Assembly: GCA_036337765.1 (NCBI GenBank)
Contig: JAYZDP010000168.1
Span: 3,247-67,246 of the forward strand
Source: Acidobacteriota bacterium
GTDB taxonomy: Bacteria; Acidobacteriota; Thermoanaerobaculia; Multivoradales; Multivoraceae
Reading direction: 5' to 3'
Length of the DNA stretch: 64,000 nucleotides
The notes under the pieces were generated by a model that saw only the letters and a list, made by a program, of their open reading frames with translations, was not told the origin of the DNA and did not search any database. The translations under genes and the position numbers were made by a program. Below, one piece after another: positions 1 to 64,000 of this stretch; position 1 is the first letter of the stretch, and every line of letters starts with the position of its first letter.

Positions 1-108
1 AGGAGGAGCGCTCAAGACCTGTCCCGCAGACTCGGCCAACCAGCTCGCCAGATCGTCGTCGAGGGCTTCCCCCTCTTGCACGACCACTTCGACCTCGAGT
101 ATCGGCAT
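1..108 (-). CDS. possible 5' part of a hypothetical gene running off the window edge (reads MPILEVEVVVQEGEALDDDLASWLAESAGQVL...)
   Basis: ATG at 108-106 on the minus strand with an open frame to the window edge, directly downstream of the epimerase gene. No recognisable domain and too short to judge. Confidence 0.2.
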   Translation of the reverse strand, partial: MPILEVEVVVQEGEALDDDLASWLAESAGQVLSAPP

Positions 109-135
109 CTCTCTCAGAGCGCCGCGGCCGGCGCC

Positions 136-1098
136 TCAGATTCCATGATACTCGCGATACCAACGAACGAAGTTCGGCACCCCGACCGCGATCTGTGTCT
201 TGGGGTCGAAGTCCAAAAGCTCCTTGGCCCTCGAGATGTCGGCACCGGTGCGAACCACGTCGCCCTGCTGCATGGGCAGGAACTCCTTGCGCCCCTCCTT
301 GCCGCACGCCTCCTCGATGGTCGACACGAAGTCCATGAGCTCTTCCGTGCGGCCACAGCCGAGATTGATGATCTCGTAGCTGTAGTTGCGGTCCAGCGCC
401 GCCACCACGCCGGCGACGATGTCGTCGACGTAGGTGAAGTCACGGCTCATCTTGCCGTGGCCGAAGATATTCATCGCGTGGCCACGCAGGACAGCGTCGG
501 TGAACAGAAACAGCGCCATGTCGGGTCGCCCCCAAGGGCCGTAGACCGTGAAGAAGCGCAGGCCCGTGCAGTGCATGCCGAACAGCGTGTTGTACACCGA
601 GGCCTGTAGCTCGTTGGCCTTCTTGGTCATGCCGTACAGCGACGCCTGATGATCGGTGTTGGAGTCCTCGCGCAGAGGAAAGTCCTTGTTGTCGCCATAG
701 ACCGAGCTGGTGGAGGCGTAGATCAGCCCGGCGATCTCCCGTACCTTGCACAACTCGATCACGTTGCCGAACCCGGCAACGTTGTCGCGGTTGAACTCGT
801 CGGGGTGCTCGATCGAATGCCGCACCCCGGCCTGGGCGGCGAGATGACATACGCGCGTGTCCTCGCCGGAACCGAGCTGGTCGAAAGCCGAAGTCAAGAC
901 GTCCATATCAACGATGTCGCCGCGCACGCAGGTGAAGCCGTCGTAGGCCTCGAGCATCTCGTTGCGGCGCGCCTTCAGCACCGGGGCGTAGTACTCGGTG
1001 AACAGATCCAATCCGATCACCTCGTCGCCTCGCTCGAGCAACGCCTTTGCTACGTGGAATCCGATGAAACCCGCTGAGCCGGTTACCAGAACCTTCAT
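136..1098 (-). CDS. NAD-dependent epimerase/dehydratase (SDR family, UDP-glucuronate/UDP-sugar 4-epimerase-like)
   Basis: N-terminal Rossmann motif VLVTGSAGFIGFHV and catalytic YGMTK (YxxxK). Length 320 aa is typical. ATGA overlap with the upstream GlmS-like gene. Confidence 0.85.
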   Translation of the reverse strand: MKVLVTGSAGFIGFHVAKALLERGDEVIGLDLFTEYYAPVLKARRNEMLEAYDGFTCVRGDIVDMDVLTSAFDQLGSGEDTRVCHLAAQAGVRHSIEHPDEFNRDNVAGFGNVIELCKVREIAGLIYASTSSVYGDNKDFPLREDSNTDHQASLYGMTKKANELQASVYNTLFGMHCTGLRFFTVYGPWGRPDMALFLFTDAVLRGHAMNIFGHGKMSRDFTYVDDIVAGVVAALDRNYSYEIINLGCGRTEELMDFVSTIEEACGKEGRKEFLPMQQGDVVRTGADISRAKELLDFDPKTQIAVGVPNFVRWYREYHGI

Positions 1099-4000
1099 GA
1101 CTCGACCACTCCTTCGTCCAAGAGTTTCTCCTCTGCGCTCTCCCAGCGCGAGGCGAGATCGTAGACCGGGTCGGTGAGCAGATCGGCCACCGACATGACA
1201 CCGAGAACATCGTCGCGAAAGACCGGCTCGGTCTCGGTCACTGCGTCGCGCAACGCCGTATACCGGTTGCGGTACGACTCGAGAATCGCGCGCATCACCT
1301 CGCCGGGAACGTGGTCGTGGAATCGCACGTGCAGGAGCAAGAGCCCTGGCACCGCCGTGCCATCGACCTCGGGTATGAGAATCACGGTTCTGCCGTCGCT
1401 GCGGCCCCGAGCCACCGTCAGGATGCGCTCGTTGGCGACCAGATGCTTGGTGCCAAGCAGCTGGGGGTTGTCGTCGGTGCGTGACGACAGCTGCTCGCCG
1501 ATGCCGCCCGTACCGACCACTCCGATCGAGCCGCTCTGACGCGCCTCTCGACCTGCCCCGAGCTCGATGCGATACCGCGTGTGCCCCAGGACCTCGGCCA
1601 CTGACGCGTCGAGGCCGGCTAGTGCACGCAGATCGCGGTAGGTGATCTGCGCCTGTGGCGTTCCAGCCGCAAGCACCGCCTGCACCAGAGGTAGGACGAA
1701 CAGACCCTCGTCGGCACGCGAGATACCTACCGTGACCGTTTTCGCCTGGTGCTTGATGGCGTCGATCGGCCTAGTGAGCTCATCGATTCCGTCGGTGAGA
1801 GCGGTCATCAGCTCCTCGACGACCCTCGCGGGTGTCGCAGCCCCCTCGCCCTGGGCAGCGAACGATTCGAGCGGCAAGAGCCGCCGAGCGTAGGCGAGCA
1901 GCGTGGCCAGCCGGACGGCCGTCGATGCTTCCAGCTGACCGTCGTACTCGCCGGACGCGAGGCCGGTCGAAAACACGTCGGCCGGCTGGGCGATACGCGG
2001 ACCGAGACGCTCCAGTGGGTCCTGCCCGGCCTCGAGCTCGCCGACGAGGGTCTCGATATGGCCACGGACCCGGCGCAGTGGTACAGCGAGGCTGTCGATC
2101 GCCAGCGCCGCCTCGTAGGCGAACAAATGACCGACCATCGTCGCCAGCACGAAGGCCAGGTGCGGATGGCAGGCCGGAACCTCGATCACATCGTCGGCAC
2201 CGTCGAAAACGCCGGAACCCTCGGTGGTGACAACCACCGGGGCTGCCTTGTGGGCGTTGTAGATCGCGACCTCTTTCGAGACGTCAGAGAGCGTCGACTG
2301 CGTCAGCCCGGGAGCGCAGACCAGAATCATCGGCTCTGACGACAGATCGATGTGCTTTTTGTCCTCCGTACCATCGCACGCGATCGCCTTATAGCAGAGC
2401 TCCGAGAGCTTGATCCGGATCTCCTCCGCCGCGATCCGGTTCCAGCCATTGCCGACCACGGCCCAGTAGCGCCGACGTGGACCGTGGCGAGCGGCCACGC
2501 GACCGATCACGTCACGACGGCCGAGAATCTCAATCATGATTCCCGGTAGAGCGAGCAGGCCTTCGACGAGGCCGACATCCTCCGCGTCGAGCCCGCCCTC
2601 CAAAACCTCCTGACGCAGCGCGAGTGCGAGCAGAAAGCCCGCCGCGATTTGCGAGTAGAAGGCCTTGGTAGACGCCACGCTCATCTCCACGTCGCGACCA
2701 TCGGACGTATAAAGCACACCGTCCGCCCGATCTACCAAGTCGCTGCCGCGCCGATTGACGATCGCCACCACGCGTGCGCCGCGCGCACGCACCAGATCGA
2801 CGGTGCGATTCGTGTCGGTGGTCGTACCCGACTGGCTGATGACCAGCACGAGCGAATCCGACATGTCGGACCGCAGGTGGAAGCCCGAGAGCTCGGTTGC
2901 CAGCATCGACTCGATTCGGAAGCGCTCCTCGGGCAGCGCGTCTTCGAGGGCCTTGGCGATCGCTCTCCCAGCGACGGCCGCCGTTCCCTGACCGATCACA
3001 AAGACTTGACGCAGCCGACCGTCGCGCATCCCAGCCACCACGTCCGCGGGCAGGCTAGCGGCACCGAGGTGGATCGCAACACCCGCCTCGCCGCTTCGGA
3101 TCTTGCCGCGCAGGGTCTTCGAGAACGAACGCGGCGCCTGATGGAGCTCCTTGAGCAGAAAGTGCGAAAACTCGCCGCGATCGATGTCGCGAGTGGTGAT
3201 CTCGGCGGCGTGGAGCTCGACCTCATCGACCGGCAGCTCGGTACCGTCGTACGCCAGGCGACGAATCCCCTCGAGGGTGCCGGCCTTCTCGCGATCGAGC
3301 ACCACGATCTGGCCTCGGCTCGCGTTGGGGTTTCTTGGATTGCCCGGCGTCTCGCCATCGACGCGCAGATAATGAGACGCCTGCTCGACCACCCCGTACG
3401 GCTCGCTCGCCACGATGAAGGCGCCGTCGGTGAGCCCGACGTAGAGCGCCTGACCGCTGCCGCGCAGGGCGAGCAGCATGTTGCCGCTCTCGGCGGTACT
3501 CTGGGCGGCGATCGCCACCGATCCTTCGAACGAGGCCACCGTCCGTCGGAAGGCCTCTTCGAGGCTCAGCCCCTCTGCAAGTCGGCGTGACACGAGTACC
3601 GGAATGACCTTGGCGTCGGTGGTGATCTCAGCTGGCAGCTCGATGCCCTCCGCTGCCACCAGCTTCTGATAGTTGTCGACGTCGCCGTTGAGCGCCGCGA
3701 CGACGTACGGGCCTTGCCGATGCGTGCGCACAAGGCCCTCTTCGTTGTTCAGGGGATGCGCGTTGGCCTCGCTGATCAGGCCGACGCTGGCCCAGCGGGT
3801 ATGGCCCAAGACACCATCCAGCGTGCCCGTGCCAAGGCCCGCCCGCAACAGTCGATCGTCGGCCGCCGCGCTACGTAGACGGCGACCGTTGTCACCGAGC
3901 TCGCCAATCTCGGCAGCCGCCTTGTAGACGAGACTCAGATGGCTGTCGTCCGGCCTGCGGACCGACCCCGAGACGAACAGCGGCGTCTTCTCTCGGCCCG

Positions 4001-4583
4001 CAGCCAGGTTCGCCGCTTCGGCGTCGCCGCCCTCGATCAACACGTGAACACCCGCCGAGTCGCGGCCGCGAACCTCGAGGCGGTCCAGCGCCGACATCAC
4101 CGCTTCGAGCGAGGAGAGCCCCTCGACGACGCCAGCCCGCAAGTCACCGGAGGCAAGCTCCCGCACTCGCGCCGCATGGCCCACCCGATCTTCGGACAGC
4201 GCCCATAGCAGGTCCCGGGTACGGATCAGCGCCGCATTCGTCCCCTCGAGACTGGCCGTGGCCATCTCCTTGGGCGCCTCGTCGAGGCCGCGCTCGAGGG
4301 CCACGCAACGCATCGTGGCCTCGTCGAGCTGCGCGCGCAGCTGGCGGCACAGATCCACGTCGGCGACCAGCAGGCGCACACCACCGGCCGAGCGCAGGAC
4401 CCCATCGAGACTTCGGAGGGCGTCGGCACTCCGCTCGAGTGATGCCTCCCATTCGTCAGCCGTACGGCCCGCTTCGGGCAGCGCCGCGACAGCTTCGGCC
4501 AGCGACTGGAGAAGGATTTCAGGAGGAGGCGGCTCAAGCCCGCGGGGAGTACCGAGAACGGCAACGATTCCGCACACGGTCAT
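1095..4583 (-). CDS. Large GlmS-like protein: class-II glutamine amidotransferase domain (with an insertion) plus two to three SIS domains and a C-terminal extension, 1162 aa
   Basis: N-terminal (M)TVCGIVAV matches the MCGIV Ntn-Cys start. GlmS-like motifs RGRDSAGV, GHTRWAS and NGDVDNYQKL are present. SIS motifs LVLVISQSGTTTDT and VVGNGWNRIAAEEI are present. KTVTVGISR resembles the GlmS C-terminus, but about 330 more aa follow. A GTG at 4577 would place Cys at position 2, as GATase II requires. Confidence 0.7.
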   Translation of the reverse strand: MTVCGIVAVLGTPRGLEPPPPEILLQSLAEAVAALPEAGRTADEWEASLERSADALRSLDGVLRSAGGVRLLVADVDLCRQLRAQLDEATMRCVALERGLDEAPKEMATASLEGTNAALIRTRDLLWALSEDRVGHAARVRELASGDLRAGVVEGLSSLEAVMSALDRLEVRGRDSAGVHVLIEGGDAEAANLAAGREKTPLFVSGSVRRPDDSHLSLVYKAAAEIGELGDNGRRLRSAAADDRLLRAGLGTGTLDGVLGHTRWASVGLISEANAHPLNNEEGLVRTHRQGPYVVAALNGDVDNYQKLVAAEGIELPAEITTDAKVIPVLVSRRLAEGLSLEEAFRRTVASFEGSVAIAAQSTAESGNMLLALRGSGQALYVGLTDGAFIVASEPYGVVEQASHYLRVDGETPGNPRNPNASRGQIVVLDREKAGTLEGIRRLAYDGTELPVDEVELHAAEITTRDIDRGEFSHFLLKELHQAPRSFSKTLRGKIRSGEAGVAIHLGAASLPADVVAGMRDGRLRQVFVIGQGTAAVAGRAIAKALEDALPEERFRIESMLATELSGFHLRSDMSDSLVLVISQSGTTTDTNRTVDLVRARGARVVAIVNRRGSDLVDRADGVLYTSDGRDVEMSVASTKAFYSQIAAGFLLALALRQEVLEGGLDAEDVGLVEGLLALPGIMIEILGRRDVIGRVAARHGPRRRYWAVVGNGWNRIAAEEIRIKLSELCYKAIACDGTEDKKHIDLSSEPMILVCAPGLTQSTLSDVSKEVAIYNAHKAAPVVVTTEGSGVFDGADDVIEVPACHPHLAFVLATMVGHLFAYEAALAIDSLAVPLRRVRGHIETLVGELEAGQDPLERLGPRIAQPADVFSTGLASGEYDGQLEASTAVRLATLLAYARRLLPLESFAAQGEGAATPARVVEELMTALTDGIDELTRPIDAIKHQAKTVTVGISRADEGLFVLPLVQAVLAAGTPQAQITYRDLRALAGLDASVAEVLGHTRYRIELGAGREARQSGSIGVVGTGGIGEQLSSRTDDNPQLLGTKHLVANERILTVARGRSDGRTVILIPEVDGTAVPGLLLLHVRFHDHVPGEVMRAILESYRNRYTALRDAVTETEPVFRDDVLGVMSVADLLTDPVYDLASRWESAEEKLLDEGVVES

Positions 4584-4621
4584 AAAACGATAGCACGCGG
4601 CGGCGCGCTAACATCGCGCCC

Positions 4622-5776
4622 GTGCCGGCGCATCCAACGACCTCGTCGGCGGTCCGCGAGATCCGGGGATCGGTCTTCACGGCCCTCGCCGCGAAGCTGC
4701 AGGCCTACACCGGCGAGGTGTTCCCGTTTCACGTCGGCGACACCTGGAAGGCGCCGCTGGAATGCGCGCGACTCGACGAGCTCGGCGAGGCCTCGCACCC
4801 GGGAATCCACCGCTACTCGCAACCCGAGGGGCTGCCGCGCCTGGCAGATCTCCTGGTCGAGCGCTCCACCCTCCGAACGGGGATCCCCGCGACCCGCAAG
4901 ACGGTGCTGGTGACCACCGGAGCCACGGGTGCTCTCGGAGCGATCGCCGGCGCGATCCTCGAGCCGGGAGACGAGGTCATCCTGATCGCGCCCTACTGGC
5001 CGCTGATCGAAGGCATCGTGCGCTCGTTTCACGGCGTGCCGGTCGACGTTCCGCTGATCGGAAGCGCGGACTCTGCCGAAGCCGCCTGCGCGGCTATCGA
5101 CGGCGCGGTGAGCGATCGCACGGTCGCCATCTACGTCAACTCCCCGAACAACCCGACCGGCAAGATCCTGCCGCGGCCATGGCTCGAGGCGATCGCCGAG
5201 CTAGCCGTCGAGCGCGACCTGTGGATCATTGCCGACGAGGTCTACGAAGACCTCGTCTTTCGCGGGGAGCACGTCTACACCCGTACTCTCGCGCCGGAGC
5301 ACACTTTTGCGGCGCACTCCTTCTCGAAGGGTTGGGCGATGGCAGGCAATCGCTGCGGTTGGGTCGAGGGGCCCGATCGGTTCATGGACGAGCTGCGAAA
5401 AGTCGGCACCCACAGCTTCTACGCCGCACCGACGTCTGCCCAGCTCGCTGCGTGCGCGCTGCTGGAAAGCCCAGAGGCAGATGCATGGATCACCTCGACG
5501 CGGGCCCTCTACAAGGAGCTGGGCGACGAGGCGGCGGAGAGCCTCGGCGTCGACCCGCCGGACGGCAGCACCTTCCTCTTCTTCGACACCTCGGACTACC
5601 AGGACGATCGGGGACTCGCAGGCTTTCTCGACGACTGCGCCGACCGCGGCATCTTCCTCGCGCCCGGTCCGAGCTTCGGCGCGTATCCGACCTACGCCCG
5701 CATGTGCTTCACCGCCGCACCTCCCGACGTGACACGACGCGGCATCGCAACCATGCGAGAGCTCCTCGGCCGATAG
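4622..5776 (+). CDS. PLP-dependent aminotransferase class I/II (aspartate/aromatic aminotransferase-like)
   Basis: PLP-lysine motif SFSKGWAMAGNRCGW. Length 384 aa. Fold-type I layout. Confidence 0.85.
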   Translation: MPAHPTTSSAVREIRGSVFTALAAKLQAYTGEVFPFHVGDTWKAPLECARLDELGEASHPGIHRYSQPEGLPRLADLLVERSTLRTGIPATRKTVLVTTGATGALGAIAGAILEPGDEVILIAPYWPLIEGIVRSFHGVPVDVPLIGSADSAEAACAAIDGAVSDRTVAIYVNSPNNPTGKILPRPWLEAIAELAVERDLWIIADEVYEDLVFRGEHVYTRTLAPEHTFAAHSFSKGWAMAGNRCGWVEGPDRFMDELRKVGTHSFYAAPTSAQLAACALLESPEADAWITSTRALYKELGDEAAESLGVDPPDGSTFLFFDTSDYQDDRGLAGFLDDCADRGIFLAPGPSFGAYPTYARMCFTAAPPDVTRRGIATMRELLGR

Positions 5777-5777
5777 C

Positions 5778-6593
5778 CTAGAGCCTGCGGTGTGACTCGA
5801 CCGGCATGGAGCGTCGAGTCGAGGCGACGCGGTCGAGATCGATCTCTGCCAGCGCGAGACCTGGGCCTTCGGGTGCCGAGCCGATCACCTGGCCCCAAGG
5901 GTCGATGATGACCGAGTGTCCGTAGCTTTGCCGTAGGCCCTTGTCGTCGTGCTTTCCCCACTGTGCCGCGGCCAGCACATAGCTCTGAGTCTCGATGGCG
6001 CGAGCGCAGAGGAGCGGGTACCAGTGGTCCTTGCCTGTCATCAGGGTGAAGGCCGACGGCACCGTCAGGATCTGTGCTCCTTTCGCGACCAGCTGCGCAT
6101 AGAGCTCGGGGAAGCGCAGGTCGTAGCAGACCGAGAGCCCGACCGCGCCCACCGCGTCGTCGACCACTACCAGCTCCTTGCCCGGCTGGATCGTCGCGGA
6201 CTCCTTGAAGCACACTTCCTTCGACACGTCGACGTCGAAGAGGTGGATCTTGCGGTATACGCCGCGGATCTCGCCGTCAGGGCCGAAGTAGACGCTGGTG
6301 TTGAGACAGCGGGTCTCCTCGTCGCTGCGCTCGTTGAAGGAGCCCAGCACCAGGTGGATGCCGTGCTTGGCGGCGAGCTCGGCGAAGCAGGTGCACGCCT
6401 TGCCGTCGAGACCCTCCGCCAAGCGCACCTTTTCCTTGTGCGGGCCGAGGTAGTTGGTGTTCTCGGGTGTCGACACGAGGGTCGCGCCGTACCCTGCGGC
6501 ACGCTCGATCAGCTCGCTCGACAGCGAGAGATTCGCATCTTCATCGGAGCCCGACTGGAGCTGGACGACGGCGGCTAGGAACTTGTCAGACAT
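5778..6593 (-). CDS. carbon-nitrogen hydrolase (nitrilase superfamily)
   Basis: Starts MSDKFLAAVVQLQ, typical of C-N hydrolases. Catalytic-triad context E..K..C (GLSVCYDLRFPE). The listed ORF start at 7013 runs into the neighbouring gene; the internal ATG at 6593 gives a 271-aa protein. Confidence 0.8.
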   Translation of the reverse strand: MSDKFLAAVVQLQSGSDEDANLSLSSELIERAAGYGATLVSTPENTNYLGPHKEKVRLAEGLDGKACTCFAELAAKHGIHLVLGSFNERSDEETRCLNTSVYFGPDGEIRGVYRKIHLFDVDVSKEVCFKESATIQPGKELVVVDDAVGAVGLSVCYDLRFPELYAQLVAKGAQILTVPSAFTLMTGKDHWYPLLCARAIETQSYVLAAAQWGKHDDKGLRQSYGHSVIIDPWGQVIGSAPEGPGLALAEIDLDRVASTRRSMPVESHRRL

Positions 6594-7585
6594 TTCTTCG
6601 CGAATCGTGCCAGGCGCCAGTAGTAGCGGAAGCCGCCGTGACGGTAGACATCGTTGTGGCCGGCCCTCGGGATCTCGAACCAGTCCTTCGGCTCGGCGGC
6701 CGCCTCGTACAGGCGCCGGCCCAGGCGCATCGGAATGGTCGGATCGTCCGAGCCGTGGATGAAGAGCTTGGGCACATCGATCGACGCCACCTTGTCGAGG
6801 CTGCGAAACTGGTTGCGGGCCATCAGGTGCAGCGGGGTGCGCGGGTACAGCACGCGGACCATGTCGCGAATGTGGGTGAAGCTCGACTGCACCACGAGCC
6901 CCGCGATCTGCCGGTGCAGTGCGGTCTCGATAGCGACCGCGCCGCCGAGCGAGTGGCCGAACAAGAGCACTTTCGACGGCTCGACCCCCAACGGGCCGGT
7001 GAGATGGTCCCATGCGGCGCGGGCGTCGCGATAGACACCGTCTTCCGACGGCTCACCTTCGCTACGTCCGTAGCCGCGATAGTCGAAGGCCAAGACACTC
7101 ACCTTCATGCGACGCAGGTCTCCGAGCGCCCCGAGTCGATGGGAAATGTTGCCATTGTTGCCGTGGCAGTACAGCACTGCCCCGCGGGCCTTCGGGTGCG
7201 GAATCCACCAGGCGTGAAGCCGAGTGCCATCGTCAGCCTCGAACCACACGTCCTCAGCCGGCAGACCGTAGGCTCGGGGCTGCCACATCCCGTCGGGATA
7301 GCGCACTGGCGCGAAGACCTGCCCGCGCTGAACGCGGCCGAGCAGCCACGTGCCTACGCCTCCGACCGCGACCGCAGCCGACGGCAGGGCCAGGCGCGCA
7401 AGCCAGCCCTGGAGGCTTGAAGTAGGCTTATCTGCGGAGCCCAGCACGGTTCTCATCTCTCCTAACTGTAGAGTTGCGAGGCCTATTCCGATAGGTACGT
7501 GGCCGCGCAGTGGGGCCCTTCCCAGACCGTCACGGCTGCGACTTCCACGGCCGGGAAACGCAGCGAGAGCTCTTCGCAGAACCAA
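6575..7585 (-). CDS. alpha/beta hydrolase (BEM46/YheT-like serine hydrolase) with N-terminal membrane anchor
   Basis: GHSLGGAVA nucleophile elbow (GxSxG). N-terminal hydrophobic segment. Start is uncertain: 7585, or the internal ATG at 7456 preceded by AGGAGA. Confidence 0.7.
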   Translation of the reverse strand: MVLRRALAAFPGRGSRSRDGLGRAPLRGHVPIGIGLATLQLGEMRTVLGSADKPTSSLQGWLARLALPSAAVAVGGVGTWLLGRVQRGQVFAPVRYPDGMWQPRAYGLPAEDVWFEADDGTRLHAWWIPHPKARGAVLYCHGNNGNISHRLGALGDLRRMKVSVLAFDYRGYGRSEGEPSEDGVYRDARAAWDHLTGPLGVEPSKVLLFGHSLGGAVAIETALHRQIAGLVVQSSFTHIRDMVRVLYPRTPLHLMARNQFRSLDKVASIDVPKLFIHGSDDPTIPMRLGRRLYEAAAEPKDWFEIPRAGHNDVYRHGGFRYYWRLARFAKKCLTSS

Positions 7586-7854
7586 CGCGCGAGGTTTTCG
7601 GTCGTCGGGCTGAGCGCGTCGAAGGGCGAAACAGAATTGATGTCGGCATGGTGGAAGCGCCCGGTGAGATCGTCGAGAGCGGACTTGACCTCGACGAAAT
7701 CGACGACGTAGTCCTCCGGGCCAAGCTCGACCGCGCGGATCGTGACCTCGACCCGCCAGCTGTGGCCATGAACCGGCTCCGCAGAGCCGCGATAGGCGGT
7801 GAGATGGTGGGCGGCCTCGAAGCGTCCGAGGACCTTGAGCTCGTAGCTGGGCAT
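7483..7854 (-). CDS. queD: 6-carboxy-5,6,7,8-tetrahydropterin synthase QueD (PTPS family)
   Basis: HGHSW zinc-binding motif with the CxxxHGH pattern. About 123 aa starting from the internal MPSYELKV. Confidence 0.8.
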   Translation of the reverse strand: MPSYELKVLGRFEAAHHLTAYRGSAEPVHGHSWRVEVTIRAVELGPEDYVVDFVEVKSALDDLTGRFHHADINSVSPFDALSPTTENLARWFCEELSLRFPAVEVAAVTVWEGPHCAATYLSE

Positions 7855-7925
7855 AAAGGCGCGGAGATAGAATCTATCGAACTCAGGGGTGCTGCAAGGC
7901 ACCGCTCGCCTTTCGGGGCATCCCC

Positions 7926-9698
7926 ATGGATCAGTACCTGCTCGTCGGCATTATCGCCCTGACGTTCGCGGCGTTCGCCTTCGAGTGGCTACCGATCGAC
8001 GCGGTCGCGTTCACCAGCCTGGGAGCGCTGCTGCTGTTCCGACTGGTAACGCCTGAGCAGGCGATCGCGGGCTTCTCCAACCCCGCCGTCATCACCGTGA
8101 TGATGATGTTCATCCTCAGCTACGGTCTGACTTCGACGGGGGTGATCGACCAATTCGCACACCGGGTGGCGAGGCTGTCGGGCGAGACGCATCGGCGAGG
8201 CGCGATCCTGCTGCTGACGGTCTCGGGCGTACTCTCGGCCTTCATCAACAACACCGCCGCGGTAGCCATCTTCATGCCCGTCGCGTCCCAGCTCGCGAAA
8301 CGCTACCGCGTCAGCCCGTCGAAGATCCTGCTGCCCCTGTCCTATGTCAGCATCATGGGGGGCACCTGCACCCTAATCGGCACCTCGACCAACCTCATCG
8401 TCAGCTCGATCGCCGAAGAGCATGGTGCGGGTGCATTCTCGGTCTTCGAGCTGTCAAGTCTCGGGCTCATCCTCTTCGCCGTCGGCCTGACCTACGTTGT
8501 CCTCGTACCGCTGCGCCTGCTGCCTTCCCGCACCATCATCTCGTCGCTGACGCGCAAGTACCAGATGGGCGCCTACCTCACCGAGCTGAAAGTCCCTGAG
8601 GGCTCCAGTCTGGTGGGCAGAACGGTCGTCGAAGAACACATCAGCGAACGATTCGAGCTCAACGTGCTCGAGGTCTTGCGCGGAGAGAACCGCTTCGCCA
8701 TCGACCTGCGCAACACACGGTTCGAAGCCGGCGACGAGATCATCGTCCGAGGCGGAATGGACGACATCCTGTCGCTGCGGGACAACTACGACCTGTACCT
8801 GCTCACCGACCACAAACTGCACGACAAGGACATCGCCGACGAAGACAACATCCTGTTCGAAGTTCAGCTGTCGCCCCTGTCGCGCCTTGTCGGACAGTCG
8901 TTGATCGACTCGGATTTCCGCCGTGTCCACGGCGTCTTCGTGCTGGCACTCAATCGCACCGGCGAGGTGATCCGCGAGCGGCTCGCGTCGATACCGCTCG
9001 AGCAGTGGGACACGCTGCTGCTCTTCGGTCCGCGGACACGGGTCGAGGCGCTGTCGCAGCTCGATGACTTCTCGCCGCTGCAGGAGATCGACGTCAAACT
9101 CCGGCTGCCGAAGCTCTGGTGGCTTCCTCTCGCCATCATCCCCATCGTCGTCGGCGTTGCCGCCACGGGCCTGGCGTCGATCCTCGAGGCCTCGATCCTC
9201 GGCGCGGTGGCGATGATCGTGACTCGCACCCTCACCATCCAGCAGGCATACCAAGCGATCAACTGGACGGTCATCTTCTTGCTCGCCGCCATCTTGCCGC
9301 TGGGCGCCGCGATGGCGAACACCGGCCTCGACACCCGAATCGGGCAGGAGATCGCAAGCTTCGGTGAAGGTTACGGGGGACTCGCTGTGCTCGCGCTGGT
9401 CTATGTGGCCACGGCACTCCTGTCGGAGATCGTCTCTAACAACTCGACGGCGGTTCTCATGGTGCCGATCGCCATCACTGTGGCCAACTCTCTCGGCCTC
9501 GACCCCAAGCCCTTCATCATGGCGGTCGCCTTCGCGGCCTCGTCGAGCTTTCTCACGCCAATGGGCTATCAGACCAACGCCATGGTCCTGGGCCCAGGCG
9601 GCTATCGTTTCCTCGACTACGTTCGTGCTGGTGCACCGCTCAAGATCGGTTTCTGGCTCTTGTCGACGGCGCTCATCCCCGTCCTCTGGCCTTTCTGA
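7926..9698 (+). CDS. DASS/SLC13-family anion permease with two central TrkA-C (RCK_C) domains
   Basis: Multi-TM N- and C-terminal halves with a central soluble region of about 200 aa carrying two TrkA-C-like segments. 590 aa. Confidence 0.8.
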   Translation: MDQYLLVGIIALTFAAFAFEWLPIDAVAFTSLGALLLFRLVTPEQAIAGFSNPAVITVMMMFILSYGLTSTGVIDQFAHRVARLSGETHRRGAILLLTVSGVLSAFINNTAAVAIFMPVASQLAKRYRVSPSKILLPLSYVSIMGGTCTLIGTSTNLIVSSIAEEHGAGAFSVFELSSLGLILFAVGLTYVVLVPLRLLPSRTIISSLTRKYQMGAYLTELKVPEGSSLVGRTVVEEHISERFELNVLEVLRGENRFAIDLRNTRFEAGDEIIVRGGMDDILSLRDNYDLYLLTDHKLHDKDIADEDNILFEVQLSPLSRLVGQSLIDSDFRRVHGVFVLALNRTGEVIRERLASIPLEQWDTLLLFGPRTRVEALSQLDDFSPLQEIDVKLRLPKLWWLPLAIIPIVVGVAATGLASILEASILGAVAMIVTRTLTIQQAYQAINWTVIFLLAAILPLGAAMANTGLDTRIGQEIASFGEGYGGLAVLALVYVATALLSEIVSNNSTAVLMVPIAITVANSLGLDPKPFIMAVAFAASSSFLTPMGYQTNAMVLGPGGYRFLDYVRAGAPLKIGFWLLSTALIPVLWPF

Positions 9699-9955
9699 TG
9701 GGAGTCAGAGCCGCATCGAACCGTGCCAACTGGGGGCGTACACCTTCTTGTGAGGCGTTATTCGCCATGCTAGGGTTCGCCTCGTTCCCGGTGAAAGCAC
9801 CCAGCCTGGTTGGTAATCCCCCTCTGAAGCGACCCTCCGTTCGTTAGTCCCTTCCTGAGCGATCGACACCCAGAGTCTGCGACAGCTGCATCACCTGAGT
9901 AAGGACCGAGGCGCCGAACCTCATATATGGCGGCGCTTCACACCGAGGAGATGAC

Positions 9956-10234
9956 ATGAGGATCTATATCGGCAACCTCCCCTACACCAGCAACGAGGAG
10001 GAAATCAGGGAGCTCTTCGGTTCCTATGGCGCAGTGGACTCGGTGGACCTGATCACCGATCGAGAGACGGGCAGGCCCCGCGGCTTTGGCTTCGTCGACA
10101 TGTCCAGCGGCGGGGCCGAGGCAGTCTCCGCGCTTCACGACAGCGCGTTCGGCGGCCGCACCCTGACGGTCAACGAAGCACGCCCTCGAGAGCCCAGATC
10201 GGATCGAGGCGGTGGCGGCGGCGGCTCCTGGTAA
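9956..10234 (+). CDS. RRM-type RNA-binding protein with glycine-rich tail
   Basis: RNP-2 IYIGNL and RNP-1 RGFGFVDM, C-terminal GGGGGG. GAGGAG sits 5 nt upstream of the ATG. Confidence 0.85.
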   Translation: MRIYIGNLPYTSNEEEIRELFGSYGAVDSVDLITDRETGRPRGFGFVDMSSGGAEAVSALHDSAFGGRTLTVNEARPREPRSDRGGGGGGSW

Positions 10235-10283
10235 CGCGGGCCGCAGACGGCCCGTACGCGCTTTGCGGACAAACCGCTGCGCG

Positions 10284-11105
10284 CTATCGCTGGCAGCTGG
10301 CGCAGTAGTAGGTGCTGCGACCCAACTGTCGAATACGCCGAATACTCGCTCCACAGCGCGGGCAGGGTAGGCCCTCGCGACCGTAGACGTCTAGCGACAC
10401 CTGAAAGTACCCAGACTCGCCGAGACCGTCAGAGAAGTCGTTCAGCGTCGTACCGCCCTGAGCGATCGCGTCGGAGAGCACACCCACGACCGAGGCGCCG
10501 ATCGCGGTCCATCGTGGGGCCGCGATACGTGTGACGCTTCGCAGCGGGTGAACCCCGGCTCGGTAGAGCGCCTCGGAGGCGTAGATATTGCCGATGCCGA
10601 CCACGATCCGCGCGTCCATCAGGAAGGATTTCACGGGCGCCCTGCGGCCACGCGCCCTCCTCCGAAGCATCTGACCCGAGAAGCCCCCTTCGAGGGGCTC
10701 GGCTCCGAGATGACGAAAGTGCCGATCCTCCGCCAGTCTGTGCGTGGCGACGGTGAAGACCAGCCCGAAGCGCCGGGGATCGCGAAAACGCAGGTCACGC
10801 CCCGAAGCGAGCCGAAACACCAGATGCTCGTGGTTCTCGGCCGTCATCTCTGGCGGCCGCAGGGTCAGCCTGCCGCTCATACCAAGATGGACCGCGAGCG
10901 TGAGCTCGCCGTCGAGGTCGACGAGCAGGTACTTCGAGCGCCGTCGCAGCCGCTCGATCCGCCGGCCCGATAGCCGCCGGCTCAACTGGGGAGAGACCGG
11001 TTCACGCAGTCGCCGCTCCCGCACCAGAACCGACTCGATTCGATCGCCCTCGAGATGAGGCTCAAGCGTCCGCCGCAGGACCTCCACCTCTGGCAGCTCC
11101 GGCAC
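10284..11105 (-). CDS. mutM: formamidopyrimidine-DNA glycosylase
   Basis: N-terminal (M)PELPEVE with catalytic Pro2. C-terminal zinc finger CPRCG..YYCASCQ. GTG start overlaps the stop of the upstream gene (TGAGTG). Confidence 0.9.
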   Translation of the reverse strand: MPELPEVEVLRRTLEPHLEGDRIESVLVRERRLREPVSPQLSRRLSGRRIERLRRRSKYLLVDLDGELTLAVHLGMSGRLTLRPPEMTAENHEHLVFRLASGRDLRFRDPRRFGLVFTVATHRLAEDRHFRHLGAEPLEGGFSGQMLRRRARGRRAPVKSFLMDARIVVGIGNIYASEALYRAGVHPLRSVTRIAAPRWTAIGASVVGVLSDAIAQGGTTLNDFSDGLGESGYFQVSLDVYGREGLPCPRCGASIRRIRQLGRSTYYCASCQR

Positions 11106-12515
11106 TCAGCCCCTTCCGGCGCTCGCCAACCAGGCGACCAGGCCAGCCAGGGCGGCCTGAGGATCGCCCGACTCGCCCTTTAGACGTAGCTCGGTGTCGA
11201 GCACCTTGGCAGGCAGACCCGCCAGGCTGCCACCCGGGAAGCGGCACGCCGCGAGGTAGGCCTTGTGCAGCCGAAACGGATGAACCTTACCGACGGCCGA
11301 GATCCCGGTCTCGGGCAAGGGCTCCATGAGCCGACTCGCGTATTGAGACTTGAAGCGATTGAAGTTCCGCTCTCCCGAAGGCACACCGACCGCCTCCATG
11401 GTTCCGGCGACCGCGGCCAGATCGCCACAGAAGCTCGCCAGCCGACCGAAGAAAGACAGACGGGCCGCCATCGAGTCTTCGGCCCCGTCCACGAGACGAT
11501 CGAGCCGGGTCAGCGCCTCACCGCCACGGCCCTCGCCGATCGCGTCGAGAAGCTTCCACACGTCCTCCTCGCCACGATCCTCGACCACGTCCCTGACCAG
11601 ATCCTGCTCGATCCGCCCCGACTCGGCGAGCGAGGCGAGCTTTCGGTACTCGGCAGCGAAGCGTGATGTCGAGTCGGCATCGATTCCATCGCTCTGCCCG
11701 CGCCCCGAGCCATGGCGCAGAGTGCGCCGACCCAGCTCCTCGAGCGCTGGCCGAACGATGGACCTGCCCGTCTCGCGCTCGAGCTCCGCGGCAAGGGCGT
11801 CGAGGCCCTGCCAGCGGCCCCGGCGGTCGGCCTCGACCCGTCCCAGCTCCAGCAGCGTCTCATCGGCCCGCAGGGCTTGTACCAGCGGATGATCCTCGGC
11901 CACCGCCACCTCGCACATCACCAGATGGTGACCGTCGGGCAGACCGTCGGTAGCCACGGCAGCGAGGTCCGCGGCATCGCCCTCCGCCCAACCTTCGAGG
12001 CCGGCAGCGTTGGCGGCTTCGAGCAGATCGGCGAGCTGGGAGCGAAGGTCCTGAGCCGCCGCCTTGGCGCGCTTCTTGGCCCGCGCCCTACCTCCCGGCG
12101 GCGCACCACCGGCGAAAACCCACTCCGGCAGCTCGGAAACCACGTTCTCGGGGCTCTCGCCATATGGCTCCAAGCCGAACAGCCGGCAAACCTGTAGCAG
12201 CCGACCCGCAGCAACTCGCCCCTTGTCGCTCAGCTTGTCGTCTGGGCTCACCGGCAGTGCTTCGGCCGCCTGGTCGATCAGGTGCGCAGCACCACGCCGA
12301 TCGGCGAGCACACCACTGGCGATCACCACGACAATCTTGGCGCTCGAGAAAAGCGAGTAGGTACGCAGATCGCCGAGCCTCGGCGCGAGCGATTCCGGAT
12401 GGCGGTAGGACTCGATCTCGGCGACAGTCGCCTCGGCCAACGCATCGGCGATGCGCAGTCCCGCCGCCTCAGCGAGCAGGATCTCGCCTGTGACCAGGTA
12501 GAGCGGGCCTTTCAC
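11106..12515 (-). CDS. holA: DNA polymerase III delta subunit (HolA)-like, with a long acidic/Ala-rich insertion
   Basis: LYLVTGE (HolA lYllyGeE) and a C-terminal HPFRLHKAYLAACRF..LRLKG-like region. The listed ORF start at 12674 would overlap the DksA-like gene by 100 nt; the GTG at 12515 is preceded by GGGAGGGG. Function call is tentative. Confidence 0.45.
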   Translation of the reverse strand: MKGPLYLVTGEILLAEAAGLRIADALAEATVAEIESYRHPESLAPRLGDLRTYSLFSSAKIVVVIASGVLADRRGAAHLIDQAAEALPVSPDDKLSDKGRVAAGRLLQVCRLFGLEPYGESPENVVSELPEWVFAGGAPPGGRARAKKRAKAAAQDLRSQLADLLEAANAAGLEGWAEGDAADLAAVATDGLPDGHHLVMCEVAVAEDHPLVQALRADETLLELGRVEADRRGRWQGLDALAAELERETGRSIVRPALEELGRRTLRHGSGRGQSDGIDADSTSRFAAEYRKLASLAESGRIEQDLVRDVVEDRGEEDVWKLLDAIGEGRGGEALTRLDRLVDGAEDSMAARLSFFGRLASFCGDLAAVAGTMEAVGVPSGERNFNRFKSQYASRLMEPLPETGISAVGKVHPFRLHKAYLAACRFPGGSLAGLPAKVLDTELRLKGESGDPQAALAGLVAWLASAGRG

Positions 12516-12574
12516 CCCCTCCCGGATGCGGGCGACAAGCGCGCCATCCGGGGCCCCCGCCCCACCAGACGTGG

Positions 12575-13183
12575 TCAATCCAGCAGACCCTTCTCCTCGA
12601 GTTCCTGACAGTCGATGCAGTAACGCGCCCAGGGAATGGCAACCAGGCGCTCCTCGCCGATCGGTTCCGTACACGAGGTGCAGCTGCCAAACGCACCCTC
12701 GTCGATGCGGCCGAGCGCGGCCTCGATCTGCTCTAGAACCTTTCGCTCACCGGTCGACAGCGCCAACGCCAGGTCACGATCGGTATCGAAGTTGGCACGA
12801 TCGATGTCGTCCTCGCCATCGTGATTGATGCCCACGCCCACGCCTACACCCACGTCGTGCCGGTAGAGGTCGAGGATCTCCTCGCGCTGCTCCGCCAGGC
12901 GCTCCGCGAAGCTCGACAGACGGCGACTACCGTTGGTCGGGCGAGTCTTTCGTCTGGCCTTTTTCGCCGGTCGCTTCGGCGATCTGGCCACGACCCTCTT
13001 GGCTGCCTTCTTCTTCGGCGTCTTCTTGGCGACAGTCTTCGCCTTCTTGGTGGCGGGCCTGGCCTTCGCCTTCGCCTTCGAGCCCGCGGCCTTCGTAGAT
13101 CGAACCTTGCCCGAGGTCGACTTCTTCACGGCCTTCTTCGGGGAAGCCACCTTCTTCGCGGTCGTCCTTTTCTTCTTTGACAT
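12575..13183 (-). CDS. DksA/TraR-family C4 zinc-finger protein with an N-terminal histone H1-like lysine/alanine-rich domain
   Basis: C-terminal zinc finger CTSC..x17..CIDC with a coiled-coil segment before it. The first roughly 90 aa are KKxAxK repeats. The internal ATG at 13183 (MSKKKR) is taken as the start. Confidence 0.7.
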   Translation of the reverse strand: MSKKKRTTAKKVASPKKAVKKSTSGKVRSTKAAGSKAKAKARPATKKAKTVAKKTPKKKAAKRVVARSPKRPAKKARRKTRPTNGSRRLSSFAERLAEQREEILDLYRHDVGVGVGVGINHDGEDDIDRANFDTDRDLALALSTGERKVLEQIEAALGRIDEGAFGSCTSCTEPIGEERLVAIPWARYCIDCQELEEKGLLD

Positions 13184-13187
13184 CGCC

Positions 13188-13661
13188 TTATCGCTTTGAG
13201 CGGTGATAGTTGCTTCCGGTACGGATGGTTGTCGCTCGATAAATCTGCTCGTACAAGACCAACCTGGCAAGCTCGTGGGGCAGCGTCATCGGACCCAGCG
13301 ACAAGACCTCGTTCGATCTGTCCAGAACGGCCTCATCGAGCCCGACGTCGGATCCGATGACGAACGCCACCGGGTGCGGCCAATTCGCCTCGAGCTCCAT
13401 CAGCCGATCCGAGAACGCTAGTGACGGGAGCATCCGACCGCCCGAATCGAGAGCGACGACCCAGGCCTTCGGCGGCAACGCCCCGAGAAGGGATTTCCCC
13501 TCGCTTCGCCGCCGCACCTCGTCGCTGCCCTCCCGACGCGACCGCACCTGCTGGTCTCGCAGCCGCATCGATCTGAGCCGCGAGGCATACTCGTCCACCA
13601 GATCCTGCCAGCGATCTCTTCGATGGCGACCCGACCATAGGACGATCAGCTCCCGGCCCAC
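13188..13661 (-). CDS. rlmH: 23S rRNA (pseudouridine1915-N3)-methyltransferase RlmH (SPOUT)
   Basis: 157-aa SPOUT fold ending YRATTIRTGSNYHR. Size and position (upstream of the dksA-like gene) fit. Confidence 0.8.
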   Translation of the reverse strand: MGRELIVLWSGRHRRDRWQDLVDEYASRLRSMRLRDQQVRSRREGSDEVRRRSEGKSLLGALPPKAWVVALDSGGRMLPSLAFSDRLMELEANWPHPVAFVIGSDVGLDEAVLDRSNEVLSLGPMTLPHELARLVLYEQIYRATTIRTGSNYHRSKR

Positions 13662-13882
13662 TTGAAGGCCTCACTTACGAGTATTTGGAGGCATCTCGGG
13701 GCGGCAAGCCGCCACGAGATGGGGGAGTATAAGCGGAAAGGCCGAGCCGGGTCACGTCCGCGGCTCGAAGGCTTCCTTCATAGTCGCTCTGCTATGCTGC
13801 GCGCTCCTTCGAGACCCCCCGGAGCCCACACCTTGCGCGCGCAAACCCGCCTTCGGTGGACTCTCCACGGAGCCGTCACGAC

Positions 13883-16800
13883 ATGAGCGAGAACAGGTTC
13901 CCGGTCGTCGAGTCCGGCTACCCGTTTCCAGAGATCGAGCTTGAGACGCTCGAGTACTGGCGCGACGAGGACGTTTTTCGCCGCTCGGTATCGAAGTACT
14001 CCGGAGGGCCGGAGTTCGTGTTCTACGACGGTCCGCCGACCGCCAACAATGCACCTCACGTAGGCCACGTCGTCACCCGCGTGGTCAAAGACCTGATCCC
14101 ACGCTACCGCACCATGCGGGGCTACCACGTGGTTCGCAAGGCGGGCTGGGACACCCACGGCTTGCCGGTGGAGATCGAGGTCGAGAAGGCCCTCGGCTTC
14201 AGCAGCAAGAAGCAGATCGAGGAGTATGGGGTCGCCGAATTCAACCGCCGATGCCTGGAGAGCGTAGACCGCTACGAGAAGCAGTGGCGCGAAATGGTCG
14301 AACGGGTCGGTCACTGGATCGACCTCGAGGATCCCTATTTCACCTACACCAACGAGTACATCGAGTCGGTGTGGTGGGCGCTCGCCGAGCTAGCGAACAG
14401 GCGCCGGCTCGAGAAGGGCTTCAAGATCCAGCACTACTGCGGCCGTTGCGGCACGCCGCTGTCGAGCCACGAGGTCGCCCAGAACTACAAGGACACCGAA
14501 GATCCGTCGGTCTGGGTGCTCTTCCCTCTCCGGGACGGCCAGGTCGCCACCGACGCCGACGGCGACGAGCACGCCCTCGGGGCGCAACATCGCATCGTCG
14601 CCTGGACGACGACTCCGTGGACCCTGCTCTCTCATAGCGGCCTGGCGCTCAACGCCGCCCTCGACTATCGACTGGTCGAGCACCCCCGCGTGCCCGGGAG
14701 CTTTCTGATCTTCGCCGATGAGCTCGAGCCACCGGTGCCGCTCCTCGCTTCTGGCGAGGATGGCAAAACAGCCCGGCTGGATCTGCGCGACTGCGACGTC
14801 GTCGCACGTTTCCACGGTCACGATCTCGAGGGCCTGCGCTACGACCGGCCCTTCCGCGTCGCCCCACAAAGCGATGACGCCGACGCCGGCAACGACAACG
14901 CCTCCGACCGCGACGGCTGGATTGTGGTCGCGGCCGACTACGTCACTGCGACCGAGGGAACGGGCATCGTTCACACGGCGCCGCTGTTCGGCGAAGACGA
15001 CTACCAAACTGGGCGCAAGTACGGCCTGCCACAGATCCAGGCGGTCGACGGCGCCGGCAAGATCCGCGAGGGCGCCGGGCTCGAGGGGCTGGCGGGAACC
15101 TGGTTCAAGGACGCCGACCGAGAGGTGATCCGCGACCTTCGCCAGCGCGGATTGCTACTGCACGACGAACGCTACAAGCACAGCTACGCCTTCTGCTGGC
15201 GCTGCGACGAGCCCCTGCTGTTCTACGCCACTGAAAGCTGGTTCGTGCGCACCACCCTCGACAAAGACAAGCTGATCCAGCACAACCGCACGATCGGCTG
15301 GCGGCCGGAGCACGTCGGCGAAGGCCGCTTCGGCGACTGGCTCGAAAACCTGGTCGACTGGGCGCTGTCGCGCAATCGCTACTGGGGTACACCGCTGCCG
15401 GTCTGGGTGTGCGACGGGTGCGAGGCGACCCAGGCCATCGGCTCCTACGCAGCTCTGCACGAGGCAGCAGGGATCGAGCTCCCCTCAGATCCGTACGATC
15501 CGAAGGTCTTCGATCCGCACCGTCCGTACATCGACGACTTCACCTGGCCCTGTGCAGATTGCGACGGTACAAAGCGGCGGGTCGAGGCAGTCATCGACGC
15601 GTGGTTCGACTCAGGATCGATGCCCTTCGCCCAGCACCACTACCCGTTCGAGAACAAAGAGCTCTTCGAGCGTCACTTTCCCGCCGACTTCATCTCCGAA
15701 GCCGTCGACCAGACGCGCGGCTGGTTCTTCACCCTGCACGCTCTGGGAAGCCTACTCTTCGACGACGTGGCCTTCCGCAACTGCATCGTGCTGGGCCACA
15801 TCAGCGACGAGTCGGGGCGCAAGATGTCGAAGCGCATCGGCAACGTCGTCGATCCGATGGAAGTGATCGGCGAGACCGGCGCCGACGCGCTGCGCTGGTA
15901 CTTCTGCGTCAACAACCCTGAGCAGAACGCACGCTTCTCCGCCAGGCTGGTGCGCGAAGCGGCGCAGGGCTTCCTCATCCCGCTGTGGAACGCGCTGTCG
16001 TTCTTCTCGATTTACGCCAACCTCGACGGCTGGAGGCCCGGTGACGACGCGGGCGCCTTCGTGCAGCGGCCGGCGCTCGACCGCTGGGTGTTGCTGCGCC
16101 TCGATGGTGTCGTCGCCGAGGCGACGCGCGCCCTCGACGGCTACGACACTGCAAGCGCAGCCAAGGCGATCGAGGCCTTCATCGAAGACCTCACGAACTG
16201 GTACATCCGCCGCAGTAGAGACCGCTTCTGGGCCCCGGTGCTAGAAGGGGTCACGACCGGCGGGGGCCCCGACAAGTCGAGCGCCTACGCCGCCCTATAC
16301 GAGGTGCTGACCACCCTGGCGCGCGTCCTCGCGCCGTTCACGCCCTTCGTCGCGGACCGCATCCATCGAAACCTCGAGCGAACGATCGGTGCCACCGGGG
16401 AGCCCCGTGTGCACCTGGAATCGTGGCCCGAGCCGCCGCGTCGGGCCGACGACGAGCTGGAGCGGGACATGAAGACAGTGCAGCGAGCGGTGCGCTTCGG
16501 GCACGCAGCCCGCAACGCCCATTCCGTCCGCACTCGCCAGCCGCTGCGCAGCGTCACCATTGTCGCCGCCGACGACGAGCTCGGAGCCAAACTCGCTCCT
16601 CACCTGGAGCTGGTCCGCGAGGAGCTCAACGTGCGCGAGGTGGACTTCGCCCAGAATCGCTCCGACTACGTTTACCACGAGATCCTCCCGGTCTTTCCGA
16701 GATGCGGTCCTCGCTTCGGCAAGCGCATGCCCCTGGTGCAGCGAGCGCTGGCGGATGCTGACGGAGATTCGCTCGCCGATGCACTCGACGTCAGAGGCAG

Positions 16801-17197
16801 TGTCGAGATCGAGATCGAGGGGTGCGTCGAGTCGTTGAGCGCAGAGGAGCTCGAGGTGAGGCTGGTCGAGAAGGAGGGCATGGCGATCCAGGGCGATCGC
16901 GATCTGCTCGTTGCGCTCGATGTCGAGCTCGACGCCGGGCTTCTCACCGAGGGCCTAGCGCGCGAGGTCGTGCACCGCATCCAGCGCGCCCGCAAAGAGA
17001 TGGACCTCGACTACGCAGATCGCATCGAGGTGCAATACAGGGCCGCCGAGCCGGTGGTCGAAGCTCTTGCAGCCCACCGCGAGTGGGTCATGGGTGAGAC
17101 CCTTGCGACCGCGCTCACCGTGGCTCCAGAAGGCGCGGAGCTCGACGCCGCACCGGTCGAGGAGCACGATTTCGCCCTTCAGCTGACCAAGAGGTAG
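13883..17197 (+). CDS. ileS: isoleucyl-tRNA synthetase (type 2, about 1100 aa)
   Basis: HIGH motif as PHVGHV, KMSKS motif as KMSKRIGN, and a CP1 editing domain. GGAG lies 11 nt upstream of the ATG at 13883 (ORF opens at 13856). Confidence 0.95.
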   Translation: MSENRFPVVESGYPFPEIELETLEYWRDEDVFRRSVSKYSGGPEFVFYDGPPTANNAPHVGHVVTRVVKDLIPRYRTMRGYHVVRKAGWDTHGLPVEIEVEKALGFSSKKQIEEYGVAEFNRRCLESVDRYEKQWREMVERVGHWIDLEDPYFTYTNEYIESVWWALAELANRRRLEKGFKIQHYCGRCGTPLSSHEVAQNYKDTEDPSVWVLFPLRDGQVATDADGDEHALGAQHRIVAWTTTPWTLLSHSGLALNAALDYRLVEHPRVPGSFLIFADELEPPVPLLASGEDGKTARLDLRDCDVVARFHGHDLEGLRYDRPFRVAPQSDDADAGNDNASDRDGWIVVAADYVTATEGTGIVHTAPLFGEDDYQTGRKYGLPQIQAVDGAGKIREGAGLEGLAGTWFKDADREVIRDLRQRGLLLHDERYKHSYAFCWRCDEPLLFYATESWFVRTTLDKDKLIQHNRTIGWRPEHVGEGRFGDWLENLVDWALSRNRYWGTPLPVWVCDGCEATQAIGSYAALHEAAGIELPSDPYDPKVFDPHRPYIDDFTWPCADCDGTKRRVEAVIDAWFDSGSMPFAQHHYPFENKELFERHFPADFISEAVDQTRGWFFTLHALGSLLFDDVAFRNCIVLGHISDESGRKMSKRIGNVVDPMEVIGETGADALRWYFCVNNPEQNARFSARLVREAAQGFLIPLWNALSFFSIYANLDGWRPGDDAGAFVQRPALDRWVLLRLDGVVAEATRALDGYDTASAAKAIEAFIEDLTNWYIRRSRDRFWAPVLEGVTTGGGPDKSSAYAALYEVLTTLARVLAPFTPFVADRIHRNLERTIGATGEPRVHLESWPEPPRRADDELERDMKTVQRAVRFGHAARNAHSVRTRQPLRSVTIVAADDELGAKLAPHLELVREELNVREVDFAQNRSDYVYHEILPVFPRCGPRFGKRMPLVQRALADADGDSLADALDVRGSVEIEIEGCVESLSAEELEVRLVEKEGMAIQGDRDLLVALDVELDAGLLTEGLAREVVHRIQRARKEMDLDYADRIEVQYRAAEPVVEALAAHREWVMGETLATALTVAPEGAELDAAPVEEHDFALQLTKR

Positions 17198-17203
17198 GTA
17201 GGG

Positions 17204-18556
17204 ATGGCAGGAATCTTCAAGGCCTACGACGTCCGCGGCCTCTACCCCGAAGAGCTCGACGAAACACGAGCGCGCGCGATCGGTCGATCGTTCCCACAGG
17301 TGCTCGACCCCTCGGATCTCGAGCGGACCCGGACGGTCGTTGTCGGCCGCGACATGAGGCCCCACGGAGTGCCCCTCTGTGAGGCGCTGATCGAGGGGCT
17401 ACGCGAGGGTGGCGTCGACGTCCTCGACATCGGCCTCGCGACAACACCGATGAACTACTTCGCCGTCGGCCGCCTGGGCGCCGCGGGCGGAGTTCAGGTC
17501 ACCGCCAGTCACAACCCACCGAGATACAACGGCTGCAAGTTCAGCCTCGGCGACGCACGGCCAGTCTCTGGCGACGGAGGTATTCCCGAGATCGAGCGCC
17601 TAGCGGCAACCGGCGGTCCGCGGGCAGAGTCGCTGGGCGTGCTGTCGCAGGGCGAGATCATGTCGACTTACCGCGAGCACCTGCTCTCGTTTCTCGACGA
17701 TGTCCCTGGCCACCACCGCCTCAGGGTAGCCGTCGACGCAGCCAACGGTATGGGATGCCTCTACCAACCGCTGCTCGAAGCTGCGGGCATCGATCTGGAG
17801 CTGTTGTACTTCGAGCTCGATGGCTCATTCCCGAATCACGAGCCGAACCCGCTGAATCTCGACAATCTGCGCGACCTCGGTGAGCTGGTGCGCTCGAGTG
17901 GCGCCGATCTCGGCGTGGCGTTCGACGGCGACGCTGACCGTGCGGGTTTCGTCGACGAGCGCGGCGAACCGGTGGGCAGCGACCTGTCGACGGCGCTGAT
18001 CGGGGGGGAGCTCCTCGCCCGGTACCCCGGAACGGCGGTGGTCTACGATCTTCGATCGTCGCGAGCCGTGGCCGAGTACATCCGGGAGATGGGCGGCGAG
18101 CCGATCCGCGAGCGGGTCGGCCATTCGTTCATCAAGGCCACCCTACGAAAGCACGACGGCGCCTTCGGCGGCGAGCTCGCCGGACACTACTACTTCCGCG
18201 ACAACTACACTGCCGACTGCTCGCTCATGGCTGTCTTCGAAATGATCAATCTCCTTCGCCGACGTGGCCAGCCGCTATCGGAGATCGTCGCGCCGCTGGC
18301 GCGCTACGCCAAGACCCCGGAGATCAACTTCGAGGTCGAGGACAAGGAAGCCATGATGGCCGAGCTCGCCCGGGTTTTCGCGGACGGGGAGATCGACACC
18401 CTCGACGGGGTCACCGTGCAGTACCACGACTGGTGGTTCAACGTCCGCCCGTCGAACACCGAGCCACTCCTGCGGCTGGTTGCAGAGGCGCGTGACGAGG
18501 CACTGCTGGCCGAAAAGGAAGCGGCCCTGCTGGAGATTCTCGGCGATCCGGTATAG
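17204..18556 (+). CDS. phosphomannomutase/phosphoglucomutase (alpha-D-phosphohexomutase)
   Basis: Active-site TASHNPPRYNGCKF, metal-binding DGDADR, sugar-binding loop GGELAGHYYF. Confidence 0.9.
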   Translation: MAGIFKAYDVRGLYPEELDETRARAIGRSFPQVLDPSDLERTRTVVVGRDMRPHGVPLCEALIEGLREGGVDVLDIGLATTPMNYFAVGRLGAAGGVQVTASHNPPRYNGCKFSLGDARPVSGDGGIPEIERLAATGGPRAESLGVLSQGEIMSTYREHLLSFLDDVPGHHRLRVAVDAANGMGCLYQPLLEAAGIDLELLYFELDGSFPNHEPNPLNLDNLRDLGELVRSSGADLGVAFDGDADRAGFVDERGEPVGSDLSTALIGGELLARYPGTAVVYDLRSSRAVAEYIREMGGEPIRERVGHSFIKATLRKHDGAFGGELAGHYYFRDNYTADCSLMAVFEMINLLRRRGQPLSEIVAPLARYAKTPEINFEVEDKEAMMAELARVFADGEIDTLDGVTVQYHDWWFNVRPSNTEPLLRLVAEARDEALLAEKEAALLEILGDPV

Positions 18557-18597
18557 CGATCAGCCCTATTCCTCTCGAAGCACACGGGAAGGATCGA

Positions 18598-18616
18598 GGC
18601 CGGTAGCGCTCCGGCC
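18598..18616. terminator. GC hairpin (GGCCGG-N7-CCGGCC) between convergent genes, possible bidirectional terminator
   Basis: 6-bp GC stem with a 7-nt loop in the 83-nt gap between the + and - genes. No U-tract. Confidence 0.3.
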
Positions 18617-18639
18617 CTGACCGCAAGGTCGATCAGTCT

Positions 18640-19332
18640 CTACCGCCGAAGCAGACCCAGCCGCATCACGTAGTAGAGCAGGGTCAGCGCGGTCGAGACC
18701 GCAGCAGCGACGTAGGTCAAAGCGGCGGCATCGAGCACCTTCGACACTCCCGCGCGCTCGCCCTGCAACACGATTCCCTGCTCCCAGGCGAGCTTCTTCG
18801 CTCGCTTCGAGGCGTCGAACTCCACCGGCAGGGTGACGATCTGAAAGAGCAGCAGGAGAGCGATGCCGCCGACGCCGATCAGCATCAGCTCTGGGCTCCG
18901 CATGAAAAAGCCCGCGATCATCGCGACATACCCGAGCTTGGTGCCGATGCCGACCGTGGGAACGATCGCCGACCGAAGCTGCAGCGGTGCGTAGCGTTTG
19001 GAGTGCTGGATGGCGTGACCGGCCTCGTGGCAAGCAACCCCGATCGCGGAGATCGAAGGCTGGCCGTAGACCGGCTCGGAGAGCGCGAGGGTCTTGGTCA
19101 TCGGATTGTAGTGGTCCGAGAGCATGCCCTTCGTCGAGACGATCTTCACGTCGTCGATGCCCGCGCTGTGAAGCAGGCGCTCGGCGGCCTGGGCACCCGT
19201 CAACCCGCTTGCCGCGCGCACCTTCGAGTACTTGTTGAAGGCGCTCTTGGTCTTGGCGCTCGCCCACAGCGACAAAAGAATGCCCGGGCCGATGAAGACG
19301 AAGTAGATGGGATCGAAGAACCCGAAAAACAT
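18640..19332 (-). CDS. membrane-anchored zinc metallopeptidase (YugP/PF04228-like)
   Basis: HEAGHAIQH (HExxH), N-terminal TM segment, 230 aa. Confidence 0.75.
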   Translation of the reverse strand: MFFGFFDPIYFVFIGPGILLSLWASAKTKSAFNKYSKVRAASGLTGAQAAERLLHSAGIDDVKIVSTKGMLSDHYNPMTKTLALSEPVYGQPSISAIGVACHEAGHAIQHSKRYAPLQLRSAIVPTVGIGTKLGYVAMIAGFFMRSPELMLIGVGGIALLLLFQIVTLPVEFDASKRAKKLAWEQGIVLQGERAGVSKVLDAAALTYVAAAVSTALTLLYYVMRLGLLRR

Positions 19333-19472
19333 AGCCGTTGCTCCTCCTGCTCTCTATACGGACCCGACACCTATAACGTTCTCGGACCGCCTCGGAATTC
19401 CGGCCGAAAGGCCCGAGTAGACTCTATTCTACAGCGTCGATCAGCAACCGAGGAGCGCCCGCCAAAGCGCGC

Positions 19473-19745
19473 TCAGAGCATCTCCTGCGATTCGTCGCCA
19501 TAGAGCACGAGCTCGCCGGTCGGCGATTCGATACTTGGATCCTCTTCTAGGGTCATTGGCACCGCCCGTGTGCCCGCGCTCGGCTGCACGGGATCGAGTG
19601 CGTGTGGCAGAAGACCCGCCAGCTCCGAGTACTCGCGCCAGAGCTCCCTCTCCTCGTCGCTCAGGTCCAGGCCCGGGTCTTCGAGTTCGGGGTTCTCGAG
19701 CAGCTGCAGCAGCCGCTCCAGGATGACGTCTTCTCGGTCGCTCAT
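19473..19745 (-). CDS. small acidic protein, putative anti-sigma factor partner of the upstream ECF sigma gene
   Basis: 90-aa ORF whose ATG overlaps the TGA of the sigma-factor reading frame (ATGA). No recognisable domain. Confidence 0.4.
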   Translation of the reverse strand: MSDREDVILERLLQLLENPELEDPGLDLSDEERELWREYSELAGLLPHALDPVQPSAGTRAVPMTLEEDPSIESPTGELVLYGDESQEML

Positions 19746-20357
19746 AGCAGGTCTTTCATCTCGGCTTGCAGCGCGGCTCGGAGCTTCTTCATCGCCAGCA
19801 GGGTACGTGTCTTTACGGTTCCGAGAGGGATTCCGGTTTGGCCGACGATCTCGCTCTGTGTCAGTCCCTTGAAGAAGGCTAGCTCGATCACCTGTCGCTT
19901 GTCCGGCGGGCCGATCCGCCAAGCTCACCACGAGCCGTTCCCCCCCCGCTGCCACAAACACGATCCGCAATCCGGCAGGGGATGCGTCCGTCTTGCGCCG
20001 TTCGGCGTGAGCCGCCACGGCCGTGCGCTCCTTCACCCGACGACTACGAAGGCGATCGATGGGCCCGACTGCGTGCATTCAGCGATAACCAGTTCGAGAC
20101 CGAGGAGCGTGCCGGGTCGTAGCGTGACGCCTGCTTCCAGGCCTGGATGAAGGTCTCCTGCAGCACCTCTTCGGCATCTCCGGCACGGCCCAGAATCCGC
20201 TGTGTGAGGGCGAGGAGAATTCTTCGATCGACTCAGGGGCTGACATCGCTCGACGCAACAGTCGTTTCGAGCCCCAGATTCCCGGCCCGATCAGAGCCCA
20301 CACGACCAGGGGCCGCGAGCAGTAGGGCAGGGTAGGATGCCACGCGCGTGAGCACAC
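19742..20357 (-). pseudogene. ECF (sigma-70 family) sigma factor split over three reading frames by at least three 1-nt indels
   Basis: Region 2 (RRILLALTQRILGRAGDAEEVLQETFIQAWKQASRYDPARSSVSNWLSLNARSRA), region 2.4/3 (IDRLRSRRVKERTAV...) and region 4 (PPDKRQVIELAFFKGLTQSEIVGQTGIPLGTVKTRTLLAMKKLRAAL) are each intact but sit in different frames. One frame switch coincides with a C8/G8 homopolymer at 19929-19936. Confidence 0.6.
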
Positions 20358-20866
20358 AAGAGCGCCCTACATTCGGTGTGGTGGGCGGTGCCAGCTGCCG
20401 TGACGCCGATACCAAGCTCGCCTTCGAGACTGGCAGGGAGATCGCCAGAGCGGGCGGCGTGCTGGTGTGTGGGGGCGGCGGGGGGGTCATGGCGGCGGCC
20501 TGCTCCGGCGCCAAAACCATCGGCGGCACCACTCTGGGCATCCTCCCCGGCCAGGACGCGGAAGAATCCGAGCCGAACTCACATCTCGACCACGCCATCT
20601 ACACCGGCATCGGCCAGGGACGTAACCAGATCATCGTGCTTTCCAGCGACGCCGTCATCGCGATCGGAGGAGAATGGGGCACGCTTTCAGAGATCGCGCT
20701 GGCCTACAAGCACGACAAGCCCGTGGTGCTCTTGAACAGCTGGACCGTCGAGGGTCCCGCCGGACAGGGCCTCAAGAGCCTCAACCGAGCCGCGACTGCA
20801 AAAGAGGCCGTCGCGACGGCGATGGGCCTGATCGGCACCGATCCGGTCACTCCGGTACCTGAATGA
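20348..20866 (+). CDS. LOG/TIGR00725-family Rossmann-fold protein (lysine-decarboxylase-like)
   Basis: Motifs VVGGAS, GGGGGVM and IAIGGEWGTLSE. 172 aa. Confidence 0.6.
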   Translation: MSTQERPTFGVVGGASCRDADTKLAFETGREIARAGGVLVCGGGGGVMAAACSGAKTIGGTTLGILPGQDAEESEPNSHLDHAIYTGIGQGRNQIIVLSSDAVIAIGGEWGTLSEIALAYKHDKPVVLLNSWTVEGPAGQGLKSLNRAATAKEAVATAMGLIGTDPVTPVPE

Positions 20867-21534
20867 CCGCGCCGGAGGCGATCCTCTTCGAGGGGCCTGC
20901 CGGGGCACTCGAGGGTGTTCTCACTGCGGCCCCCAGTGCCGCCTCCCGAGCGCCCCGGGCTCTCGCCGTCGTCTCTCACCCTCATCCGCTCTACGGTGGA
21001 GACATGGACAACCTCGTGGTCCGCGAGGCCGAGGCCGCACTCCTTGCGGCCGGAGTGGCGGTGCTGCGCTACAACTTTCGCGGCACGGGACGCAGCGACG
21101 GACAGCACGACGGCGGCGTGGGCGAGAGGTCGGATCTAGAAGCCGCCCTGGGGGAGATGACGCGCCGCCACGGACACGACCTGCCCATCTTGCTGGTCGG
21201 CTACTCCTTCGGCGCAATCGTCACCCTCACTTTTCTCGCTGACGCCGAGCTCCCACCTGCAGGCCTGGCCGGAGTCCTCGTTCTCGCACCACCGGTGTCT
21301 TACTTCACCGGCCCAAACTGGTCGACAGCGGGAGCACCCGGCGCCATCATCTACGGCTCCGACGACGACCTCACACCGGATCCGAGGGTGCGCGAAGTCG
21401 CCGTCAATATCGGCAGTGGCATCGTCCGTGAGCGTATCGCCGGGGTCGGCCACGATCTCGGCACGTTCTCGGACCCGGCCGCGCTACGAGACGCGCTCCG
21501 GCGTCGGGTCGCCGCCATAGTCGACGCGATCTGA
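20863..21534 (+). CDS. alpha/beta hydrolase (dienelactone hydrolase-like)
   Basis: GYSFG nucleophile elbow, HPHPLYGG. ATGA overlap with the previous gene. Confidence 0.7.
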   Translation: MTAPEAILFEGPAGALEGVLTAAPSAASRAPRALAVVSHPHPLYGGDMDNLVVREAEAALLAAGVAVLRYNFRGTGRSDGQHDGGVGERSDLEAALGEMTRRHGHDLPILLVGYSFGAIVTLTFLADAELPPAGLAGVLVLAPPVSYFTGPNWSTAGAPGAIIYGSDDDLTPDPRVREVAVNIGSGIVRERIAGVGHDLGTFSDPAALRDALRRRVAAIVDAI

Positions 21535-21567
21535 GGCCGGGCGCCCTCGAGCGCCCAAGGCCTCTAG

Positions 21568-21612
21568 GCCTGCGCTCTGCCGGAGCACCGGACGGCGTGC
21601 GCCCCCCGCTAG
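21568..21612 (-). repeat. degenerate, internally deleted copy of the intergenic repeat family (see the 38781 copy)
   Basis: Begins GCCTGCGC..CCGGAG and ends CGCCCCCCGCTAG, where CTA is the TAG stop of tdk, as in the full copies. Flanked by two short GC hairpins. Confidence 0.4.
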
Positions 21613-22178
21613 CCGTCGCCGACTACCTGACGCTTGGGCAGTCCAAGCTCGTAGCAGACCCGGCAACGTGCCTCGTAGGCTTCGCCATCGCCGACCTGAA
21701 CCAACTCGGAACCGCCGGCGATGCGCTGTGTGAAGTGGGCCGGTGAGCCACAGACCACGCAGATCGCATGCATCTTGTCGACGAACTCTGCGAGCGACAG
21801 CAGCGCCGGCATCGGTCCGAAGGGGCGGCGCATGAAATCCTGGTCGAGGCCCGCCACGATCACCCGGATGCCACGGTCCGCGAGCTCGGTAGCCAGATCC
21901 ACCAGCCCGTCGTCGAAGAACTGTGCCTCGTCGACCCCGACAACCTGGACGTCTGGCTCGAGGAAGGTCGCCATCTCGACGGAGCTCTGGACCGCCGAGG
22001 CGGCAACCTCGCGATTGTCGCGCGTGATCAGTCGCGCCGGCGAGTGGCGCGTGTCGGCCGAGGGTTTGAACGCCTGCACCCTCTGGCGCGCGATGACCGC
22101 GCGGCGTAACCGACGCACGAGCTCCTCGCTCTTGCCAGAGAACATCCCCCCGGTAATCACCTCGATCTGACCCATCAT
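21609..22178 (-). CDS. tdk: thymidine kinase
   Basis: P-loop ITGGMFSGKSEEL. C-terminal zinc ribbon CVVCG...CRVCY. Start MMGQ at 22178/22175. Confidence 0.85.
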   Translation of the reverse strand: MMGQIEVITGGMFSGKSEELVRRLRRAVIARQRVQAFKPSADTRHSPARLITRDNREVAASAVQSSVEMATFLEPDVQVVGVDEAQFFDDGLVDLATELADRGIRVIVAGLDQDFMRRPFGPMPALLSLAEFVDKMHAICVVCGSPAHFTQRIAGGSELVQVGDGEAYEARCRVCYELGLPKRQVVGDG

Positions 22179-22294
22179 GCGGTCCTGGCTACCTGGCTCG
22201 AGACGGCTCATCCGATCGGCATTGTAGCGGGGGTCGCGGTACGAGCGCTTTACCGCCTCGACCCCCACCTAGCCATGACCTACCGCGACCCCCG

Positions 22295-22990
22295 CTACCT
22301 CCGGGTCGCTTCCTGCAGTCTTGCCTGCAGATCCTCCATCTTGACCGCCATGAGAGTCTGGACGACTGCATCGGCCGATGACAGCTCGCCGGCATCGTGC
22401 GTATGTGCGACACCGAGTGTCGCCAACCCCGCTCCGGCCGCAGCCGTGATTCCGACCGGCGTATCCTCTACGGCCAACACCTCGTGGGGATGAAACAGCC
22501 GCTCGGGCAGCGGAGGCAGCGCGTTGAGATCCTGCAAAGCACGCAGGTACGGCGCCGGGCTCGGTTTGGGCTGGGCCACGTCCTCGGCCGAAACGATCGA
22601 CTTGAAGACCTCAAAGAGCTCTGCCTGGCGCAAGGCCGACTCGATCTCGCCCCACAGCGCGCTGGAGACCAGACCCAGAGTGATGTCACGGGCGTGGGCG
22701 TCACGCACCAGCTCGACGGCTCCCGGAAAGAACTCGAACCCGTCCTCGTGGATACGCTCCTGGTAGTAGCTCCCCTTGCGCGCGACCAAACGGATGATCC
22801 GGATCTCGTCGGGTGCCTCGCCCGCGGCCTCGAGCGCCCGGCCCAGGCAAGTCCGATCGTCGAGGCCGATCATTCCGGCGATCAGCTCGTCGTCGACATC
22901 GAGACACTCTTCGTCCAGAACCCGTCGTATCAGCTCCTGGTGCAGCGGCTCGTCGTCGACGAGAACGCCGTTGAAATCGAACAGAATCGC
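22295..22990 (-). CDS. HAD-superfamily hydrolase (phosphatase, beta-PGM-like subfamily IA)
   Basis: Motif I ILFDFNGVLVDDE (DxD). GTG at 22990 gives 232 aa; the ORF opens at 23320. Confidence 0.7.
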   Translation of the reverse strand, partial: AILFDFNGVLVDDEPLHQELIRRVLDEECLDVDDELIAGMIGLDDRTCLGRALEAAGEAPDEIRIIRLVARKGSYYQERIHEDGFEFFPGAVELVRDAHARDITLGLVSSALWGEIESALRQAELFEVFKSIVSAEDVAQPKPSPAPYLRALQDLNALPPLPERLFHPHEVLAVEDTPVGITAAAGAGLATLGVAHTHDAGELSSADAVVQTLMAVKMEDLQARLQEATRR

Positions 22991-23087
22991 CCGCAACACC
23001 GAGGCATGATAACGACTTCGCCTAGGCTTCGGATTTGACTCGCAACGACTCCGATAGCTATCCTTGAAGATTGTCAGAGGTCGAAAT

Positions 23088-23480
23088 ATGGGCCTTTTGT
23101 CGAGCCAGAAAGACACTCCACCCACTCCGGCGCCGGACGCTCCGGAAGGGCCGATTCTTCTCACCGAGAAGGCGGTCACGATGATCAAGCTGACCCGAGA
23201 GCAGGAGGGGATGGAAGAATCCTGTGGCCTTCGGGTGGCGGTCCGCGGCGGTGGATGCAGCGGCTTCGAGTACGCGCTCGATTTCGAGGACAAGGCGCGC
23301 GAAACGGATCTCGTGCTCACCTACCAGGGGCTCGACGTCTTCGTGGACCCGATCTCGAGCCGTTATCTCAACGGCACGATGATCGACTACAGCCTCGGCA
23401 TGACCGGCACGGGTTTCAAGTTCCACAACCCGAAGGCGACCGGTACCTGCGGCTGTGGATCCTCGTTCGCCGTCGGGTAA
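23088..23480 (+). CDS. erpA: iron-sulfur cluster insertion protein ErpA/IscA (HesB family)
   Basis: Conserved Cys in CGLRVAV and C-terminal CGCGSSF. AGAGG sits 7 nt upstream of the ATG at 23088. Confidence 0.85.
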   Translation: MGLLSSQKDTPPTPAPDAPEGPILLTEKAVTMIKLTREQEGMEESCGLRVAVRGGGCSGFEYALDFEDKARETDLVLTYQGLDVFVDPISSRYLNGTMIDYSLGMTGTGFKFHNPKATGTCGCGSSFAVG

Positions 23481-23493
23481 AGGTCGCGCGTCG

Positions 23494-24591
23494 TCAGCTC
23501 GCGGCGCGCAGATGCGTAGGCGCACCCGAGAGTGACCACTCCGCCGTCGCCTCGGAATCAAGCGCCGATCGGGACAAGGTACCGACGGCTGCCCAAACCT
23601 CGCCACTTGTGGTGGGGGCGACGCTTGTTACTTTCCCGATCTCCTTTCCTTCCGCGGTCAGGAGGCCCGCGCCGGGGGGGGCGTCGGACCGGATCTCCAG
23701 CGGGCGGCACTCGCGAGCGGGCTTCCCGCGATAGAAGATCCGAGCGACGATCTCCTGGCCCAGATAGCAGCCCTTGGTGAAATCGACGGCCTCGTCGAGC
23801 AGCGCGGTCTCGTTGGCGACGCTGCGGTCGTCGTAGTCGACTCCCCAGCGCGCGACGCCAGCGCGGCAGCGCAGGGTCTCGAGCGCGGCCCACCCGGCCA
23901 GGGTCAGCTCGTGTCGCGCTAGGAGCTGCTCGAGAATCGGCTCCGCGATCGCAGCTGGCAGCCAAAGAACGAGCGCTTCGACGCCGTGTACGAGGCGCCT
24001 CAAGACCTGGATCTCGGTGCCGGCAAGCCGGGTCCGAACCAGGCGGTCGGTGTCGGGCAGCTCGCACATCTCCCCCAGCACCTCGGCGGCTCGGGCTCCG
24101 ACCACGGCAACGTCGAGCATGTCGTGCAGAAGGGTCACGTCAACGTCGTCGATCACCCGGTAGTGCTCGATGTGCTCCTTCATCTCAGGCGCGCGTCCCG
24201 CCGGCAGCTGAAGCCACAGCCGATCTTCGAGAACGGAGATGTAGGCGTCGGCAAGGACACGGCCCTCGCCATCGGTGAAGAAGCCGTACCGGCCACACCC
24301 CGCCTCGAGCGGCTCGATATCCGCCGAGAAGAGCCCATTGACGAGCCGAGCCCGGTCGGCACCACGCAACTCCAGTCGGTCTGCCCACGAAAGATCGACC
24401 ATCGCGCACCCCACCGTCGCGGCTTCGACCTCGGCCCTCGGATCGCCGTAGTGCAACGGCAACGAGCAGCCCCGCTCTTCGCCGACGACCACGCCCCGAG
24501 TTACATGAAGATCCTCCAGCGGAAGCGTGGCATGATCGGTGACCGCCGACATATGGCGCAGTCTAGCCGCTTCGAAGGCGGGCATTCGCAC
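23494..24591 (-). CDS. ygfZ: GcvT/YgfZ-family folate-binding protein (aminomethyltransferase fold)
   Basis: GcvT-like domain layout. Divergent from erpA, which is the usual YgfZ context. Confidence 0.7.
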   Translation of the reverse strand: MRMPAFEAARLRHMSAVTDHATLPLEDLHVTRGVVVGEERGCSLPLHYGDPRAEVEAATVGCAMVDLSWADRLELRGADRARLVNGLFSADIEPLEAGCGRYGFFTDGEGRVLADAYISVLEDRLWLQLPAGRAPEMKEHIEHYRVIDDVDVTLLHDMLDVAVVGARAAEVLGEMCELPDTDRLVRTRLAGTEIQVLRRLVHGVEALVLWLPAAIAEPILEQLLARHELTLAGWAALETLRCRAGVARWGVDYDDRSVANETALLDEAVDFTKGCYLGQEIVARIFYRGKPARECRPLEIRSDAPPGAGLLTAEGKEIGKVTSVAPTTSGEVWAAVGTLSRSALDSEATAEWSLSGAPTHLRAAS

Positions 24592-24632
24592 TGTTGCCCC
24601 GGCCAGCGAGACCCCGGTACACTTCGACCGCC

Positions 24633-24986
24633 ATGGACCCGCACTTTGACGGAGTCATCTTCAAGACCAGCTCCCAGGAGCTCGAGCGCCGGATGCGTTT
24701 CGAGCACCCTCCGTACCTGCTGATCGACGTTCGCGAGGCCGCCGAACGCTCCTCGGGATCGATCGCCGGCTCCGTAGCCCTCGATGCCGGCGGGCTAGAA
24801 GCGCTCCCCGAAGGCTCGAGCGCTTCGACCGAGTTCATCGTCGTTGGTTCCGATCAGTACGACCCGCGAGTCCGCGATATGGCGCAGCGGCTGCGCGAGC
24901 TAGGCGCTCAGCGCGTAGTCGAGCTACCCGGCGGCATGTTCGAGTGGCACGCTGCGGGAGCCGCGGTAGTCATTGATGGCGAGTGA
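24633..24986 (+). CDS. rhodanese-like domain protein lacking the catalytic cysteine
   Basis: Rhodanese-fold layout with the active-site loop reading VVGSDQYDPR (D in place of C). Start is 24594 or 24633. Confidence 0.5.
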   Translation: MDPHFDGVIFKTSSQELERRMRFEHPPYLLIDVREAAERSSGSIAGSVALDAGGLEALPEGSSASTEFIVVGSDQYDPRVRDMAQRLRELGAQRVVELPGGMFEWHAAGAAVVIDGE

Positions 24987-25004
24987 GTCGAGGCTGTAGC
25001 GCGC

Positions 25005-27152
25005 TCATACCGCAGCCCGCGCTCGCCTCTCCAGGAGGGCCTGCTGCGAATCTGGTGATCGCTCGTCGCTGTCGGGCACGCGCGAGTAGCTGCCGTCGGG
25101 CTCCAGCACACGAGCCTTGACCGAGTCACGCAGGTGCGTGAACAGGATCGCGTCGCGCACCTCGACAAGTAGCCTGTCGTCCTCGATCGGGAACAGCAGC
25201 TCGACGCGACCATTGAGGTTGCGAGGCATCAGGTCGGCACTACCGACGAAGACCTCCTCGTCGCCGCCGTTGCGAAAGTAGTAGATGCGAGAGTGCTCGA
25301 GGAAGCGGCCGACGATCGAGGTCACCGCGATCGTCTCGCTCACCCCCGGCACGCCGGGCCGCAGGCAACAGACGCCCCGCACCTGGAGATCGATGCGGAC
25401 CCCCTCGGCGGAGGCCCGGTAGAGAGACTGAATGCACGCTCGATCCACCAGCGAGTTGACCTTGAAGGCAATGTGGCCGTCTCCACCCGCGCGGTGACGC
25501 TCAATCTCGCGGTCGATGCGGCGCAGGATCTCACCGCGCATGTGCGATGGCGCGACCAAGAGCTTGCGATACGCCTGCTTGCGCGAGTAGCCGGTGAGGG
25601 TGTTGAAGAGCAGCGCCACGTCTTCGGCAATCGCCTCGTCGCAAGTGAAGAAGCCCAGATCGGCGTAGATCCTCGACGTGACGACGTTGTAGTTGCCGGT
25701 CGAGAGATGGACGTAGCGGCGGATACCCGAGCGTTCTCGGCGCACGACCAGGCACATCTTGGCGTGGGTCTTCAGGCCGAGCACACCGTAGACCACGTGC
25801 ACGCCCGCCTGCTCCAACGCACGACCCCATTCGATGTTCGACTCCTCGTCGAAACGGGCCTTGAGCTCTACCAGCACCGAAACCTGCTTGTTGTTCTCGC
25901 GCGCCTCCATCAGGGCCTCGACGACGGGTGAGTCCGGACCGACGCGATAGAGCGTCTGCTTGATCGCCAGCACGTCGGGATCCTGGGCCGCCTGACGCAG
26001 GAAGCTCACCACGGGAGCAAAGCTGTCGTACGGGTGGTAGAGCAGCAGATCTCGTCGGGCCACGGCCGAGAAGATGTTGGCGTCGGACGCGACCTGCGGC
26101 GGCACCGCAGGTAGGAAGGGCGGGTACTTGAGCTCTGGCGCGTCGAGGCCGCAAAGCTCTGAGATGTTCGCCAGACCGATCCGGCTGCGGGTCGCGTAAA
26201 CCTGGTGGCTCTCGAGCTCGAGGTTCTCGATCAGGATGTCGCGGATTCGAGGTGGCATCGCTTCATTGATCTCGAGCCGGATCGCGGAGCCAAAATGGCG
26301 CCTGCCTACGACCTCGGCCATGGCCGTGAGGAGATCGTCCGCCTCGTCCTCCTCGAGGTCCAGATCGGCGTCGCGGGTGACCCGAAAGGGGAAGGCAGCG
26401 ATGATCTCGAGCCCCGGGAAGAGGAGGCCGAGATTCGCCACGATCACCTCCTCGATCAGCACGAAGCCGCGCGAACCGGACCCCATCGGTCCGACCGCCT
26501 CCGGACTCTCGAGCTCAAGCTGGGGAACGGCGAGCAGCCGGGGGAAGTTTGCGGGGACCTTGAGCCGGGCGAAACGCTCGCCGTAGCCGGGATCCTCGAG
26601 TAGCACGGCGAGGTTGACGCTCAGATTCGAGATGTGCGGGAACGGGTGGCCTGGGTCAAAGGCCAGCGGCGTCAGGACTGGAAAGATCTCCGACTCGAAC
26701 CTTGCGCCCAGCGCCTCCTGCTCGGCAACGTCGAGTTCCTGCCACGACTGCACTCGAATCCCGGCCTCGCGCAGCTGAGGGCTCAGCTGCTCGATCCAGC
26801 ATCCATCGGCGAGCTCGAGCAGCGGCAGGAGGGATTCCCGGATCTCCTGCAGCTGTTCGGCCGGCGTCATGCCATCGGGAGGCGCCTCCAAAACGCCGGC
26901 CTTGAGCTGCTGTCGCAGGCCCGATACGCGCACCATGAAGAACTCGTCGAGGTTGCCGGCGAAGATCGAGAGGAAGTTCACCCGCTCAAGCAGTGGCGTC
27001 GACGGGCTCATCGCCTCCTCCAGCACCCGGCCGTTGAAGCGCAGCCAGCTCAGCTCGCGATTGATGAAAAGCGCCGGATCACTGGGGTCAGGCTTCGCGC
27101 CGAGCTCGACTGCACGCAGGATCACAGCTGTATCTTCTTTGGTCTGAGACAT
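25005..27152 (-). CDS. ppk: polyphosphate kinase 1
   Basis: N-terminal FINRELSWLRFNGRVLEEA and RVNFLSIFAGNLDEFFMVRV. PLD-like HKM motifs are present (LKTHAKMCLV). 715 aa. Confidence 0.92.
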   Translation of the reverse strand: MSQTKEDTAVILRAVELGAKPDPSDPALFINRELSWLRFNGRVLEEAMSPSTPLLERVNFLSIFAGNLDEFFMVRVSGLRQQLKAGVLEAPPDGMTPAEQLQEIRESLLPLLELADGCWIEQLSPQLREAGIRVQSWQELDVAEQEALGARFESEIFPVLTPLAFDPGHPFPHISNLSVNLAVLLEDPGYGERFARLKVPANFPRLLAVPQLELESPEAVGPMGSGSRGFVLIEEVIVANLGLLFPGLEIIAAFPFRVTRDADLDLEEDEADDLLTAMAEVVGRRHFGSAIRLEINEAMPPRIRDILIENLELESHQVYATRSRIGLANISELCGLDAPELKYPPFLPAVPPQVASDANIFSAVARRDLLLYHPYDSFAPVVSFLRQAAQDPDVLAIKQTLYRVGPDSPVVEALMEARENNKQVSVLVELKARFDEESNIEWGRALEQAGVHVVYGVLGLKTHAKMCLVVRRERSGIRRYVHLSTGNYNVVTSRIYADLGFFTCDEAIAEDVALLFNTLTGYSRKQAYRKLLVAPSHMRGEILRRIDREIERHRAGGDGHIAFKVNSLVDRACIQSLYRASAEGVRIDLQVRGVCCLRPGVPGVSETIAVTSIVGRFLEHSRIYYFRNGGDEEVFVGSADLMPRNLNGRVELLFPIEDDRLLVEVRDAILFTHLRDSVKARVLEPDGSYSRVPDSDERSPDSQQALLERRARAAV

Positions 27153-27205
27153 CTACGGAGACCTCGCGAGCCCCTCGCGTTAGCAGAACGGCCTCCTATA
27201 ATACG

Positions 27206-27895
27206 TTGATGCGGATCCGTCTTCTAGCATTCGCCAGTGCTTGTGACGTCTTGGGCACAGCGGAAAGCGGCCTCGAGGTAGCTGCGGGTAGCACGGTCGC
27301 CCAGATGAAGGCGACGATCGAAGGGAACCACCCCCGGATGGGTGCGCTCTGGGATGGCATGGCTGTGGCCGTTAACGGCGAGCTCGCCTACGACGATCTG
27401 GCGCTGGCCGAAGGCGACGAGGTCGCCCTGCTACCCCCTGTATCTGGGGGAGTCGACGAGGCACCCGTGCTGCAGACCGAGCCGATCGACACGGGCGAGG
27501 TGACGGCGCGAGTCGAGGATTCCGGCTCTGGAGCAGTGGTCGTCTTTGTGGGCAACGTTCGCGACCGTCACGCCGGCCGAGGTGTCGAGCGGATCACCTA
27601 CTCGGCCTACGCGAAGATGGCCGCCCACCGCATCCGCTCCATCTGCGCCGATCTAGAGGACCGCCACGAACGCGCCCGTATCGTAGTGGTCCATCGCCTC
27701 GGCGAGATTGCCGTCGGCGAGGCCTCTGTGGTCATCGCCGTCGGGTCACCGCATCGGGCATCTGCGTACGAGGCCAGCAGGGAGGCACTGGAGCGGCTCA
27801 AGGCAGAGGTGCCGATCTGGAAGCATGAGCACTACAGCGACGGGGAGTCCCGTTGGCGTGAGGAGGAATCGCTCGTGGCTCCCGTCACTTCGTGA
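27206..27895 (+). CDS. moaX: molybdopterin synthase MoaD-MoaE fusion (MoaX-like)
   Basis: N-terminal MoaD/ThiS fold ending LLPPVSGG, followed in-frame by a MoaE domain (VVFVGNVRD..., ...WKHEHYSDG). Confidence 0.8.
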   Translation: MMRIRLLAFASACDVLGTAESGLEVAAGSTVAQMKATIEGNHPRMGALWDGMAVAVNGELAYDDLALAEGDEVALLPPVSGGVDEAPVLQTEPIDTGEVTARVEDSGSGAVVVFVGNVRDRHAGRGVERITYSAYAKMAAHRIRSICADLEDRHERARIVVVHRLGEIAVGEASVVIAVGSPHRASAYEASREALERLKAEVPIWKHEHYSDGESRWREEESLVAPVTS

Positions 27896-29114
27896 CCTGG
27901 CCCGGCTGTCCGACGAGGCGCGACGACAATCCCGACTCGAGCGCCTGCTGGAGCAGGAAGGCGCGCCAGGCGCCCTCGATCTCCTCCCACGAGGCCCCCA
28001 ACCTGTCTTCCAGCGTCGACGCCGCGACCGACTCACCCCTCGAGACCGACTCGAGATAGCCCAAGAACGCCTGCCGCCGCACAGTCGGGCGCACGAGAAA
28101 GCGGACCAGGAGCGCGCTCTCGGCATAGTGCAGCCGCGAGCGCGGACCCCCGACGAAGGGGCCCCACTCGAGCCGGACCAACACTCCGAGCGGCACCGCC
28201 CGGCCCTCACGCTGGGTCACGAGCAGCAGGTCCAGGCCAGCCAGGCCCCCGCGCAGCTCGACGCGATTCTCGTACTCGATCTTCCCATGTGACAGATCGG
28301 CAACGTGAAGACGGCCCTCGCCATCGAGCCTGGCTGCCGCCAGGTCGTCGGCGATGCCCTCGTCGAGCCACGGCGGCAGCGCCGGACCGAGTGATCTACG
28401 GTTGAGGAGATGCGTCAATTCATGCAGCAACGTATGCCCGACGACAGCAGGATCGAGATCGCCGACGTAGAACACCACCATCCCGTATCCGGTGTGGGCA
28501 ACGCTCGCCAGATCTCGAATCCGCCCCCACTCCGCCTGCACCGCACGGTAACCCGACTCTTCTCGAAACAGTACAAGGGTCTCCTTCGCCTCCCCAACTG
28601 GCGTCAACCCATAGCGCTCTGCATACACCCGCTCGACCTGTGAGGTGATCACATCCAGATGCTCGATCAGTGCTCCGGGAGCCACGTCCGTCACCAATCG
28701 ATAGGGGCCCAACCTCGCCTCTCTCCCCCCGTCGATGAGCCTCCCAGCCGCCGCCGACAACCGCTCCGGATCCGCTTCTCGCCCGGGCAAAGGCAACACC
28801 AGCGCCGGCTCGCTCCCCAAAGGCGGTGGCCCATCGCCCTCCCAAGCGTCGTACGCCTTCAGCCCCCTATCAACAGGGGGCATATCCACGAACGACTCCG
28901 CCGGCCCGTCGAAGACCGGCGCCGGCACATCAGGCTCGGGAGGCACGAATCTCCCGCGGACGACATCGACCACCGGGCCCAAGACCGGCCAATCCACCAC
29001 CGCCTCCACTGCCCTAGAACTCGGCCAACGAGTCAGCGACGCAAACCCCACCAACAAGATCAGCACTGAGCCTATGGCGCCAAAAGAAACGAGATCTCGC
29101 CACCACCGCCTCAC
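27885..29114 (-). CDS. membrane-anchored protein with HExxH motif (putative MA-clan zinc metallopeptidase)
   Basis: N-terminal TM segment and HELTH within LLHELTHLLN. 409 aa. Confidence 0.45.
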   Translation of the reverse strand: MRRWWRDLVSFGAIGSVLILLVGFASLTRWPSSRAVEAVVDWPVLGPVVDVVRGRFVPPEPDVPAPVFDGPAESFVDMPPVDRGLKAYDAWEGDGPPPLGSEPALVLPLPGREADPERLSAAAGRLIDGGREARLGPYRLVTDVAPGALIEHLDVITSQVERVYAERYGLTPVGEAKETLVLFREESGYRAVQAEWGRIRDLASVAHTGYGMVVFYVGDLDPAVVGHTLLHELTHLLNRRSLGPALPPWLDEGIADDLAAARLDGEGRLHVADLSHGKIEYENRVELRGGLAGLDLLLVTQREGRAVPLGVLVRLEWGPFVGGPRSRLHYAESALLVRFLVRPTVRRQAFLGYLESVSRGESVAASTLEDRLGASWEEIEGAWRAFLLQQALESGLSSRLVGQPGQVTK

Positions 29115-29191
29115 GTAGAGGCAATGCTACTCCCGCAGCCACACTCCTGCCCTACCCGCCCGACAGGCGGCGCCCCTTCCCCTCCCTCCGG

Positions 29192-29303
29192 GCCTGCGCG
29201 GCGAGCGCTCCCCCGAGGGACAGCAAGACCAGCGGGGGTCGCGGTATGAACGCGCAACACCCACGACAAACCATCAAACCATGACTACCGCGGCCCCCGC
29301 TAG
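29192..29303 (-). repeat. intergenic MITE/REP-like repeat, copy A (terminal inverted repeat AGCGGGGGTCGCGGTA / TACCGCGGCCCCCGCT)
   Basis: Aligns along its whole length with the copies at 38781-38891 and 58450-58561. The 3' end CCCCCGCTAg supplies the TAG stop of moeZ. Confidence 0.7.
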
Positions 29304-30472
29304 TAGCGGAGTACGTCGGGATCGACCTCGAGACTCCACGAGTCGATGCCACCCTTCATGTTCTTCACCTTCGAGAACCCGAACTCCTGGAGCAGATGTA
29401 CCGCCCGGGTCGAACGGGGCCCGTGGTGGCAGTGGGCAACGATGAAGTCTCGTGGGTCGAGCTCACCGATGCGGTCCTGGAGATCGGCCACTGGAATGAC
29501 GATTGAGCCGTCGATACGGCAGATCTCAATCTCCTCGGGATTGCGGACGTCGAGAATCGTGATCTGATCGCCGCGATCGAGCATCTCCTTGACTTCAGTC
29601 ACTGTGATGTCGATGTCGTCGGCGCCCGCGGGCTCCTCGATCGGGATGCCGCAGAACTGTTCGTAGTCGATCAGCTCGATCTGGGTCGGATTCTCCCCGC
29701 ACACCGGGCAGTCCGGGTTGCGACGCAGCTTGAGCTCGCGGAACTTCATGCGCAGGGCATCGAAAAGCGCGAGGCGGCCGATCATAGGCTCACCCTTGCC
29801 GATGATCAGTTTGATCACCTCGTTGGCCTGCAGCGAGCCGATGATGCCAGGCAGCACACCCAGGACCCCGCCCTCGGCGCACGACGGGACGAGCCCCGGC
29901 GGCGGCGGTTCCGGGAAGAGGCACCGGTAGCACGGTCCCTTCTCTGCCCAAAAGACCGAGACCTGCCCCTCGAAGCGGAAGATTGACCCATACACGTTCG
30001 GCTTGCCCGTCAGCACACAGGCGTCGTTGACCAGGTAGCGGGTCGGAAAGTTGTCGGTACCGTCGACCACGATGTCGTAGTCCTTGACGATGTCCAGAGC
30101 GTTGGACGAGTCGAGGCGTACCTGGTGCGGGATCAAGGTGACGTAAGGATTGACGATGTTGAGCCGCTCCATCGCCGCTTCGATCTTGGGCCGGCCGACA
30201 TCGGCCAGACCGTAGAGCAGTTGGCGATGCAGATTCGACTCGTCAACCTCGTCGAACTCGACCAGGCCCAGGGTGCCGACGCCGGCCGCGGCGAGATACA
30301 TCCCGAGCGGCGAGCCAAGCCCACCGGTACCGACCATCAGCACGCGAGCGGCCTTGAGCTTCTGCTGACCGAGCGTGCCGACCTCCGGCATGATCAGGTG
30401 GCGGCTGTAGCGCCGAATCTCCTCTGGGCTCAGGTCCGGCAGGGTGGTCGTGTCGTCTTGTACGAGGGTCAT
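29300..30472 (-). CDS. moeZ: MoeZ/MoeB-type E1-like adenylyltransferase with C-terminal rhodanese domain
   Basis: ThiF/MoeB nucleotide-binding GTGGLGSP. CxxC pairs present. C-terminal rhodanese with catalytic CHHGPRS. Confidence 0.9.
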   Translation of the reverse strand: MTLVQDDTTTLPDLSPEEIRRYSRHLIMPEVGTLGQQKLKAARVLMVGTGGLGSPLGMYLAAAGVGTLGLVEFDEVDESNLHRQLLYGLADVGRPKIEAAMERLNIVNPYVTLIPHQVRLDSSNALDIVKDYDIVVDGTDNFPTRYLVNDACVLTGKPNVYGSIFRFEGQVSVFWAEKGPCYRCLFPEPPPPGLVPSCAEGGVLGVLPGIIGSLQANEVIKLIIGKGEPMIGRLALFDALRMKFRELKLRRNPDCPVCGENPTQIELIDYEQFCGIPIEEPAGADDIDITVTEVKEMLDRGDQITILDVRNPEEIEICRIDGSIVIPVADLQDRIGELDPRDFIVAHCHHGPRSTRAVHLLQEFGFSKVKNMKGGIDSWSLEVDPDVLRY

Positions 30473-30750
30473 GGGGCTCCTCCTGCGATCGACGGGATGA
30501 TCGACAGCGTATCGCCCTCGGAAACCGGCGTCGCATCCTGCTGCAGGTGGCGCACGTCCTCATCGTTGAGGAAGAGATTGACGAAGCTGCGCAGTTTGCC
30601 GTCGTCGCTGTACAGATGGGGCTTGAGCGCCGTGTGCCGCTCGACCAGGCTCGAGAGCGCCTCGCCGACGGTCGTCCCGTCGACCTCCACCTCTCCCGCG
30701 TCGCCTATGAAGCGCTGCAGGGGCGTGGGGGCATGAATCGAAATCGCCAT
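30469..30750 (-). CDS. cysO: CysO-like ubiquitin-fold sulfur carrier protein (ThiS/MoaD family) ending ...IAGG-AP
   Basis: Clear similarity to M. tuberculosis CysO (RFVNIYVNDEDVRF vs SFVNLFLNDEDVRH; ILPAVAGG vs IIPSIAGGAP). AGGAG lies 6 nt before the ATG at 30750. Overlaps the moeZ start by 4 nt. Confidence 0.8.
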   Translation of the reverse strand: MAISIHAPTPLQRFIGDAGEVEVDGTTVGEALSSLVERHTALKPHLYSDDGKLRSFVNLFLNDEDVRHLQQDATPVSEGDTLSIIPSIAGGAP

Positions 30751-30770
30751 GCAGATCTCCTGGTTTCTTG

Positions 30771-31241
30771 CTACTCCGAAGCGGCCGTTGAGACCCCTAC
30801 TCGGCGACCCGCCGCATCGAGGACGGTCTCCTCGTCGAATGCGGTCCGGTCGTCTTTGAGCCTCCAACTACGGCAGTCGGCAACCTCTCCGCTCTGCACG
30901 GAGATGATCAGGTAACTCTGTCCTGGCCAGGCGTGGTCACGGTCGAAATCACTCGGCCGCGCCGGGTGATCGGGGTGCGAATGATAGTAGCCCACGACCT
31001 CGAACTGCCGAGCCCTCGCGCTGCGCTGTGCCTCCATTAGAGCCTGGGGACTGATCAGGAAGCGATTGTGGCGATTCTCGTCCTCACGCTCGTTTCGCGC
31101 CGAGACGATCTCGACCACCTCGGCCTGATCGCCGTTACGGAGAGTCCCGATCATCACCCCGCAGCACTCCTCGGGGTAGGTCGCGCGGCCGTCCGCGTAG
31201 ATCCGCTCGATGTCGTCGTCGGTCAGTTGCAGGCTCATCAT
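30771..31241 (-). CDS. mec: Mec+/JAMM (MPN+) zinc metalloprotease
   Basis: JAMM motif E..(EECCG)...HSHPDHPARPSDFD (HxHx7Sx2D). 156 aa. Confidence 0.8.
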   Translation of the reverse strand: MMSLQLTDDDIERIYADGRATYPEECCGVMIGTLRNGDQAEVVEIVSARNEREDENRHNRFLISPQALMEAQRSARARQFEVVGYYHSHPDHPARPSDFDRDHAWPGQSYLIISVQSGEVADCRSWRLKDDRTAFDEETVLDAAGRRVGVSTAASE

Positions 31242-31735
31242 TCGTCCCAGAAACGCTCAGATAAGTACTTGTCGGCGCTGCCGCAAAGGACCGTCACGAG
31301 AGTGCCGGCCTCGATCTCACGACTGAGCGCGAGCGCCGACGAGACCGGGATCATAAATCGGCGGCACGATCGCTGTCTCCATGTGTTTCATGCCTTCCAG
31401 GCCGTGGAACGGCCCGTCCGGCTCGATGGATACGAGCCGGGCCCTCGATCCTGCTCTCTGAGCGCCTCGCGAATCGCACCGCCGAAGCCTTCCACCGGAT
31501 CAGTCAGGACCAACTCGGCACCGTACGCCGCGAGAATCCGCTTCTCGGGCGACAGCGCGCCCCGCGCGATGGCATCCTCGACCATCGCCAGACCGGGGCG
31601 GTCTTTCACCGATCCGCCGGGGTTGGTGTACTCGGCCTTGGCGAATAGCCGGACCTCTGGATTACCCACCAGGTCGACGACCCGGCACGGCCGAGGCAAG
31701 CCGCGAGAGGTGGGAGGAGTGGAGGTCAGGGCCAT
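31238..31735 (-). pseudogene. cysM: decayed remnant of cysteine synthase cysM/cysK (PLP fold-type II)
   Basis: The N-terminus has the PLP-lysine motif NPGGSVKDRP, but the TSGNTG loop region is deleted. An in-frame TGA lies at 31388-31390. The C-terminal ...LVTVLCGSADKYLSERFWDE is present. Total span is about 500 nt against about 950 nt for an intact gene. Its stop overlaps the mec start (ATGA). Confidence 0.65.
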
Positions 31736-31825
31736 GGGAGCACGGATCCTAGCAAAACGTGACCTTTTTACTAACAATTAGGAAAACGAGCGATTCCGGG
31801 CGCTGGCGGAGCTACAATCCGCTCG

Positions 31826-32473
31826 ATGGACGACACGCCCCACACCGCTGACGACAGGGTCCCTCCCGGTCAGTACGTAACCGACAAGTGGCCAGTTCTG
31901 AGCTACGGACCGACTCCCGAAGTGGATCTCTCCCGATGGCGGCTGCGGATCTTCGGCTCGGTAGCCACCGACCGAGCGCTCAGCTGGGAAGATCTCCAGG
32001 CCCTAGAGAGGACCGATCTCATCGCCGACTTCCACTGCGTGACGCGGTTTTCGACACTCGACAACCCGTGGAGCGGATTCGCCACGCGGCGCATTCTCGA
32101 ACTCGCCGACGTCGCCCCAGAATCGATCCACGTGATGATCCACTGCGCGGATGGCTACACCACCAACCTCCCCCTCGAGGACCTCCTCTCCGAACGGGCG
32201 CTCGTGGCCGATCGTCACGCCGGGGAGCCGCTGGCCGCGGATCACGGTGGGCCCCTGCGGCTGATCGTGCCGCACCTCTATGCCTGGAAGAGCGCCAAGT
32301 GGGTCTCCGGCATCGAGATCCTGGAGAGCGACCGGCGCGGTTTCTGGGAGCAGGCCGGCTACCACACCTACGGCGACCCATGGACCGAGCAGCGCTTCAG
32401 TTCGCAGGAGTTCACGGCAGCGCACCAGGTCCGGCGCCGAGCGAAGGAACTGGGCCTCAAGCTCACCTCCTAG
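31826..32473 (+). CDS. sulfite-oxidase-family molybdopterin-binding oxidoreductase domain protein (YedY/SorA-like)
   Basis: Moco-binding motif ADFHCVTRFS (HCVTxWS). 215 aa. Confidence 0.75.
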   Translation: MDDTPHTADDRVPPGQYVTDKWPVLSYGPTPEVDLSRWRLRIFGSVATDRALSWEDLQALERTDLIADFHCVTRFSTLDNPWSGFATRRILELADVAPESIHVMIHCADGYTTNLPLEDLLSERALVADRHAGEPLAADHGGPLRLIVPHLYAWKSAKWVSGIEILESDRRGFWEQAGYHTYGDPWTEQRFSSQEFTAAHQVRRRAKELGLKLTS

Positions 32474-32488
32474 GAAGCACCGCCACCT

Positions 32489-32950
32489 TCAGCGCGCGAT
32501 CTCTTCGAGCTTCTGGCGTAGCTTGGCGCGATCTTCGATGCCGCGCGCGATGATCAGGATCGTGTCGTCTCCCGCCAATGTGCCGACGACCTCTGGCAGC
32601 CCACACTCGTCGAGTGCCACAGCGACAGCGTTGGCGCGACCGCTCAGGGTTCTGAGCACGAGCAGCGAGTCGCCCGTGTCGATCTTGGTCAGGTACTGCT
32701 CGCAGGCACGGCTCAACTGCCGTTCGAGTCGCTGCTGCGAAGGGCCGCCAGTGCCAGGCGCGGCGTAGCGATAGCCGCCGCGACGTGCCGGCCGTTTGAC
32801 CAGGCCAAGGCGCTTGACGTCTCGTGAGACGGTCGCCTGTGTGACGTCGAAGCCGCGGTCACGGAGGCGCTCGACAAGCGAAGACTGGTTGGCGACAACC
32901 GAGTCCTCGACGATCTCGAGGATGGCGTGCTCGCGAGCCCGTTGGCTCAC
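32489..32950 (-). CDS. argR: arginine repressor
   Basis: N-terminal winged helix (SQSSLVERLRDRGFDVTQATVSRDVKRLGL) and a C-terminal oligomerisation/arginine-binding domain (GDDTILII). Confidence 0.9.
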   Translation of the reverse strand: MSQRAREHAILEIVEDSVVANQSSLVERLRDRGFDVTQATVSRDVKRLGLVKRPARRGGYRYAAPGTGGPSQQRLERQLSRACEQYLTKIDTGDSLLVLRTLSGRANAVAVALDECGLPEVVGTLAGDDTILIIARGIEDRAKLRQKLEEIAR

Positions 32951-34407
32951 AGAGCGTCTCCCGCGAGTCGACCCTCATCGTAGGCTCGGCGAATGGGCGA
33001 GGCCTCGATACCGTCGAGCCAATCACCGAGCTCGCCCAGGGCGCCTGCAGCCTCTTCGAGCTGGTCGCCGACACTCTCGGGCGCCGGGCCGCCGCGGTGC
33101 CGCTTTCGTCCAGCCGAGCTCTCGGGACGCAGAATTTCGAACACGTCGGCCTCGATCTGTGATGAGACCTCCTGAAGCTCGGCGAGCTCGAGCTCCCACA
33201 GCTCTCCACCCTTCTCTTCGGCGCTACGCACCGCCTGACCCGCCAGGTGGTGCGCCGAACGGAACGCCACCCCCTTCGCCACCAGGTAGTCGGCGAGGTC
33301 GGTGGCGGTGAGAAACCCTCCGACCAAGGCCGCCGCCATCCGGTCGGGACAGAAGTTCAGGCCTCCGGCGATCGCTGCGGCACACTCGAGCGAGGCAGCT
33401 GCCGTGTCGAGAGCGTCGAACAGGCCCTCCTTGTCTTCCTGCAGATCGCTGTTGTACGTCAGCGGCAGACCCTGAAGCACACTGAGAAGGCCCGCGAGAT
33501 CTCCGATCACGCGCCCCGTCTTCCCGCGCAGGATCTCCGCCGCTTCCGGGTTCTTCTTCTGCGGCATGAGGCTCGATCCCTTGGCGATCGAGTCGTCCAG
33601 GGTCGCGAAGCCAAACTCGGGCGTCGTCCATAGGATCACCTCGGTCGCGAAGCGTGACAGGTGCACCATCGCCAGCGAAGAGACGAAGATCGCCTCGGCC
33701 ACGTAGTCGCGATCGCTAACGGCCAACATGGAGTTCGGGTACGAGTCGACAAAGCCCAGGAGCTCGGCGCTGCGCTTGGGTGCGATCGGGTAGGGAGATC
33801 CGGCGAGCGCGCCGGCGCCGAGCGGGCTGCGGAAGCCACCGTCGTGCAGCGTGCGCAGGCGCCGCGCATCCGCCTCGAACGACCAGAAATGTGCCAGCAG
33901 ATGATGGGCCAACGATACCGGCTGGCCGCGCTGCAGATGCGTATATCCGGGCAGCCACGTCTCGCGATGCTCTGCGGCGAGGTCGAGCCAGAGCTCGAGA
34001 AGCAGACCCGTTCGGCGTGCCAGGTCGACGAGGCTCGTACGCACGTACAGGCGCAGGGCCGTCGCGGTCTGATCGTTGCGCGAGCGAGCCGTGTGCAGAC
34101 GCAGCGCAGGCTCGCCGATCCGATCCGTCAAGTTGCGCTCGATCCAGCTGTGAACGTCCTCGTCCGGCCCCTCGACCTGGAGGACCCCGGCCTCGATGTC
34201 GGCTAGGAGGCTCGCCAGGCCAGCCAAGATGGCTTGGCCGTCGCTGCCGGTCAGGACCTCCTGCTCCAAGAGCATGCGCGCGTGCGCCATCGAGCCCTCG
34301 AGATCGTGCGACACCAAGCGCCGGTCGAAGGACAGCGCCGAGGTGAAGGCGTCGATGCGGGCATCCACGCCGCCTGAGAACCGTCCTCCCCAGAGCTTCT
34401 GGCTCAC
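32947..34407 (-). CDS. argH: argininosuccinate lyase
   Basis: MSQKLWGGRFSGG N-terminus and fumarate-lyase signature GSSLMPQKKNP. Confidence 0.95.
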   Translation of the reverse strand: MSQKLWGGRFSGGVDARIDAFTSALSFDRRLVSHDLEGSMAHARMLLEQEVLTGSDGQAILAGLASLLADIEAGVLQVEGPDEDVHSWIERNLTDRIGEPALRLHTARSRNDQTATALRLYVRTSLVDLARRTGLLLELWLDLAAEHRETWLPGYTHLQRGQPVSLAHHLLAHFWSFEADARRLRTLHDGGFRSPLGAGALAGSPYPIAPKRSAELLGFVDSYPNSMLAVSDRDYVAEAIFVSSLAMVHLSRFATEVILWTTPEFGFATLDDSIAKGSSLMPQKKNPEAAEILRGKTGRVIGDLAGLLSVLQGLPLTYNSDLQEDKEGLFDALDTAAASLECAAAIAGGLNFCPDRMAAALVGGFLTATDLADYLVAKGVAFRSAHHLAGQAVRSAEEKGGELWELELAELQEVSSQIEADVFEILRPESSAGRKRHRGGPAPESVGDQLEEAAGALGELGDWLDGIEASPIRRAYDEGRLAGDAL

Positions 34408-34422
34408 GCCTCCTCCTCCGCC

Positions 34423-35607
34423 TCAGCCCGCAGGTTTCTCGGTCAGAAACGACGACACCACGCGCGAGAAGATCCCGAGCGCCCGATCGACCTCGCTGGA
34501 CTTGACGTTCAGCGGCGGCGCGAACCGGATACTGGTGGGTCGAACGGCGTTGACCAGAAGACCCTCCTCGAGACACTTCACCGCTACCGGACCGGCCTCG
34601 ATGGCGAGCTCGGCGGCGACCAGCAGGCCCATGCCGCGGGTCGAGACGACCCCCTCGATGCTTTCGAGCTCCGAGCGCATACGGTCCCCCATCTCGGCCA
34701 CGTTGACGAGCAGGCCCTCTTCCTCGATCGTCTCGAGCACCGCGACCGCGGCCGCACAGGCCAGCGGGTTGCCACCGAAAGTCGTTCCGTGGTCACCGGG
34801 AACGAGGATCTCGGCGGCCTCGCCGCGAGCCAGCGTTGCACCGATCGGCACTCCGCCGCCGAGGCCCTTGCCGAGGGTCATGACGTCCGGAACTACGCCG
34901 TAGTGCTGATAGGCGAACAGCGGTCCGGTCCGACCAACGCCAGTCTGGACCTCGTCTAGGACGAAGAGCAGGTCGTGGTCGCGGCACAGCTCCGCGATGC
35001 CATTTACATACTCGGGCGAGCCGGGCACGACGCCATTCTCGCCCTGCATCGGCTCGATCAGGATCGCGCAGGTTTTGTCCCCGATCGCCCCGCGGGCAGC
35101 CTCTAGATCGTTGTAGTCGACGAAGACGAAGCCTTCGGGCAGCGGACCGAAGCCCTGGTGGTAGCGGGGAGTGCCGGTAGCGGCCAGACTCCCGAGGGTC
35201 CGACCGTGGAAGCCGCCGTGGGTGACGATGATCTCGTAGCGCCCGCTGGCATTGCCCCGCTTGCGCGCGATCTTGATGGCGGCCTCGTTGGCCTCCGTGC
35301 CGCTGTTACAGAAGAAGACACGATCCATGCCCTCGCCACGGCTGCGACTGCCTTGGATCAGAAGCTCGGCGGCTCTCTCCTGCTCGGGAATGCGGTAGAA
35401 GTTGGAGACGTGGATGTAGCGCTCGGCCTGGCCGGCAATCGCCCTGACCAGGCGCGAGTGGGCGTGGCCCAGACTCGAGGTCGCGATGCCGGCGAGGAAG
35501 TCGAGGTACTCGTGGCCGCGTGCGTCCCACAGATGCACACCACGACCGTGAGTGAACGAGACCTGGTACCGACCGTAGTTTTGAAACAGATAGTCGTCGC
35601 CGCTCAT
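34423..35607 (-). CDS. argD: acetylornithine aminotransferase (class III)
   Basis: Class-III aminotransferase layout with PLP-lysine context DVMTLGKGLGGG. 394 aa. Confidence 0.9.
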   Translation of the reverse strand: MSGDDYLFQNYGRYQVSFTHGRGVHLWDARGHEYLDFLAGIATSSLGHAHSRLVRAIAGQAERYIHVSNFYRIPEQERAAELLIQGSRSRGEGMDRVFFCNSGTEANEAAIKIARKRGNASGRYEIIVTHGGFHGRTLGSLAATGTPRYHQGFGPLPEGFVFVDYNDLEAARGAIGDKTCAILIEPMQGENGVVPGSPEYVNGIAELCRDHDLLFVLDEVQTGVGRTGPLFAYQHYGVVPDVMTLGKGLGGGVPIGATLARGEAAEILVPGDHGTTFGGNPLACAAAVAVLETIEEEGLLVNVAEMGDRMRSELESIEGVVSTRGMGLLVAAELAIEAGPVAVKCLEEGLLVNAVRPTSIRFAPPLNVKSSEVDRALGIFSRVVSSFLTEKPAG

Positions 35608-36488
35608 GATTGGGGGGCTCCCTTTTCCTTGCGGATCATCGTTCCGACGCCGGACTCGGTGAAGAGCTCCACCAACACGCCGTGGGGCTCTCCCGCGGCG
35701 ATGATGTGCGAGCTCGGTACGCCGTCGACAACGGCGCTGACGCAGGCCTCGAGCTTCGGCACCATGCCGCTGGAGACCACGCCGGTCTTCATCAGATCCG
35801 CCGCCTCGTCGGGATTCAGCGTCGTGATGCGTTGCTCACCGTTGCATGTGGGGCCATGGATGCCCTGCACATCGGTCAGCACGATCAGCTTTTCCGCCCC
35901 CAGAGCGACGGCCAGGCCCGCGGCCACTGTGTCGGCGTTGAGGTTGTAGGTCTCGCCGGCGGGACCGAAGCCGATGGAGCACACCACCGGAATGTAGTTT
36001 TCACGGACCAGAAGCTCGATGATCTCACTCGAGACCTGCTTAACCTCGCCGACGAAGCCGAGCTCGGCGGCGCGTGGGTGGGGGCTCGCTTCGAGTAGCT
36101 TGCCGTCCTTCCCCGACAGCCCGACGGCCCGGCCACCGTGGTCCTGGATCATCGAGACCAGGCGCTTGTTCACACGTCCGGCGAGCACCATCTCGACCAC
36201 GTCGACCGTCTCCTGATCGGTCACCCGAAGACCGTCGATGAACTGGGGCTGAATGCCGAGCCGTTCGAGAGTGCGCGAAATCTCGGGTCCGCCGCCGTGC
36301 ACGAGCACCGGGCGCAACCCCGACTGCTGCAGTAGCACGAGGTCCTCGACCAGGGTGCCAATCTCATTCTTTTCGAGCGCGCGGCCGCCGAACTTCACCA
36401 CCACCCGTTTGCGGCGCCACTCGGCGACGTAGCGCAGAGCGCGGTCGAGCTGGGCTCCGAAGTCGGCGTGATTCTCGGAGTCGGTCAC
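35604..36488 (-). CDS. argB: acetylglutamate kinase
   Basis: RVVVKFGG nucleotide-binding start and amino-acid-kinase fold. GTG start at 36488 overlaps the argJ stop (GTGA); the listed ORF opens at 36542. Confidence 0.85.
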   Translation of the reverse strand: MTDSENHADFGAQLDRALRYVAEWRRKRVVVKFGGRALEKNEIGTLVEDLVLLQQSGLRPVLVHGGGPEISRTLERLGIQPQFIDGLRVTDQETVDVVEMVLAGRVNKRLVSMIQDHGGRAVGLSGKDGKLLEASPHPRAAELGFVGEVKQVSSEIIELLVRENYIPVVCSIGFGPAGETYNLNADTVAAGLAVALGAEKLIVLTDVQGIHGPTCNGEQRITTLNPDEAADLMKTGVVSSGMVPKLEACVSAVVDGVPSSHIIAAGEPHGVLVELFTESGVGTMIRKEKGAPQS

Positions 36489-37714
36489 GAGATGTAGCTC
36501 CCGTTGATGCGGATGTACTCCTCGGTCAGGTCCGACGTCCACACGGTGGTGGCGGCGGCGCCAGACGCGAGGTCGATCCGCACGTCGACGTTGGGCTTGC
36601 GCAGCTCTGCCTCGGCCGCAGCCAGGTTGTCGTCGACGACCATGCCACCCTCGGCGACCAGGACGCTGTTGAACCAGATGCGCGTCTCGGCCTCTACCAT
36701 TGCGACCGAGGCCCGACCCGCGGCGGCGATGATCCGGCCCCAGTTCGCCTGGCAGCCGTAAAAGGCGGTCTTGACCAGCGGCGAGGTGGCGATCGTGTTC
36801 GCGGCCCTCTTCGCCTCTGCGGCATCGGCCGCCCCCTCGACGGTAACGCCGATCAGTTTGGTTCCACCCTCGGCGTCGCGCACCACCATCTTCGCCAACT
36901 CGAGGGCGACGGCCGCGAGGCCGGCGACGAAGGCGTCGAAGTCGGGGCCGCTGTCCGGTACCTCCACTCCCGCCGCACCGTTGGCGAGCGCGAGAGCCGT
37001 GTCGTTGGTACTGGTGTCACCGTCCACCGTGATGCAGTTGAACGAGCCGTCAATAGCGGCCCCTAGCGCCTCTTGCAGCACCGGCGCCGGAACCGCCGCA
37101 TCGGTGGTCAGAAAGCACAGAGTCGTTGCCATGTCCGGGTGGATCATGCCCGCGCCTTTCGACATGCCGCCGACCACGACCTCACCGCCGGCCAGGCGGA
37201 TGCGGGCCGCAGACGTTTTCGGCACGGTATCTGTGGTCAGGACCGCCTCGGCCGCGGCGGCACCGCTCGAGCCGAGCTCGGCGACCACCTTCGGAATCCC
37301 GGCGCGAACGGCAGCCATATCGAGCCACGCACCAATGTGCCCCGTGGAGCACACCGCCACATGGCTCGACACCAACCCCAGCTCCTCGGCGAGCTGCGAG
37401 GCCATATCCTGGGCGTCGTTCATGCCGCGCTCGCCGGTGCAACAGTTGGCGTTGCCACTGTTGCACAGGATTGCCCGTGCGGCGCCTCCAGCCACCACGC
37501 GCTGCGACACCAGGACCGGCGCGGCTTTGACCACGTTGCGGGTGAAGACTCCCGCCACCGTCGCCGGACGGTCGGACAGGATCAGGGCGAGATCGAGCTT
37601 CGATCGCTTCAGACCGCAGTGCACGCCGGCCGCGCGATAGCCCGCCGGAGCCGTGATGTCGCCGGCGAAGAGCTCGTGGATGGAATCGCTCACGGATACA
37701 GAGGCGGTAGCCAT
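36485..37714 (-). CDS. argJ: bifunctional glutamate N-acetyltransferase / amino-acid N-acetyltransferase
   Basis: GYRAAGVHCGLK, KLDLALI, and the autoproteolytic ATML-type site (ATTLCFLTTDA). ATG at 37714 is preceded by GAGGAGGAAGG. Confidence 0.9.
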   Translation of the reverse strand: MATASVSVSDSIHELFAGDITAPAGYRAAGVHCGLKRSKLDLALILSDRPATVAGVFTRNVVKAAPVLVSQRVVAGGAARAILCNSGNANCCTGERGMNDAQDMASQLAEELGLVSSHVAVCSTGHIGAWLDMAAVRAGIPKVVAELGSSGAAAAEAVLTTDTVPKTSAARIRLAGGEVVVGGMSKGAGMIHPDMATTLCFLTTDAAVPAPVLQEALGAAIDGSFNCITVDGDTSTNDTALALANGAAGVEVPDSGPDFDAFVAGLAAVALELAKMVVRDAEGGTKLIGVTVEGAADAAEAKRAANTIATSPLVKTAFYGCQANWGRIIAAAGRASVAMVEAETRIWFNSVLVAEGGMVVDDNLAAAEAELRKPNVDVRIDLASGAAATTVWTSDLTEEYIRINGSYIS

Positions 37715-38721
37715 AGGCCTTCCTCCTCGGGCAAGCCGAACATCAGGTTCATGCACTGAATCGCCTGACCCGCGGCCCCCTTGACCAGGTTGTCGAGTGC
37801 CGCGACCCCGACCAGGAGCGAGCGCTCGGGCGAGACCACGACCGATACGTCGCAGAAGTTGGATCCCTGGGTCGCCTTCGTCTCCGGCAACTTGTCGGTG
37901 AGGACGCGGACGAAGGGCTTGTCGTCGTAGTAGGAGACGTAGAGCTCTTCGGCCTCGCCGGAGCCGAGCGGCTCGGCCAGCTGCAGGTAGCAGGTCGATA
38001 CGATGCCGCGGGTCATGGGGATCAGGTGCGGCGAGAAGAAGACCGACTCCGGTGCCCCGGCATCGGCGAGCGTCTGCTCCATCTCAGGCATGTGCCGGTG
38101 CTTCCCGAGGCTGTAGGGGCGCACGTTCTCGTTGATCTCACCGAAGTGAGAGCTGAGATTGGCAGCACGGCCCCGGCCGGAGACACCGGACTTGGCGTCG
38201 ACGATGACCGTGGCGCCGGGCTGGCGCAGCACAAGCCCGGGAAGCAGGGCCAGAGCGGCGGCCGTCGGATAGCAGCCCGGGCAGGCCGTTAGACGCGCAC
38301 AGGCCAGGGCCTCGCGGTTTAGCTCCGGCAGACCATAGACAGCTTCCGGCAGCAGGTCCGGTGCCGCGTGCTCGGCGCCATACCAGGTGGCGTAGACCTC
38401 GGGGTCGTGCAGCCGGAAGTCGGCACCGATATCCACTACCTTCGCTCCCGCCTCGAGCAGGGTCGGGGCAGCCTCGACCGACAGGCCGTGAGGCAGGGCC
38501 AGAAAGACGACGTCGGAAGCGTCGCCGAGCGCTGCCCAATCGGCCTCGACGAGCTCGCGCTCCTCGATCGAGCGGAAGCCGGGAAACGACTCGTCCATCC
38601 GCAGCCCGCTCTGCGAGCTCGCGGTGAGCGAGGCGAGCTCCACGCCCGAATGGCCCAATAGCAGCCGAACGAGCTCACTTCCCGAGTAGCCGGAGGCTCC
38701 GACAACGCTTGCACGAATCAT
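37690..38721 (-). CDS. argC: N-acetyl-gamma-glutamyl-phosphate reductase
   Basis: MIRASVVGASGYSG N-terminus and active-site Cys in PGCYPTAA. Alternative ATG at 38739 (MNNDSF...). Confidence 0.9.
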   Translation of the reverse strand: MIRASVVGASGYSGSELVRLLLGHSGVELASLTASSQSGLRMDESFPGFRSIEERELVEADWAALGDASDVVFLALPHGLSVEAAPTLLEAGAKVVDIGADFRLHDPEVYATWYGAEHAAPDLLPEAVYGLPELNREALACARLTACPGCYPTAAALALLPGLVLRQPGATVIVDAKSGVSGRGRAANLSSHFGEINENVRPYSLGKHRHMPEMEQTLADAGAPESVFFSPHLIPMTRGIVSTCYLQLAEPLGSGEAEELYVSYYDDKPFVRVLTDKLPETKATQGSNFCDVSVVVSPERSLLVGVAALDNLVKGAAGQAIQCMNLMFGLPEEEGLWLPPLYP

Positions 38722-38722
38722 G

Positions 38723-38740
38723 AATGAATCATTATTCATT
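38723..38740 (-). promoter_or_regulatory. ARG box (ArgR operator) AATGAATcattATTCATT overlapping the argC start and promoter
   Basis: Matches the TnTGAATwwwwATTCAnw consensus (TGAAT-N4-ATTCA). It sits in the only AT-rich patch of the region. A sigma70-like TTGCAT-N17-AATAAT on the minus strand (38759-38754 / 38736-38731) overlaps it. Confidence 0.6.
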
Positions 38741-38780
38741 CATACGATATATTATGCAACCTCTTTCTCAGCTACTCAAA

Positions 38781-38891
38781 GCCTGCGCGCTGAGCGGCCC
38801 CGGAGGGACAGAATAGGTAGCGGGGGTCGCGGTATGAGCGCACTACAGCTTCGACGCCCACCCAACAATGACTACCGCGACCCCCGCTACC
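38781..38891 (-). repeat. intergenic MITE/REP-like repeat, copy B (perfect 19-bp terminal inverted repeat GGTAGCGGGGGTCGCGGTA ... TACCGCGACCCCCGCTACC)
   Basis: Perfect 19-bp inverted repeat flanking a loop of about 40 nt. The 5' part GCCTGCGCG...CCGGAGGGA is shared with copies A and C. The 3' end CCCCCGCTAc supplies the TAG stop of the rhomboid gene. Confidence 0.75.
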
Positions 38892-39747
38892 CGCCGCGAA
38901 CGAGCGGGAGACCGTGAAGGAAGGAAGCGAGGATCGCCAGACCGCTGACAACGATCAAGGCTCCAGCTGCCATCAGATGATCGGTGCGCTCCGGCTTCAG
39001 CGGGTCGAGCCACTTGGCAACCAGATAGCCGCCTCCGAACCCGCCAAGGTGGGCCCAGTTGTCGACACTCGACATGACGAAGCCGAACATGATGAGGACG
39101 ATCGCGTAGCCAAGGGCCTGAGACCGGACCGCCGTCTGCCCCGTTCGCCGACCGTAGTAGACGAGCGCCCCCAGGAGACCTAGGATCGCAGCCGAGGCGC
39201 CAACCGTCTGCCCGGCGGGCAGCAGGAAGGGGATCCGGATCGGCAGGAAAACGGCGAGACTGGTCGCTGTGAAGCCGACGGCCGAGGAGAGCACATAGAT
39301 GATCACCACCCGTCCTGGGCCGTAGAGGCGTGACACGGCGGGGATCAGCTGGTTGGCCCACATCATGTTGAAACCGATGTGCAGCAGCCCGCCATGAAGC
39401 CAACCGGCGCTCAGGACCGTCCACCACCGATTCTCTTGGAGCACCGGGATCACGCCCGAGCTCCCGAACAGAAAGGTGCTCCGGCCACTCGGCGAGAGCA
39501 TGGTGAAAAGCCCGCCGCCACCGATGCCACTCGGATCGGTGACGAGCATGAGCACATACAGCACGCCGCAGGCGTAGAGCACGACGCGGCTGAACACCAC
39601 CTCGGAGCCGATGACTCTCAGTAGCAATGAGAATCCCCACATTCCTGGATTCCGCCTGCCACAACTCCAACACTGATCATCGTTGACCCCGACCAGCTTG
39701 CCGCAGGCCGGGCAGACCACCGATCCCGTCGTCTGACGCTTGAACAT
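38887..39747 (-). CDS. rhomboid-family intramembrane serine protease with N-terminal zinc-ribbon
   Basis: N-terminal CPACG...CWSCG. Rhomboid catalytic GASAAILG (GxSG) and HLGGFGGG. 6 TM. Confidence 0.8.
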   Translation of the reverse strand: MFKRQTTGSVVCPACGKLVGVNDDQCWSCGRRNPGMWGFSLLLRVIGSEVVFSRVVLYACGVLYVLMLVTDPSGIGGGGLFTMLSPSGRSTFLFGSSGVIPVLQENRWWTVLSAGWLHGGLLHIGFNMMWANQLIPAVSRLYGPGRVVIIYVLSSAVGFTATSLAVFLPIRIPFLLPAGQTVGASAAILGLLGALVYYGRRTGQTAVRSQALGYAIVLIMFGFVMSSVDNWAHLGGFGGGYLVAKWLDPLKPERTDHLMAAGALIVVSGLAILASFLHGLPLVRGG

Positions 39748-39799
39748 CTAGAACTACAGCCTTCCTTCGAGCGCGACCCTCGGAAGGGCCTGGAAAGTC

Positions 39800-40015
39800 C
39801 TACTCAGCATCGCCCTCTTCGAGTTTCGAGACGATGTGTTCCACCTCCACTTCGGCCTTGCGAATCTTCGCTCGACACACTTCGAGCAGCTCCGCCGCCC
39901 GAGCCAGCTGCTGTGCAAGGCTGTCGAGGTCGACGTCGTCGCCCTCGATACTGCGCAGGATGGCTTCGAGCTCGGTGAGCGCGTCTGAAAACGACTGTTC
40001 GGTCTCTTCGCTCAC
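39800..40015 (-). CDS. xseB: exodeoxyribonuclease VII small subunit
   Basis: 71-aa helical protein reading SFSDALTELEAILRSIEGDDVDLD, typical of XseB. Overlaps the xseA stop. Confidence 0.9.
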   Translation of the reverse strand: MSEETEQSFSDALTELEAILRSIEGDDVDLDSLAQQLARAAELLEVCRAKIRKAEVEVEHIVSKLEEGDAE

Positions 40016-41412
40016 TTCGTCTCCTCGACCTGCGGGTCACGGAAGTTCTCGACTCGGCTCTCGAAGCTACCGCCGGCGACATCGGTCCCCACCACGTCGC
40101 CGACGGTGAGCTCCGTCGCGCTGCGTACCAGGCGCCCTTCCACGGTTCGAGTGACCGAGAAGCCACGTGCCAGGACCCGCCGTGGAGACAGCTCCTCGGC
40201 GAGCCGTGCCAGCGCAGCAATGCGCACCGACTCCTCACGAACCGTCGCGCTGGACAGGTCCGCGATCCGCCGGCAGACCGCCGCCAGGCGCGGCCTCGAG
40301 ACAGCGACCCGGCGTGGCGCGGCGAGAACCAGGCGCTCGGCAAGCGCGGCTCGCCGGCGCGATGCGCCCCCGAGGCCGACACGCGCCGCGGTGGCCACCC
40401 GAGCCCGCAGCTCGTCGAGCCTGCGCCGGGCCTGCCGGACCCTACCGGCCGCCGCCGGGAGTCGGGCCTCGACCGCTTCGAGGCGATGGCGCGACCGCTG
40501 CACCGGAAGGCGACCGAGTCGCGCCAGCGCGGTCGCCACTCTCTCGAGCCTGGACTCGACCGCCGCCACCCGCTGTACCAGATGCTCCGCGACTTTGGTC
40601 GGGGTCTTGAAAGCAGCGTGCGCGACCAGGTCGGCGATCGACTCGTCGGTCTCATGCCCCAGGCCCGTGAGTACCGGAAACGGGGATCGGGCGATCGCCT
40701 CCGCCACCTCAAGTGAGTCGAAGACCGCCAAATCGGAGCGCGCTCCACCTCCTCGGGTGACCACGAGACAGTCGACCGGCAGGACCCGCATCGCCTCCAA
40801 CGCCCTCACAACCCGGTGCACCGCGTCGCTGCCCTGGACAGGCGCATGTTGAAAGCTCAGCTCGAAGGCATACCCACTCTCCTCCAATGAACTCACAAAG
40901 TCATGGTACGCGGCACTGCCGTGCGAGGTCACGAGGCCGACTCGCAGGGGCAGCTCCGCCATCGCCAGCCCACGGTTGCGATCGTGCAGGCCGGCTTGGC
41001 GCAGCCGGTCGAGGATCTCGCGGCGCCGACGCTCGACCAGGCCGAGCGAGAACACCGCGTCGATCTCGCGCACGATGAACTGTAGCCGCCCGCCGGCCGG
41101 ATAGAAGTCGAGCTCCCCCCGGCAGCGGATCTCGCGGCCGACGCCGAGCTCCTGACCTGTGCGCGCCAGCGCCCTGCGTGCCCTGGTGAGATCGCGGCGG
41201 AACACAGCACAATCGAGCTTGCCGACGATGGCGTCCCCAGCACCCTTCTCGACCAGCTCGAAGTACAGGTGGCCTGCCGAGCTGGTGCGCAAGCGTTGGA
41301 TCTCACCGACAACCCAGACCTGCGGATACACCTCCGCCAGGACCGCCTTGAGATCCTCCGCCAGCTCGGAGACCCGATAGGTGCCGACGGGGAGTTCCGC
41401 GCGATCGTCCAG
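40012..41412 (-). CDS. xseA: exodeoxyribonuclease VII large subunit
   Basis: N-terminal OB fold (YRVSELAEDLKAVLAEVYPQVWVVGEIQRLRTSSAGHLYFELVEKG) and catalytic domain. The conserved N-terminus has no in-frame ATG, GTG or TTG after the upstream TAG. A CTG at 41412 is the first possible start; the GTG at 41331 would truncate the conserved region. Confidence 0.8.
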   Translation of the reverse strand: MDDRAELPVGTYRVSELAEDLKAVLAEVYPQVWVVGEIQRLRTSSAGHLYFELVEKGAGDAIVGKLDCAVFRRDLTRARRALARTGQELGVGREIRCRGELDFYPAGGRLQFIVREIDAVFSLGLVERRRREILDRLRQAGLHDRNRGLAMAELPLRVGLVTSHGSAAYHDFVSSLEESGYAFELSFQHAPVQGSDAVHRVVRALEAMRVLPVDCLVVTRGGGARSDLAVFDSLEVAEAIARSPFPVLTGLGHETDESIADLVAHAAFKTPTKVAEHLVQRVAAVESRLERVATALARLGRLPVQRSRHRLEAVEARLPAAAGRVRQARRRLDELRARVATAARVGLGGASRRRAALAERLVLAAPRRVAVSRPRLAAVCRRIADLSSATVREESVRIAALARLAEELSPRRVLARGFSVTRTVEGRLVRSATELTVGDVVGTDVAGGSFESRVENFRDPQVEETK

Positions 41413-41512
41413 AAGCTAGGACCCTTCAAGAGCAGGGGAGCCCACCAGCCGCTGGCGGGGGACGCGCGCCGTTCGGCGCCAGATGCGCGCCATCCGCGGC
41501 GCCAAAGACATT

Positions 41513-41552
41513 CTGATATTCGGAATGATATTCATACCTTTCCGAATATCAG
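41513..41552. repeat. AT-rich 13-bp perfect inverted repeat CTGATATTCGGAA-N14-TTCCGAATATCAG
   Basis: Perfect 13-bp arms in an otherwise GC-rich region. Overlaps the stop of the hypothetical gene at 41549 and lies upstream of xseA. Candidate terminator hairpin or operator. Confidence 0.4.
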
Positions 41553-42079
41553 TGAAAGCTCTGAAGCTCTTCGTTTGAGGTTAGGGGAAGGTTGTCGGCC
41601 CACTCACTCGCCTCTTTCTCTCCGGCGGTGAACTTCTCCACGAACTCCTTCGCCTCCTCGCGCGAGTCGAAGAGCCTGAACAGGAAAGTGTGGCCGGCCG
41701 GGGCGGTGAAGTACGAGTAAGCGTCGGCACTCTCGCTGAGGTCCATGCCGATATCGACCTCTCCGTTGACGCCGACGCAGGCCACCGCGATGGCCCGGCA
41801 GGCGATGGCGAGAGCCTTGATGGCATCCTCGAACTCGGTGAGCTCCTCCTGCGACTGCGGCGTATGGAAGATGCCGACGTGCGACGTCTCCTCCTCGCCG
41901 AGCAGGTTGTAGGGCACATCGTTGAGATCCATAGCTTCGCGGGTCTCGGTGGTCGTCACGAAGACGTCCTCCGTGCCGCGGACCTTGTAGGTGATCGCGA
42001 AGGTGGTCTCGTCGAGCTTCGAGAACGATTCGGCGAGAATGCCCTCATCCTCGACGGTGAAGTAGTAGAGACGGCGCAT
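41549..42079 (-). CDS. hypothetical acidic protein (176 aa)
   Basis: ATG at 42079 (MRRLYYFTVEDEG...). The longer listed ORF (to 43036) is Arg-rich out-of-frame noise overlapping the neighbouring gene. Confidence 0.4.
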   Translation of the reverse strand: MRRLYYFTVEDEGILAESFSKLDETTFAITYKVRGTEDVFVTTTETREAMDLNDVPYNLLGEEETSHVGIFHTPQSQEELTEFEDAIKALAIACRAIAVACVGVNGEVDIGMDLSESADAYSYFTAPAGHTFLFRLFDSREEAKEFVEKFTAGEKEASEWADNLPLTSNEELQSFH

Positions 42080-42159
42080 CGTCTGACGAGCACTCAAATG
42101 ATCATCCTCCAAGCGTGCTTGCTGGCATCCAGCGGCGGAATATACCACCGCGAAACGTG

Positions 42160-42828
42160 CTATCTGTGGGTGTAAAGGTAGGCTCCGAGGGCAGCGGCCT
42201 CGCTCTCGGTGAGCTCCTCGCGAGCGAGAAAGAACTGCTCGCCGGGGGCCGGCATTGGCACTGTAACGCGCGACATCGCTTCCTCCAAGGCGCCACAGTC
42301 GAAGCGCACGAGAACCAGGGCCATCTGCTTGCACAACGGCACCATACGCGACGCCAGCTGGCTCTCGAGCTCGACCGTAACGCTCTCGGGCCCCTCGAGG
42401 ACCGTGATCGTCCAACCCTCGGTCGACGGCTCGATCAAGACCCGACCCTCCAGGTCGAGAGCCTGACTGGGAAGAGTGATCTCGTCCGCGAGCTTGCCCT
42501 GAACCACGCCGACTTTGAGATCCGCGTCCAGGAGCCCGTGGCCATTGAAGCTTAGGTGGATGCCGATCCGATGCTCGCCATCCGCCAACGGCTCGAGCGT
42601 AACCGCGTGCTCTTCCAGGGTCAGCTCGTGCTCGGGGCTGCGCAGAATCAAGGTTGCCACTCCCATATCCACAGGCGCAAGCTCCTGCACGAAGCCCGCG
42701 TAGGTACGATCCAGGCCGAGAAATCGAAACTCCTCGGCGACCGCCGGCGATGCCACAAGAGTCACGGTGAGTGCCCAGCGGGCGGCTGCGCCAGCTCTGA
42801 GGCGGATCGCTTGGGTCGGTCGAGACAA
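42160..42828 (-). CDS. hypothetical secreted protein (Sec signal peptide, 222 aa)
   Basis: N-terminal signal LTVTLVASPAVA|EE. No known domain. Confidence 0.5.
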   Translation of the reverse strand: MSRPTQAIRLRAGAAARWALTVTLVASPAVAEEFRFLGLDRTYAGFVQELAPVDMGVATLILRSPEHELTLEEHAVTLEPLADGEHRIGIHLSFNGHGLLDADLKVGVVQGKLADEITLPSQALDLEGRVLIEPSTEGWTITVLEGPESVTVELESQLASRMVPLCKQMALVLVRFDCGALEEAMSRVTVPMPAPGEQFFLAREELTESEAAALGAYLYTHR

Positions 42829-42890
42829 CCTGACAAAGTCCTACGGAACAAAGCCCCCAAAAGTTCGCGGCAGCGCGCCTCCAGACGGAC

Positions 42891-45431
42891 TCAGGGATAG
42901 TAGCCGCTGATCGTTCGCGCCTTGAGCCGACCCTTGACCTTGACTTGAACCGTACGAAACTCGCGCTTGTCCTGAGCAGCATCGGACGAATACGCCAACA
43001 GATACTGGCTGCGCAGCTCCTTGTCGATCTGCGCATAGATCGTTTGCAGCTCGGACGCTTTCCGAATGAAGAACGACCTGCCGCCGGTCTCTTTCGCCAA
43101 CTGGTTCAAATTGCCGCGAATTCCCATCTGGGTACGACCGATGTTCAGTCCGATGGTGTAGATCGAAACGCCGCTACGACGCGCGTAGTCGAGGGAGTCC
43201 TTGAACGGGATGCCGCTGGCAGTGTCCTCTCCGTCGGATAGCAGCACCAAGGCGCGCCGACCCCGAACCCCACGGAAGTAGTAGAGACTGGTCACGATGG
43301 CATCGTGCAGTGCCGTGTTGCCAACCGCGTGCAGATCCTCGAGCGCCGTCTCGACCGCACCGACGTCCGACGTTCGCGTCATCAGGAGAATCGGGAAGTT
43401 CGAAAAGCTGACCGCGAAGGACTGGTCCTTGGGCGTGATGATGTTGTCGAGGAAGTCGACGGCGGCGGTCTTGGCTTCGGCGAGCGACTCGATCATCGAA
43501 CCCGATGTATCGATTGTGATGCCGATCGTGATCGGAAGATCCTCGACGAGCTCGAAGCGCAGGATGTTCTGCCTGCGACCGTCCTCGGTCACCGTGAAGT
43601 CACTCTCGCTGAGCGATTGATTGGGATCACCCTCGACCGTGGTGTAGAGCTCGACGAGATCGACCTCGACCTCCTCCAGATAGTCGGGCTGGTTGAGGAA
43701 CATCACGTCCTCTGCCATGGTCCCGTCGCCGAGCAGAGCCGAGACCGTGAGATAGCTGACGTCGCCCTGCCCCCGGACCTCAGGAGCCTCTATCTCGGCC
43801 TGCCAGGGAGGCTTGACCAGGCTCGCCTGCAGCTCGTCGTTGACCTTGAACTCGACCTTGGAGATCTGCTTCTCCTCAGGAACGACGACCGACGCCCGCG
43901 CGAGCACCGACCCAGTCACGAATCCGCCTGCCTTCGGATCGAGGATCTTGACTTCCAGCTGGCCGCGCTGCTGATTCAAGATCACCTCGTCGGAGGCGAT
44001 CAGGTCGCCGTCAGCGTCGTAGCCCTCGACGCTCACGATCTGCTCGGTGGGATACTTCGCGAGCCGCAGCTCGGCCTCGAAAGGTCGCCTGGAGCGAGTC
44101 ATTTGGGCCTTGCCGTCCAGCAGGAATACGACCTTGCGAATCTGCTCACCGGCGATCAGCGTCTCGACTCTCCACAGACCGATAACCACGTCCGTCTCCG
44201 GCGGAATGATGACCAGGCTGTCGACCCCGGCTACACGCTCCGGCATCACGACCTCGCCCTGGGCGACGGTCACTTCCGGCGGTAGATCCGCGTGATCCTC
44301 GGGCTCGTTGGGCACCCGGAACCCAACCGCGGTGTGCGCCACCGCACCACCAATCTCGTCGATGACTTTCACTCGCACCAGAAAGTCGTCCTCGGAGCGC
44401 AGGAGACGCTCGAACACCAGAGCCAGCTCCGGCGCCTCGCCCTCGACCGGGACCTGGTACCGCATGTAGAAGCTCTCGAAGTGCTGTCCGTCTCGCTCAA
44501 CGTGCCCTTCAAGCTTGACGCGCAGCTCGCGCTCGAGGTCTTGTTCGAACACCCCGAGACCCGCCTCCACCGGAATGCGTAACAGCATCCGCGAAACCAT
44601 GCGTTGCCCTTGTCTCTCGGGGAAGTAGACCTCCGGCGTCTCGACCTGCAACCGGTCGGCGAGGTCGGGAGGCAAGGGCGTGGACAGGGCCTCGCGAGCC
44701 CACCGGCCGCGATCGGCCGGCGGCTCGAAGAGCTTCAGCACGTCGGCATTCGAGGGGCGGTTCTTCTCGAAACCGTACAGCGCTTCGATCCCCGTCGCGC
44801 GATCGACCTTGCGCACCTGCCTGCACAGCTGCTTGTCGAAGCGAGGACCGGTACGACCACCCGTGATCTCCGCGACCTGCAGCATCCAGTAGCCCATCTC
44901 CTTGCCGTACAACACCCGCTTCGAGTCGAGCGGTAGCCACAGCCGCCAAGGCTCGTCCTCTGCCGGCTCGTAGAGCACGAACTGACGCATGAGCTTGGGC
45001 TCTTCGGGGTTTCCGTAGCGCCAGATCTCGAGCGGCACGAAAGTCTGATCGCAGGCGATCACCTCTCGCTCGGCGGGTGGACCCTTCAGAAACAACACCC
45101 TCGCCCGCTCATCGAGCAAGTCGGAGAACTCGTGGCGGACCAACGCAAGGCGTCGATCGATGGCCGCCTGAAGCTGGTTACGCTCGGTCGACGGATCCGG
45201 ATCGGCAAAAAAAACCACGATGGTCGCGCCGCGCTCTTCTTCGCTGGCGGCGGCGAAGGCGTCGCGCTGCGCAGCTGTCAACAGCCACCCAGGCCCGTCG
45301 TCGAGAAACGCCCGATGATGAGACGGCCACAGGTAGCGCGTCTCCGCCTCCGCAGCGACCACGGGCGGAGCCAAGAGTCCCGCTAGCAGAACGAGTATCG
45401 GAAGCAATCGGATCGATGAACGAGGTGTCAA
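42891..45431 (-). CDS. large secreted protein with C-terminal von Willebrand factor A (vWA) domain
   Basis: Signal peptide LLPILVLLAGLLAPPVVAA. MIDAS motif DTSGSM in ITIGITIDTSGSMIESL. 846 aa. Confidence 0.65.
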   Translation of the reverse strand: MTPRSSIRLLPILVLLAGLLAPPVVAAEAETRYLWPSHHRAFLDDGPGWLLTAAQRDAFAAASEEERGATIVVFFADPDPSTERNQLQAAIDRRLALVRHEFSDLLDERARVLFLKGPPAEREVIACDQTFVPLEIWRYGNPEEPKLMRQFVLYEPAEDEPWRLWLPLDSKRVLYGKEMGYWMLQVAEITGGRTGPRFDKQLCRQVRKVDRATGIEALYGFEKNRPSNADVLKLFEPPADRGRWAREALSTPLPPDLADRLQVETPEVYFPERQGQRMVSRMLLRIPVEAGLGVFEQDLERELRVKLEGHVERDGQHFESFYMRYQVPVEGEAPELALVFERLLRSEDDFLVRVKVIDEIGGAVAHTAVGFRVPNEPEDHADLPPEVTVAQGEVVMPERVAGVDSLVIIPPETDVVIGLWRVETLIAGEQIRKVVFLLDGKAQMTRSRRPFEAELRLAKYPTEQIVSVEGYDADGDLIASDEVILNQQRGQLEVKILDPKAGGFVTGSVLARASVVVPEEKQISKVEFKVNDELQASLVKPPWQAEIEAPEVRGQGDVSYLTVSALLGDGTMAEDVMFLNQPDYLEEVEVDLVELYTTVEGDPNQSLSESDFTVTEDGRRQNILRFELVEDLPITIGITIDTSGSMIESLAEAKTAAVDFLDNIITPKDQSFAVSFSNFPILLMTRTSDVGAVETALEDLHAVGNTALHDAIVTSLYYFRGVRGRRALVLLSDGEDTASGIPFKDSLDYARRSGVSIYTIGLNIGRTQMGIRGNLNQLAKETGGRSFFIRKASELQTIYAQIDKELRSQYLLAYSSDAAQDKREFRTVQVKVKGRLKARTISGYYP

Positions 45432-45600
45432 AGCAGGTCCCCCGGCAACCCTCTATGCAAGCGAAATGCCACTATGTCACGCAGGTTTGCGTCCTCTATC
45501 GCTCAGAAGGCCCTGAAGAGAACTACGAACCTTCACCAAAACCGGACGCGGGCCGCGCGCAGCTCACAAGCGCCGTCCTCGGCGCCAAAGACATGTCTCC

Positions 45601-45628
45601 TTCCGGCCTGATGGCTATCAGGCCGGAA
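45601..45628 (-). terminator. 12-bp perfect stem hairpin TTCCGGCCTGAT-ggct-ATCAGGCCGGAA at the end of the respiratory operon
   Basis: The perfect 12-bp stem with a 4-nt loop overlaps the stop of the DUF420 gene. On the minus strand it is followed by GGAGACATGTCTTTGG, a weak U-tract. Confidence 0.45.
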
Positions 45629-46037
45629 AGAGATACAGCATGGCGTAGATGATGACGCCGGTCAGTGACACGTACATCCATATAGGCAGCGTCCACCGCG
45701 CGATCGCCACGTGCTTGTCGAGCCGATCTCGTAACCCACGCACGAGAGTGACGAGAGCTAACACCGGCACCAGAACCGCAAGCGGGATGTGCGTGATCAG
45801 AATCGTCAGATAGAAGACCCGCAGCCAGCCCGTCCCAGGGTATGGCACGCTCCCGGCGTTGTAGTGGTAGACCAGGTAGGAAAGAAGAAAAAGGCACGAG
45901 ACGCCGAAGGCGGCGAGCATGCAGTTGCGATGCGCCTCCCGGTTTCCCTGGCGGATGAAGCCGTAGCCCAGGATCAGCAGCGCGAAGCTGAGCGCGTTGA
46001 GGCTCGCGTTGAGCGTCGGTAGGTCGCCGATGCTCAC
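45618..46037 (-). CDS. DUF420-family membrane protein (cytochrome-oxidase-associated)
   Basis: Four TM helices with the conserved YLVYHY and HIPLAV segments. Last gene of the cox cluster. Confidence 0.7.
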   Translation of the reverse strand: MSIGDLPTLNASLNALSFALLILGYGFIRQGNREAHRNCMLAAFGVSCLFLLSYLVYHYNAGSVPYPGTGWLRVFYLTILITHIPLAVLVPVLALVTLVRGLRDRLDKHVAIARWTLPIWMYVSLTGVIIYAMLYLFPA

Positions 46038-46067
46038 GAGTACGCTCGCTACGGTCTGACCGGTTCG

Positions 46068-46835
46068 CTACATTCCGGCGGCAGCCGCTGCTGCGGCCGC
46101 GGCCTGCGTCCGCTCGTCGTGCCAGCTCTGATAGTCCTGCTGCGACTGGATATGAAGGAAGCCCTTCATCCGGTAGTGAGTCAATCCGCACAGCTGGGCA
46201 CACGCGACCTCCGACTCCCCGGTCTGCTTGGCGACGAAGTGGACCGGAATCGTCTGGCCCGGAATCGTGTCCTGCTTCACCCGCAGGTAGGGCAAGTTGA
46301 GGCTGTGGATCACGTCCTTCGAGGTGAGGTAGAGGATGATCGGCTTGTCGACAGGAAGGTAGAGGTTGTTCAGCGTGTGGATGTCGTCCGCGGAAGCCGG
46401 ATCGTCGCGATCCAGGCCGAGCGGGTTGGCTGCCGTATCCACCAGCTCGGGAGCGGTCCGTCCCCACTCGCCGTCGGCGCCAGGATAGTGGAAGTTCCAG
46501 GCGAACTGCTCGGCGACGACACGTATGCGTTCGGACTCGTTCTCGTCAGGGAGTTCGGCGACACGCTCGTTCCACAACGGAAACGCGAAGGCGACGAGAA
46601 TGGCCACCTCGAATACGACGACTGCGACTTCGACGTACTTCGAGATCGTGCCCTTCGCGCCGTGATAGTCCGCCTTCGGGCTCGCGCCGGCTCGGAACTT
46701 GATGAGCACCAAGATGTAGTAAGCACCCCATCCAACGAAGAGGATCAGCATGACCCAGTGGATCAGGGCGATCAGGTTGTCGATCGGGGCCCCGTGAGCC
46801 GACCAATCGGGAGGAAGGTTGAGAAAGTCCTTCAT
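46068..46835 (-). CDS. coxB: cytochrome c oxidase subunit II (CuA, no fused cytochrome c domain)
   Basis: Two N-terminal TM helices and the CuA motif H...CAQLCGLTHYRM. ATG at 46835 is preceded by GGAGGA. No CxxCH. Confidence 0.9.
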   Translation of the reverse strand: MKDFLNLPPDWSAHGAPIDNLIALIHWVMLILFVGWGAYYILVLIKFRAGASPKADYHGAKGTISKYVEVAVVVFEVAILVAFAFPLWNERVAELPDENESERIRVVAEQFAWNFHYPGADGEWGRTAPELVDTAANPLGLDRDDPASADDIHTLNNLYLPVDKPIILYLTSKDVIHSLNLPYLRVKQDTIPGQTIPVHFVAKQTGESEVACAQLCGLTHYRMKGFLHIQSQQDYQSWHDERTQAAAAAAAAAGM

Positions 46836-47098
46836 CAATGGATTCCTCCGCGCAGGACCTGAAGACTCTTCTTCCGGTCCTCGCGATACTTGGCACGTTT
46901 CCGAAACTGCCAGAAGAGACTGACGAAACCGACCTGAACCAGGCCGACCACGCCCAAAAGAAAGAGAATGGCGTTGTTCATGCCCTTCGTCGCCGCGTCG
47001 TTGGGATCGCCGAAACACGCCTGGCACGCGGACGCAGTACCAGGCAGAGCAAGAACCACCACCAGGCCGAGACAAAGAGCTACTAGCACACGCTTCAT
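46835..47098 (-). CDS. small membrane protein (88 aa) between coxIV and coxB
   Basis: Signal/TM MKRVLVALCLGLVVVLALPGTASA plus a second TM. CQAC pair. Its stop overlaps the coxB ATG. Confidence 0.4.
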   Translation of the reverse strand: MKRVLVALCLGLVVVLALPGTASACQACFGDPNDAATKGMNNAILFLLGVVGLVQVGFVSLFWQFRKRAKYREDRKKSLQVLRGGIH

Positions 47099-47300
47099 CG
47101 CGGGAGCTCCTTGAGCTTGCGCCGCACACGGACGCCGTAGGTCATAAGCACGGGTACCGCCACGAGCGACAGCAACCCGTAAACGAGGCCGAGTATCGAA
47201 CCGTCTGCGACAAAGCCGCGTAGGCCCCACGATCCGGTCCCCACCGCAAGCACGGTACAGATCGTGATGAAGAGGATGTGAACAGCACCTAGAGACATGC

Positions 47301-47630
47301 TCAGTGACCCAGGCCCCAAGAGCTCCACTGGATGCTCAGCGAATCGGCGTAGCCGGACAGCGGCACCGCGATCAGGACGACAAAGAACAGGGCAGTGATC
47401 ATCAGCGTCCACATGATCGTCCGGACTTCGCCCTTCAAGTGCATGAAGAAGAGTGCGACCAACGACGCCTTCACCGCCGCGATCAGCAACGCCAGCGTGA
47501 TCGCGAGACCTATCGGAATGTCGAGGTAGCTCGCCAGGACCGTGACGACGGTCCCGACGGCGAGCGCGCCGAAAACCAGCATGTAGACCTTGACCGAGGC
47601 GCGAATCTCTTCCGGGCTGTGACCGCTCAT
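47301..47630 (-). CDS. cytochrome c oxidase subunit IV (prokaryotic caa3/aa3 type)
   Basis: 109 aa, three TM helices, typical CtaF/CoxD size and position after subunit III. Confidence 0.7.
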   Translation of the reverse strand: MSGHSPEEIRASVKVYMLVFGALAVGTVVTVLASYLDIPIGLAITLALLIAAVKASLVALFFMHLKGEVRTIMWTLMITALFFVVLIAVPLSGYADSLSIQWSSWGLGH

Positions 47631-48259
47631 CAGTGGCCTCCTCCGGCGACAACGCCAGCTCCAGGCAGGAGATAGAGGACCGGGAACAGGAAGATCCAGA
47701 CCAGGTCGACGAAATGCCAGTACAGCCCGGCCACCTCGATTCGATTAGCGAAGCGGTCCGGTTCGGTCTGAAACATCTTCGAGCCCGGCCCCCAGAGGTA
47801 GCCGTTGACGATCAGCCCGCCGATGACGTGCAGCATGTGAAGCCCGGTCAGCACGAAGTAGATGCCGAGGAAGGTCGAGTTCGCGGGAAAGTCACCGTGC
47901 GAGAACTTGGTGCCGTATTCGTAGGCCTTGATACCCAGGAAGGCAAGCGCGCACAGGCACGTGATGCCCATGTAGAGCTTGTACTTGGCGAAATCGTTGA
48001 GCTTGAGCGAGGCCCACGACATGACCATCGTCACACTCGAGGCGATCAGCACGAGGGTGTTCACGAAGGCGACTGGGACATTGAGAATGTCGGAGCCGGT
48101 CGGCCAGGCGGGAGCGGCGGTCCTGAGCAGGATGTAGGTCGAGAACAATGCTCCGAAGAGCATCACCTCGGAAGCGAGAAACAGCCAAACGCCCAGCTTC
48201 GCGTTATACAGGCCCGTTTCGGGATTCGGGTCTACGTTGTACGGGATGACGACTGACAT
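47630..48259 (-). CDS. coxC: cytochrome c oxidase subunit III
   Basis: Heme-copper oxidase subunit III fold (MSVVIPYN..., conserved W/H-rich helices). 209 aa. Confidence 0.9.
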
Positions 48260-48261
48260 CT

Positions 48262-50028
48262 TCAGGCCTCCTGTGGCTGGCTCTGCGCCGTGAAGTCCTC
48301 ATCGGAGCCCGGAGCGCTGTACTCATAGGCGGGCCGGAAGACGGTCGGGATCTTCGGAAAGTTGCCATGGCCGATCGGTGGCGACGGCGCGTCCGTCCAT
48401 TCCAGCGTCGTTGCTCTCCAGGGGTTGCCCCCGACTTTCTCGCCAGTCTTCAAGCTCATGAAGAAATTGACGATGAAAAAGATCTGCACCACTGCGAGTC
48501 CGAAGGCCGACCAGGTCATCATCTTGTTCCACACCATGACGTCCTTGGCGAACTCGTAGGTCAGCCCACCGTCGTACAGGCGTCGCGACAATCCGGCCAT
48601 GCCCTGGATGAGCATCGGGAAGAAGATGCCGTTGATGAACAGGAGGGACGGCCAGAAGTGCAGCTTGCCGAGCAGTTCCGACATCTTGCGACCCGTCACC
48701 TTCGGGTACCAATAGTAGATCCCGGCAAAGATGGCGAAGATCGTGCCCGGAGCCACAACGTAGTGGAAGTGGCCGATAACGTAGTACGTGTCGTGCAGCG
48801 GGATGTCCGACGCCGTCAGCCCGAGGGGCAGGCCGGTCAGACCGCCGATCGCGAACATGGGGAGAAACGCCAGCGCGAAGAGCATCGGCGTGTTGAAGCG
48901 AATCGAGCCGCCCCACAGCGACAGCAGCAGACACGTCAGGATGATCACCGAGGGAATGGAGATGATCATCGTCGTAGTCTGGAAGAAGGCGCTGATCACT
49001 GTGCCCATGCCGGTCATGAACATGTGATGGGCCCAGACGATGAATGACATGAAGCCGAGAAAAACCACCGAGTACACCAGTGACTTGTAGCCCCAGATGG
49101 GCTTGCGGGTGTTGTTGGCGATGATCTCTCCGACCATTCCCATGGCGGGCAGCACGAGAACGTAGACCTCGGGATGGGCCAGAAACCAGAACAAGTGCTG
49201 CCAGAGCAACGGGCTGCCGCCCCCGCTCCTGAAATCCTCCATCTCACCGCTGATCACGAGGCCGTCGGGCATGAAGAAGCTCGTGTCGACGAGGCGATCG
49301 AAGAGCTGCAGAACTCCCGCCGCCTCCAGCGGTGGGAAGGCCAGCAGAAGTAGGAACGAGGTCACGAGCTGTGCCCAAACGAAAAAGGGAAGCCGCATCC
49401 AGGTAAGCCCCGGCGCGCGCATCTGAATGATGGTGACCAGGAAATTTACGGCGCCCAGAAGTGAAGACGTGATGAGCAGGATCATTCCGAACAGCCAGAC
49501 CGTCTGCCCGTCCTCGAGGACCGATAGCGGCGGATAGGACGTCCAACCCGACCGAGCCGCGCCGCCCGGCAGAAAGAAGCTCGACGCCATCAAAAGCCCG
49601 CCAGGCAGGAAGCACCAGTAACTCGCCATGTTCAGCTTCGGGAACGCCATGTCGGGCGCGCCGATCTGAAGCGGAACCACGTAGTTGCCGAAGGCGCCGA
49701 CGAGCAGCGGAACGACAGCCATGAACACCATGATGGTGCCGTGCATCGCGCCGAGCTGGTTGTAGAACTCCGGCAGCATGATGCCGCCGGGTGCGTTGTC
49801 GGCCCCGAAGAGTCCGCCGATCGCTGGGATCGGCTTGCCCGGATACGCCAGCTGCCACCGCATGAGCAGCATCAAGCAGAAGCCGAGGAGCATGAACACC
49901 AGCGCGGTCAACCCGTACTGGATGCCGATCATCTTGTGATCCTGGGAGAAGACGTACTTCCGCCAGAAGCTCTCCTCGTGGTGCTCCTCGTGAGCGTCGG
50001 CGTGGGAGTCGGTGGTTGCAGGTTCCAT
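48262..50028 (-). CDS. coxA: cytochrome c oxidase subunit I
   Basis: 12+ TM helices, heme/CuB ligands (GHPEVY, HHMF, HFHYV). Confidence 0.95.
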
Positions 50029-50034
50029 AAGTCT

Positions 50035-50934
50035 CTATCCTCCGAGCCCTGGAACATGCTCCAGGAGCGACAGCCCGAACACGACCGGGATGTAAAGCAC
50101 CGAGCCCAAGAGCACCCGGCGAGCCGCAGACTTCGACCGATCTCTGGCGAATCCGACCGACGTCCAGAGGAACGCGAGCCCGGCGACCGTCGAGCCGACC
50201 AGAAAGATCGTCCCGCCGAAACCGAGCGACGGGGAGACCGCCGTCAGCAGGACGAGCATCACACTAGTGATGAGCATCCAAAACGAGGTCCGCCCACCAG
50301 TGCGATCGAGAACCGGGAGGATGGGGAAGCCCCCTCGTTCGTAGTCCTCTCGGTGCATCCAGCCGATGGCCAAGAAATGAGGGATCTGCCAAAAGAAGAC
50401 GATGCCGAAAAGCACCCAGGCACCGAGATCGAGTCGCCCGGCAGCTGCCGCCCAGCCGATGACGGGGGGCAGCGCACCCGGCACGGCGCCTACCAGGGTG
50501 GAGATCGGTGTCTTCGTCTTCAGCGGCGTATACAGAAAGAGATAGGAGAACGAAGTCGCGGCACCCAGCGCTGCAGCGAGTGGGTTGACCCGCCAAGCCA
50601 GAAGGAGCACCGACAGCACCGTCAGCACACTGCAGACAACGAGCACCAAACCACGATCGACACGGCCCGCCGCGATCGGTCGATCGGCGGTGCGGTCCAT
50701 GCGCGCGTCCTGGCGCACCTCGATGACCTGATTAAGCGCCGACGCGCAGCTCGCGAGGATGCCGGTCGCGACAATCGCCTCGAGCACAGCAAGGCTCGGG
50801 ACCGCCATGGGCGCGGCCAGAAACGCCCCCGCCGCCATGGTGATCAACACCATCAGCGTGATGCGAGGTTTCGTCAACTCGCTGAGGTCGCTCCAACCGA
50901 CCTCGTGGCTCATCTGCGCAGCTCCGGCTTTCAT
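50035..50934 (-). CDS. ctaB: protoheme IX farnesyltransferase (heme O synthase)
   Basis: UbiA-family polytopic protein. N-terminal LTKPRITLMVLIT. Confidence 0.9.
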   Translation of the reverse strand: MKAGAAQMSHEVGWSDLSELTKPRITLMVLITMAAGAFLAAPMAVPSLAVLEAIVATGILASCASALNQVIEVRQDARMDRTADRPIAAGRVDRGLVLVVCSVLTVLSVLLLAWRVNPLAAALGAATSFSYLFLYTPLKTKTPISTLVGAVPGALPPVIGWAAAAGRLDLGAWVLFGIVFFWQIPHFLAIGWMHREDYERGGFPILPVLDRTGGRTSFWMLITSVMLVLLTAVSPSLGFGGTIFLVGSTVAGLAFLWTSVGFARDRSKSAARRVLLGSVLYIPVVFGLSLLEHVPGLGG

Positions 50935-50994
50935 CTCCCGTCCAATCGATCAAACGCGCGGAGGCGATCCGATCGCCCCCGCACCGTTAGTTCA

Positions 50995-51771
50995 TCAACC
51001 TCCGAAGCCGAGATCCAGGCTGGCGGAGCCGCCGGCCTCGATCGTCACCTGTCCGGACTGTGTACCGAGACTCTCATGCCACGCCTCGACGGTATAGCTG
51101 CCCGCCGGCACGCCGGAGATGGAAAAGCTGCCGTCCGCGCCGGTCACGGCGAAGAACGGGTTGTCGACGACGCCGATGTAGGACTGCATCCAGGGATGCA
51201 CGTCGCACTTGACCGGAATGACCTCGGCCGAATCGAAGGTGCGCTCGAGCTCCATGCCTTGGAAGGGCTGGGCCTGATTGAACTCAGGGTTCGCGGACGG
51301 CGTCGCATGGACGTTGTGCAGCGTCGGATCCTGATTGATGACCTTCAGCGTCTGGCCGATCAGGACACCTTGGACGCGAGGCACGTAGACACAGCCCTGC
51401 TGAGTGAGCGTCGCGGCCTCGCCGGGTGCTCCGAAGCTGCCCGATACGCCCTTCACGGCGACCAGGACGTTGGCGAGGTTGCCGGAATCGTCGGCAACGT
51501 GTGTCTCCGAGTGCACGGCACCGTCATGGAGGCCGGCACACACCGGATCGGCGTCCATCTGAATCTCGGAGTCCGGATCCTCGCCGCCGGCAACGGTGAT
51601 GGTGCCAGAGACAGAGCCCGTCTGCGACGGGTCGAGGGCAGGTGCGGTCGCGACGGCCGGCGCGGTCGGTGCCGAGTCGGTGTCGCCGCCGCCACCACAG
51701 CCGACCAGCCCGATGAGGGCCACGGCTAGGAACGGGAGGGCGAGCCTCCAGTTTTCATGCTTCATTCTCAA
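50995..51771 (-). CDS. lipoprotein with cupredoxin-like type-1 copper motif and CarboxypepD_reg-like beta-sandwich domain
   Basis: Lipobox LVGC. Amicyanin-like ligand spacing H...C-x2-H-x2-M (KCDVHPWM). C-terminal FAVTGADGSFSISGVPAGSYTVEAWHE. Confidence 0.55.
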   Translation of the reverse strand: MRMKHENWRLALPFLAVALIGLVGCGGGGDTDSAPTAPAVATAPALDPSQTGSVSGTITVAGGEDPDSEIQMDADPVCAGLHDGAVHSETHVADDSGNLANVLVAVKGVSGSFGAPGEAATLTQQGCVYVPRVQGVLIGQTLKVINQDPTLHNVHATPSANPEFNQAQPFQGMELERTFDSAEVIPVKCDVHPWMQSYIGVVDNPFFAVTGADGSFSISGVPAGSYTVEAWHESLGTQSGQVTIEAGGSASLDLGFGG

Positions 51772-51840
51772 AACCTCCTTGTACTGGAATCGAGGCTGCG
51801 GACCGGGTTCTTTTCGTGAGCCCGTAGTGGAATCGCAGCC

Positions 51841-54771
51841 TTACAAGCTCCATAGGTAGTCGCGCAGAACGGCCGAGACCTGATCGACGTCGCCGAGGAA
51901 CTCTTTGAGCTCGTCCTCGGACCCGAAGTGGCGCATCATGCGCGACTTCTGATCGTCGAACGTTGGCTGGTCGATGGCCATCGGCAACGGCGACACGAGC
52001 TCCCCGTTCTGCAGGGGAAAGTTGGTCGGCATGCGCGTGCCGGGTACCCAGAGCTGTGGATCTTTGATCCACTCCGGAACCCATTCGTGGCGCAGCCGGT
52101 CCTTGGCGAGCAATAGCGACGGTGCGAGGTCGGCTTCGCCGCCACCGAGAGCCGCGAGGGCCTCGGGGCCGGCTGGGTGACAGCGACCGCACTGCAACAT
52201 GCCGAAGATCTCGCCGCCCAGCGCAGTGTTGCGGCGCGAGGGTGACGGCGGATCGGACGCGAACGGCGTCGCCTCGTCGAGCGCCGCGAAGTAGGCGATC
52301 ATCGTGTTGGCGTTCTCGTCAGAGAACTCGAATGTCGGCATTCGCACGTCGAGCCAAGGCCGCAGCTGGACGCTCGATGGATCGTGAAGGAAGCCGAACA
52401 GCCAGTCAGCCTGCGTACGGGCTCCCTGCGAAGCAAGGTTTGGCGGCAGATTCGAGTCGTCGGCCATCGCCTCGGCGATACGGCGGCCGTCACCCTCGAT
52501 GATGTGGCACCCCTGGCAGTTCAGCCGCGTGACCAGCCTTCGACCCGCTGCCAAAGCCGGCCCGGTGGTGGGGTCGCCCGCCTTGCGCTGCTCGATCACC
52601 GACTCCTTGGTGAAGCCCATGAGCAGGGTCGTCACCGCGTCGGCCTCGGTGCGCGACATCCCGAAGTTCGGCATCCGGTAGAGCTCTTCGTAGCCTTTGA
52701 CGAGCTCCTTGCCGTGATCCCAGTAGCGTGGCCGCTGCAGCTTCGTGCGGATCCAGTCGTACTTGGTGTGAGGCACGTCGTGGGAGTGGCCGAAGTCGAA
52801 CAGATGCAAGGGCTTGGCCGCCTCTTCGGTCAGCTCCACGCCGATCGGCTTGGCGTCTTCGAAGCCGCCGATGGTGTGACAGCCCGCGCAGCCGTACTTG
52901 GCGATAGTCTGCCGGCCAAGGTACTGGCGCTGCTCCGGGTCCGACATCTCCGCCAAGCGCGCTTCGCTCTGCTCGATCGTCATCGTCGTACGCAGATAGG
53001 CCTTGATCAGGTCTCCCCTGGCCGCCGCGTCGACCGACTCACGGCCGAGGTTCTCCCAGTCTGTCTTGCGGCTCTGCATCAGGAAGGCGACGACGTCGGC
53101 GGCTTCCTGGTCGCTGAGCCGAAGATTCGGCATCGCGGTATCGGGTCGGTACTGTTTAGGATCCTGGATCCAGGCGTAGAGCCACTCGGCGGAGACCTTT
53201 GAGCCGACGCCAAGCAGGTTCGGACCGTGCAGCCTCTCGAGACTCTCGAAGTAGAACTCGCGCGGGTTCTCGGCGTCGATCACGTGACACCCGGTGCAGC
53301 CCACCGAGTTGAAAAGCTCTTCACCACGCCCTGAGTTGCCCGATGGAACCGAGGCGTAGGTTGCCGCTGCGGAGTTCTCCCACAGATAGTCCACCGCGGA
53401 TTCGATCTCGGCTCGCTGGAAGGCCTTGTTCTGGTCGCCGGCGATGTTCTCCTGATAGAAGAAATGCGGCATCCAGGTGGTCTGGCGGAAGTCGCGCGGA
53501 GTTTCGATCCACTTCGCTGCCCAGCCGGCGTTGGTTTTCGAGGCCACCTTGCGCAGGTCGGGGCCGACCTTGGGAAGATCCTCGTAGGCCTCGTAGCCGA
53601 TGTTGTGGCAGCCGTAGCACCCCATCTTGGTGACCAGCTTGCGGCCACGGTCTACGACGTTGGAACGCGGGACCCACACCTGGTCAGCGTGGCAGGACAG
53701 GCAGCCGGCCTCGGACAGTGGAGTCGGGTGGATCGGGGTCTCGAGGTACTTCTCGTACTTCCAGCCGTACTCGCCCTCCCACTCGGCCTTCTGATCCTCC
53801 GTCACCGGGCTGTGGCCAGCGCGTACGAAGTCGGTCGCCCGGTCGAGGCCCGAGTGGCACACGGTGCAGCCGAAGTCGCTGTAGTTGTGGGGCGAAGCGT
53901 CGGAGACGAAGAGATCTAGGCGGGGGTGCGAGCGGAAGGGTTCGGCCCACTCCTCGCCGTCGAAGCCCTCGCGGTCGGCGGCGACATGGCACGTCATGCA
54001 GCGGTCGACCCGGTCAATGGTGGTGAAGTTGATGTCGTGGAACAGTCCCGACAGCATCACCTGCTCGATCTTCAGCGATGGCGCCAGCATGTCCATGAGA
54101 GGGGCGTTGACCAGGAAGTAGTCGAGGCTCTTCTCCACCGTGGCGAGACGCGTCTCGAGACCGTCCAGCGCCGAGTTGAGATCCGCGAGCTTGCCTTCCG
54201 ACGCCGTCAGCCCGGCCCGCTCCTCCTCAAGAGCGGTCTGCCCGTCTGCGATCTGGCCCTGGATGTCCTCGACCACGCGGGTCTCGGCGATCCACTTCTC
54301 GGTCAGGCCGTCGTTGCGGGCCTTCTCGTTTTCGATGGCGCCCTCGTCACCGCTCTGCAGGGCCGCGTCATATTCGTACTTGCCGGCGTCGAGCACCGAC
54401 TTGGTGGCTCGCATCTGGGCGTCCGCGGCGAACAGCTGGCGGTCGAGACTCTCCAGGTTGGACTCGAGCTCGTCGATCTCGCCGCGCCGACCATCCAAGC
54501 GCTCGCGCTCGGCGGTCAGCTCCTGCTGCACCGCTGTGAGCGACTCCTGGTTCAACGCCTGACGTTCGGCCTCCATCTCGGCGACGATCGACGCGCGCTC
54601 GAGATCGCGAAACTCAGCCTGATACCGCTTCCACGGACGTCCGAAGTCGCCGAGAACCATCCACAGCGTTACCGCCAGAAGCCCCAACGAGCTAATGGCG
54701 AACCAGACGTTCATGTCCCGGAAGTCGTAATGACGATCTGGGGTTTTTTGCGGTGGAGTGGGACTTGCCAC
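51841..54771 (-). CDS. membrane-anchored octaheme c-type cytochrome with N-terminal coiled-coil
   Basis: Eight CxxCH motifs (CMTCH, CTVCH, CLSCH, CYGCH, CTGCH, CAGCH, CQGCH, CGRCH). N-terminal TM helix and a coiled coil of about 200 aa. 976 aa. Confidence 0.8.
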   Translation of the reverse strand: MASPTPPQKTPDRHYDFRDMNVWFAISSLGLLAVTLWMVLGDFGRPWKRYQAEFRDLERASIVAEMEAERQALNQESLTAVQQELTAERERLDGRRGEIDELESNLESLDRQLFAADAQMRATKSVLDAGKYEYDAALQSGDEGAIENEKARNDGLTEKWIAETRVVEDIQGQIADGQTALEEERAGLTASEGKLADLNSALDGLETRLATVEKSLDYFLVNAPLMDMLAPSLKIEQVMLSGLFHDINFTTIDRVDRCMTCHVAADREGFDGEEWAEPFRSHPRLDLFVSDASPHNYSDFGCTVCHSGLDRATDFVRAGHSPVTEDQKAEWEGEYGWKYEKYLETPIHPTPLSEAGCLSCHADQVWVPRSNVVDRGRKLVTKMGCYGCHNIGYEAYEDLPKVGPDLRKVASKTNAGWAAKWIETPRDFRQTTWMPHFFYQENIAGDQNKAFQRAEIESAVDYLWENSAAATYASVPSGNSGRGEELFNSVGCTGCHVIDAENPREFYFESLERLHGPNLLGVGSKVSAEWLYAWIQDPKQYRPDTAMPNLRLSDQEAADVVAFLMQSRKTDWENLGRESVDAAARGDLIKAYLRTTMTIEQSEARLAEMSDPEQRQYLGRQTIAKYGCAGCHTIGGFEDAKPIGVELTEEAAKPLHLFDFGHSHDVPHTKYDWIRTKLQRPRYWDHGKELVKGYEELYRMPNFGMSRTEADAVTTLLMGFTKESVIEQRKAGDPTTGPALAAGRRLVTRLNCQGCHIIEGDGRRIAEAMADDSNLPPNLASQGARTQADWLFGFLHDPSSVQLRPWLDVRMPTFEFSDENANTMIAYFAALDEATPFASDPPSPSRRNTALGGEIFGMLQCGRCHPAGPEALAALGGGEADLAPSLLLAKDRLRHEWVPEWIKDPQLWVPGTRMPTNFPLQNGELVSPLPMAIDQPTFDDQKSRMMRHFGSEDELKEFLGDVDQVSAVLRDYLWSL

Positions 54772-54832
54772 GGCTCTTCCTTTCAGGAGGCTTGCTGGCT
54801 AGAGGCTTCGATCTGAATCTCGCGGCGCTCGG

Positions 54833-55915
54833 TCAAATGTTGAGAAAGAACTCTTGGATGTGCACGAAGTACTTGAGGTTGAACATCCAGCGGAGATACA
54901 TCTTGATCGGCATGCTCATCATGATGAGCACCAGCGAGATGCCGATGTAGTAGCGCGACGGACCCATTTCGTCGTAGAAGCGTTTGAAGTACTTCGAGAC
55001 CTTCGGCAGCATCACCGGCAGCACCAACATATAGAGGGCTACGAGAATCAGCCCCGGTGACTCGCGCAGGAGCCAATGTGACGGGTGACCGATACCGAGG
55101 AGTCGTATCCAGAAGAAATCGGCAACATCGACGTTGATCAGTGGCTCGACCTTCGCCAGGTCCCAGTATTCGTAGGGACCGAAGAAGTTCCAGTTCGGAC
55201 CGCGCAGGAAGGTGCCAATGACGATCAGCTGGATCCACAGGATGAGATAGCCGAAGTTGAAAAGCAGGATTTCTGTCTTTCTCTCCTTGAATGTGAAGTA
55301 GCCGTTGCCCTTCTTATTCGTGTCGATATATGGAACCGCCATTAACCCCAGAATGATCAGGCTCGGCAATACAACGCCGGCCATCCACGGGTCGAAGTAG
55401 ACCAGCATCTCCTGCAGCCCCAGGAAGTACCACGGCGCCTTCGATGGATTCGGTGCAACCGACGTGTTCGCCGGCTCTTCCAGGGGTGCCATAAGCACGA
55501 TCGACCACACCACCATCACGATGGTGAGGATCACCATGCAAATGAACTCGGAGAAGACCAGGTCCGGCCAGGTGAAGATGCGGTCCTGGGACTCGCTCTT
55601 TTCGAAGGTGGGCTCGCCCTCGGCAGCGAGGTCGTCGTTGGTGTGGGCCTTGTTCATGGCCAGCCAGAGAAAGTAGCCCACCAGAAAGACCATCATCACG
55701 ATCGGAACGTTGTCCGCCTTGGTGACGATCAGTCGAAAATCCGGACTCGCCAGGCTGACCAAGAAGTACCCCGTACCACCGATTAGCATGGCGACCCCGC
55801 CGGCCTTCGACCACAACTTCTTGGAGCGGAACATCAACCAGAAGGCAACCAGCGACAGGCTGAAGGACCACTGCGGGGCCGACAGAAAGTTGACGAAATC
55901 GGCGAGGAACTGCAT
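54833..55915 (-). CDS. cytochrome bc-complex subunit IV / cytochrome b C-terminal-domain protein (extended, 360 aa)
   Basis: PetD/cyt-b C-terminal motif PNPSKAPWYFLGLQEML. Polytopic membrane protein. No CxxCH. Confidence 0.7.
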   Translation of the reverse strand: MQFLADFVNFLSAPQWSFSLSLVAFWLMFRSKKLWSKAGGVAMLIGGTGYFLVSLASPDFRLIVTKADNVPIVMMVFLVGYFLWLAMNKAHTNDDLAAEGEPTFEKSESQDRIFTWPDLVFSEFICMVILTIVMVVWSIVLMAPLEEPANTSVAPNPSKAPWYFLGLQEMLVYFDPWMAGVVLPSLIILGLMAVPYIDTNKKGNGYFTFKERKTEILLFNFGYLILWIQLIVIGTFLRGPNWNFFGPYEYWDLAKVEPLINVDVADFFWIRLLGIGHPSHWLLRESPGLILVALYMLVLPVMLPKVSKYFKRFYDEMGPSRYYIGISLVLIMMSMPIKMYLRWMFNLKYFVHIQEFFLNI

Positions 55916-56694
55916 CAGACGGGCCCCGAGATTCCACCGTCCTTACGGACGCGCCAGAAGTGAACGGCCATCAGGAACGCGGCGATGAGCGGGATGCCGA
56001 CGCAGTGCAGCACGTAGAAGCGCAACAGCGTGGCACCACCGATGACTCGGCCGGCGATCAACCCGAACCGCGCATCGCTGCCGACGTGGACCAGGTTCTG
56101 CCCCCCCAACGTGAGAAAGGCGGCACCCGGACCCTCAGCGCCGAGTAGCGGCGTCGCACGGGCCATGTTCGAGCCGACGGTGATCGCCCAGATGGCGAGC
56201 TGATCCCAGGGAAGGAGGTAGCCGGTGAACGACAGCATCAGGGTCATCACTAGCAGCAGAACGCCTACGTTCCAGTTGAACTCGCGCGGAGGCTTGTACG
56301 AACCGGTCATGAAGACCCGGAACATGTGCAGCCACACAGCGATGACCATGGCGTGCGCACCCCACCGGTGCAGCTCGCGCATGATGCCGAAGGCGACCGC
56401 CTCGCGCAGGTCCACCATGTCGACGTAGGCGTACTCGATGGTCGGCCGGTAATAGAACATCAGCAGCAACCCGGTGATGGTCTCGACCAGGAAGAGAAAG
56501 AAAGCCGTCCCTCCCATGCACCAGGTGTAGCTCATCCTGATACCCGACTTCTTCACCTTCACCGGGTGAAGATGCAGCACCACGTTGCCCAGCATCGCCA
56601 GGGCTCGCTTGCGGTTGTCGGTAGGGATCCCGACCCGGAAGATCGACTTCCAGACCTGAGACTTGACGATCGCCTTCTGCAGGAAATTCAGCAT
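55915..56694 (-). CDS. petB: cytochrome b6-type cytochrome b (N-terminal heme-binding domain)
   Basis: [33 protein letters not shown] and [14 protein letters not shown] match cytochrome b6/b N-terminal signatures with the His heme ligands. Confidence 0.85.
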
Positions 56695-56715
56695 GCTCGC
56701 CCCGATCTCGCGCCG

Positions 56716-57246
56716 TTACAGCTGAACGAAAGAGGCTGGGTCGTTCCACTGACCCGCCTCGTGAAGGAACTTCTGAACCAAGTCGATGACCACCTGGCCG
56801 TCGGTTGGATCGATCGAAATGGCGGCTCTCTCGAGCGGCCGCGGCGTCGGCCCCTCGAAGTTGACGCCGGTCTTGTAGTACCCGCTGCCGTGGCAGGGGC
56901 ACTTAAACTTGTTCTGCTCGGCGAGCCAGTTCGGCGGGCAGCCGAGGTGAGTACAGATGGCGATCAGCGCGTAGAGCTGGCCACCTTCGTTAATCACCCA
57001 GATACCGCGGGTCTCCTTGAAGCGCTCGTCGACCATGCCCTCCGTGAAGTCCTCGGGCGGCCCGACCTTGAAGCGCGTGGGAGGCTCGAAGAGCACGTTG
57101 GGGAACATGAAGCGTCCCCATGCCGTCAGGCAGCCGCCCATGGCGGCCGAAAAGCCGACCCAGCCCACCGCTGCCCAGGAGAAGAAGCCGCGCCGGGTAA
57201 AGCCCTTGAGCCCGCCGCTCGACGCACCTGAATCTTGTTCAGCCAT
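56716..57246 (-). CDS. petC: Rieske [2Fe-2S] iron-sulfur protein
   Basis: CTHLGCP and CPCHGSGY boxes. N-terminal TM/Tat-like segment. Confidence 0.9.
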   Translation of the reverse strand: MAEQDSGASSGGLKGFTRRGFFSWAAVGWVGFSAAMGGCLTAWGRFMFPNVLFEPPTRFKVGPPEDFTEGMVDERFKETRGIWVINEGGQLYALIAICTHLGCPPNWLAEQNKFKCPCHGSGYYKTGVNFEGPTPRPLERAAISIDPTDGQVVIDLVQKFLHEAGQWNDPASFVQL

Positions 57247-57378
57247 CTGCCGTTTCCTCGTCTGGTTTGGGACTGGGCGTCCCCGGGATCGCGCGTATGG
57301 TTTCGAATCGCCAGAGGGGTGTCAACCCCGATGCCGACGCCCTCGAAGCGCCCTGTTTCGACGGTTCTGTAGCTTGCT

Positions 57379-58290
57379 CTATCCTTCCGACCGCAGGGCC
57401 CTTCGGGCCTTGATTGCCGCCTGTCTAACCTTCAGGCTGGGGTCCTCCTCGGCGAGCACAGAGACCAGCTCGAGTTTCCCGGACTGCTCCAGCCTCACCA
57501 GCGCGCGTAGCGCGCCGATCATCGCCTCTTCCTGCTGCAGGGGAGTGATCTCGGGCACCTGGGACAGGAAGCGGCGATCGAGCATCTGCTCGAGGACCTC
57601 AACCCCCTCGTCGCGCCCGAGTTCTGAGAGGGCCAACGCCGCGTTCCAACGCACGTCCGCCACCGGGTCTTCGACCAGCACCGCCAGCGAGTCCGCAACC
57701 TGTGGCTCGTCAAACCCACCTAACGCATACGCTGCGGTCTTGCGAATGCCGGCGTCGCTGTCTGCGATACCGGCCTGAACCGCGGCGAGGCCGCGTCGGT
57801 CTCCGATCGAACCGAGCGACATCAGCGCATAGATCCGAGTCTGGGAATCTTCGCCGCCGGCCGCGTCGATGAGTAGCGGTACGGCCTCGCGATCCTCGAT
57901 GTGGCCCAGAACCAGGGCGAGATAGCGGCGTACCCAGATGTCCTCGGTGCGCTCGAACAGGCGGCGCAGCTCGACCTCGCCACCCGGCTCCTCGTTCAGC
58001 GCCTCCGGATCGGCGCTGAGAATCTTCGACAACTCGTAGGCCGCCTGCTTGCGGCGGTGCGCGAAGAAGGAGCGATTGTCGCGCAGGTCGTTCAGGTAGT
58101 CGCCTACCGACTGGCGATCGTAGGCGACCCAGCCGAAGAGGACGAACACCCCCACGCACATGATGACCACCAATAGAGGGACCACGAACAGCCCGACGAT
58201 CTGGCGCACCCCGCTCGCAGAAGCTGGCTCGCGCGGTGAGGGAACGCCCGGGTCCGGCGACGGACCCGCAGCGGTAGCTTCCTCGGACAT
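57379..58290 (-). CDS. membrane-anchored HEAT-repeat (PBS-lyase-like) protein
   Basis: One TM helix followed by repeated AxxALGxIGD/ALxxL HEAT-like units. 303 aa. Confidence 0.6.
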   Translation of the reverse strand: MSEEATAAGPSPDPGVPSPREPASASGVRQIVGLFVVPLLVVIMCVGVFVLFGWVAYDRQSVGDYLNDLRDNRSFFAHRRKQAAYELSKILSADPEALNEEPGGEVELRRLFERTEDIWVRRYLALVLGHIEDREAVPLLIDAAGGEDSQTRIYALMSLGSIGDRRGLAAVQAGIADSDAGIRKTAAYALGGFDEPQVADSLAVLVEDPVADVRWNAALALSELGRDEGVEVLEQMLDRRFLSQVPEITPLQQEEAMIGALRALVRLEQSGKLELVSVLAEEDPSLKVRQAAIKARRALRSEG

Positions 58291-58377
58291 AAGCGACGAT
58301 CTTCCGTAAAAGACGACTGGCGTCAGGCAACCCCGTCAACGGACGGACGTCGCTGTGCCAGCGCTATACAGTACCCG

Positions 58378-58397
58378 CTTGTGAAAAATTTCACAAG
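58378..58397. promoter_or_regulatory. CRP/FNR-family binding site CTTGTGAaaaattTCACAAG (TGTGA-N6-TCACA)
   Basis: Perfect match to the CRP consensus half-sites, with 9-bp arms. Centre lies about 96 nt upstream of the HEAT-protein gene start, at the head of the bc/cox operon. Confidence 0.55.
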
Positions 58398-58449
58398 TGG
58401 AACGGTGCCGAATGGAGACACCTCGACACTAGTCGACCTGGGGTTCCGG

Positions 58450-58561
58450 GCCTGCGCGGCGAGCGCCCCCCGGAGGGAAGGAATACTAGCGGGGGGCGTG
58501 GCATGAGCGCGCTCCGACCTCGACCCCGCCTCACAGCCATGGCCACCGCGCCACCCGCTAG
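58450..58561 (-). repeat. intergenic MITE/REP-like repeat, copy C (more diverged stem)
   Basis: Shares GCCTGCGCGGCGAGCGCCCCCCGGAGGGA...CTAGCGGGGGG...CCACCCGCTAG with copies A and B. The 3' CTA supplies the TAG stop of the YkvA-like gene. Confidence 0.65.
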
Positions 58562-59064
58562 TGCGTCGGGCCTCCGACTCGCAATCCCCAGCGCGTCAGG
58601 ACCCGGGCTAGCCGGCCCTGCAGGCGGCTTGAGAGCAGCGAGTCCGCGGCTCGGGCTGCGTCGGCAAGCACCTCCTGAAAACGGCGCGATCCGCTCCAAT
58701 GCCGGGTCACCACGTCCTCCATGTCTTCGGTCAGCACGTGACTCACGACGGTCGCCGCGATCACGACGTCATCGAGAAATCCACCAAAGCCGAGCAGCGC
58801 CTCGGGAAGGAGGTCCACAGGCAACACGAAGTAGGCCAGCGCACCACCAATCAGTGCCCGCGTCGACTGCGGCACCTCACGATCGAAAAACATCCGCACC
58901 AGCAGGATGAACAGGTCTGGCGCCGCGAGCAGGGCCTCCGAGGCACGGTCGCCGACGCGGCGAGACAGGCTCACCTCCATCCGGTCCCGCAGCCGATCGT
59001 AGAAAACCAACAACCGCTCGGAATCGAGATCCTCTCCGTCGATCGTCGCCGTTTCGTCGCTCAT
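58558..59064 (-). CDS. DUF1232/YkvA-family membrane protein
   Basis: Conserved ALAYFVLPVDLLPEALLGFGGFLDDVVIAATV segment. Start at the internal MSDETATIDG (59064); the ORF opens at 59136. Confidence 0.6.
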   Translation of the reverse strand: MSDETATIDGEDLDSERLLVFYDRLRDRMEVSLSRRVGDRASEALLAAPDLFILLVRMFFDREVPQSTRALIGGALAYFVLPVDLLPEALLGFGGFLDDVVIAATVVSHVLTEDMEDVVTRHWSGSRRFQEVLADAARAADSLLSSRLQGRLARVLTRWGLRVGGPTH

Positions 59065-60023
59065 CTTGGAATCCGATCCCGCCAGTGCTCGAGTAGATCC
59101 TCCAGCGTCTGCTGGAGCGGAATGCCAGGCACCCAACCCGTGGCGTCGCGGAACTTGCTCGCGTCACCGATCAGGATCTCGACATCGGAGGGTCGCATGC
59201 GTTCGGGATCCGTCTCGATCTCGACTGCGACCTCCGACAGACCCAGCAGTGTATCGAGGAGCTCCCTGATGGAGACACCGCGCCCGGACGCGAGGTTGTA
59301 GACCTCACCCGGCTCGCCGAGGGTCGCGGCGAGGTAGTAGCCCCTGGCAATGTCGCGGACGTCGGTGAAGTCGCGAATGGCATCGAGGTTGCCAACGCGC
59401 AGCACCGGCTCACAGCGCCCCGCCTCGACCAGCGCAATCTGGCGGGCAAAGTTGGAGGCTACGAACACATCGCCCCGACGCGGCCCAGTGTGATTGAAGG
59501 CACGCGTGCGCACGATGTGCAGGCCGTAGCTCTTCTCGTACTGGTAGCCGAGATAGTCCTGGGCGACCTTCGAGACCGCGTAGGGTGACAGCGGCCGCAG
59601 CGGGTTCGACTCGGTGATCGGGATCTCGTCGCGGTTCACCAGACCGTATTCCTCGCTGGACCCGGCAATCTGGATCGCCGGGTCGATGCCGAGGCTGCGC
59701 ACCGCCTCGAAGAGGTAGGTCTGACCGATGATGTTGGTGGTCAGGGTCTCCGCCGGACCGGTCCAACTCGCCGGGACGTAGCTCTGCGCAGCAAGATGGA
59801 AGATGATGTCGGGCCGCAGCTTGTCGAGTGTGCGGTGCATCGAGGTGTAGTCGCGCAGATCCGTCTCGAGCAGCGTCACGCGCTCTCGAAAGCTCCTGAC
59901 GTTGCCCATCGGCGAGCGCCATCGGAACGTTCCCGCCACCTCCAGCTCGGGATGCTCCGCAAGCAGAAACTCGGCCAGGTGCGAGCCAGCGAAGCCCGTG
60001 ATGCCGGTGATCAGCGCCCTCAT
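59061..60023 (-). CDS. GDP-mannose 4,6-dehydratase family / GDP-6-deoxy-4-keto-mannose reductase (Rmd)-like SDR
   Basis: ALITGITGFAGSHLAEFLL, catalytic YAVSK (YxxxK). ATG at 60023 preceded by AGGAGCTGGGG. Overlaps rmlD by 4 nt. Confidence 0.75.
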   Translation of the reverse strand: MRALITGITGFAGSHLAEFLLAEHPELEVAGTFRWRSPMGNVRSFRERVTLLETDLRDYTSMHRTLDKLRPDIIFHLAAQSYVPASWTGPAETLTTNIIGQTYLFEAVRSLGIDPAIQIAGSSEEYGLVNRDEIPITESNPLRPLSPYAVSKVAQDYLGYQYEKSYGLHIVRTRAFNHTGPRRGDVFVASNFARQIALVEAGRCEPVLRVGNLDAIRDFTDVRDIARGYYLAATLGEPGEVYNLASGRGVSIRELLDTLLGLSEVAVEIETDPERMRPSDVEILIGDASKFRDATGWVPGIPLQQTLEDLLEHWRDRIPR

Positions 60024-60877
60024 TCCCCAGCTCCTACTGCTCCGAGACGGGTAAGACAATCGTCGAGGCCATCGCGCCAGTCTTCCACGCTTCTAGCAAC
60101 GCGCAACTCGAAGCGGCTCACGTCGAGAACCGAGTACGCAGGCCGGGTCGCCGGGCGGGGAAAGGCAGCGGAGTCGACCGGCATGATCAAGCGCGCCGAT
60201 CCCACCGCTGCCGCGATCGCCCGAGCGAAACCGAACCAGGTCACTGGCGCGCGGTTTCGATAGTGGACAAGACCCGCCGAGCCGGCTGCAGCCAGATCGA
60301 CGAGACCCCTCGCCAGAAACGGTGCGTAGGTCGGACAGCCCTGCTGGTCATCGACGATCCGCGGGTCCTCGACTGCCTCGAGAAGACCGAGCACGGTCTG
60401 GACGAAGCTCGCCCTGGTGCTGCCAAAGATCCAGCTGGAACGCACTACGAGCGACCGCGGGTCGGCCAGCGCCGCCGCCTCACCGGCGAGCTTGGTCGTG
60501 CCGTAAACAGATTGCGGCGCGGGGGGATCTTCCTCGCGGTAGGGCACCTGCGCCCTGCCGTCGAAGACATAGTCGGTCGAGACGTGCACTACCCGCGCGG
60601 CGGCGGCCCGCGCCGCTGCGACGACATTCACCACCCCCCCGTGATTGACGCGTCGAGCGTCGTCCGGCCGAGACTCGCAGCCATCCACCCCCGTGAAGGC
60701 CGCACAGTTGAAGACGATCTCCGGCGCGAGCGCGATCACGCCGTCCACAAGCTTCGATCGGTCGGTGATGTCGAGATCGTCCCGAACGGCACCGACAACC
60801 TCGAACCCCCGAGAGCTCAGCTCGGCGAGCAGAGCACCGCCCACGAGACCGCCGGCACCCAGAACCAGGGATCTCAT
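60020..60877 (-). CDS. rmlD: dTDP-4-dehydrorhamnose reductase
   Basis: MRSLVLGAGGLVG Rossmann start, YGTTK catalytic motif. 285 aa from the ATG at 60877. Confidence 0.8.
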   Translation of the reverse strand: MRSLVLGAGGLVGGALLAELSSRGFEVVGAVRDDLDITDRSKLVDGVIALAPEIVFNCAAFTGVDGCESRPDDARRVNHGGVVNVVAAARAAAARVVHVSTDYVFDGRAQVPYREEDPPAPQSVYGTTKLAGEAAALADPRSLVVRSSWIFGSTRASFVQTVLGLLEAVEDPRIVDDQQGCPTYAPFLARGLVDLAAAGSAGLVHYRNRAPVTWFGFARAIAAAVGSARLIMPVDSAAFPRPATRPAYSVLDVSRFELRVARSVEDWRDGLDDCLTRLGAVGAGE

Positions 60878-60885
60878 CCGCCAGC

Positions 60886-63252
60886 CTAAAGCGACTCGTG
60901 CTGGCCGCCGGTCAGGTCGAGGAAGGTGCCAACGTTCTTCAAGGTCAGAGAGAAACGGAACACGTTGTTCTTCTCCGGCGACGACAACCGGCCCCACTCC
61001 GAGAACTCGAAGGTCATGGTGTAGCAGCCGGCCGTGTACTCGAGCAGATGACGCTGCTGCTGCATGAACTTCTCGTTGGCGTCGTACGTCACCGCCGTTA
61101 GGTAGACCAGTTTGTCGCGCATCAGCTCGAACTCGGTGGCGACGCGAAACTGGTTGGTCCGGGTGAAGTCGAGCTCTGGATCGAGGCGAGTCGACCAGCG
61201 CAGACCTACGTTGTGGCGTCCCAGTCCGAAAGTGCCAGAGGTCGATGTCGAAGAGATTCCCCCGAACAGTGTGTCGTACCTGATCTGCTGGCGAAGGCTG
61301 GTGCGTTCGCTGGGCTGGTAGCGCAACTCGAGGTCGAGAGGACCGTTCTGGCTCGAACGGGTGGAGTCGCGCGAACGCTGCAAAGGAACGTCGTCATCGA
61401 GCGAGACGAGTCGCGAGACCTCGAGCGACAGGATCTCGCGCGCACCACCTTCGTCCTCGTCCAACGGCTTGGCGAGCAGCCGGTTGATGATCCCGTACTG
61501 ACCGATGTTGGCGCCGCGGATAATGTCGATCTCGTCGAAACGGACGATGCGGTTGGTCTCGTCGTAGTCCTCGATGAACGCATAGGCGAAGCGCGGCTCG
61601 ACGATGTGCTTGTACTTGCCCCACTTGCGTCCGCCCTCGTAGATGCGCGAGATCGAGGGGCCGACGACCTCCAACCTCACGTTCGGCAGCAGCCGGTCAA
61701 GAGCCTCACCCCGAAAGAACTGGTCGTTGCCCTCGTCCTCGGGGGTCGTCTCGCCTTTAAGCTTGTTGCTCTCGCCCCACCAGGTGAAGTTAGCTCCGAC
61801 GTCAAGCGAGATAGAGAGCCACGGGAAAGCGCGCAGCGGCAGCGTCAAGACGGGCGCCAGGTTGACGCGCGGGTAGGTGATGTCGAACTGGTCGCCGCGC
61901 TCCGCCGACAGGTAGTGCACCGCGCTCGCCAGGCCGAAGTAGAGCGGCGTCGAGCCCAGCTGCGTCGCGCGCATGGAGTACTCGAGCTCCGGAAGCTGAC
62001 GCAGGATGACCTTGGTGTCCTGGCGGAAGATCGCCTCGCGCTGGTCCTTGATCAAGTTCAGCGAGTTCCGGCCCCAGTTCTTCGACAGGAACGCGTACGA
62101 GGCGATCTGACGCCGACTGTTGTGCCGGATCTCGCGCTCGAAATCGCGGTAATAGTCGAAGTCGGAGGCGTCCTCGTACGACGCTGCGCCGCGGAAGCCG
62201 AATGGCAGGTCCTTCGACTCGTGAGACAGGCTCCTACGCCAGCGGGTGGTGTTGGTGCGCGGGTCGTCGATCCAGCTCCCCTCGAACAGGCCGAAGGTCC
62301 CCTCGGTGGGCTGGTAGCGGATCTGGGCGCCGTAGGCATCGAAGCCGGCATCGGAGTACTCGTAGTGCAGCGTCGCGTCGAAGCTGTCGCCGATCGCCTG
62401 GTAGTAGGCCATCCCCAGGGTCGAGCCGCGGGTGCCCGAGAAGCCGGGCTTCGGAATCAAGAGCCCCGAGCTACGCGACGGCTTCACCGGCCAAACCATG
62501 TACGGCCAGTAGAAGATCGGCGCCTTCTTCAGCCGCATGGTCGTGCCGCGCGTGCGGGCGTAGCCGTCGATCACCACCTTGGTCTTCTTGGTGTGAAAGC
62601 TCCAAGGTGGCACCTCGGCCTCACACGAGCTGAACGATCCGCGCAAGACCGTGTAATGCCGCGCGCCGGTCTTGATGATCTCCTCGCCGGCAAAGAAATA
62701 GTCGCTCGCCACGTAACCCTTGGCCTGCGTCAGGCTGCCGGTCTTCTCGTCGAGATTGAACGACATCGTGGCGCCGGTCAGCCGAGTCGGGCCCTGGTCG
62801 AGCACGATGTTGCCAAGCGCCGTGACCATCTTGGTCTCCTGATCGATCTCGGCACGCTCGGCGCGGATCGAAATATCTTCGAACTCGAACTCCACTCTGC
62901 CGACGAGAACATAGAGACTGCCCTCGAGCGCGAGCTCCTCCGCGAGCGCAACGCCCGTGCCACCCCCCGACTCCTCGGTGAAGGCAATCTCGAAGCGCAG
63001 CCGGTCCTCGGGTGTCGGGCCCTCTTCACGCGCCATCAACAGGCGCTGATTGTCGGTCGGGAACGGATCCTCCTCGGTCTCGGGATCCTGGCCTTCGTCC
63101 GGCTCGGCCTCCGCAGCCGGGTCCGGCTCTTGCGCGAGTGTGGCGCCTGCCGTGGGACCGCCAGCCGCTAGAATCCACAGGGTAGCGATCGCGATCAGCA
63201 AGATCAGCAGGCTGCGGGCGGGACCCGAGATCACGCATTCTTGGCTCGACAA
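60886..63252 (-). CDS. lptD: LPS-assembly outer-membrane protein LptD (OstA)
   Basis: Signal sequence, N-terminal OstA domain, and a large C-terminal beta-barrel rich in aromatic/Gly alternation. 788 aa. Confidence 0.85.
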   Translation of the reverse strand: MSSQECVISGPARSLLILLIAIATLWILAAGGPTAGATLAQEPDPAAEAEPDEGQDPETEEDPFPTDNQRLLMAREEGPTPEDRLRFEIAFTEESGGGTGVALAEELALEGSLYVLVGRVEFEFEDISIRAERAEIDQETKMVTALGNIVLDQGPTRLTGATMSFNLDEKTGSLTQAKGYVASDYFFAGEEIIKTGARHYTVLRGSFSSCEAEVPPWSFHTKKTKVVIDGYARTRGTTMRLKKAPIFYWPYMVWPVKPSRSSGLLIPKPGFSGTRGSTLGMAYYQAIGDSFDATLHYEYSDAGFDAYGAQIRYQPTEGTFGLFEGSWIDDPRTNTTRWRRSLSHESKDLPFGFRGAASYEDASDFDYYRDFEREIRHNSRRQIASYAFLSKNWGRNSLNLIKDQREAIFRQDTKVILRQLPELEYSMRATQLGSTPLYFGLASAVHYLSAERGDQFDITYPRVNLAPVLTLPLRAFPWLSISLDVGANFTWWGESNKLKGETTPEDEGNDQFFRGEALDRLLPNVRLEVVGPSISRIYEGGRKWGKYKHIVEPRFAYAFIEDYDETNRIVRFDEIDIIRGANIGQYGIINRLLAKPLDEDEGGAREILSLEVSRLVSLDDDVPLQRSRDSTRSSQNGPLDLELRYQPSERTSLRQQIRYDTLFGGISSTSTSGTFGLGRHNVGLRWSTRLDPELDFTRTNQFRVATEFELMRDKLVYLTAVTYDANEKFMQQQRHLLEYTAGCYTMTFEFSEWGRLSSPEKNNVFRFSLTLKNVGTFLDLTGGQHESL

Positions 63253-63335
63253 TCGTCTACCTCGGGCCTCTCTTCCCAGCTTCTGAGGCCGCGCATAGCA
63301 TAGCCGAAGGGCGCAGCCCGAACCGCCGCAACGAC

Positions 63336-63755
63336 ATGACCAGATACCTCGGAATCGACTTCGGCGAACGCCGCGTAGGGATTGCGATCTCCGACGACGA
63401 GGGCCGCCTCTCCGTACCCTTCGACACCCTCGAACGGGCGAGTGATCGGCAAATCGTCGGTGTCATCCGTCAGCTGGCCGACGAGGAGGGGATCGGCGGT
63501 CTTGTCGTCGGTGAGCCGAGGACGCTCGACGGTGAGGCCGGCGACGCGGCCAAGCGTGTGCGCAGCTTCGCGGCCAAGCTCGAGGAGGGCACGGGCATCC
63601 AGGTGCGGTTCATCGACGAGGCACTCACCACCGTCGAAGCCGAGTCCCGCCTGCGCGAAGCAGGCGTACCGCGACGCCGGATGGCCAAGAAACGTGACGC
63701 CCTGGCCGCCCAAATCCTGCTGCAAGAGTGGCTCGATCAAGAGGCGTCTCGATGA
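63336..63755 (+). CDS. ruvX: Holliday-junction resolvase-like RuvX/YqgF
   Basis: MTRYLGIDFGERRVGIAISD start with the catalytic D/E. 139 aa. Confidence 0.9.
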   Translation: MTRYLGIDFGERRVGIAISDDEGRLSVPFDTLERASDRQIVGVIRQLADEEGIGGLVVGEPRTLDGEAGDAAKRVRSFAAKLEEGTGIQVRFIDEALTTVEAESRLREAGVPRRRMAKKRDALAAQILLQEWLDQEASR

Positions 63756-64000
63756 TCCTCCGAGCCCTAGTCGCTCTAGCTCTCGCTTCGGTCCCGATCG
63801 CCACCGGTGCCGGAGCCGCCTGGTGGGGATGGCGGGCCGTTCACGAGCCCTACCGCGGCTGGAGCGGAAACGAGGTGACCTTCGAGGTCGAGACCGGCTC
63901 GAACGCCACCCAGGTGCTCGCCGCCCTCGCCGAGGCCGGCATCATCGGTGAGGCTGGCCTGGCGCGCCTGTACCTCCTCTATGTCCTCGAGGACACGGTG
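63752..64000 (+). CDS. mltG: endolytic murein transglycosylase MltG (YceG), 5' part only
   Basis: ATGA overlap with ruvX (the usual ruvX-mltG arrangement). N-terminal TM then a YceG-like start. Runs off the window end. Confidence 0.6.
   Translation, partial: MILRALVALALASVPIATGAGAAWWGWRAVHEPYRGWSGNEVTFEVETGSNATQVLAALAEAGIIGEAGLARLYLLYVLEDTV

Follow-up and report, generated by a model that had tools for sequence, protein, structure and literature searches.

GlmS, the GlcN-6-P synthase, catalyses the committed step in making UDP-GlcNAc, from which peptidoglycan, LPS and numerous other glycans derive. Antibiotics can be directed at this enzyme, and it is the textbook example of how ammonia is channelled. 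In an Acidobacteriota genome, a window of 64,000 nucleotides (the whole stretch of DNA that was analysed) encodes a GlmS-like protein of nearly twice the usual length. The question raised by this locus is whether such a protein is an ordinary GlmS in an unusual architecture, a second isozyme, an enzyme for a different amino sugar, or no working enzyme at all. A sequence-only reading had described it as a GlmS paralogue with an insertion, multiple SIS domains and a C-terminal extension, and had suggested that it may make an unusual amino sugar. The gene and its start lie as follows:

1095..4583, minus strand: long-form GlmS, whole ORF, 1162 aa as listed, stop codon counted
4575..4577, minus strand: GTG, probable true start (Met-Cys), immediately 5' of the TGC Cys codon

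The ORF reads from 4583 to 1095 over 1162 codons with a GC3 of 0.79, and no internal stop or frame change was seen in it. The product matches P0001 / MEE2777695.1 (“SIS domain-containing protein [Acidobacteriota bacterium]”) at 100% identity. Every motif picked out by the sequence-only reading (RGRDSAGV, GHTRWAS, NGDVDNYQKL, LVLVISQSGTTTDT, VVGNGWNRIAAEEI, AKTVTVGISR and SIGVVGTGGIGEQ) is found in the translation. That reading had also considered that two genes might have been joined by a sequencing frameshift. A frameshift or fusion artefact was rejected, as the same single ORF is kept across the family in hundreds of independent assemblies, complete genomes included; the ORF is a real gene and its earlier description holds. 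The 5' end reads ATG-ACC-GTG-TGC (M-T-V-C), and the GTG at 4577-4575 is probably the true start because the family consensus N-terminus, in an alignment of 47 members, is MCGI. Cys1 is present in 44 of these, the remaining three being N-terminally truncated, and in homologues at five loci (L023, L044, L046, L063 and L074) an ATG lies immediately 5' of the Cys codon. The cysteine would become residue 1, the Ntn nucleophile, once the methionine is removed; the ORF sequence and the MCGI consensus thus favour a Met-Cys start.

Domain mapping and an AF2 model divide the protein into the following parts:

4548..4574, minus strand: Cys nucleophile and glutaminase strand beta-1, aa 4-12, aligning with E. 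coli MCGIVGAIAQ
4137..4547, minus strand: helical insert I, aa 13-149, with no E. coli GlmS counterpart
3174..4136, minus strand: class-II (Ntn) glutaminase domain, aa 150-470, Pfam GATase_6
2604..3161, minus strand: SIS subdomain 1, aa 475-660, Pfam SIS
2091..2585, minus strand: SIS subdomain 2, aa 667-831, placed by alignment to E. coli GlmS
1773..2090, minus strand: helical insert II, aa 832-937, family-specific, between SIS subdomain 2 and the C-tail
1719..1772, minus strand: GlmS C-tail, internal, aa 938-955, RPIDAIKHQAKTVTVGIS, 16 of 18 columns invariant
1098..1718, minus strand: C-terminal alpha/beta domain, aa 956-1162, five strands in the AF2 domain model

Pfam matches were obtained for GATase_6 at residues 256-394 and for SIS at 525-654, and the alignment to E. 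coli GlmS spans residues 259-828. The first glutaminase strand occupies residues 6-11 in the model, and two smaller family-specific expansions lie in the glutaminase domain, at about 186-250 and 409-470. SIS subdomain 1 holds the phosphosugar-binding loop SQSGTTTDT as well as VASTKAF. In the full-length AF2 model (pLDDT 85.7, pTM 0.80) low confidence is confined to the Q-loop, the His-loop and the C-tail, which in GlmS are the loops that move at the active site, and the low pLDDT of the His-loop at 734-747 is as expected of a mobile loop. The top Foldseek matches of the full model are GFAT-1 and GlmS (E about 1e-25), with a TM-score of about 0.86 to isomerase-domain structures at an identity of only 20-24% to solved GlmS/GFAT structures.

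The outline drawn from the sequence is thus recovered by mapping and model: the Ntn-Cys glutaminase is intact, there are two SIS subdomains, strand 1 is followed by a large insert, and the C-terminus bears a long addition. Some of the details change. The insert after strand 1 is present, but it measures about 137 aa (residues 13-149) and not the ~110 aa first given. A C-terminal extension of ~330 aa is right in size (832-1162) and wrong as a single unit, as three pieces make up this stretch: a helical insert of 106 aa, the GlmS C-tail (938-955), which is conserved, and a domain of 207 aa. The “multiple SIS domains” are two recognisable ones and correspond to the pair of SIS subdomains that every GlmS has.

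Conservation was scored on the 47 aligned members, with residues mapped onto E. coli GlmS numbering. Nineteen catalytic or substrate-binding residues of the E. coli enzyme (C1, R26, D29, R73, W74, H86, N98, G99, D123, T302, S347, Q348, S349, T352, S401, K485, E488, H504 and K603) are conserved in 47/47, save C1 with its three truncated sequences. Here R26, D29, R73 and W74 correspond to R172, D175, R263 and W264, and H86, N98, G99 and D123 to H276, N299, G300 and D323. All eight are invariant, and among them are the glutamine-site and oxyanion residues R263, N299, G300 and D323 and the channel gate W264. The T302 equivalent in SIS subdomain 1 is invariant, and so are the phosphate loop S583-Q-S-G-T-T588 (E. 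coli S347-Q-S-G-x-T352) with S638 (S401), the catalytic K725, E728 and H744 (K485, E488 and H504) of SIS subdomain 2, and K948, the counterpart of the Schiff-base Lys603. Three fixed differences from E. coli GlmS, S303A, E351T and K487S, lie at or beside the sugar-phosphate site; apart from these, all mapped Fru-6-P and glutamine-site residues are conserved. No other segment of the protein is as well conserved as the C-tail; mean column identity of the whole protein across the family is 60%. The C-tail keeps K603, V605, T606 and V607 with S604T, and its AK(S/T)VTV motif is invariant. This segment, normally the end of the protein, is an internal loop here and lies between insert II and the C-terminal domain: E608 of the E. 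coli enzyme becomes G953, after which 209 further residues follow. From this pattern of residues we infer that the long-form GlmS is catalytically competent.

The architecture is kept in related taxa. GlmS-like proteins of 1070-1280 aa form a large and conserved family. Its carriers number at least 598 GTDB species, most of them Acidimicrobiia and Planctomycetota and a smaller part Acidobacteriota, and more than 120 full-length homologues (1105-1196 aa, 54-63% identity) were found across these three groups. Carriers with a complete genome or chromosome include Aquihabitans sp. G128 (NZ_CP077604.1), the Acidimicrobiia strain TE-7 (OZ239143.1) and a Planctomycetota bacterium (OZ245838.1). In the literature searched, no GlmS of Planctomycetes or Acidimicrobiia is described as long or atypical.

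Bacterial GlmS (EC 2.6.1.16; E. coli, PDB 1JXA/2J6H/4AMV; TIGR01135) shares with the long form the N-terminal Cys, the class-II glutaminase fold, the two SIS subdomains and the C-tail with its Schiff-base lysine, as well as the association with glmM in the case of the Acidimicrobiia long forms. The long form differs in being nearly twice as long, only 24% identical and under the curated family cutoffs, scoring 209 bits against TIGR01135 (threshold 418; 418.05) and 227 (227.4) bits against NF001484 (threshold 381). The E. coli enzyme has neither the 137-aa insert I nor the 106-aa insert II nor the 207-aa C-terminal domain, and its C-tail is terminal. Eukaryotic GFAT-1/Gfa1 (PDB 6R4E and related), which gave the best Foldseek matches of the long form (E 1.5e-25), is likewise a GlmS whose glutaminase domain carries insertions particular to its lineage. 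However, its identity to the long form is 20%, the insertions in this protein of about 680 aa are short and lie at other positions, and it has a terminal C-tail and no such helical inserts or C-terminal domain. The double-SIS isomerase fold is also common to the NagB-II/AgaS GlcN-6-P deaminases and the FrlB deglycase, and a NagB-II model matches residues 516-730 weakly; these enzymes lack a glutaminase domain, whereas the long form retains an intact one with its Cys1 nucleophile.

What distinguishes the family, then, are its added modules. Insert I (about 137 aa) is modelled as five helices (21-33, 42-63, 66-74, 76-102 and 109-144) and is the least conserved part of the protein, with 33% identity; D101, E113, D124, W127, D132 and R133 are invariant in it. 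Insert II (about 106 aa) takes the place of a stretch of only about 8 residues in E. coli GlmS and is modelled with helices at 834-849, 856-876, 886-899, 906-910 and 918-941, the last of which extends a few residues into the C-tail segment. A Pfam search with either insert or with the C-terminal domain returned nothing significant. Modelled alone, the C-terminal 207-aa domain reached a pLDDT of 94.4 and shows a five-stranded sheet (strands 40-52, 64-72, 101-104, 111-119 and 122-133 of the domain model) with helices between strands 2 and 3, the order found in PAS/GAF-like domains. A PDB profile search with it gave no match at E <= 10, and Foldseek gave none at E <= 1e-3, with TM-scores of 0.2-0.46. 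Its best Foldseek match was L-GDH180 of Mycobacterium smegmatis (7JSR, E 4e-3), followed mostly by PAS/Cache/GAF/LOV sensor domains at E 0.02-0.2, so that between 4e-3 and 0.2 the search returned almost only such sensors. The domain has no sequence or HMM similarity to PAS, GAF or Cache domains, and its extra N- and C-terminal helices fall outside the minimal PAS core. The model thus points weakly to a PAS/GAF-like fold, and the invariant charged and aromatic residues (Y982, Y1004, R1035, K1046, D1063, R1065, E1072, R1098, Y1104 and R1107) are a hint of putative small-molecule binding. In L-GDH180 a PAS-type domain has been proposed as a metabolic sensor; like the long-form GlmS, L-GDH180 is an enzyme of metabolism to which putative sensor modules have been added (PMC8175468).

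A profile search with the C-terminal domain returned 596 clusters, and among the 150 listed the domain stands at or near the C-terminus in full-length proteins; as far as such profile matches go, it is confined to the long-form GlmS family. Matches of 186-196 aa that looked like stand-alone C-domain proteins were rejected: P0256, which was followed up, is a contig-edge fragment, and its relatives are likewise fragments, annotated as GlmS. An apparent 5-kb match in L020 is neither an intein nor an insertion; it is a duplicated 38-aa C-terminal fragment lying 1.5 kb downstream.

Gene order bears on what the enzyme is for. The series rplM-rpsI-glmM-...-acpS-yjeF-alr is the usual actinobacterial neighbourhood of glmS. 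The long-form gene occupies this place directly after glmM (rplM-rpsI-glmM-[gene]-acpS-yjeF-alr) in 61 of 85 homologous loci, and these 61 are essentially all Acidimicrobiia/Actinomycetota loci with sufficient upstream flank. The M. tuberculosis genes glmS (Rv3436c) and glmM (Rv3441c) differ by five in locus number (PMC9366312). The context varies between phyla, and in the window the long-form gene does not adjoin glmM; the nearest PGM/PMM-family gene is 12.6 kb off and scores below the GlmM cutoffs. A tblastn search of the 64-kb window, and of the 10 kb around the gene at the 85 loci, found no second GlmS-like copy, and no glmS ribozyme or other RNA control was matched at the Rfam gathering threshold in the window and six homologous loci. 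LptD is encoded in the window, which implies an LPS outer membrane and hence a need for UDP-GlcNAc in this organism. Immediately downstream of the long form lies one further gene of interest:

136..1098, minus strand: SDR sugar-nucleotide epimerase/dehydratase, 320 aa, downstream; Pfam Epimerase 1.8e-48

The best NCBIfam match of this SDR is GalE, at 141 bits and under the 262 cutoff. Its start and the long-form stop share 4 nt (1095-1098), an overlap that suggests translational coupling, and the overlapping pair is also present in L001, the closest long-contig relative, with an SDR that is 81% identical. Family matches confirmed the SDR epimerase, PLP (class I/II) aminotransferase and C-N hydrolase that had been named as neighbours. 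Only the SDR is conserved, and only in L001; the aminotransferase and the C-N hydrolase are absent as neighbours in L001 and in every other homologous locus. The aminotransferase is a divergent one of the amino-acid-type class I/II and not of the DegT type that acts on sugars, and the C-N hydrolase resembles deaminated-glutathione amidase. The remainder of the window consists of housekeeping genes without a glycan cluster.

These observations leave little room for the idea that the protein aminates a different sugar phosphate and, together with the SDR, the aminotransferase and the hydrolase, makes an unusual amino sugar, which we regard as very improbable. The SDR overlap and the three fixed substitutions near the sugar site speak for it, and a changed substrate is still conceivable because the protein falls under the GlmS cutoffs and is only 20-24% identical to solved structures; but two of the three supposed partners are neither conserved as neighbours nor of the right type, the surroundings are housekeeping, the position beside glmM at 61 loci speaks for GlcN-6-P as the product, and, these substitutions aside, the protein keeps every residue through which E. 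coli GlmS contacts Fru-6-P/Glc-6-P. The evidence points toward ordinary GlmS function, which the sequence-only reading, in the form of a sole glmS that complements a glmS mutant, had named as contrary to its proposal. The unusual length, and extra domains that match no known family, could also suggest that the protein is a GlmS-like sensor or scaffold without catalytic activity, or that two genes were fused by an error of assembly or annotation. We give this hardly any credence: with all catalytic residues conserved and the identical single-ORF layout in hundreds of independent assemblies, with no internal stop or frame change, it appears essentially refuted.

More weight, though still that of an unlikely explanation, attaches to a second, differently regulated GlcN-6-P synthase isozyme beside a canonical ~610-aa GlmS, used under particular conditions, for instance when sugars for exopolysaccharide or LPS are in demand, and then acting with the coupled SDR epimerase. 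The search for a second copy in this genome covered the 64-kb window, and a canonical glmS could lie elsewhere; the putative coupling to a sugar-nucleotide epimerase, here and in L001, and a gene context that differs from phylum to phylum would suit such a role. Against it stand the place of the Acidimicrobiia long form beside glmM at 61 loci, where the flanking 10 kb contain no other GlmS-like gene, and the very high cross-phylum conservation, which fits an essential single-copy function. Moreover, a Tn-seq study of P. limnophila reports an essential and presumably canonical glmS (Plim_1342) with an NAD-dependent epimerase next to it, which it precedes, so the epimerase pairing would be no mark of a special isozyme. 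We therefore consider it likely that the protein is a functional GlcN-6-P synthase of a distinct long-form subfamily, most likely feeding UDP-GlcNAc for peptidoglycan and LPS, and that it probably has a housekeeping role in this Acidobacteriota genome.

As such a synthase, the long form would work as canonical GlmS does. Cys1 would hydrolyse glutamine, the ammonia would travel through a channel gated by the Trp74 equivalent, K948, the equivalent of Lys603, would form the Schiff base with Fru-6-P, and the equivalents of Glu488 and His504 would serve in isomerisation and ring opening. We propose that the three added modules are a built-in regulatory and/or oligomerisation device, in which a ligand on the PAS/GAF-like domain would control how the C-tail closes over both the ammonia channel and the site for the sugar. 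Known control of bacterial GlmS comes from the glmS ribozyme, from the GlmY/GlmZ sRNAs and from partner proteins such as GlmR, and control borne by the enzyme would replace the RNA- or partner-protein-based control of other bacteria. Enzyme-level feedback has a precedent in GFAT, of which UDP-GlcNAc-bound structures exist according to the titles of 6R4G and 6SVP. It is possible, though rather doubtful, that the long form displaced canonical GlmS throughout the class Acidimicrobiia and in some lineages of Planctomycetota and of Acidobacteriota, with the C-terminal domain and the two inserts as a metabolite sensor gating the C-tail and channel.

If the sensor reading were true, it would add a third, enzyme-intrinsic route of GlmS feedback control in bacteria beside the RNA-based and partner-protein routes. 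A widespread subfamily whose catalytic C-tail is not terminal, and which has a putative sensor domain of its own, would offer a new architecture in which to study the control of channel closure, and could show how bacteria without a glmS ribozyme near the gene regulate amino-sugar flux. If the gene is merely a long, ordinary GlmS, the result is of use for correcting annotations but is no discovery. PGAP names the proteins of this family only “SIS domain-containing protein”, in keeping with their sub-threshold GlmS scores, and because of such scores and labels metabolic reconstructions can list glmS wrongly as missing in MAGs of Acidimicrobiia, Planctomycetota and Acidobacteriota.

The best explanation of the long form, that is, the gene at 1095-4583 and its homologues, is a predicted functional GlcN-6-P synthase, since the catalytic machinery is kept, the fold is that of GlmS, the gene lies next to glmM in many genomes and conservation across phyla is strong. 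What is new in the long form is its architecture. The open reading frame runs from 4583 to 1095 on the minus strand (1162 codons), as the sequence-only reading had described it, and every motif quoted there is found in the translation; its GC3 of 0.79 is usual for genes here (window GC 65%). Its 5' end reads ATG-ACC-GTG-TGC, with the GTG at 4577-4575 abutting the Cys codon. Ntn amidotransferases need Cys as residue 1, and because the alignment of 47 family members begins MCGI and homologues from five named genomes carry an ATG directly 5' of the Cys codon, this GTG is likely the start codon, leaving Cys as residue 1; the Met-Cys start suggested earlier is thus supported. The gap of 38 nt (4584-4621) between the long glmS ATG (4583, minus strand) and the GTG of a divergent class I/II aminotransferase (4622, plus strand) leaves almost no space for two promoters and leaders: either a start is wrongly placed, or the transcripts overlap or lack leaders.

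Pfam recognises GATase_6 at residues 256-394 and SIS at 525-654 of the window protein, and its top NCBIfam models are two GlmS models that score at about half their cutoffs (209 vs 418 and 227 vs 381 bits). In a phmmer search of PDB sequences, residues 259-828 align with residues 69-590 of E. coli GlmS. When E. coli GlmS (MG1655) was added to the alignment of 47 long-form sequences, Arg26, Asp29, Arg73, Trp74, His86, Asn98, Gly99 and Asp123 on the glutaminase side (E. coli numbering) proved to be kept in all 47, as were Thr302, Ser347, Gln348, Ser349, Thr352, Ser401, Lys485, Glu488, His504 and Lys603 on the isomerase side; Cys1 is kept in 44, the other three being N-terminally truncated. Fixed changes relative to E. 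coli GlmS are S303A, E351T, K487S and E608G. The AlphaFold2 model of the window protein, built with the family alignment, has a pLDDT of 85.7 and a pTM of 0.80, and its only internal stretches of low confidence are 265-273, 734-747 and 945-956. These match the active-site loops that are mobile in GlmS (Q-loop, His-loop and C-tail). A Foldseek search with the full model places GFAT-1 and GlmS at the top (E about 1e-25); isolated isomerase domains give TM-scores of around 0.86. With low family scores and three fixed substitutions close to the sugar site, the specificity could conceivably be altered.

Compared with E. coli GlmS, the long form has two smaller expansions of the glutaminase domain and three large additions, encoded on the minus strand:

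aa 13-149: helical insert I, five helices between strand 1 and helix 1
aa 832-937: helical insert II, between SIS2 and the C-tail
aa 956-1162: C-terminal domain (C-domain), an alpha/beta domain after the C-tail

The C-terminal extension of roughly 330 aa noted from the sequence alone is therefore present, though not as one unit: it comprises insert II, a genuine GlmS C-tail (RPIDAIKHQAKTVTVG) and the new domain. No segment of the protein is better conserved than the C-tail, in which 16 of 18 columns do not vary. The C-tail of canonical GlmS is a free C-terminus that closes over the sugar site and bears Lys603, whereas that of the long form is an internal loop, flanked by a helical insert on one side and by a putative ligand-binding domain on the other. 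We infer that the added modules would provide allosteric and/or oligomeric control of C-tail closure and ammonia channelling. Identity to the window protein is 54% in the C-domain and 47% in insert II, both well conserved, and 33% in the less conserved insert I.

None of the three additions has a significant Pfam match, and searching PDB sequences with a C-domain profile gives no match at E <= 10. Modelled alone, the C-domain reaches a pLDDT of 94.4 and shows five strands, the second and third being separated by helices. Foldseek with this model gives no match at E <= 1e-3; the top match is the 180-kDa glutamate dehydrogenase of M. smegmatis (7JSR; E 4e-3, probability 0.99), taken as the whole entry and not pinned to any one domain, and nearly all remaining matches are PAS, Cache, GAF and LOV sensor domains (E 0.02-0.2). 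This enzyme, L-GDH180, has a PAS-type domain that its authors propose to be a metabolic sensor (PMC8175468). The modelled fold hints that the C-domain may be PAS/GAF-like. When the C-domain profile was run against 1.84 billion representative proteins, 596 clusters matched; of the 150 listed, those that are full-length (about 1070-1280 aa) carry the domain at or near the C-terminus. One candidate for a stand-alone protein was examined; it lies at a contig edge (contig of 2.4 kb) and is related to fragments that carry the GlmS annotation. Short matches look like fragments, and the C-domain appears to be exclusive to the long-form family. In one Planctomycetota metagenome-assembled genome (locus L020), 38 aa of the C-terminal end are present a second time at 14900-15013, about 1.5 kb 3' of the intact long gene; this copy has 55% identity to residues 1110-1147.

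The architecture is kept in related taxa of several phyla. More than 120 full-length relatives (1105-1196 aa, 54-63% identity) come from Acidobacteriota, Thermoanaerobaculia, Planctomycetota, Acidimicrobiia and other Actinomycetota, and a scan of one genome per GTDB species gave at least 598 confirmed matches; those listed include the complete genome of Aquihabitans sp. G128, Ferrithrix thermotolerans, and complete-chromosome assemblies of Acidimicrobiia strain TE-7 and one Planctomycetota bacterium. This recurrence of the long reading frame excludes a frameshift fusion of two genes. Database names differ from source to source: "SIS domain-containing protein" in PGAP (the window protein is MEE2777695.1), "glucosamine 6-phosphate synthetase..." in COG style, and the KO name for GlmS at JGI. 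The long form is an uncharacterised GlmS subfamily; no description of it appears in the literature searched, an absence that is not proof of novelty.

Gene context in other phyla is decisive. In 61 of 85 loci, essentially all those of Acidimicrobiia/Actinomycetota with enough upstream flank, the long gene directly follows glmM in the order rplM-rpsI-glmM-[long gene]-acpS-yjeF-alr. This agrees with the known actinobacterial arrangement of glmS: on the H37Rv map, rplM/rpsI (Rv3443c/Rv3442c) lie upstream and alr (Rv3423c) downstream. In M. tuberculosis, glmS is Rv3436c and glmM Rv3441c (PMC9366312). In about 14 Planctomycetota loci the long gene is instead directly preceded on the same strand by a conserved pair, a DUF3299-like gene (~135 aa) and a ~384-aa HEAT-like gene whose repeats are faint at most (L003 8137-9979, L004 8070-9994, L005 8339-9920 and about 11 further loci), often with a small Fer4_13 ferredoxin gene 5' of the pair; in 7 of them a DegT-type aminotransferase gene lies downstream. 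No second GlmS-like gene occurs within 10 kb at any of the 85 loci or in the 64-kb window, and synteny suggests that the long form is probably the sole GlmS of its genomes. Neither a glmS ribozyme nor any other Rfam family was found in the window or six representative loci; at the Rfam gathering threshold, positions 1-64000 contain no tRNA, riboswitch or other known RNA.

The sequence-only reading had proposed a paralogue making an unusual amino sugar, pointing to the neighbouring sugar epimerase, aminotransferase and C-N hydrolase. The long glmS stop does overlap by 4 nt the start of a gene for a 320-aa SDR sugar-nucleotide epimerase/dehydratase (top NCBIfam model GalE, below cutoff), and the overlapping pair recurs in L001, the nearest relative with a long contig. 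The same pairing is seen in Planctopirus limnophila, where glmS (Plim_1342) is essential by Tn-seq and the following Plim_1343, an NAD-dependent epimerase/dehydratase, is not (PMC10632474, supplementary file 3). The aminotransferase (divergent class I/II, amino-acid type) and the C-N hydrolase, which resembles deaminated-glutathione amidase (200 bits, below cutoff), are conserved as neighbours in none of the loci compared, and the rest of the window is housekeeping: fpg, a holA-like gene, rlmH, ileS, a PMM/PGM-family mutase, tdk, ppk, moaDE, a thiF-like gene, argH/D/B/J, xseA, cytochrome oxidase and lptD. The window is not a glycan-biosynthesis island, and the amino-sugar proposal is unsupported. 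LptD implies an LPS outer membrane and hence a requirement for UDP-GlcNAc; the long form is probably the housekeeping GlcN-6-P synthase. Its recognition could correct "glmS missing" calls in metabolic reconstructions from metagenome-assembled genomes, and its interest for enzyme regulation is moderate. The apparent loss of glmS/M/U in most Planctomycetia (PMC10632474) is, for glmS, worth re-checking against the long form, which scores below GlmS HMM cutoffs.

Several neighbouring genes deserve mention. The C-N hydrolase frame (5778-7013, minus strand) overlaps an alpha/beta-hydrolase frame (6575-7585, minus strand) by 439 nt; its domain starts only at residue 146, so the annotated start is probably over-extended. 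Just 2 nt separate its end from that of the convergent amino-acid aminotransferase gene, and the two may form a transaminase/omega-amidase-type pairing. At 13856-18556 (plus strand), 6 nt separate ileS (1113 aa) from the next gene, which encodes a 450-aa PMM/PGM-family mutase, the sole GlmM candidate within the window (phosphomannomutase/phosphoglucomutase 448 bits, cutoff 618; archaeal-type GlmM 361 bits, cutoff 439); L001 has a 449-aa PGM/PMM gene about 10 kb from its long glmS. The 522-aa frame at 11106-12674 (minus strand), far longer than usual holA, matches DNA polymerase III delta at 302-401 only (61 bits, cutoff 80), its N-terminal 300 aa being unassigned. An unusually large fused cytochrome c of 976 aa (51841-54771, minus strand), with Cytochrom_C, FixO-like, cytochrome c7-like and MtrC/MtrF-like modules, is encoded upstream of the COX1 haem-copper oxidase subunit gene (48262-50028).

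Follow-up and report, generated by a model that had tools for sequence, protein, structure and literature searches.

A predicted protein-thiocarboxylate sulfur-transfer locus with a decayed cysM gene in an acidobacterium of the class Thermoanaerobaculia

The window considered here is the whole stretch of DNA that was analysed, 64 kb in length. Its interval 27206-32473 contains genes for a MoaD-MoaE fusion, an E1-like protein MoeZ, a CysO-like sulfur carrier, a JAMM protease and a sulfite-oxidase-fold molybdoenzyme, as well as the remnant of a cysM gene. The sequence-only reading had assigned these module genes to one locus, and all of them were recovered at the coordinates given below, with domain matches far beyond chance. 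The order cysM-JAMM-cysO-moeZ is retained across 80 related loci of Thermoanaerobaculia and Acidobacteriota.

The moaD-moaE fusion (27206..27895, forward strand, 229 aa) is a MoaX-like molybdopterin synthase precursor. As had been proposed, MoaD is in frame with MoaE: one ORF contains both a ThiS/MoaD domain (Pfam, aa 9-82, E 1e-13) and a MoaE domain (aa 89-201, E 1e-34). Translation probably begins at the ATG at 27209. The MoaD part (aa 1-82, 27206-27451) ends with Gly81-Gly82, encoded at 27446-27451, and is followed by a short linker, VDEAPVLQ, and then by MoaE up to the C-terminus. The junction LLPPVSGG/VDEAP aligns with IPQVAGG/SD of M. tuberculosis MoaX (PDB 9jbd). The gene lies outside the JAMM operon, about 3 kb from the JAMM gene, and was observed within the fetched flank in 27 of the 66 related loci having enough downstream sequence. 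MoaD and MoaE are fused wherever they were seen, and the fusion with LLPPVSGG and the linker is kept in at least 27 loci.

The gap between moaDE and moeZ is occupied by a gene that the sequence-only reading did not mention (27885..29114, complementary strand). Its 409-aa product has an N-terminal membrane anchor and an HExxH motif (HELTH). It has a weak Pfam match to Peptidase_MA_2, below the cutoff, and no match in the NCBIfam search. The gene is found at the same position in only 5 of the 80 related loci and probably does not belong to the system.

The moeZ gene (29300..30472, complementary strand, 390 aa), identified with Pfam and NCBIfam, encodes an E1-like adenylyltransferase (ThiF, E 5e-82) with a C-terminal rhodanese domain (E 3e-18). 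The protein carries two CxxC motifs (CYRC and CPVC) and the rhodanese loop CHHGPRS. It scores 458 bits with the NCBIfam MoeB model PRK08762 (cutoff 449) and 490 bits with the MoeZ model PRK07878, and its nearest solved structures are Uba4 and MoeB.

The cysO-like gene (30469..30750, complementary strand) encodes a 93-aa ubiquitin-fold carrier of the ThiS family (Pfam, E 4e-13). It matches over its full length the ThiS/MoaD family protein 4n6e_B of A. orientalis and CysO of M. tuberculosis (3dwg_C, with a C-terminal GG), and its GG, encoded at 30478-30483, aligns with the C-termini of both. An identical protein is named 'ubiquitin-like small modifier protein 1' in NCBI. The GGAP terminus noted previously is present (SIAGG-AP followed by the stop), and so is the 4-nt overlap with moeZ (30469-30472), the partner gene being cysO and not the JAMM gene: the stop codon TGA (30469-30471) shares the sequence ccATGA with the ATG of moeZ (30470-30472). 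However, the tail is not a special feature, as had been supposed, but the norm of the family. None of the 120 closest database homologues ends at GG, and all have tails of 1-38 residues. The last residue is in many cases R, or one whose codon likewise has A in third place, which is what an xxA-TGA overlap with the moeZ start would give.

Among 79 related loci, CysO and MoeZ are fused in frame in 63 and split in 15, and one locus lacks CysO; the 4-nt overlap is common to at least 11 of the split loci. ThiS, ThiF and Rhodanese domains are indeed found together in single ORFs of relatives (Pfam). Fused, split and CysO-less loci are interleaved on the MoeZ tree, which indicates repeated fusion and fission. 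One-nucleotide changes at the ATGA would repeatedly convert lineages from separate genes with a short CysO tail to an in-frame fusion of CysO and MoeZ, and back again. Since all closest homologues are tailed and fusion to MoeZ prevails, the AP tail is a by-product of the overlap and not an adaptation. Of the features to be compared with related genomes, the gene order and the GG junction of MoaD-MoaE are retained, whereas in place of a common GG-AP end CysO has varying tails and is mostly fused to MoeZ. The papers searched contain no description of this CysO-MoeZ fusion, dominant in the relatives.

The JAMM gene (30771..31241, complementary strand) encodes a Mec+-like JAMM/MPN+ metalloprotease of 156 aa, or 155 aa from the second ATG (Pfam Prok-JAB, E 3e-27). 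The motif E...HSHx7SxxD is intact; PEECCG provides the catalytic Glu, and HSHPDHPARPSDFD is present as well. The best solved relative is the MPN protein 2kcq of Salinibacter ruber (6e-25). The gene ends 20 nt upstream of cysO, in agreement with the adjacency reported previously. In loci recovered with both flanks, its neighbours are cysM on one side and cysO/moeZ on the other, with three exceptions: L071 and L077 have no cysM, the latter having no cysO either, and in L010 the CysO-MoeZ ORF begins about 1.7 kb downstream of the JAMM gene. In some relatives (L057, L062, L073) a second JAMM paralogue adjoins cysM.

The suggestion that both carriers are blocked at GG and need proteolytic release extends to the whole clade, as shown by the CysO tails and fusions and by the fusion of MoaD to MoaE in every case seen. 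It is plausible that one JAMM protease serves both CysO and MoaD-MoaE. The persistence of JAMM and MoeZ in L071 and L077 fits an additional service to MoaD-MoaE. This link is circumstantial, as moaDE lies outside the JAMM operon and is seen in the flank of a minority of loci. The rest of the genome, beyond the 64-kb window, may encode another JAMM protein, a MoeB distinct from MoeZ, unfused MoaD and MoaE, or a further cysteine synthase (cysK).

The module was said to be flanked by a molybdenum cofactor-dependent oxidoreductase, and such a gene is present at 31826..32473 (forward strand, 215 aa; Pfam Oxidored_molyb, E 2e-40), divergent from the cysM operon. It encodes a small cytoplasmic protein of the sulfite-oxidase fold consisting of the cofactor domain only, with no signal peptide, dimerisation domain or haem domain. 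Its matches to the solved plant sulfite oxidase and to YedY are weak; the molybdenum ligand Cys71 aligns. The gene is found in 55 of the 80 related loci, in 42 of them divergently beside cysM.

The cysM pseudogene (31238..31777, complementary strand) was delimited by tblastn with the intact CysM of L001 and by nucleotide alignment with L001-L003. About 420 nt are missing due to several deletions and frame changes: three deletions keep the frame (36, 114 and about 177 nt), another removes 107 nt, and a 1-nt frameshift leads to a stop at 31388. The remnant keeps the PLP-lysine motif GGSVKDRP and about 35 C-terminal codons; the TSGNTG and GTSGT loops are lost, as is the GVSAG region. The overlap of its TGA (31238-31240) with the start of the JAMM gene has survived. 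With at least five lesions and a Pfam PALP score of 31 bits, below the cutoff of 35, the gene is dead, as the sequence-only reading had it. On the other hand, of the 78 related loci with a cysM ORF match, 77 have an intact gene, among them the nearest ones, L001-L003, and thus its loss in the window is lineage-specific. Independent losses occurred in L071, where CysO is kept, and in L077, where it is gone too. CysM of the relatives is equally similar to CysM of E. coli and of M. tuberculosis, and hence its substrate and dependence on CysO are assigned from context only.

The protein-thiocarboxylate pathway of cysteine synthesis with CysO, CysM and Mec+ was reportedly described in M. tuberculosis by Burns et al. 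in 2005. The two systems share a clustered carrier of the ThiS/MoaD fold with GG, a JAMM hydrolase, a PLP enzyme of the CysM type and a rhodanese domain on the E1. MoeZR of M. tuberculosis is the sulfurating enzyme for MoaD as well as for CysO, and Mec+ acts as the hydrolase of CysO-Cys (PMC3227635). The differences are that moeZ is inside the operon here and elsewhere in M. tuberculosis, that CysO of M. tuberculosis ends exactly at GG, and that only a pseudogene of cysM remains in the window. The gene set is exactly that of operon class 4c of Iyer, Burroughs & Aravind 2006, ThiS/MoaD with E1-rhodanese, JAB and cysteine synthase, a class known since that paper from Acidobacteria (Solibacter), Salinibacter and Chloroflexus, among others; the same authors predicted JAB release of fused or extended ThiS/MoaD carriers (PMC1779556). 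Their Ubl-ThiF fusions involve a different Ubl family and are accompanied by a second, solo ThiS (PMC1779556).

The carriers themselves have several counterparts. In Wolinella, the precursor HcyS-Ala is paired with the JAMM protein HcyD. In PMC5925218, QbsD is cited as the trimmer of the CF tail of QbsE (thioquinolobactin), and the same role is proposed for CxnF on CxnE with its 10 additional residues (chuangxinmycin). In all three pairs residues extend beyond GG, and their removal ahead of activation by the E1 is attributed to a neighbouring JAMM protein. However, these systems feed secondary metabolites or methionine, whereas the context here is cysteine synthase and molybdenum cofactor, and the tail arises by overlap or fusion with the E1 gene. 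MoaX (Rv3323c) requires cleavage after Gly82 (PMC4326299), and the D. radiodurans JAMM protein DR0402 cleaves the MoaD-MoaE fusion DR2607 (PMC8832034). As in the window, both are single polypeptides of MoaD and MoaE joined at GG. For the fusion in the window, the candidate protease is the JAMM protein of the cysO operon.

Taken together, the interval likely represents the standard protein-thiocarboxylate sulfur-transfer neighbourhood of Thermoanaerobaculia, with an architecture normal for the lineage, in which cysM has since decayed. It would consist of an operon cysM-mec-cysO-moeZ for making cysteine through CysO, as in M. tuberculosis, and a nearby MoaX-like moaD-moaE for molybdopterin, the divergent molybdoenzyme using the cofactor. 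CysO-AP and MoaD-MoaE would be synthesised as precursors, and the JAMM protease would cleave behind Gly-Gly to give the free carboxylate. The ThiF domain of MoeZ is predicted to adenylate it, and the rhodanese persulfide to convert it to the thiocarboxylate. MoaD-COSH together with released MoaE would then make molybdopterin. In relatives, CysM may condense CysO-COSH with a serine derivative, the CysO-Cys adduct being hydrolysed by the JAMM protein.

One possibility, raised by the sequence-only reading, is that CysO, JAMM and MoeZ were re-purposed after the death of cysM, the CysO thiocarboxylate now feeding homocysteine/methionine synthesis, tRNA thiolation or the adjacent molybdoenzyme. Indeed, all three genes are intact beside the heavily damaged cysM, and L071 likewise retains CysO. 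In a second sample the CysO protein is identical despite differences at 4 of 1356 DNA positions, three of them third codon positions and one a silent change within cysO, and so CysO could still be in use. However, intact cysM accompanies the same CysO in the closest relatives, the very finding that the sequence-only reading had named as speaking against its proposal; the ancestral function is thus ordinary CysO-dependent cysteine synthesis. Acceptor genes (ThiG, MetY/HcyF-like, TtuA-like) were sought in the 64-kb window and none was found, L077 lost cysO along with cysM, MoaD-MoaE would account for the retention of JAMM and MoeZ, and a 93-codon gene overlapping moeZ can persist for long by chance. 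Re-purposing is therefore unlikely.

Less likely still is a locus mainly for ubiquitin-like conjugation, with a SAMP/TtuB-like modifier, MoeZ as E1 and JAMM as the deconjugating enzyme. The NCBIfam SAMP1 model gives 65 bits with CysO (cutoff 60), consistent with the NCBI name, and the desampylase model matches JAMM at 78 bits, under its cutoff of 130. The archaeal SAMP1/UbaA/HvJAMM1 system, after which the NCBI models label the proteins of the window, has the same folds and motifs and a link to MPT synthase, which SAMP1 and HvJAMM1 are reported to regulate (PMC4443979). However, it performs protein conjugation, its UbaA is not fused to a rhodanese and cysM does not accompany it, whereas here the gene shares an operon with cysM in 77 relatives, the matches of CysO to 4n6e_B (2e-15) and to CysO of M. 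tuberculosis (7e-14) are closer than that to SAMP1 (1e-8), no E2- or E3-like gene is present, and the E1 has the rhodanese domain tied by Iyer et al. to sulfur-transfer and not conjugation operons (PMC1779556). The least credible reading takes the damage to cysM for an error of assembly or binning, the organism itself having an intact cysteine pathway: the contig is metagenome-assembled and several clean internal deletions amid well-preserved flanks are unusual, but in an independent Logan assembly of another run the called gene likewise stops exactly 150 nt upstream of JAMM, the deletions are away from long repeats, the one bounded by an 11-nt direct repeat (GCGGATyCT, two KRIL motifs) is typical of slippage, the flanking genes are perfectly in register, and two other lineages have really lost cysM at the same spot.

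The operon type, tail trimming by a JAMM protein (QbsD) and JAMM cleavage of MoaD-MoaE (DR0402) have already been published (PMC1779556, PMC5925218, PMC8832034), and the decay of cysM is the sole unusual feature of this gene cluster. As cysM was destroyed by several deletions, the cysteine branch of the sulfur-transfer system is broken in this genome. JAMM and MoeZ would remain under selection because they are needed for molybdopterin synthesis, and CysO is most probably a leftover that has not yet been lost.

On the minus strand of the window, moeZ (29300-30472), cysO (30469-30750), a JAMM protease gene (30771-31241) and a cysM remnant (31238-31777) follow each other with junctions that overlap or span 20 nt. 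The locus falls into class 4c of the operons sorted by Iyer, Burroughs and Aravind (2006). Such operons, recorded earlier in Acidobacteria too (PMC1779556), combine a ThiS/MoaD-like Ubl with a rhodanese-bearing E1, a cysteine synthase and a JAB peptidase; in the window the cysteine synthase is decayed. The M. tuberculosis counterpart of this operon is the CysO/CysM/Mec+/MoeZR pathway (PMC3227635), and a MoaX-type fused MPT synthase stands beside the window operon as well. ORF listing and profile searches place the moaD-moaE fusion at 27206-27895 (plus strand), with ppk (25005-27152, minus strand) before it, and on the other side of the operon a gene for a 215-aa Oxidored_molyb protein (31826-32473, plus strand), followed by argR-argH-argD-argB-argJ (from 32489, minus strand). 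The sequence-only reading had described this gene set, with a Gly-Gly at the MoaD-MoaE junction, a CysO ending in GG-AP and overlapped by 4 nt by moeZ, a dead cysM and a flanking sulfite-oxidase-like Mo enzyme. Every particular was borne out by ORFs, profile matches and alignments, the last one at the level of fold. A search of the whole 64-kb window (65% G+C) found no further cys, moa or thi genes. A promoter and terminator scan of positions 27000-32600 gave one promoter-like site (31379-31350, minus strand, in the cysM remnant), which is chance level (one observed against 0.8 expected).

The carrier matches Pfam PF02597 (E 3.8e-13, aa 11-91), and its 93 residues align over their full length with M. 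tuberculosis CysO (3dwg_C, 7e-14) and with a ThiS/MoaD family protein of A. orientalis (4n6e_B, 2e-15). The Gly-Gly at aa 90-91 is not terminal: Ala-Pro follows, two residues beyond the C-terminal GG of the aligned proteins, and trimming is therefore needed. The cysO stop and the moeZ start share ccATGA, and the tail proline reflects this CCA-TGA codon context. The same is seen widely. All 120 best CysO homologues in a database of 5.8 billion proteins (60-100% identity) have tails of 1-38 residues, and none of these 120 ends at GG. Tails ending in R are the most frequent (AR 21 times, GGR 7 times among the same 120), as an xxA-TGA overlap with the downstream ATG would yield. Thus C-terminal tails are the rule for CysO-type carriers of the clade, and they originate from gene overlap or fusion with the E1.

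MoeZ has ThiF (E 5e-82, aa 22-257) and Rhodanese (E 3e-18, aa 290-380) domains, both CxxC motifs (CYRC, CPVC) and the rhodanese CxxGxR loop CHHGPRS. It scores 490 bits with the NCBIfam MoeZ model PRK07878, under the equivalog cutoff of 647, and 458 bits with the MoeB model PRK08762, over the cutoff of 449. The JAMM protein matches Prok-JAB (E 3e-27), and its translation contains the complete zinc motif E...HSHx7SxxD (PEECCG ... HSHPDHPARPSDFD). The 156-aa sequence has no exact database match, and gene callers start at the second ATG (155 aa). The gene ends 20 nt ahead of cysO. By analogy with published systems (PMC8832034, PMC5925218, PMC3227635), the adjacent JAMM would be the obvious enzyme for cleavage after the carrier GG, whether a tail, a fusion or a Cys adduct is removed. 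The JAMM QbsD is cited as stripping CF from QbsE, and CxnF has been proposed to strip a decapeptide from CxnE (PMC5925218). In three related loci a second, divergent JAMM paralogue is found directly upstream of cysM (L057 4474-4962, L062 4553-5032, L073 4206-4919). These copies are 31-38% identical, and the one scanned, that of L057, matches Prok-JAB with E 1e-7. There may be a division of labour between the two proteases in these loci.

The moaD-moaE ORF encodes one polypeptide, in which a ThiS/MoaD domain covers aa 9-82 (E 1e-13) and MoaE follows at aa 89-201 (E 1e-34). At the junction, LLPPVSGG|VDEAP lines up with IPQVAGG|SD in M. tuberculosis MoaX (PDB 9jbd), and fusion with LLPPVSGG and a variable linker is retained in every locus having the gene inside the flank (at least 27 relatives). 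MoaX must be cut after Gly82, by a protease not identified (PMC4326299), and the D. radiodurans JAMM DR0402 cuts its own MoaD-MoaE fusion, DR2607, and is required for MPT synthesis (PMC8832034). The window fusion shares with MoaX and DR2607 the one-polypeptide architecture and the GG junction; for those two, activity has been shown to need cleavage after the second Gly. The candidate cleavage sites of the two window carriers are alike (IIPSIAGG|AP in CysO, LLPPVSGG|VD in MoaD-MoaE), and a single JAMM common to both would be plausible and has precedent.

The 215-aa Mo enzyme contains the SUOX-fold domain PF00174 (E 1.9e-40). Its Cys71 aligns with the Mo-ligand cysteines of plant sulfite oxidase and YedY. 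The protein lacks a signal peptide, a dimerisation or haem domain and any other second domain, and the scores with the SorA, SoxC and MsrP equivalog models are far under the cutoffs. "Sulfite-oxidase-like" is a description of fold only.

Several other genes of the neighbourhood were recorded. The gene at 27885-29114 (minus strand) encodes a 409-aa protein with an N-terminal membrane anchor and a HELTH (HExxH) zinc-protease motif, whose sole family match, Peptidase_MA_2, is sub-threshold; it is convergent on moaD-moaE, overlapping its 3' end by 11 nt. As a candidate MoaD-MoaE protease this protein was rejected, given the anchor, the sub-threshold match and a position kept only in L001-L003, the three loci nearest to the window, and in the related loci L061 and L068 (5 of 80). 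A stand-alone 130-aa rhodanese-homology protein (24594-24986, plus strand), with homologues near moaD-moaE in L002 and L003, is probably inactive, because its active-site loop VVGSDQYDPR has no catalytic cysteine. A GCV_T/YgfZ-like folate-binding protein is encoded near moeZ and moaD-moaE in the window (23494-24591, minus strand) and also in distant relatives such as the locus L004 (8668-10296, minus strand), where a protein with an Fe-S_biosyn (IscA-like) domain follows moaD-moaE. Farther away, 1095-4583 (minus strand) encodes a 1162-aa protein that combines glutamine amidotransferase and SIS domains; it is roughly double GlmS in length, and large regions lack any family match. A respiratory cluster at 45618-57246 (minus strand) contains DUF420, cytochrome oxidase subunits IV, III and I, a UbiA-family (haem O synthase-like) protein, a 976-aa multihaem cytochrome c, a Rieske protein and a split cytochrome b, which makes an aerobic or microaerobic way of life probable for the organism.

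The lesions of cysM were located in a tblastn search, for which the nearest relative supplied an intact CysM as query, and in a nucleotide alignment with three relatives. The remnant retains the N-terminal part with the PLP lysine (GGSVKDRP) and the last 35 codons, plus, in a different frame, the block IEPDGPFHGLEGMKHMETAIVPPIYD. Three deletions (36, 114 and about 177 nt) are in frame; a 1-nt frameshift leads to a stop at 31388, and a 107-nt deletion brings the frame back. Nothing is left of the TSGNTG substrate loop, the glycine loop or the GVSAG region. The 114-nt deletion (31510-31545, minus strand) is bounded by an 11-nt direct repeat, AAGCGGATyCT, whose KRIL is coded twice in intact relatives. 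Such a boundary is the textbook outcome of slippage, and the repeat is too short for assembler collapse. A metagenome scan with a 24-mer for this junction gave a single match, in an unrelated organism (L082, 74% identity over 73 nt); since the deletion lies between direct repeats, the junction is not distinguishable from the normal downstream repeat. An independent Logan assembly (run SRR22804949) contains an identical CysO, and there, as in the window, the upstream gene ends exactly 150 nt ahead of JAMM. Over the 1356 nt of JAMM-cysO-moeZ, an ENA scaffold shows 99.7% identity. Given the short slippage repeat and the agreement of both assemblies, the pseudogene is regarded as real, with slight residual doubt.

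The closest relatives of the window are Thermoanaerobaculia MAGs. A scan of the genome collection with the JAMM protein yielded 80 loci (49-71% identity), all from Acidobacteriota and nearly all from Thermoanaerobaculia, which were examined by scripted ORF and BLAST analysis. The order argH-argR-[Mo enzyme, opposite strand]-cysM-JAMM-cysO-moeZ is conserved; the Mo enzyme gene is present in 55 loci and is divergent from and adjoining cysM in 42. Full-length cysM with all three motifs was found in 77 of the 78 loci having a cysM ORF match, the exception being cut by a contig end. It was not possible to assign these CysM proteins to the O-phosphoserine-specific type by sequence, as they are equally close to E. 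coli and M. tuberculosis CysM.

Of the 79 loci whose MoeZ is near full length, 63 have CysO joined to it in frame by an Ala/Pro-rich linker of 10-40 aa after the GG. These ORFs of about 483-491 aa (for instance, L004 6493-7950 and L042 6468-7928) contain the Pfam domains ThiS, ThiF and Rhodanese together. Where the two genes are split (15 loci), CysO extends past the GG every time (GGGGAR, GGRVR, GGGLR, GGAR, GGGR and others), and at least 11 of them have the 4-nt cysO/moeZ overlap. On a neighbour-joining tree of MoeZ fused and split states are interleaved, the window lying with L001-L003 in an all-split clade; the switch has therefore happened many times, and the tree implies repeated 1-nt changes at the ATGA overlap. 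A limited literature search found no description of a CysO-MoeZ fusion, nor of a linear Ubl-E1 precursor requiring JAMM cleavage; Ubl-ThiF fusions of another Ubl family are already known (PMC1779556).

Two further loci have lost cysM. L071 (5765-6001) retains about 30 C-terminal cysM codons and keeps JAMM-cysO-moeZ. In L077 (5814-6453) both cysM and cysO are gone, and the JAMM gene is kept, directly overlapping moeZ. These loci are sister neither to the window nor to each other, and the three losses are independent. In both cysM-less loci with a remnant, the last 30-35 codons of cysM persist up to the JAMM start (window 31241-31345, L071 5888-5991), which suggests that this stretch carries translation-initiation or promoter signals for JAMM.

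The sequence-only reading had held that both carriers need proteolytic processing. The related genomes agree with this: MoaD-MoaE is fused in every locus having it inside the flank, and tails are present in all 120 best CysO homologues. Blocked termini are a property of the whole clade and imply obligatory cleavage after GG. The persistence of JAMM-MoeZ after the loss of cysM and even of cysO, the best comparative clue available, hints at another client that the pair must serve, in the simplest case MoaD-MoaE. Tentatively, as a possible rather than a probable reading, all ubiquitin-fold sulfur carriers of Thermoanaerobaculia would be pro-proteins, a single JAMM serving as the obligatory maturase of the cysteine and Moco branches and as the CysO-Cys hydrolase, and JAMM-MoeZ forming the stable core. 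In such a scheme MoaD would be held by its fusion to MoaE and CysO, usually, by its fusion to the N-terminus of its own E1, MoeZ; CysO would flip repeatedly to the split, tailed form by 1-nt changes at the ATGA overlap; and the core would outlive the loss of cysM (window, L071) and of cysO (L077).

It had also been proposed that the death of cysM led to re-purposing of the CysO arm. This we consider unlikely. The window CysO is intact, and the four SNPs relative to a second sample comprise three at third codon positions and one conservative Met-to-Leu change in JAMM, so continued use of CysO is conceivable; dN/dS on cysO would be uninformative, since a gene of 93 codons whose protein differs by about 30% from that of its nearest relative at DNA level would be saturated. 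However, in close relatives the same CysO stands beside an intact cysM, there is no alternative acceptor gene within the 64 kb, and one lineage that lost cysM, L077, lost cysO too. Less likely still is a SAMP-like conjugation role, suggested by the SAMP1 model (65 bits, cutoff 60) and by the name "ubiquitin-like small modifier protein 1" that the NCBI pipeline took from it for the window carrier (P0001, 30469-30750), as the E1 has a rhodanese domain, unlike the UbaA type, the genes lie in a cysM setting and the matches in the PDB speak for CysO. Annotators should be warned that, with cysM in the operon of relatives, this name probably misleads on these bacterial genes.

Published concepts cover the gene set, the fused MPT synthase, the tails and JAMM processing, and the window adds a new member with decayed cysM. 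By itself it is of little weight, being a well-conserved and already classified operon type next to a known kind of fused MPT synthase, with one gene recently dead. What the relatives offer is more interesting: the dominant linear CysO-MoeZ fusion, its repeated fusion and fission, and the loss series. The hypothesis of a shared maturase is directly testable with three substrates, CysO-AP, CysO-linker-MoeZ and MoaD-MoaE. The natural series from the intact operon through the cysM pseudogene and the cysM deletion to the deletion of both cysM and cysO suggests that JAMM and MoeZ are the pair that cannot be spared, probably on account of Moco synthesis. If the joint reading is true, a linear Ubl-E1 precursor, cut by JAMM before the E1 activates the Ubl, would be a bacterial parallel to the eukaryotic ubiquitin-fusion precursors.

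Follow-up and report, generated by a model that had tools for sequence, protein, structure and literature searches.

The 498 nt at positions 31238-31735 on the minus strand of the window (the whole 64-kb stretch of DNA that was analyzed, from a marine Acidobacteriota genome) are very probably a non-functional, neutrally evolving pseudogene of cysM, which encodes the PLP-dependent cysteine synthase acting in the CysO-thiocarboxylate pathway, and lie just upstream of mec. The relic itself is an ordinary pseudogene of a well-known kind, and a search of the literature returned no report of it; what is added here is a pattern of recurrent cysM loss in related loci and a lead on the function of mec and moeZ.

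Structure and coding capacity of the cysM relic

By employing tblastn, DNA alignment and a profile search, the region was resolved into five colinear pieces of the ancestral gene, separated by deletions that were defined by DNA alignment with six intact cysM genes. In the direction of reading, all on the minus strand, the features are:

31238..31735, minus strand: the whole cysM relic, 498 nt
31661..31735, minus strand: piece A, codons 1-25, MALTSTPPTSRGLPRPCRVVDLVGN
Junction 31661/31660, ending piece A: 36-nt deletion, 12 codons lost
31543..31660, minus strand: piece B, PEVRLFAKAEYTNPGGSVKDRPGLAMVEDAIARGALSPE, with the PLP-binding lysine codon at 31604-31606
Junction 31543/31542, ending piece B: 114-nt deletion, 38 codons lost, TSGNTG among them
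31463..31542, minus strand: piece C, KRILAAYGAELVLTDPVEGFGGAIREA, starting after the 114-nt deletion
Junction 31463/31462, ending piece C: 183-nt deletion, 61 codons lost, the GLGTSGT loop among them
31339..31462, minus strand: piece D, LREQD, then the 1-nt deletion, then RLVSIEPDGPFHGLEGMKHMETAIVPPIYDPGL out of frame
Junction 31448/31447, within piece D: 1-nt deletion, a single base
31388..31390, minus strand: premature TGA, terminating a 115-aa ORF (ORF 31388..31777; ATG at 31735)
Junction 31339/31338, ending piece D: 107-nt deletion, GVSAG serine lost and frame shifted
31238..31338, minus strand: piece E, the C-terminal end ALALSREIEAGTLVTVLCGSADKYLSERFWDE and its stop codon, which overlaps the mec start (ATGA)

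Intact CysM proteins from two related loci, L001 (OY761158.1) and L002 (CALOFD010000068.1), matched the window in tblastn with E-values of 3e-24 and 2e-22, in three pieces and two frames, and a profile built from 122 intact orthologs gave four colinear matches in the relic (E 6e-17 to 8e-11). Colinear homology at the orthologous position is thus combined with disabling lesions, as in a unitary pseudogene. The original prediction had been of a cysM or cysK gene cut to a remnant of roughly 500 nt, about half the intact span, and both statements hold, the relic measuring 498 nt against ~940-950 nt in intact orthologs. A full-length, single-frame cysteine synthase alignment over 31238-31735, named in that prediction as counter-evidence, was found neither by tblastn nor by DNA alignment with orthologs. 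A protein search with the stitched relic gave no intact homolog nearer than the GTDB loci described below.

Reading on the minus strand starts at an ATG at 31735-31733 with MALTS and runs via NPGGSVKDRPGLAMVEDAIARG to AYGAELVLTDPVEGFGGAIREALREQD, after which it enters unrelated residues and stops at the TGA at 31390-31388, the in-frame stop that had been predicted. The same frame picks up again as SSALALSREIEAGTLVTVLCGSADKYLSERFWDE and ends at a TGA at 31240-31238. The retained C-terminal end, LVTVLCGSADKYLSERFWDE, and the overlap of its TGA with the mec ATG (31241-31239) as ATGA at 31241-31238 had likewise been foreseen. Both ends of the relic lie in one frame because the 1-nt deletion and the 107-nt deletion together remove 108 nt. 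What the original prediction had overlooked is the conserved middle block RLVSIEPDGPFHGLEGMKHMETAIVPPIYDPGL at 31447-31339, which is kept in another reading frame. Its account of the deletions stands for the lost TSGNTG region and needs correction in number and size: there are four large deletions and a 1-nt deletion instead of two, by which ~147 of ~316 codons and ~441 nt are missing. Programmed frameshifting or recoding, as another way to read the frame changes, was ruled out, as 147 codons including catalytic loops are physically gone.

Intact orthologous CysM aligns end to end with the CysM structures of E. coli, Salmonella and M. tuberculosis. When the relic was aligned to E. coli CysM via such an ortholog, only one of the four classical PLP/substrate motifs was recovered, namely the Schiff-base lysine of the S-x-K-D-R type, in GGSVKDRP; the longer motif NPGGSVKDRP is retained as predicted, with the lysine codon AAA at 31606-31604. 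The substrate-carboxylate Asn loop TSGNTG went with the 114-nt deletion, the glycine-rich PLP-phosphate loop (G-T/L-G-T-S-G-T) with the 183-nt deletion, and the G-x-S-x-G serine contacting the PLP pyridine nitrogen with the 107-nt deletion. Where a cysteine synthase has a single ORF of ~300 codons above the Pfam gathering threshold, the relic has two frame changes and a premature TGA. Alignment to PF00291 and to the orthologous loci, which had been proposed as a check on the prediction, agrees with it: PALP (PF00291) scores 32.1 bits, below the cut-off of 35 bits, in its sole match in piece B, and the orthologs reveal the deletions. No second cysK/cysM homolog was found in the 64-kb window by tblastn with intact ortholog queries, leaving the CysO-thiocarboxylate operon without a functional CysM partner within the window. 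With the catalytic loops gone and the frame broken, no cysteine synthase can be made from the relic, and the CysO-dependent cysteine route should therefore be off in this lineage. When the metabolism of this marine Acidobacteriota lineage is reconstructed, that route should consequently not be credited to it.

Some of the deletions carry traces of their possible origin. In orthologs, a direct repeat that encodes KRIL twice borders the stretch lost in the 114-nt deletion (in L003, AGCGGATCCTCG, with 12/12 bases matching). The stretch corresponding to the 36-nt deletion is bordered in L001 by imperfect direct repeats, CTGGTCGGGAAT and CTGGTCGAGAAC. Direct repeats, at least those at the 114-nt deletion, would be typical of slippage or illegitimate recombination. 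As a general principle, bacterial pseudogenes are reportedly eroded by a deletional bias, a view associated with Mira, Ochman and Moran (2001). The relic resembles such pseudogenes: deletions, including one flanked by direct repeats, account for most of its decay, point changes are few and it evolves at a neutral rate; it is distinctive only in heading a still conserved operon.

In GenBank, the 5' fragment of the relic (31388-31735, minus strand) is annotated as MEE2777726.1, 'hypothetical protein VYE73_13305', and not as a pseudogene; the source is an Acidobacteriota MAG. This 115-aa entry should carry a cysM pseudogene flag instead of the name 'hypothetical protein'. An ORF of 38 codons, MIPVSSALALSREIEAGTLVTVLCGSADKYLSERFWDE, at 31238-31354 (minus strand) begins within the relic and stops at the ATGA overlap with mec, and the gene caller predicts the same ORF in L082, the second strain treated below. 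It could reflect translational coupling to mec, or have no meaning. On the plus strand, an ORF at 31068-31781 (237 aa) was considered as a gene and rejected, as it matches no family and its GC3 shows no coding-type signal.

A second strain with the same deletions

By exact sequence look-up of the neighboring oxidoreductase gene, an independent marine-metagenome assembly contig of 1512 nt was found (L082; ERZ909419/SRR5007147), which overlaps positions 31192-32702 of the window. Its four large deletion junctions are identical to those of the window, whereas the base at 31447/31448 is retained, i.e. the 1-nt deletion is absent. Over the 1512 nt the two differ at 10 places, the 1-nt indel and nine other positions. 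A third contig, a Logan contig from SRR22804949, encodes an identical CysO, and its upstream gene stops exactly 150 nt before mec, which is the spacing between the premature TGA and mec in the window. Exact look-ups gave contigs for CysO and the oxidoreductase only, and those of the window Mec, MoeZ and 115-aa ORF matched no contigs.

These two contigs bear directly on the possibility that the relic arose in sequencing or assembly, through a collapsed or chimeric MAG contig. The relic does come from a MAG contig, and four deletions within 1 kb are unusual. Against this, the four junctions recur in L082, from a different run, despite the 10 other differences, the SRR22804949 contig has the same stop-to-mec spacing, and the remaining window genes are long uninterrupted ORFs with normal family matches, so that general assembly damage is no issue. 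An artefact is accordingly extremely improbable, and the assembly collapse that the original prediction had named as a possible objection is counted out by the same evidence. On the evidence of these contigs, the lesions of the pseudogene are real.

The comparison of the two strains also gives an indication of relaxed selection. The 498-nt relic differs between the strains by 6 substitutions and 1 indel, the flanking 1013 nt by 3 substitutions; the counts are small, and Fisher's test gives p = 0.04 on substitutions alone and p = 0.02 once the indel is counted. Five of the six relic substitutions are replacements when read in the ancestral frame. Those in the window are S to F, V to A and, at the invariant D of LCDxADKY, D to G, while a replacement in L082 is G to S at the G that is invariant in GLEGMKH. 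Both strains encode the same oxidoreductase protein, and the two nucleotide differences in its gene are silent. As a rough estimate, two silent differences over the 648 nt of this gene imply a neutral rate close to the relic divergence of ~1.2% per site. What remains of cysM thus appears to be under relaxed selection, on small counts.

The differences between strains also affect another explanation, that the shortened ORF has become a new functional small protein, e.g. a CysO- or PLP-binding fragment or a regulator. In its favor, the start codon and the PLP-lysine motif are kept, NCBI annotates a protein, and in L082 only one of the four large deletions shifts the frame. On the other hand, the product differs between the strains (115 aa in the window and 139 aa in L082, with different C-termini), replacements gather at formerly invariant residues, and the ORF lacks most of both fold domains and has no above-threshold family match. 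A new small protein is consequently very unlikely, and a pseudogene remains the preferred reading.

The retained codons of the relic have 68-75% amino acid identity to intact orthologs, and the orthologs 70-77% among themselves. Because there is no excess divergence, the inactivation should be recent on the scale of the divergence of the sampled species; it is nevertheless older than the split between the window strain and the L082 strain. In the proposed history, an ancestral cysM-mec-cysO-moeZ operon would have lost ~441 nt of cysM by four internal deletions, and the window strain would later have lost one further base.

Partner genes and repeated loss of cysM in related loci

The genes downstream of the relic, and the region upstream of it, are as follows:

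30771..31241, minus strand: mec, intact JAMM/MPN+ metalloprotease with motifs EECCG and HSHPDHPARPSDFD (Pfam Prok-JAB, E = 3e-27; PDB relatives)
30469..30750, minus strand: cysO, intact sulfur carrier of the ThiS/MoaD fold (Pfam ThiS), ending SIAGG-AP
29300..30472, minus strand: moeZ, intact, with a ThiF-type adenylyltransferase fused to a rhodanese domain (Pfam ThiF, E = 5e-82; Rhodanese, E = 3e-18)
31736..31825, no strand: intergenic region of 90 nt, A+T-rich, between divergent genes, identical in L082
31826..32473, plus strand: molybdopterin-binding oxidoreductase domain gene, divergent from the relic (Pfam Oxidored_molyb, E = 2e-40), found in 55 of 80 related loci

That the partners mec, cysO and moeZ are intact was correctly called in the original prediction: all three are full length with their catalytic motifs in place, and the set comprises a JAMM protease (E...HxH...D), a ThiS-fold carrier with a GG motif and a ThiF-rhodanese activator. 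The best PDB relatives of CysO are 4n6e_B and 3dwg_C, the latter being the M. tuberculosis CysO chain. Identities between the window and L001/L002 (66-67% for Mec, 69% for CysO and 83-84% for MoeZ) are essentially equal to those between L001 and L002, i.e. there is no rate acceleration or excess divergence. Compared with the M. tuberculosis CysM-CysO-Mec-MoeZ pathway (Rv1336, Rv1335, Rv1334 and Rv3206c; PMC3227635), the same four protein families are present, but here cysM has decayed to a pseudogene, moeZ belongs to the operon (gene order cysM-mec-cysO-moeZ), and the window CysO has two extra residues past its GG. Judging from this GG-AP ending, C-terminal trimming would be needed to expose the GG, in which respect the window CysO is unlike that of M. 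tuberculosis. Orthologous CysO C-termini read GG-GGAR or GG-RVR.

A scan with the Mec protein, using one genome per species, gave 80 loci, all in Acidobacteriota and mostly in Thermoanaerobaculia, the closest having 66-71% Mec identity. In 78 of these, cysM is full length, as a single match directly upstream of mec. In L001 and L002, cysM has 316 codons and ends in a stop that overlaps the start of mec; cysO and moeZ come next. These operons share with the window the synteny of argH, argR, oxidoreductase, cysM, mec, cysO, moeZ, a protein of 409-432 aa and moaD-moaE, with partner proteins 66-84% identical to those of the window. They differ from it in that their cysM is one ORF of 316 codons, of which the window lacks ~147. 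In a metagenome scan with Mec, the nearest match had 61% identity, and no genome of the same species with an intact or intermediate cysM was found.

Altogether six other loci lacked cysM, two out of the 80 genome loci and four from the metagenome scan. In L071 the order is oxidoreductase followed by mec-cysO-moeZ, without cysM, while in L077, L102, L111, L112 and L098 mec is directly followed by moeZ, with neither cysO nor cysM. Five of the six retain cysM DNA relics just upstream of mec:

L071, 5766-6003: 102 nt from the 3' end of cysM, containing indels (E = 9e-20)
L111, 3000-3493: three colinear pieces (best E = 5e-14)
L112, 3500-4012: 95 nt (E = 1e-10)
L077, 5824-6010, and L102, 3700-4012: the same pair of short cysM pieces in both

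A cysO relic of ~33 nt was also found between mec and moeZ in L112. In these six loci the cysM relics (0-170 nt) are far more eroded than that of the window. By MoeZ comparison, the nearest relatives are L036 for L071 (86%), L094 for L111 (88%) and L042 for L077 and L102 (85%), whereas the window MoeZ groups with L001, L002, L003 and L083, in which cysM is intact, and with L139, a short contig that ends before cysM. Since the nearest MoeZ relative of each cysM-less locus has an intact cysM, the losses are independent, and cysM would thus have been lost at least five times, besides the event in the window. Across these loci, cysO tends to be lost after cysM, and mec and moeZ stay in every case, with the window as the freshest stage of a recurrent process. 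The resulting series of states, from the full operon over a fresh relic and a short relic to the absence of both cysM and cysO, sets the dispensable parts of the sulfur-carrier pathway apart from the non-dispensable mec and moeZ. There is about an even chance that cysO is by now dispensable in the window as well.

A simpler account would be that the partners in the window are intact merely since the loss of cysM is recent, in which case mec, cysO and moeZ form a useless set that will decay and no second function is needed. This fits the lack of excess divergence in the retained cysM codons, and also the absence of cysO from five of the six other cysM-less loci, as not all partners are protected. 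It fits poorly with mec and moeZ, which are retained with intact domains in all six, after at least five independent losses, some of which are old, with cysM down to 30-100 nt; moreover, MoeZ has a known second role (PMC3227635). Mere recency is for these reasons an unlikely explanation. The odds are about even that mec and moeZ are instead under selection through work beyond cysteine synthesis, most plausibly sulfur activation and processing for the molybdenum cofactor.

As for the persistence of the relic itself, the odds are roughly even that it is kept by its position between the upstream promoter region of the operon and mec, with its 3' end abutting or overlapping the mec start. The intergenic region 31736-31825 is presumed to hold the promoters of both the relic-mec-cysO-moeZ transcript and the oxidoreductase gene. 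A promoter and terminator scan identified no consensus promoter in that region; its one weak promoter-like site, at 31379-31350 within the relic, is no better than chance. An Rfam scan of 29000-33000 detected neither a riboswitch nor a leader RNA, all its matches being sub-threshold and due to chance. In L071, L111 and many intact loci, a GGAGG upstream of mec is supplied by the FWEE codons at the cysM end, and a Shine-Dalgarno-like core was found at only 90 of 154 inferred starts; the window has GGGACGA instead. A Shine-Dalgarno reason for keeping the cysM 3' end is therefore no more than partly supported.

Molybdenum-cofactor neighbors and the wider surroundings

On the far side of moeZ, the window contains a further gene of molybdenum-cofactor synthesis:

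27206..27895, plus strand: fused moaD-moaE, a MoaX-like molybdopterin synthase of 229 aa (Pfam ThiS and MoaE)

The MoaD part of this protein ends within the chain at LLPPVSGG. The same fusion neighbors the locus in 31 related loci, L071 and L111, which lack cysM, among them. Mycobacterial MoeZR sulfurates CysO and also the MoaD proteins of molybdenum-cofactor synthesis (PMC3227635). In M. tuberculosis the fusion protein MoaX has to be cut behind its GG, and the study concerned did not identify the protease (PMC4326299). Like MoaX, the window protein joins MoaD to MoaE in a single chain, with the GG inside it (PMC4326299); this likeness is a feature of the neighboring gene, not of the relic, and provides context only. 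A literature search gave no later identification of the MoaX-processing protease and no report of Mec acting on MoaX.

With a JAMM protease gene next to the gene of an activating enzyme, Mec is an obvious candidate for the cleavage of the fused MoaD-MoaE. From the repeated independent loss of cysM, usually along with cysO, the strict retention of mec and moeZ and the molybdenum-cofactor genes beside them, one could tentatively propose a primary role of the pair outside cysteine synthesis, such that Mec and MoeZ mainly serve molybdenum-cofactor synthesis, where Mec would cut MoaD-MoaE after its GG and MoeZ would thiocarboxylate the released MoaD, a doubtful scheme as a whole. If it were true, Mec would be a candidate for the protease that processes MoaX-type fused molybdopterin synthases (PMC4326299), and the window relic would show an operon in the course of losing its cysteine branch. 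In this sense the locus offers a lead, connecting the JAMM protease Mec with how fused molybdopterin synthases are processed.

Several further observations concern the surroundings. In the window and the other loci with a match, the oxidoreductase gene is on the strand opposite to cysM, mostly directly upstream and divergent, whereas that of L002 (4329-4982) runs in the same direction as cysM; the difference points to a local inversion in L002. Between moeZ and moaD-moaE, at 27885-29114 (minus strand), is a gene for a 409-aa protein without a Pfam family, whose position is conserved in L001 and L002 with an identity of only 39-45%. The locus is adjoined by a complete arginine cluster, argR, argH, argD, argB, argJ and argC, at 32489-38739 (minus strand), of which argH and argR are syntenic in L002. 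Further away, at 46068-56694 (minus strand), a respiratory block encodes cytochrome oxidase subunits II and I, a UbiA-type prenyltransferase, a multiheme cytochrome c of 976 aa and a split cytochrome b.

Follow-up and report, generated by a model that had tools for sequence, protein, structure and literature searches.

The 64-kb stretch of DNA analyzed here (the window) contains five copies of a palindromic repeat, all of them downstream of open reading frames (ORFs) and four of the five located on a TAG stop codon. The repeat constitutes a previously undescribed sequence family of the known REPIN/REP/MITE-like palindromic kind, and we infer that it is a non-autonomous mobile element of the REPIN/MITE kind. 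Comparison with orthologous sites of relatives shows that the element was inserted exactly at stop codons that already existed, rather than having created them, and that its gain is recent. As to the way in which it spread, we tentatively favor a mobilization in trans by a single-strand HUH/Y1-type route, to which we assign a probability of roughly 35 to 40%.

Copies of the repeat in the window and beyond

The preliminary description of this DNA had listed three full copies alignable from end to end, and sequence alignment located copies A (29184-29304), B (38781-38891) and C (58444-58562), all on the minus strand, at the places given there with about 110 nt aligned. Each possesses a stem of 17-19 bp, a loop of 38-41 nt and a conserved tail of 40 nt. 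The hairpin of copy B (H1; 38816-38891, minus strand) is formed by pairing of 38816-38834 with 38873-38891 around a loop at 38835-38872 and scored 93 bits with a covariance model (CM); its terminal inverted repeat of 19 bp (GGTAGCGGGGGTCGCGGTA / TACCGCGACCCCCGCTACC) is indeed perfect, as had been reported. The tail of copy B (38781-38815, minus strand), composed of the GC-rich GCCTGCGCGCTGAGCGGCCCCGGAGGGAC and the spacer AGAATA and recognized by a tail HMM with E=4e-9, lies on the gene-distal side just upstream of a promoter-like site of argC. Similarly, the hairpin of copy A (29228-29304, minus strand; stem 29228-29246 with 29286-29304, loop 29247-29285; 92 bits) contains one C.A mismatch and one G.U pair in its stem when read in mRNA sense, and its tail (29184-29227, minus strand; tail HMM E=1.4e-9) holds an imperfect palindrome CCCTCCGGG...CCCGAGGG around GCGC-N5-GCGC. 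The stem of the copy C hairpin (58484-58562, minus strand; 80 bits with the CM) is more degenerate, with one mismatch, a 2-nt bulge and two G.U pairs, and its tail is found at 58444-58483 (minus strand; tail HMM E=9e-10).

Each of these three copies starts on the stop codon of the upstream minus-strand gene, in agreement with the TAG overlap claimed earlier for the moeZ, rhomboid and YkvA-like genes. The CTA at 29300-29302 in copy A is the TAG stop of ORF 29300-30472 (ThiF plus rhodanese, MoeZ-like), the CTA at 38887-38889 in copy B is that of ORF 38887-39747 (rhomboid) and the CTA at 58558-58560 in copy C is that of ORF 58558-59136 (DUF1232/YkvA-like), all three ORFs being on the minus strand and assigned by Pfam and homology. 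The similarity among copies is far beyond chance, with nhmmer E values of 1e-20 to 1e-31 for a model built from the same copies, and the 16-mer arm had 12 matches in the window at up to three mismatches when 1.5 were expected, a number reached in none of 100 shuffles.

Repeat and pattern searches revealed two copies, E and F, that were absent from the preliminary description. Copy E (22223-22299, minus strand; 87 bits with the CM) consists of the hairpin only (stem 22224-22241 with 22281-22298) and has no tail; its CTA (22295-22297) coincides with the TAG stop of a HAD-hydrolase ORF, and it ends 13 nt before the probable start of tdk (ATG at 22211). Copy F (24952-25024, plus strand; 77 bits with the CM) is inverted with respect to the other window copies, has decayed arms in which 12 of 15 positions pair, and is likewise devoid of a tail. 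It sits between convergent genes that both end on TGA within its loop, the rhodanese ORF 24594-24986 (plus strand) at 24984-24986 and the polyphosphate kinase ORF 25005-27152 (minus strand) at 25005-25007, and it encodes the last 5-8 residues of both, which differ from those of orthologs. With these two TGA stops in the loop and a junction lacking TAG, copy F contradicts the earlier statement that the end of the element always supplies a TAG stop. Segment D (21567-21612, minus strand), formerly described as a degenerate copy at 21568-21612 at the tdk stop, has only GGCCTGCGC and (G)CGCCCCCCGCTAG in common with the family, and only two exact words, GGCCTGCGC and CCCCGCTAG, match it. The full-element HMM missed this segment and the tail-only HMM returned it at E=14; it may be a tail-like relic, its membership in the family being without statistical support. 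When the hairpin covariance model was run over the window, exactly five copies (A, B, C, E and F) were recovered, with pairwise identities of 68-86%, and neither this model nor the nhmmer whole-element and tail models detected any further copy in the window or in relatives.

A sixth copy (L122), on JGI contig Ga0114949_10153252, was obtained in a two-arm pattern scan of JGI metagenomes. It comprises hairpin and tail, has a different loop and starts on the TAG that terminates an unrelated DsbA-like gene; the family therefore occurs next to unrelated genes and in no fewer than two organisms. This was the only contig returned by the scan, which indicates that the element family is rare in JGI data; records of this locus in ENA, JGI and NCBI differ by a few substitutions in the loop. 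Another 118 genome-contig matches to the 16-mer arm were rejected as chance matches, as they come from unrelated phyla, lie inside coding DNA (YRDPRY-type codons) and have no partner arm. In Rfam 15, no family matched the window at its gathering score, and none matched at E<=1 other than weak generic miRNA-precursor hairpins (17-25 bits versus gathering scores of 70-168). A BLAST search of a plasmid collection with the element gave no match.

Anatomy and folding of the hairpin

Read in the sense of the upstream gene, the unit is made up of TAG, a 14-nt arm core CGGGGGYCGCGGTA, the loop of 38-41 nt, and the inverted arm TACCGCGRCCCCCG followed by CTA; an arm including its TAG thus amounts to 17 nt, (TAG)CGGGGGYCGCGGTA, and the spacer between the arms is poorly conserved. 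Beyond CTA, copies A, B and C continue with two variable bases, a short spacer ((T)ATTCTGT) and the GC-rich tail CCCTCCGGGGG.CGCTCGCCGCGCAGGCC(CGG). This tail is present in four of the six copies (A, B, C and L122), and solo tails were found by the tail HMM neither in the window nor in relatives. Similarity rankings of the two parts differ slightly, A and C being 0.82 similar in the tail versus 0.72 in the hairpin, and A and B 0.70 in the tail versus 0.81 in the hairpin. RNAalifold proposed a consensus stem of 19 pairs, three of which are changed on both sides, and no conserved structure for loop and tail. The arms are nearly invariant and loop identity is 46-82%. These data show that the inverted symmetry of the stem is maintained by changes on both arms.

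The very stable hairpin that had been predicted for the mRNA was borne out on folding the minus-strand RNA (-57 to -70 kcal/mol). Fold z-scores in mRNA sense were -4.25 for B and -2.3 for E, and these two hairpins are clearly more stable than shuffled sequences; those of A, C and F are not, because their composition is GC-rich. The hairpin folds equally well on the opposite strand. An arm together with the adjacent loop half folds with only -2.7 to -5.4 kcal/mol (z of -1.1 to +0.3 versus shuffles), and within a single arm only a 3-bp GCG...CGC pairing is possible. The tail was considered as a second (end) hairpin and dismissed, as it folds in A and C and in no copy better than shuffles.

The tag at the stop is GTAG in B and E, CTAG in A, C and L122, and GCTG in F, and it is paired with CTAC/CTAG of the opposite arm. 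TA occurs on both sides of the hairpin in B, C, E and L122, that is in four of the five intact copies (A has TA/TG), and this TA is at the same time part of the palindrome and of the stop codon. The two outermost pairs of the hairpin involve the host gene, whose last sense codon pairs through its final two bases with the dinucleotide directly behind CTA (AC/GT in copies A and C, GG/CC in B and TC/GA in L122, with GG/CA in E). Complementarity on the host side ends after these 2 nt, the next position outward being at chance level. The closest hairpins, B and E (86% identity), both have GG, and A and C both have AC. At moeZ, AC is host sequence, since it belongs to a Tyr codon that is conserved in all orthologs. 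With six copies only, the statistics of both this covariation and of orientation are thin.

Other roles for parts of the sequence were also considered. A pyrrolysine or readthrough signal was rejected, because A, B, E and L122 have a second in-frame TAG four codons on (TAG CGG GGG YCG CGG TAG). In several copies the loop starts with ATG AGC GCN CTN and ends with TGA, giving 12-codon ORFs in A, F and L122, and a small functional ORF was discarded because neither frame nor peptide is conserved. This ATG...TGA arrangement may hint at the trace of a deleted transposase gene. An integron attC site was excluded as well, because the flanks are syntenic housekeeping genes and a GTTRRRY core is missing.

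Stop codons and empty sites in relatives

The census of stops was based on a rough gene set of 54 ORFs in the window, which terminate with TGA (33), TAG (17) or TAA (4). An element lies on 4 of the 17 TAG stops and on 0 of the 37 TGA or TAA stops, and 93 other non-coding TAG trinucleotides are found in the window when elements are excluded. If any non-coding TAG were an acceptable site, about 15% of copies would be expected at stops, whereas four of the five window copies and L122 start exactly on a TAG stop; for four of four at stop codons, p is ~6e-4. Clearly, the element has a strong bias toward TAG stops. A small-number coincidence or an artifact of ORF calling might be suspected, given that there are six copies only, that TAG makes up about one third of the stops in the window and that a TAG at both ends of the palindrome halts any in-frame ORF entering from either side. 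However, the MoeZ and HAD orthologs end at the same residue, so that these ORF ends are real, the 93 alternative sites were passed over, and the independent copy in another organism follows the same pattern; we therefore consider such a coincidence very improbable.

The outer ends of the two arms are TAG and CTA, and the bare hairpin thus presents TAG in either orientation. Nevertheless, the orientation relative to the gene reading in is the same in all six copies, as judged from the asymmetric loop ends (GGTAGTCAT... versus ...TCATACC) and the tail. The element is always located downstream of an ORF, between unidirectional or convergent genes, and four of the five window copies are on the presumed lagging-strand template (GC skew -0.03; gene bias 36 of 49 genes).

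For comparison, five syntenic loci of relatives (L119, L120, L121, L123 and L124; ~75 kb in total) were used. The closest MoeZ relative of the window shows 87% identity, the closest relatives with syntenic loci 83-87%, and the best named matches, from Thermoanaerobaculia/Acidobacteriota, 72-79%. No element was detected by nhmmer or the covariance model in the ~75 kb of syntenic DNA. The moeZ gene of the window ends with TAC TAG and runs directly into CGGGGGCC; in L119 and L123 it ends with TAC TAG followed by an unrelated spacer, and in L121 and L124 with TAC TGA, in all four cases without the element. Once the element is subtracted, the spacer behind moeZ in the window measures 73 nt, compared to 145 nt in L121 and 56-75 nt in the other three of the four loci. 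For HAD, too, the proteins of relatives terminate at the residue at which that of the window does, through TAG in L119 and TGA in L121, and ortholog C-termini match those of the window for both MoeZ (...RY*) and HAD (...RR*/RS*). As the element-free orthologs stop at the same codon, the stop position of moeZ and HAD is ancestral, and the empty orthologous sites show that this lineage acquired the element. The earlier view that the element supplies the stop is thus misleading, since relatives without it stop at the same codon by TAG or TGA. Behind copy E, the 3' flank TACAATGCCGATC resembles the native spacer, which reads TACGATGCCG and TACGATCGCCGATC in relatives.

Kinship and proposed mobilization of the element

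The repeat had been interpreted before as a mobile element with stop-codon preference or as REP-like. Diverged copies, empty orthologous sites, the L122 copy and the TAG-stop bias speak for this reading; membership among REPs in the strict sense fails, because the arms are not themselves palindromic. GTAG-tagged REPs are known from >80 species, where they lie mostly downstream of ORFs and between unidirectional or convergent genes; a TAG stop is frequently contributed by the end of such a REP, and large hairpins are formed by REP dimers (Di Nocera et al., 2013; PMC3733652). The headline feature of the present family, the supply of a TAG stop, is therefore already on record for this repeat class (PMC3733652). 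The resemblance to these GTAG REPs extends to a terminal (G/C)TAG, a position mostly 3' of ORFs, a terminus coincident with the TAG stop, dimers that make large stem-loops and copies that reach coding ends, as does copy F; the window copies are, like REPs in general, many, extragenic and mostly 3' of ORFs, with termini giving TAG stops. In contrast, GTAG is unpaired in REPs, whereas here the tag pairs with the other arm and half of the copies have CTAG; a REP unit is a palindrome of 20-40 bp that forms a stem-loop by itself, whereas the arms described here do not fold alone; and the GTAG REPs of that study come from a different phylum (PMC3733652).

REPINs consist of two invariant inverted 16-mers and a less conserved spacer and form a hairpin with compensatory changes, and a single-stranded tail, able to pair with the opposite REPIN end, was proposed to have a role in recognizing the target (Bertels and Rainey, 2011; PMC3116915). 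The element shares with them inverted conserved units of 16-19 nt, a less conserved spacer of fixed length, one long predicted hairpin in single-stranded DNA or mRNA, compensatory stem changes, an extragenic location, multiple copies and a sequence outside the hairpin that is complementary to the other end. Two conserved inverted units with a variable spacer in a single hairpin that has changed in a compensatory way, which is what distinguishes a REPIN, were thus found. However, a REPIN arm contains a REP, itself a small palindrome, whereas the present arms have no fold of their own, and the element has a conserved tail of 40 nt adjoining just one side of its hairpin. The distance from arm start to arm start is ~56 nt here versus 71 nt in the GI family of REPINs of SBW25.

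PATEs are miniature elements derived from IS200/IS605. With the IS200/IS605 miniatures and with the logic of IS608 and TnpA-REP, the element would have in common the strand-specific insertion 3' of a short fixed sequence without target duplication, and a target choice by DNA-DNA complementarity with an element-borne sequence beside the hairpin; in the case of REPs, the Y1 transposase chooses its cleavage site with the adjacent GTAG as a guide (Corneloup et al.; PMC8266576). The ends of IS200/IS605 are formed by two separate small subterminal hairpins with a guide 5' of each, whereas there is one long hairpin here with the complement at its 3' foot. An example of a bacterial MITE derived from IS630/Tc1-mariner elements is RUP of pneumococcus. 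MITEs of this type resemble the element in their length of ~75-110 nt, long terminal inverted repeats, TA on both flanks and a palindromic CTAG-like target. What sets the element apart from them is a conserved tail beyond its inverted ends, a fixed orientation with respect to genes and the almost exclusive occupation of stop codons. Among ~40 window ORFs scanned against Pfam, no RAYT, Y1/HUH or other transposase was found. A link to the repeat families with terminal inverted repeats (TIR) that flank acidobacterial tyrosine transposases (PMC3733652) was dismissed, since a Korobacteraceae homologue is flanked by unrelated, self-folding 34-nt units.

The single-strand route that we favor would proceed as follows. 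The element would be moved as folded single-stranded DNA by an HUH/Y1 transposase (RAYT or IS200/IS605-like) encoded elsewhere in the genome. Joining would be strand-specific and take place directly 3' of a TAG on the lagging-strand template, where the target NNTAG would pair with CTAN'N', a sequence that the element itself carries at the 3' foot of its hairpin. The tail would be part of the mobile unit and insertion would occur without target duplication. In a genome with ~80% GC3, tolerated sites would mostly be TAG stop codons, and insertions elsewhere would have been removed by selection. Such a route would explain the fixed orientation, the covariation with host bases, the dinucleotides common to related copies, the tail within the unit and the absence of a duplication at the tail end, none having been seen in copies A, B and C; the location of most window copies on the presumed lagging-strand template is also as expected for single-strand HUH/Y1 elements. 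What speaks against it is that no cognate enzyme was found among the ~40 window ORFs, that the arms are not hairpins and GTAG occurs in B and E only, that copies E and F have no tail, that the tail, folding no better than shuffles, is weak as a second end hairpin, and that the Korobacteraceae RAYT locus has unrelated flanking repeats. Moreover, the long perfect inverted repeat, the TA flanks and the NNTAN'N' context are a classic IS630/Tc1-type signature too, and the native-looking 3' flank of copy E fits a TA duplication or a later deletion. A stricter version, in which a guide-directed remnant of a single-strand transposon homes to stop codons by pairing of the 5-nt CTAN'N' at its 3' foot with NNTAG on the lagging-strand template, would be a rather improbable special case.

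Alternatively, the hairpin alone could be a MITE of an IS630/Tc1-mariner-type (DDE) insertion sequence, an origin that we regard as somewhat less probable than the single-strand route. Double-stranded cut-and-paste into the TA of a palindromic CTAG or GTAC would duplicate TA; CTAG is very rare in this GC-rich genome, occurring mainly where a C-ending codon meets a TAG stop, where insertions would pile up, the first base G of the element would regenerate TAG, and the tail would represent either an older, independent REP-like sequence or a favored landing site. Insertion of IS630-family elements at TA with a 2-bp duplication is indeed known from the biochemistry of IS630 and ISY100, and IS630 itself prefers CTAG according to the Tenzen references cited in that source (PMC2170065). 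In keeping with such an insertion, the inverted ends are perfect over 17 bp, TA is present on both sides in B, C, E and L122 (TA/TG in A), the flanks rebuild the palindromic hexamers ACTAGT (twice), TCTAGA and GGTACC, as well as GGTACA, E and F are hairpins without tail, the 3' flank TAC of copy E is matched by native TACGAT in L119 and L121, the rankings of tail and hairpin similarity differ slightly, and the loop opens with ATG next to one arm and closes with TGA next to the other, as expected of the remains of a deleted transposase gene. However, a conserved tail lies outside the inverted ends in four of six copies, yet no solo tails exist in the window or in relatives, and six copies of six have one orientation where a random one would be expected for double-strand insertion into a palindrome (p ~0.03). 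A GTAC target at copy E, where the ancestral stop is at the exact codon, would presuppose either an additional change from G to C or an ancestor in which HAD and TK were fused, which is unlikely. Also, the closest copies have the same flanking dinucleotide (GG in B and E, AC in A and C), which is unexpected for independent targets, and no parent insertion sequence was found among the window ORFs. The single-strand route and the IS630-like route each fit parts of the data.

Whichever way it arrived, the transcript of the upstream gene would carry a very stable predicted hairpin that starts at the stop codon. We consider it improbable that the element is primarily an RNA feature selected by the host, that is a 3'-UTR hairpin which blocks 3' exonucleases, terminates transcription or insulates operons and which spread, through recombination or some unspecified copying, owing to its usefulness after stop codons. 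The constant position downstream of an ORF between unidirectional or convergent genes, the folding energies of -57 to -70 kcal/mol, G.U pairs that are slightly more common in mRNA sense (3) than in antisense (1), the plausibility of insulation at copy B, which separates the argC promoter/operator from the rhomboid stop, and a relatively U-rich stretch UAUUCUGU after the hairpin in tail-bearing copies would be compatible with it. However, relatives have no element at the same sites, copy F damages the C-termini of two genes, folding is equal on the other strand with A and C no more stable than shuffles, Rfam has no matching family, and a function would leave the mechanism of copying unexplained. 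An intrinsic (Rho-independent) terminator was rejected, considering a loop of 38-41 nt versus 3-8 nt, the lack of a T-run and the lack of a terminator-like site at the copies scanned; a scan of 21.4-39.1 kb returned five terminator-like sites versus 6.7 expected, none at the element and without excess over shuffles. Copy E argues against strong termination as well, since a powerful terminator placed 13 nt ahead of the tdk start would do harm. Any protection of 3'-ends or termination by the hairpin would then be a by-product of the mobile element.

In summary, these results add a repeat family of REPIN/MITE-like type from an uncultured lineage that has been poorly sampled; comparisons of filled and empty sites are clean and show that insertion took place precisely at a stop codon already present. 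In this lineage, hairpins of this sort should be expected at TAG stops by gene callers and terminator predictors, and they can rewrite protein C-termini, as copy F illustrates. The point most worth following is the apparent two-base covariation with the last codon of the host. Should the covariation between last codon and hairpin foot hold genome-wide, the family would offer a simple natural system for studying the target choice of repeats. If guided homing were true, the element would "read" the last two bases of the final codon of its host gene, and subfamilies with different N'N' would colonize different sets of stop codons.

Flanks of the repeat copies in the window

Between copy B of the repeat (38781-38891) and argC, positions 38722-38745 form a palindrome that is AT-rich and of the type TGAATGAATAATGATTCATTCA, immediately 5' of the likely true argC start, the ATG at 38721. 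Translation from this start yields a protein beginning MIRASVVG, which matches MLKASVVG in the counterpart from L121, a syntenic locus of a relative without the element. Just upstream, at 38751-38779, lies a promoter-like TTGAGT-17-CATAAT. The AT-rich palindrome probably serves as an ArgR operator (ARG box); the operon that contains argC also includes an Arg_repressor gene (32489-32950).

A perfect CRP/FNR-type palindrome, TGTGAAAAATTTCACA, was found at 58380-58395, just past the tail of copy C and about 90 nt 5' of the HEAT-repeat ORF 57379-58290.

The convergent genes for a rhodanese and a polyphosphate kinase both terminate within copy F (region 24950-25030), and the repeat encodes the final 5-8 residues of both proteins; at L119, a syntenic locus without the element, the stops of the two genes overlap in a single CTAA/TTAG.

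Repeats at loci outside the window

About 30 nt past the tail of the metagenome copy (L122), a solo third arm-like segment, CGGGGCCGCGGTAGTGAC in gene sense, is present at approximately 148-166, and it is also found in locus L125 at 1176-1194. This segment may be the remnant of an adjacent repeat copy or a sign of copy clustering.

In the Korobacteraceae locus L129, a RAYT-type gene is located between inverted 34-nt units (2935-2968 and 3493-3526), each with its own hairpin (GGCACGGCTTCAGCCGTGCC), which is a textbook REPtron layout. The sequences of these units are unrelated to those of the window repeat family.

Other genes of the window

The ORF at 1095-4583 encodes 1162 aa, roughly double the size of an ordinary GlmS-type protein, with GATase_6 and SIS domains confined to its central part (residues ~256-654); it is a fusion or else an ORF that was called too long. 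A 92-aa protein (9956-10234) consists of only one eukaryote-type RRM_1 RNA-binding domain (E=2e-17). At 29300-32000, genes for PALP (CysM-like), JAB, ThiS and MoeZ form a cluster in which moeZ is last; sulfur-carrier (CysO-type) cysteine synthesis has this same layout, and the cluster is kept in all relatives fetched, among them L119, L121 and L124.
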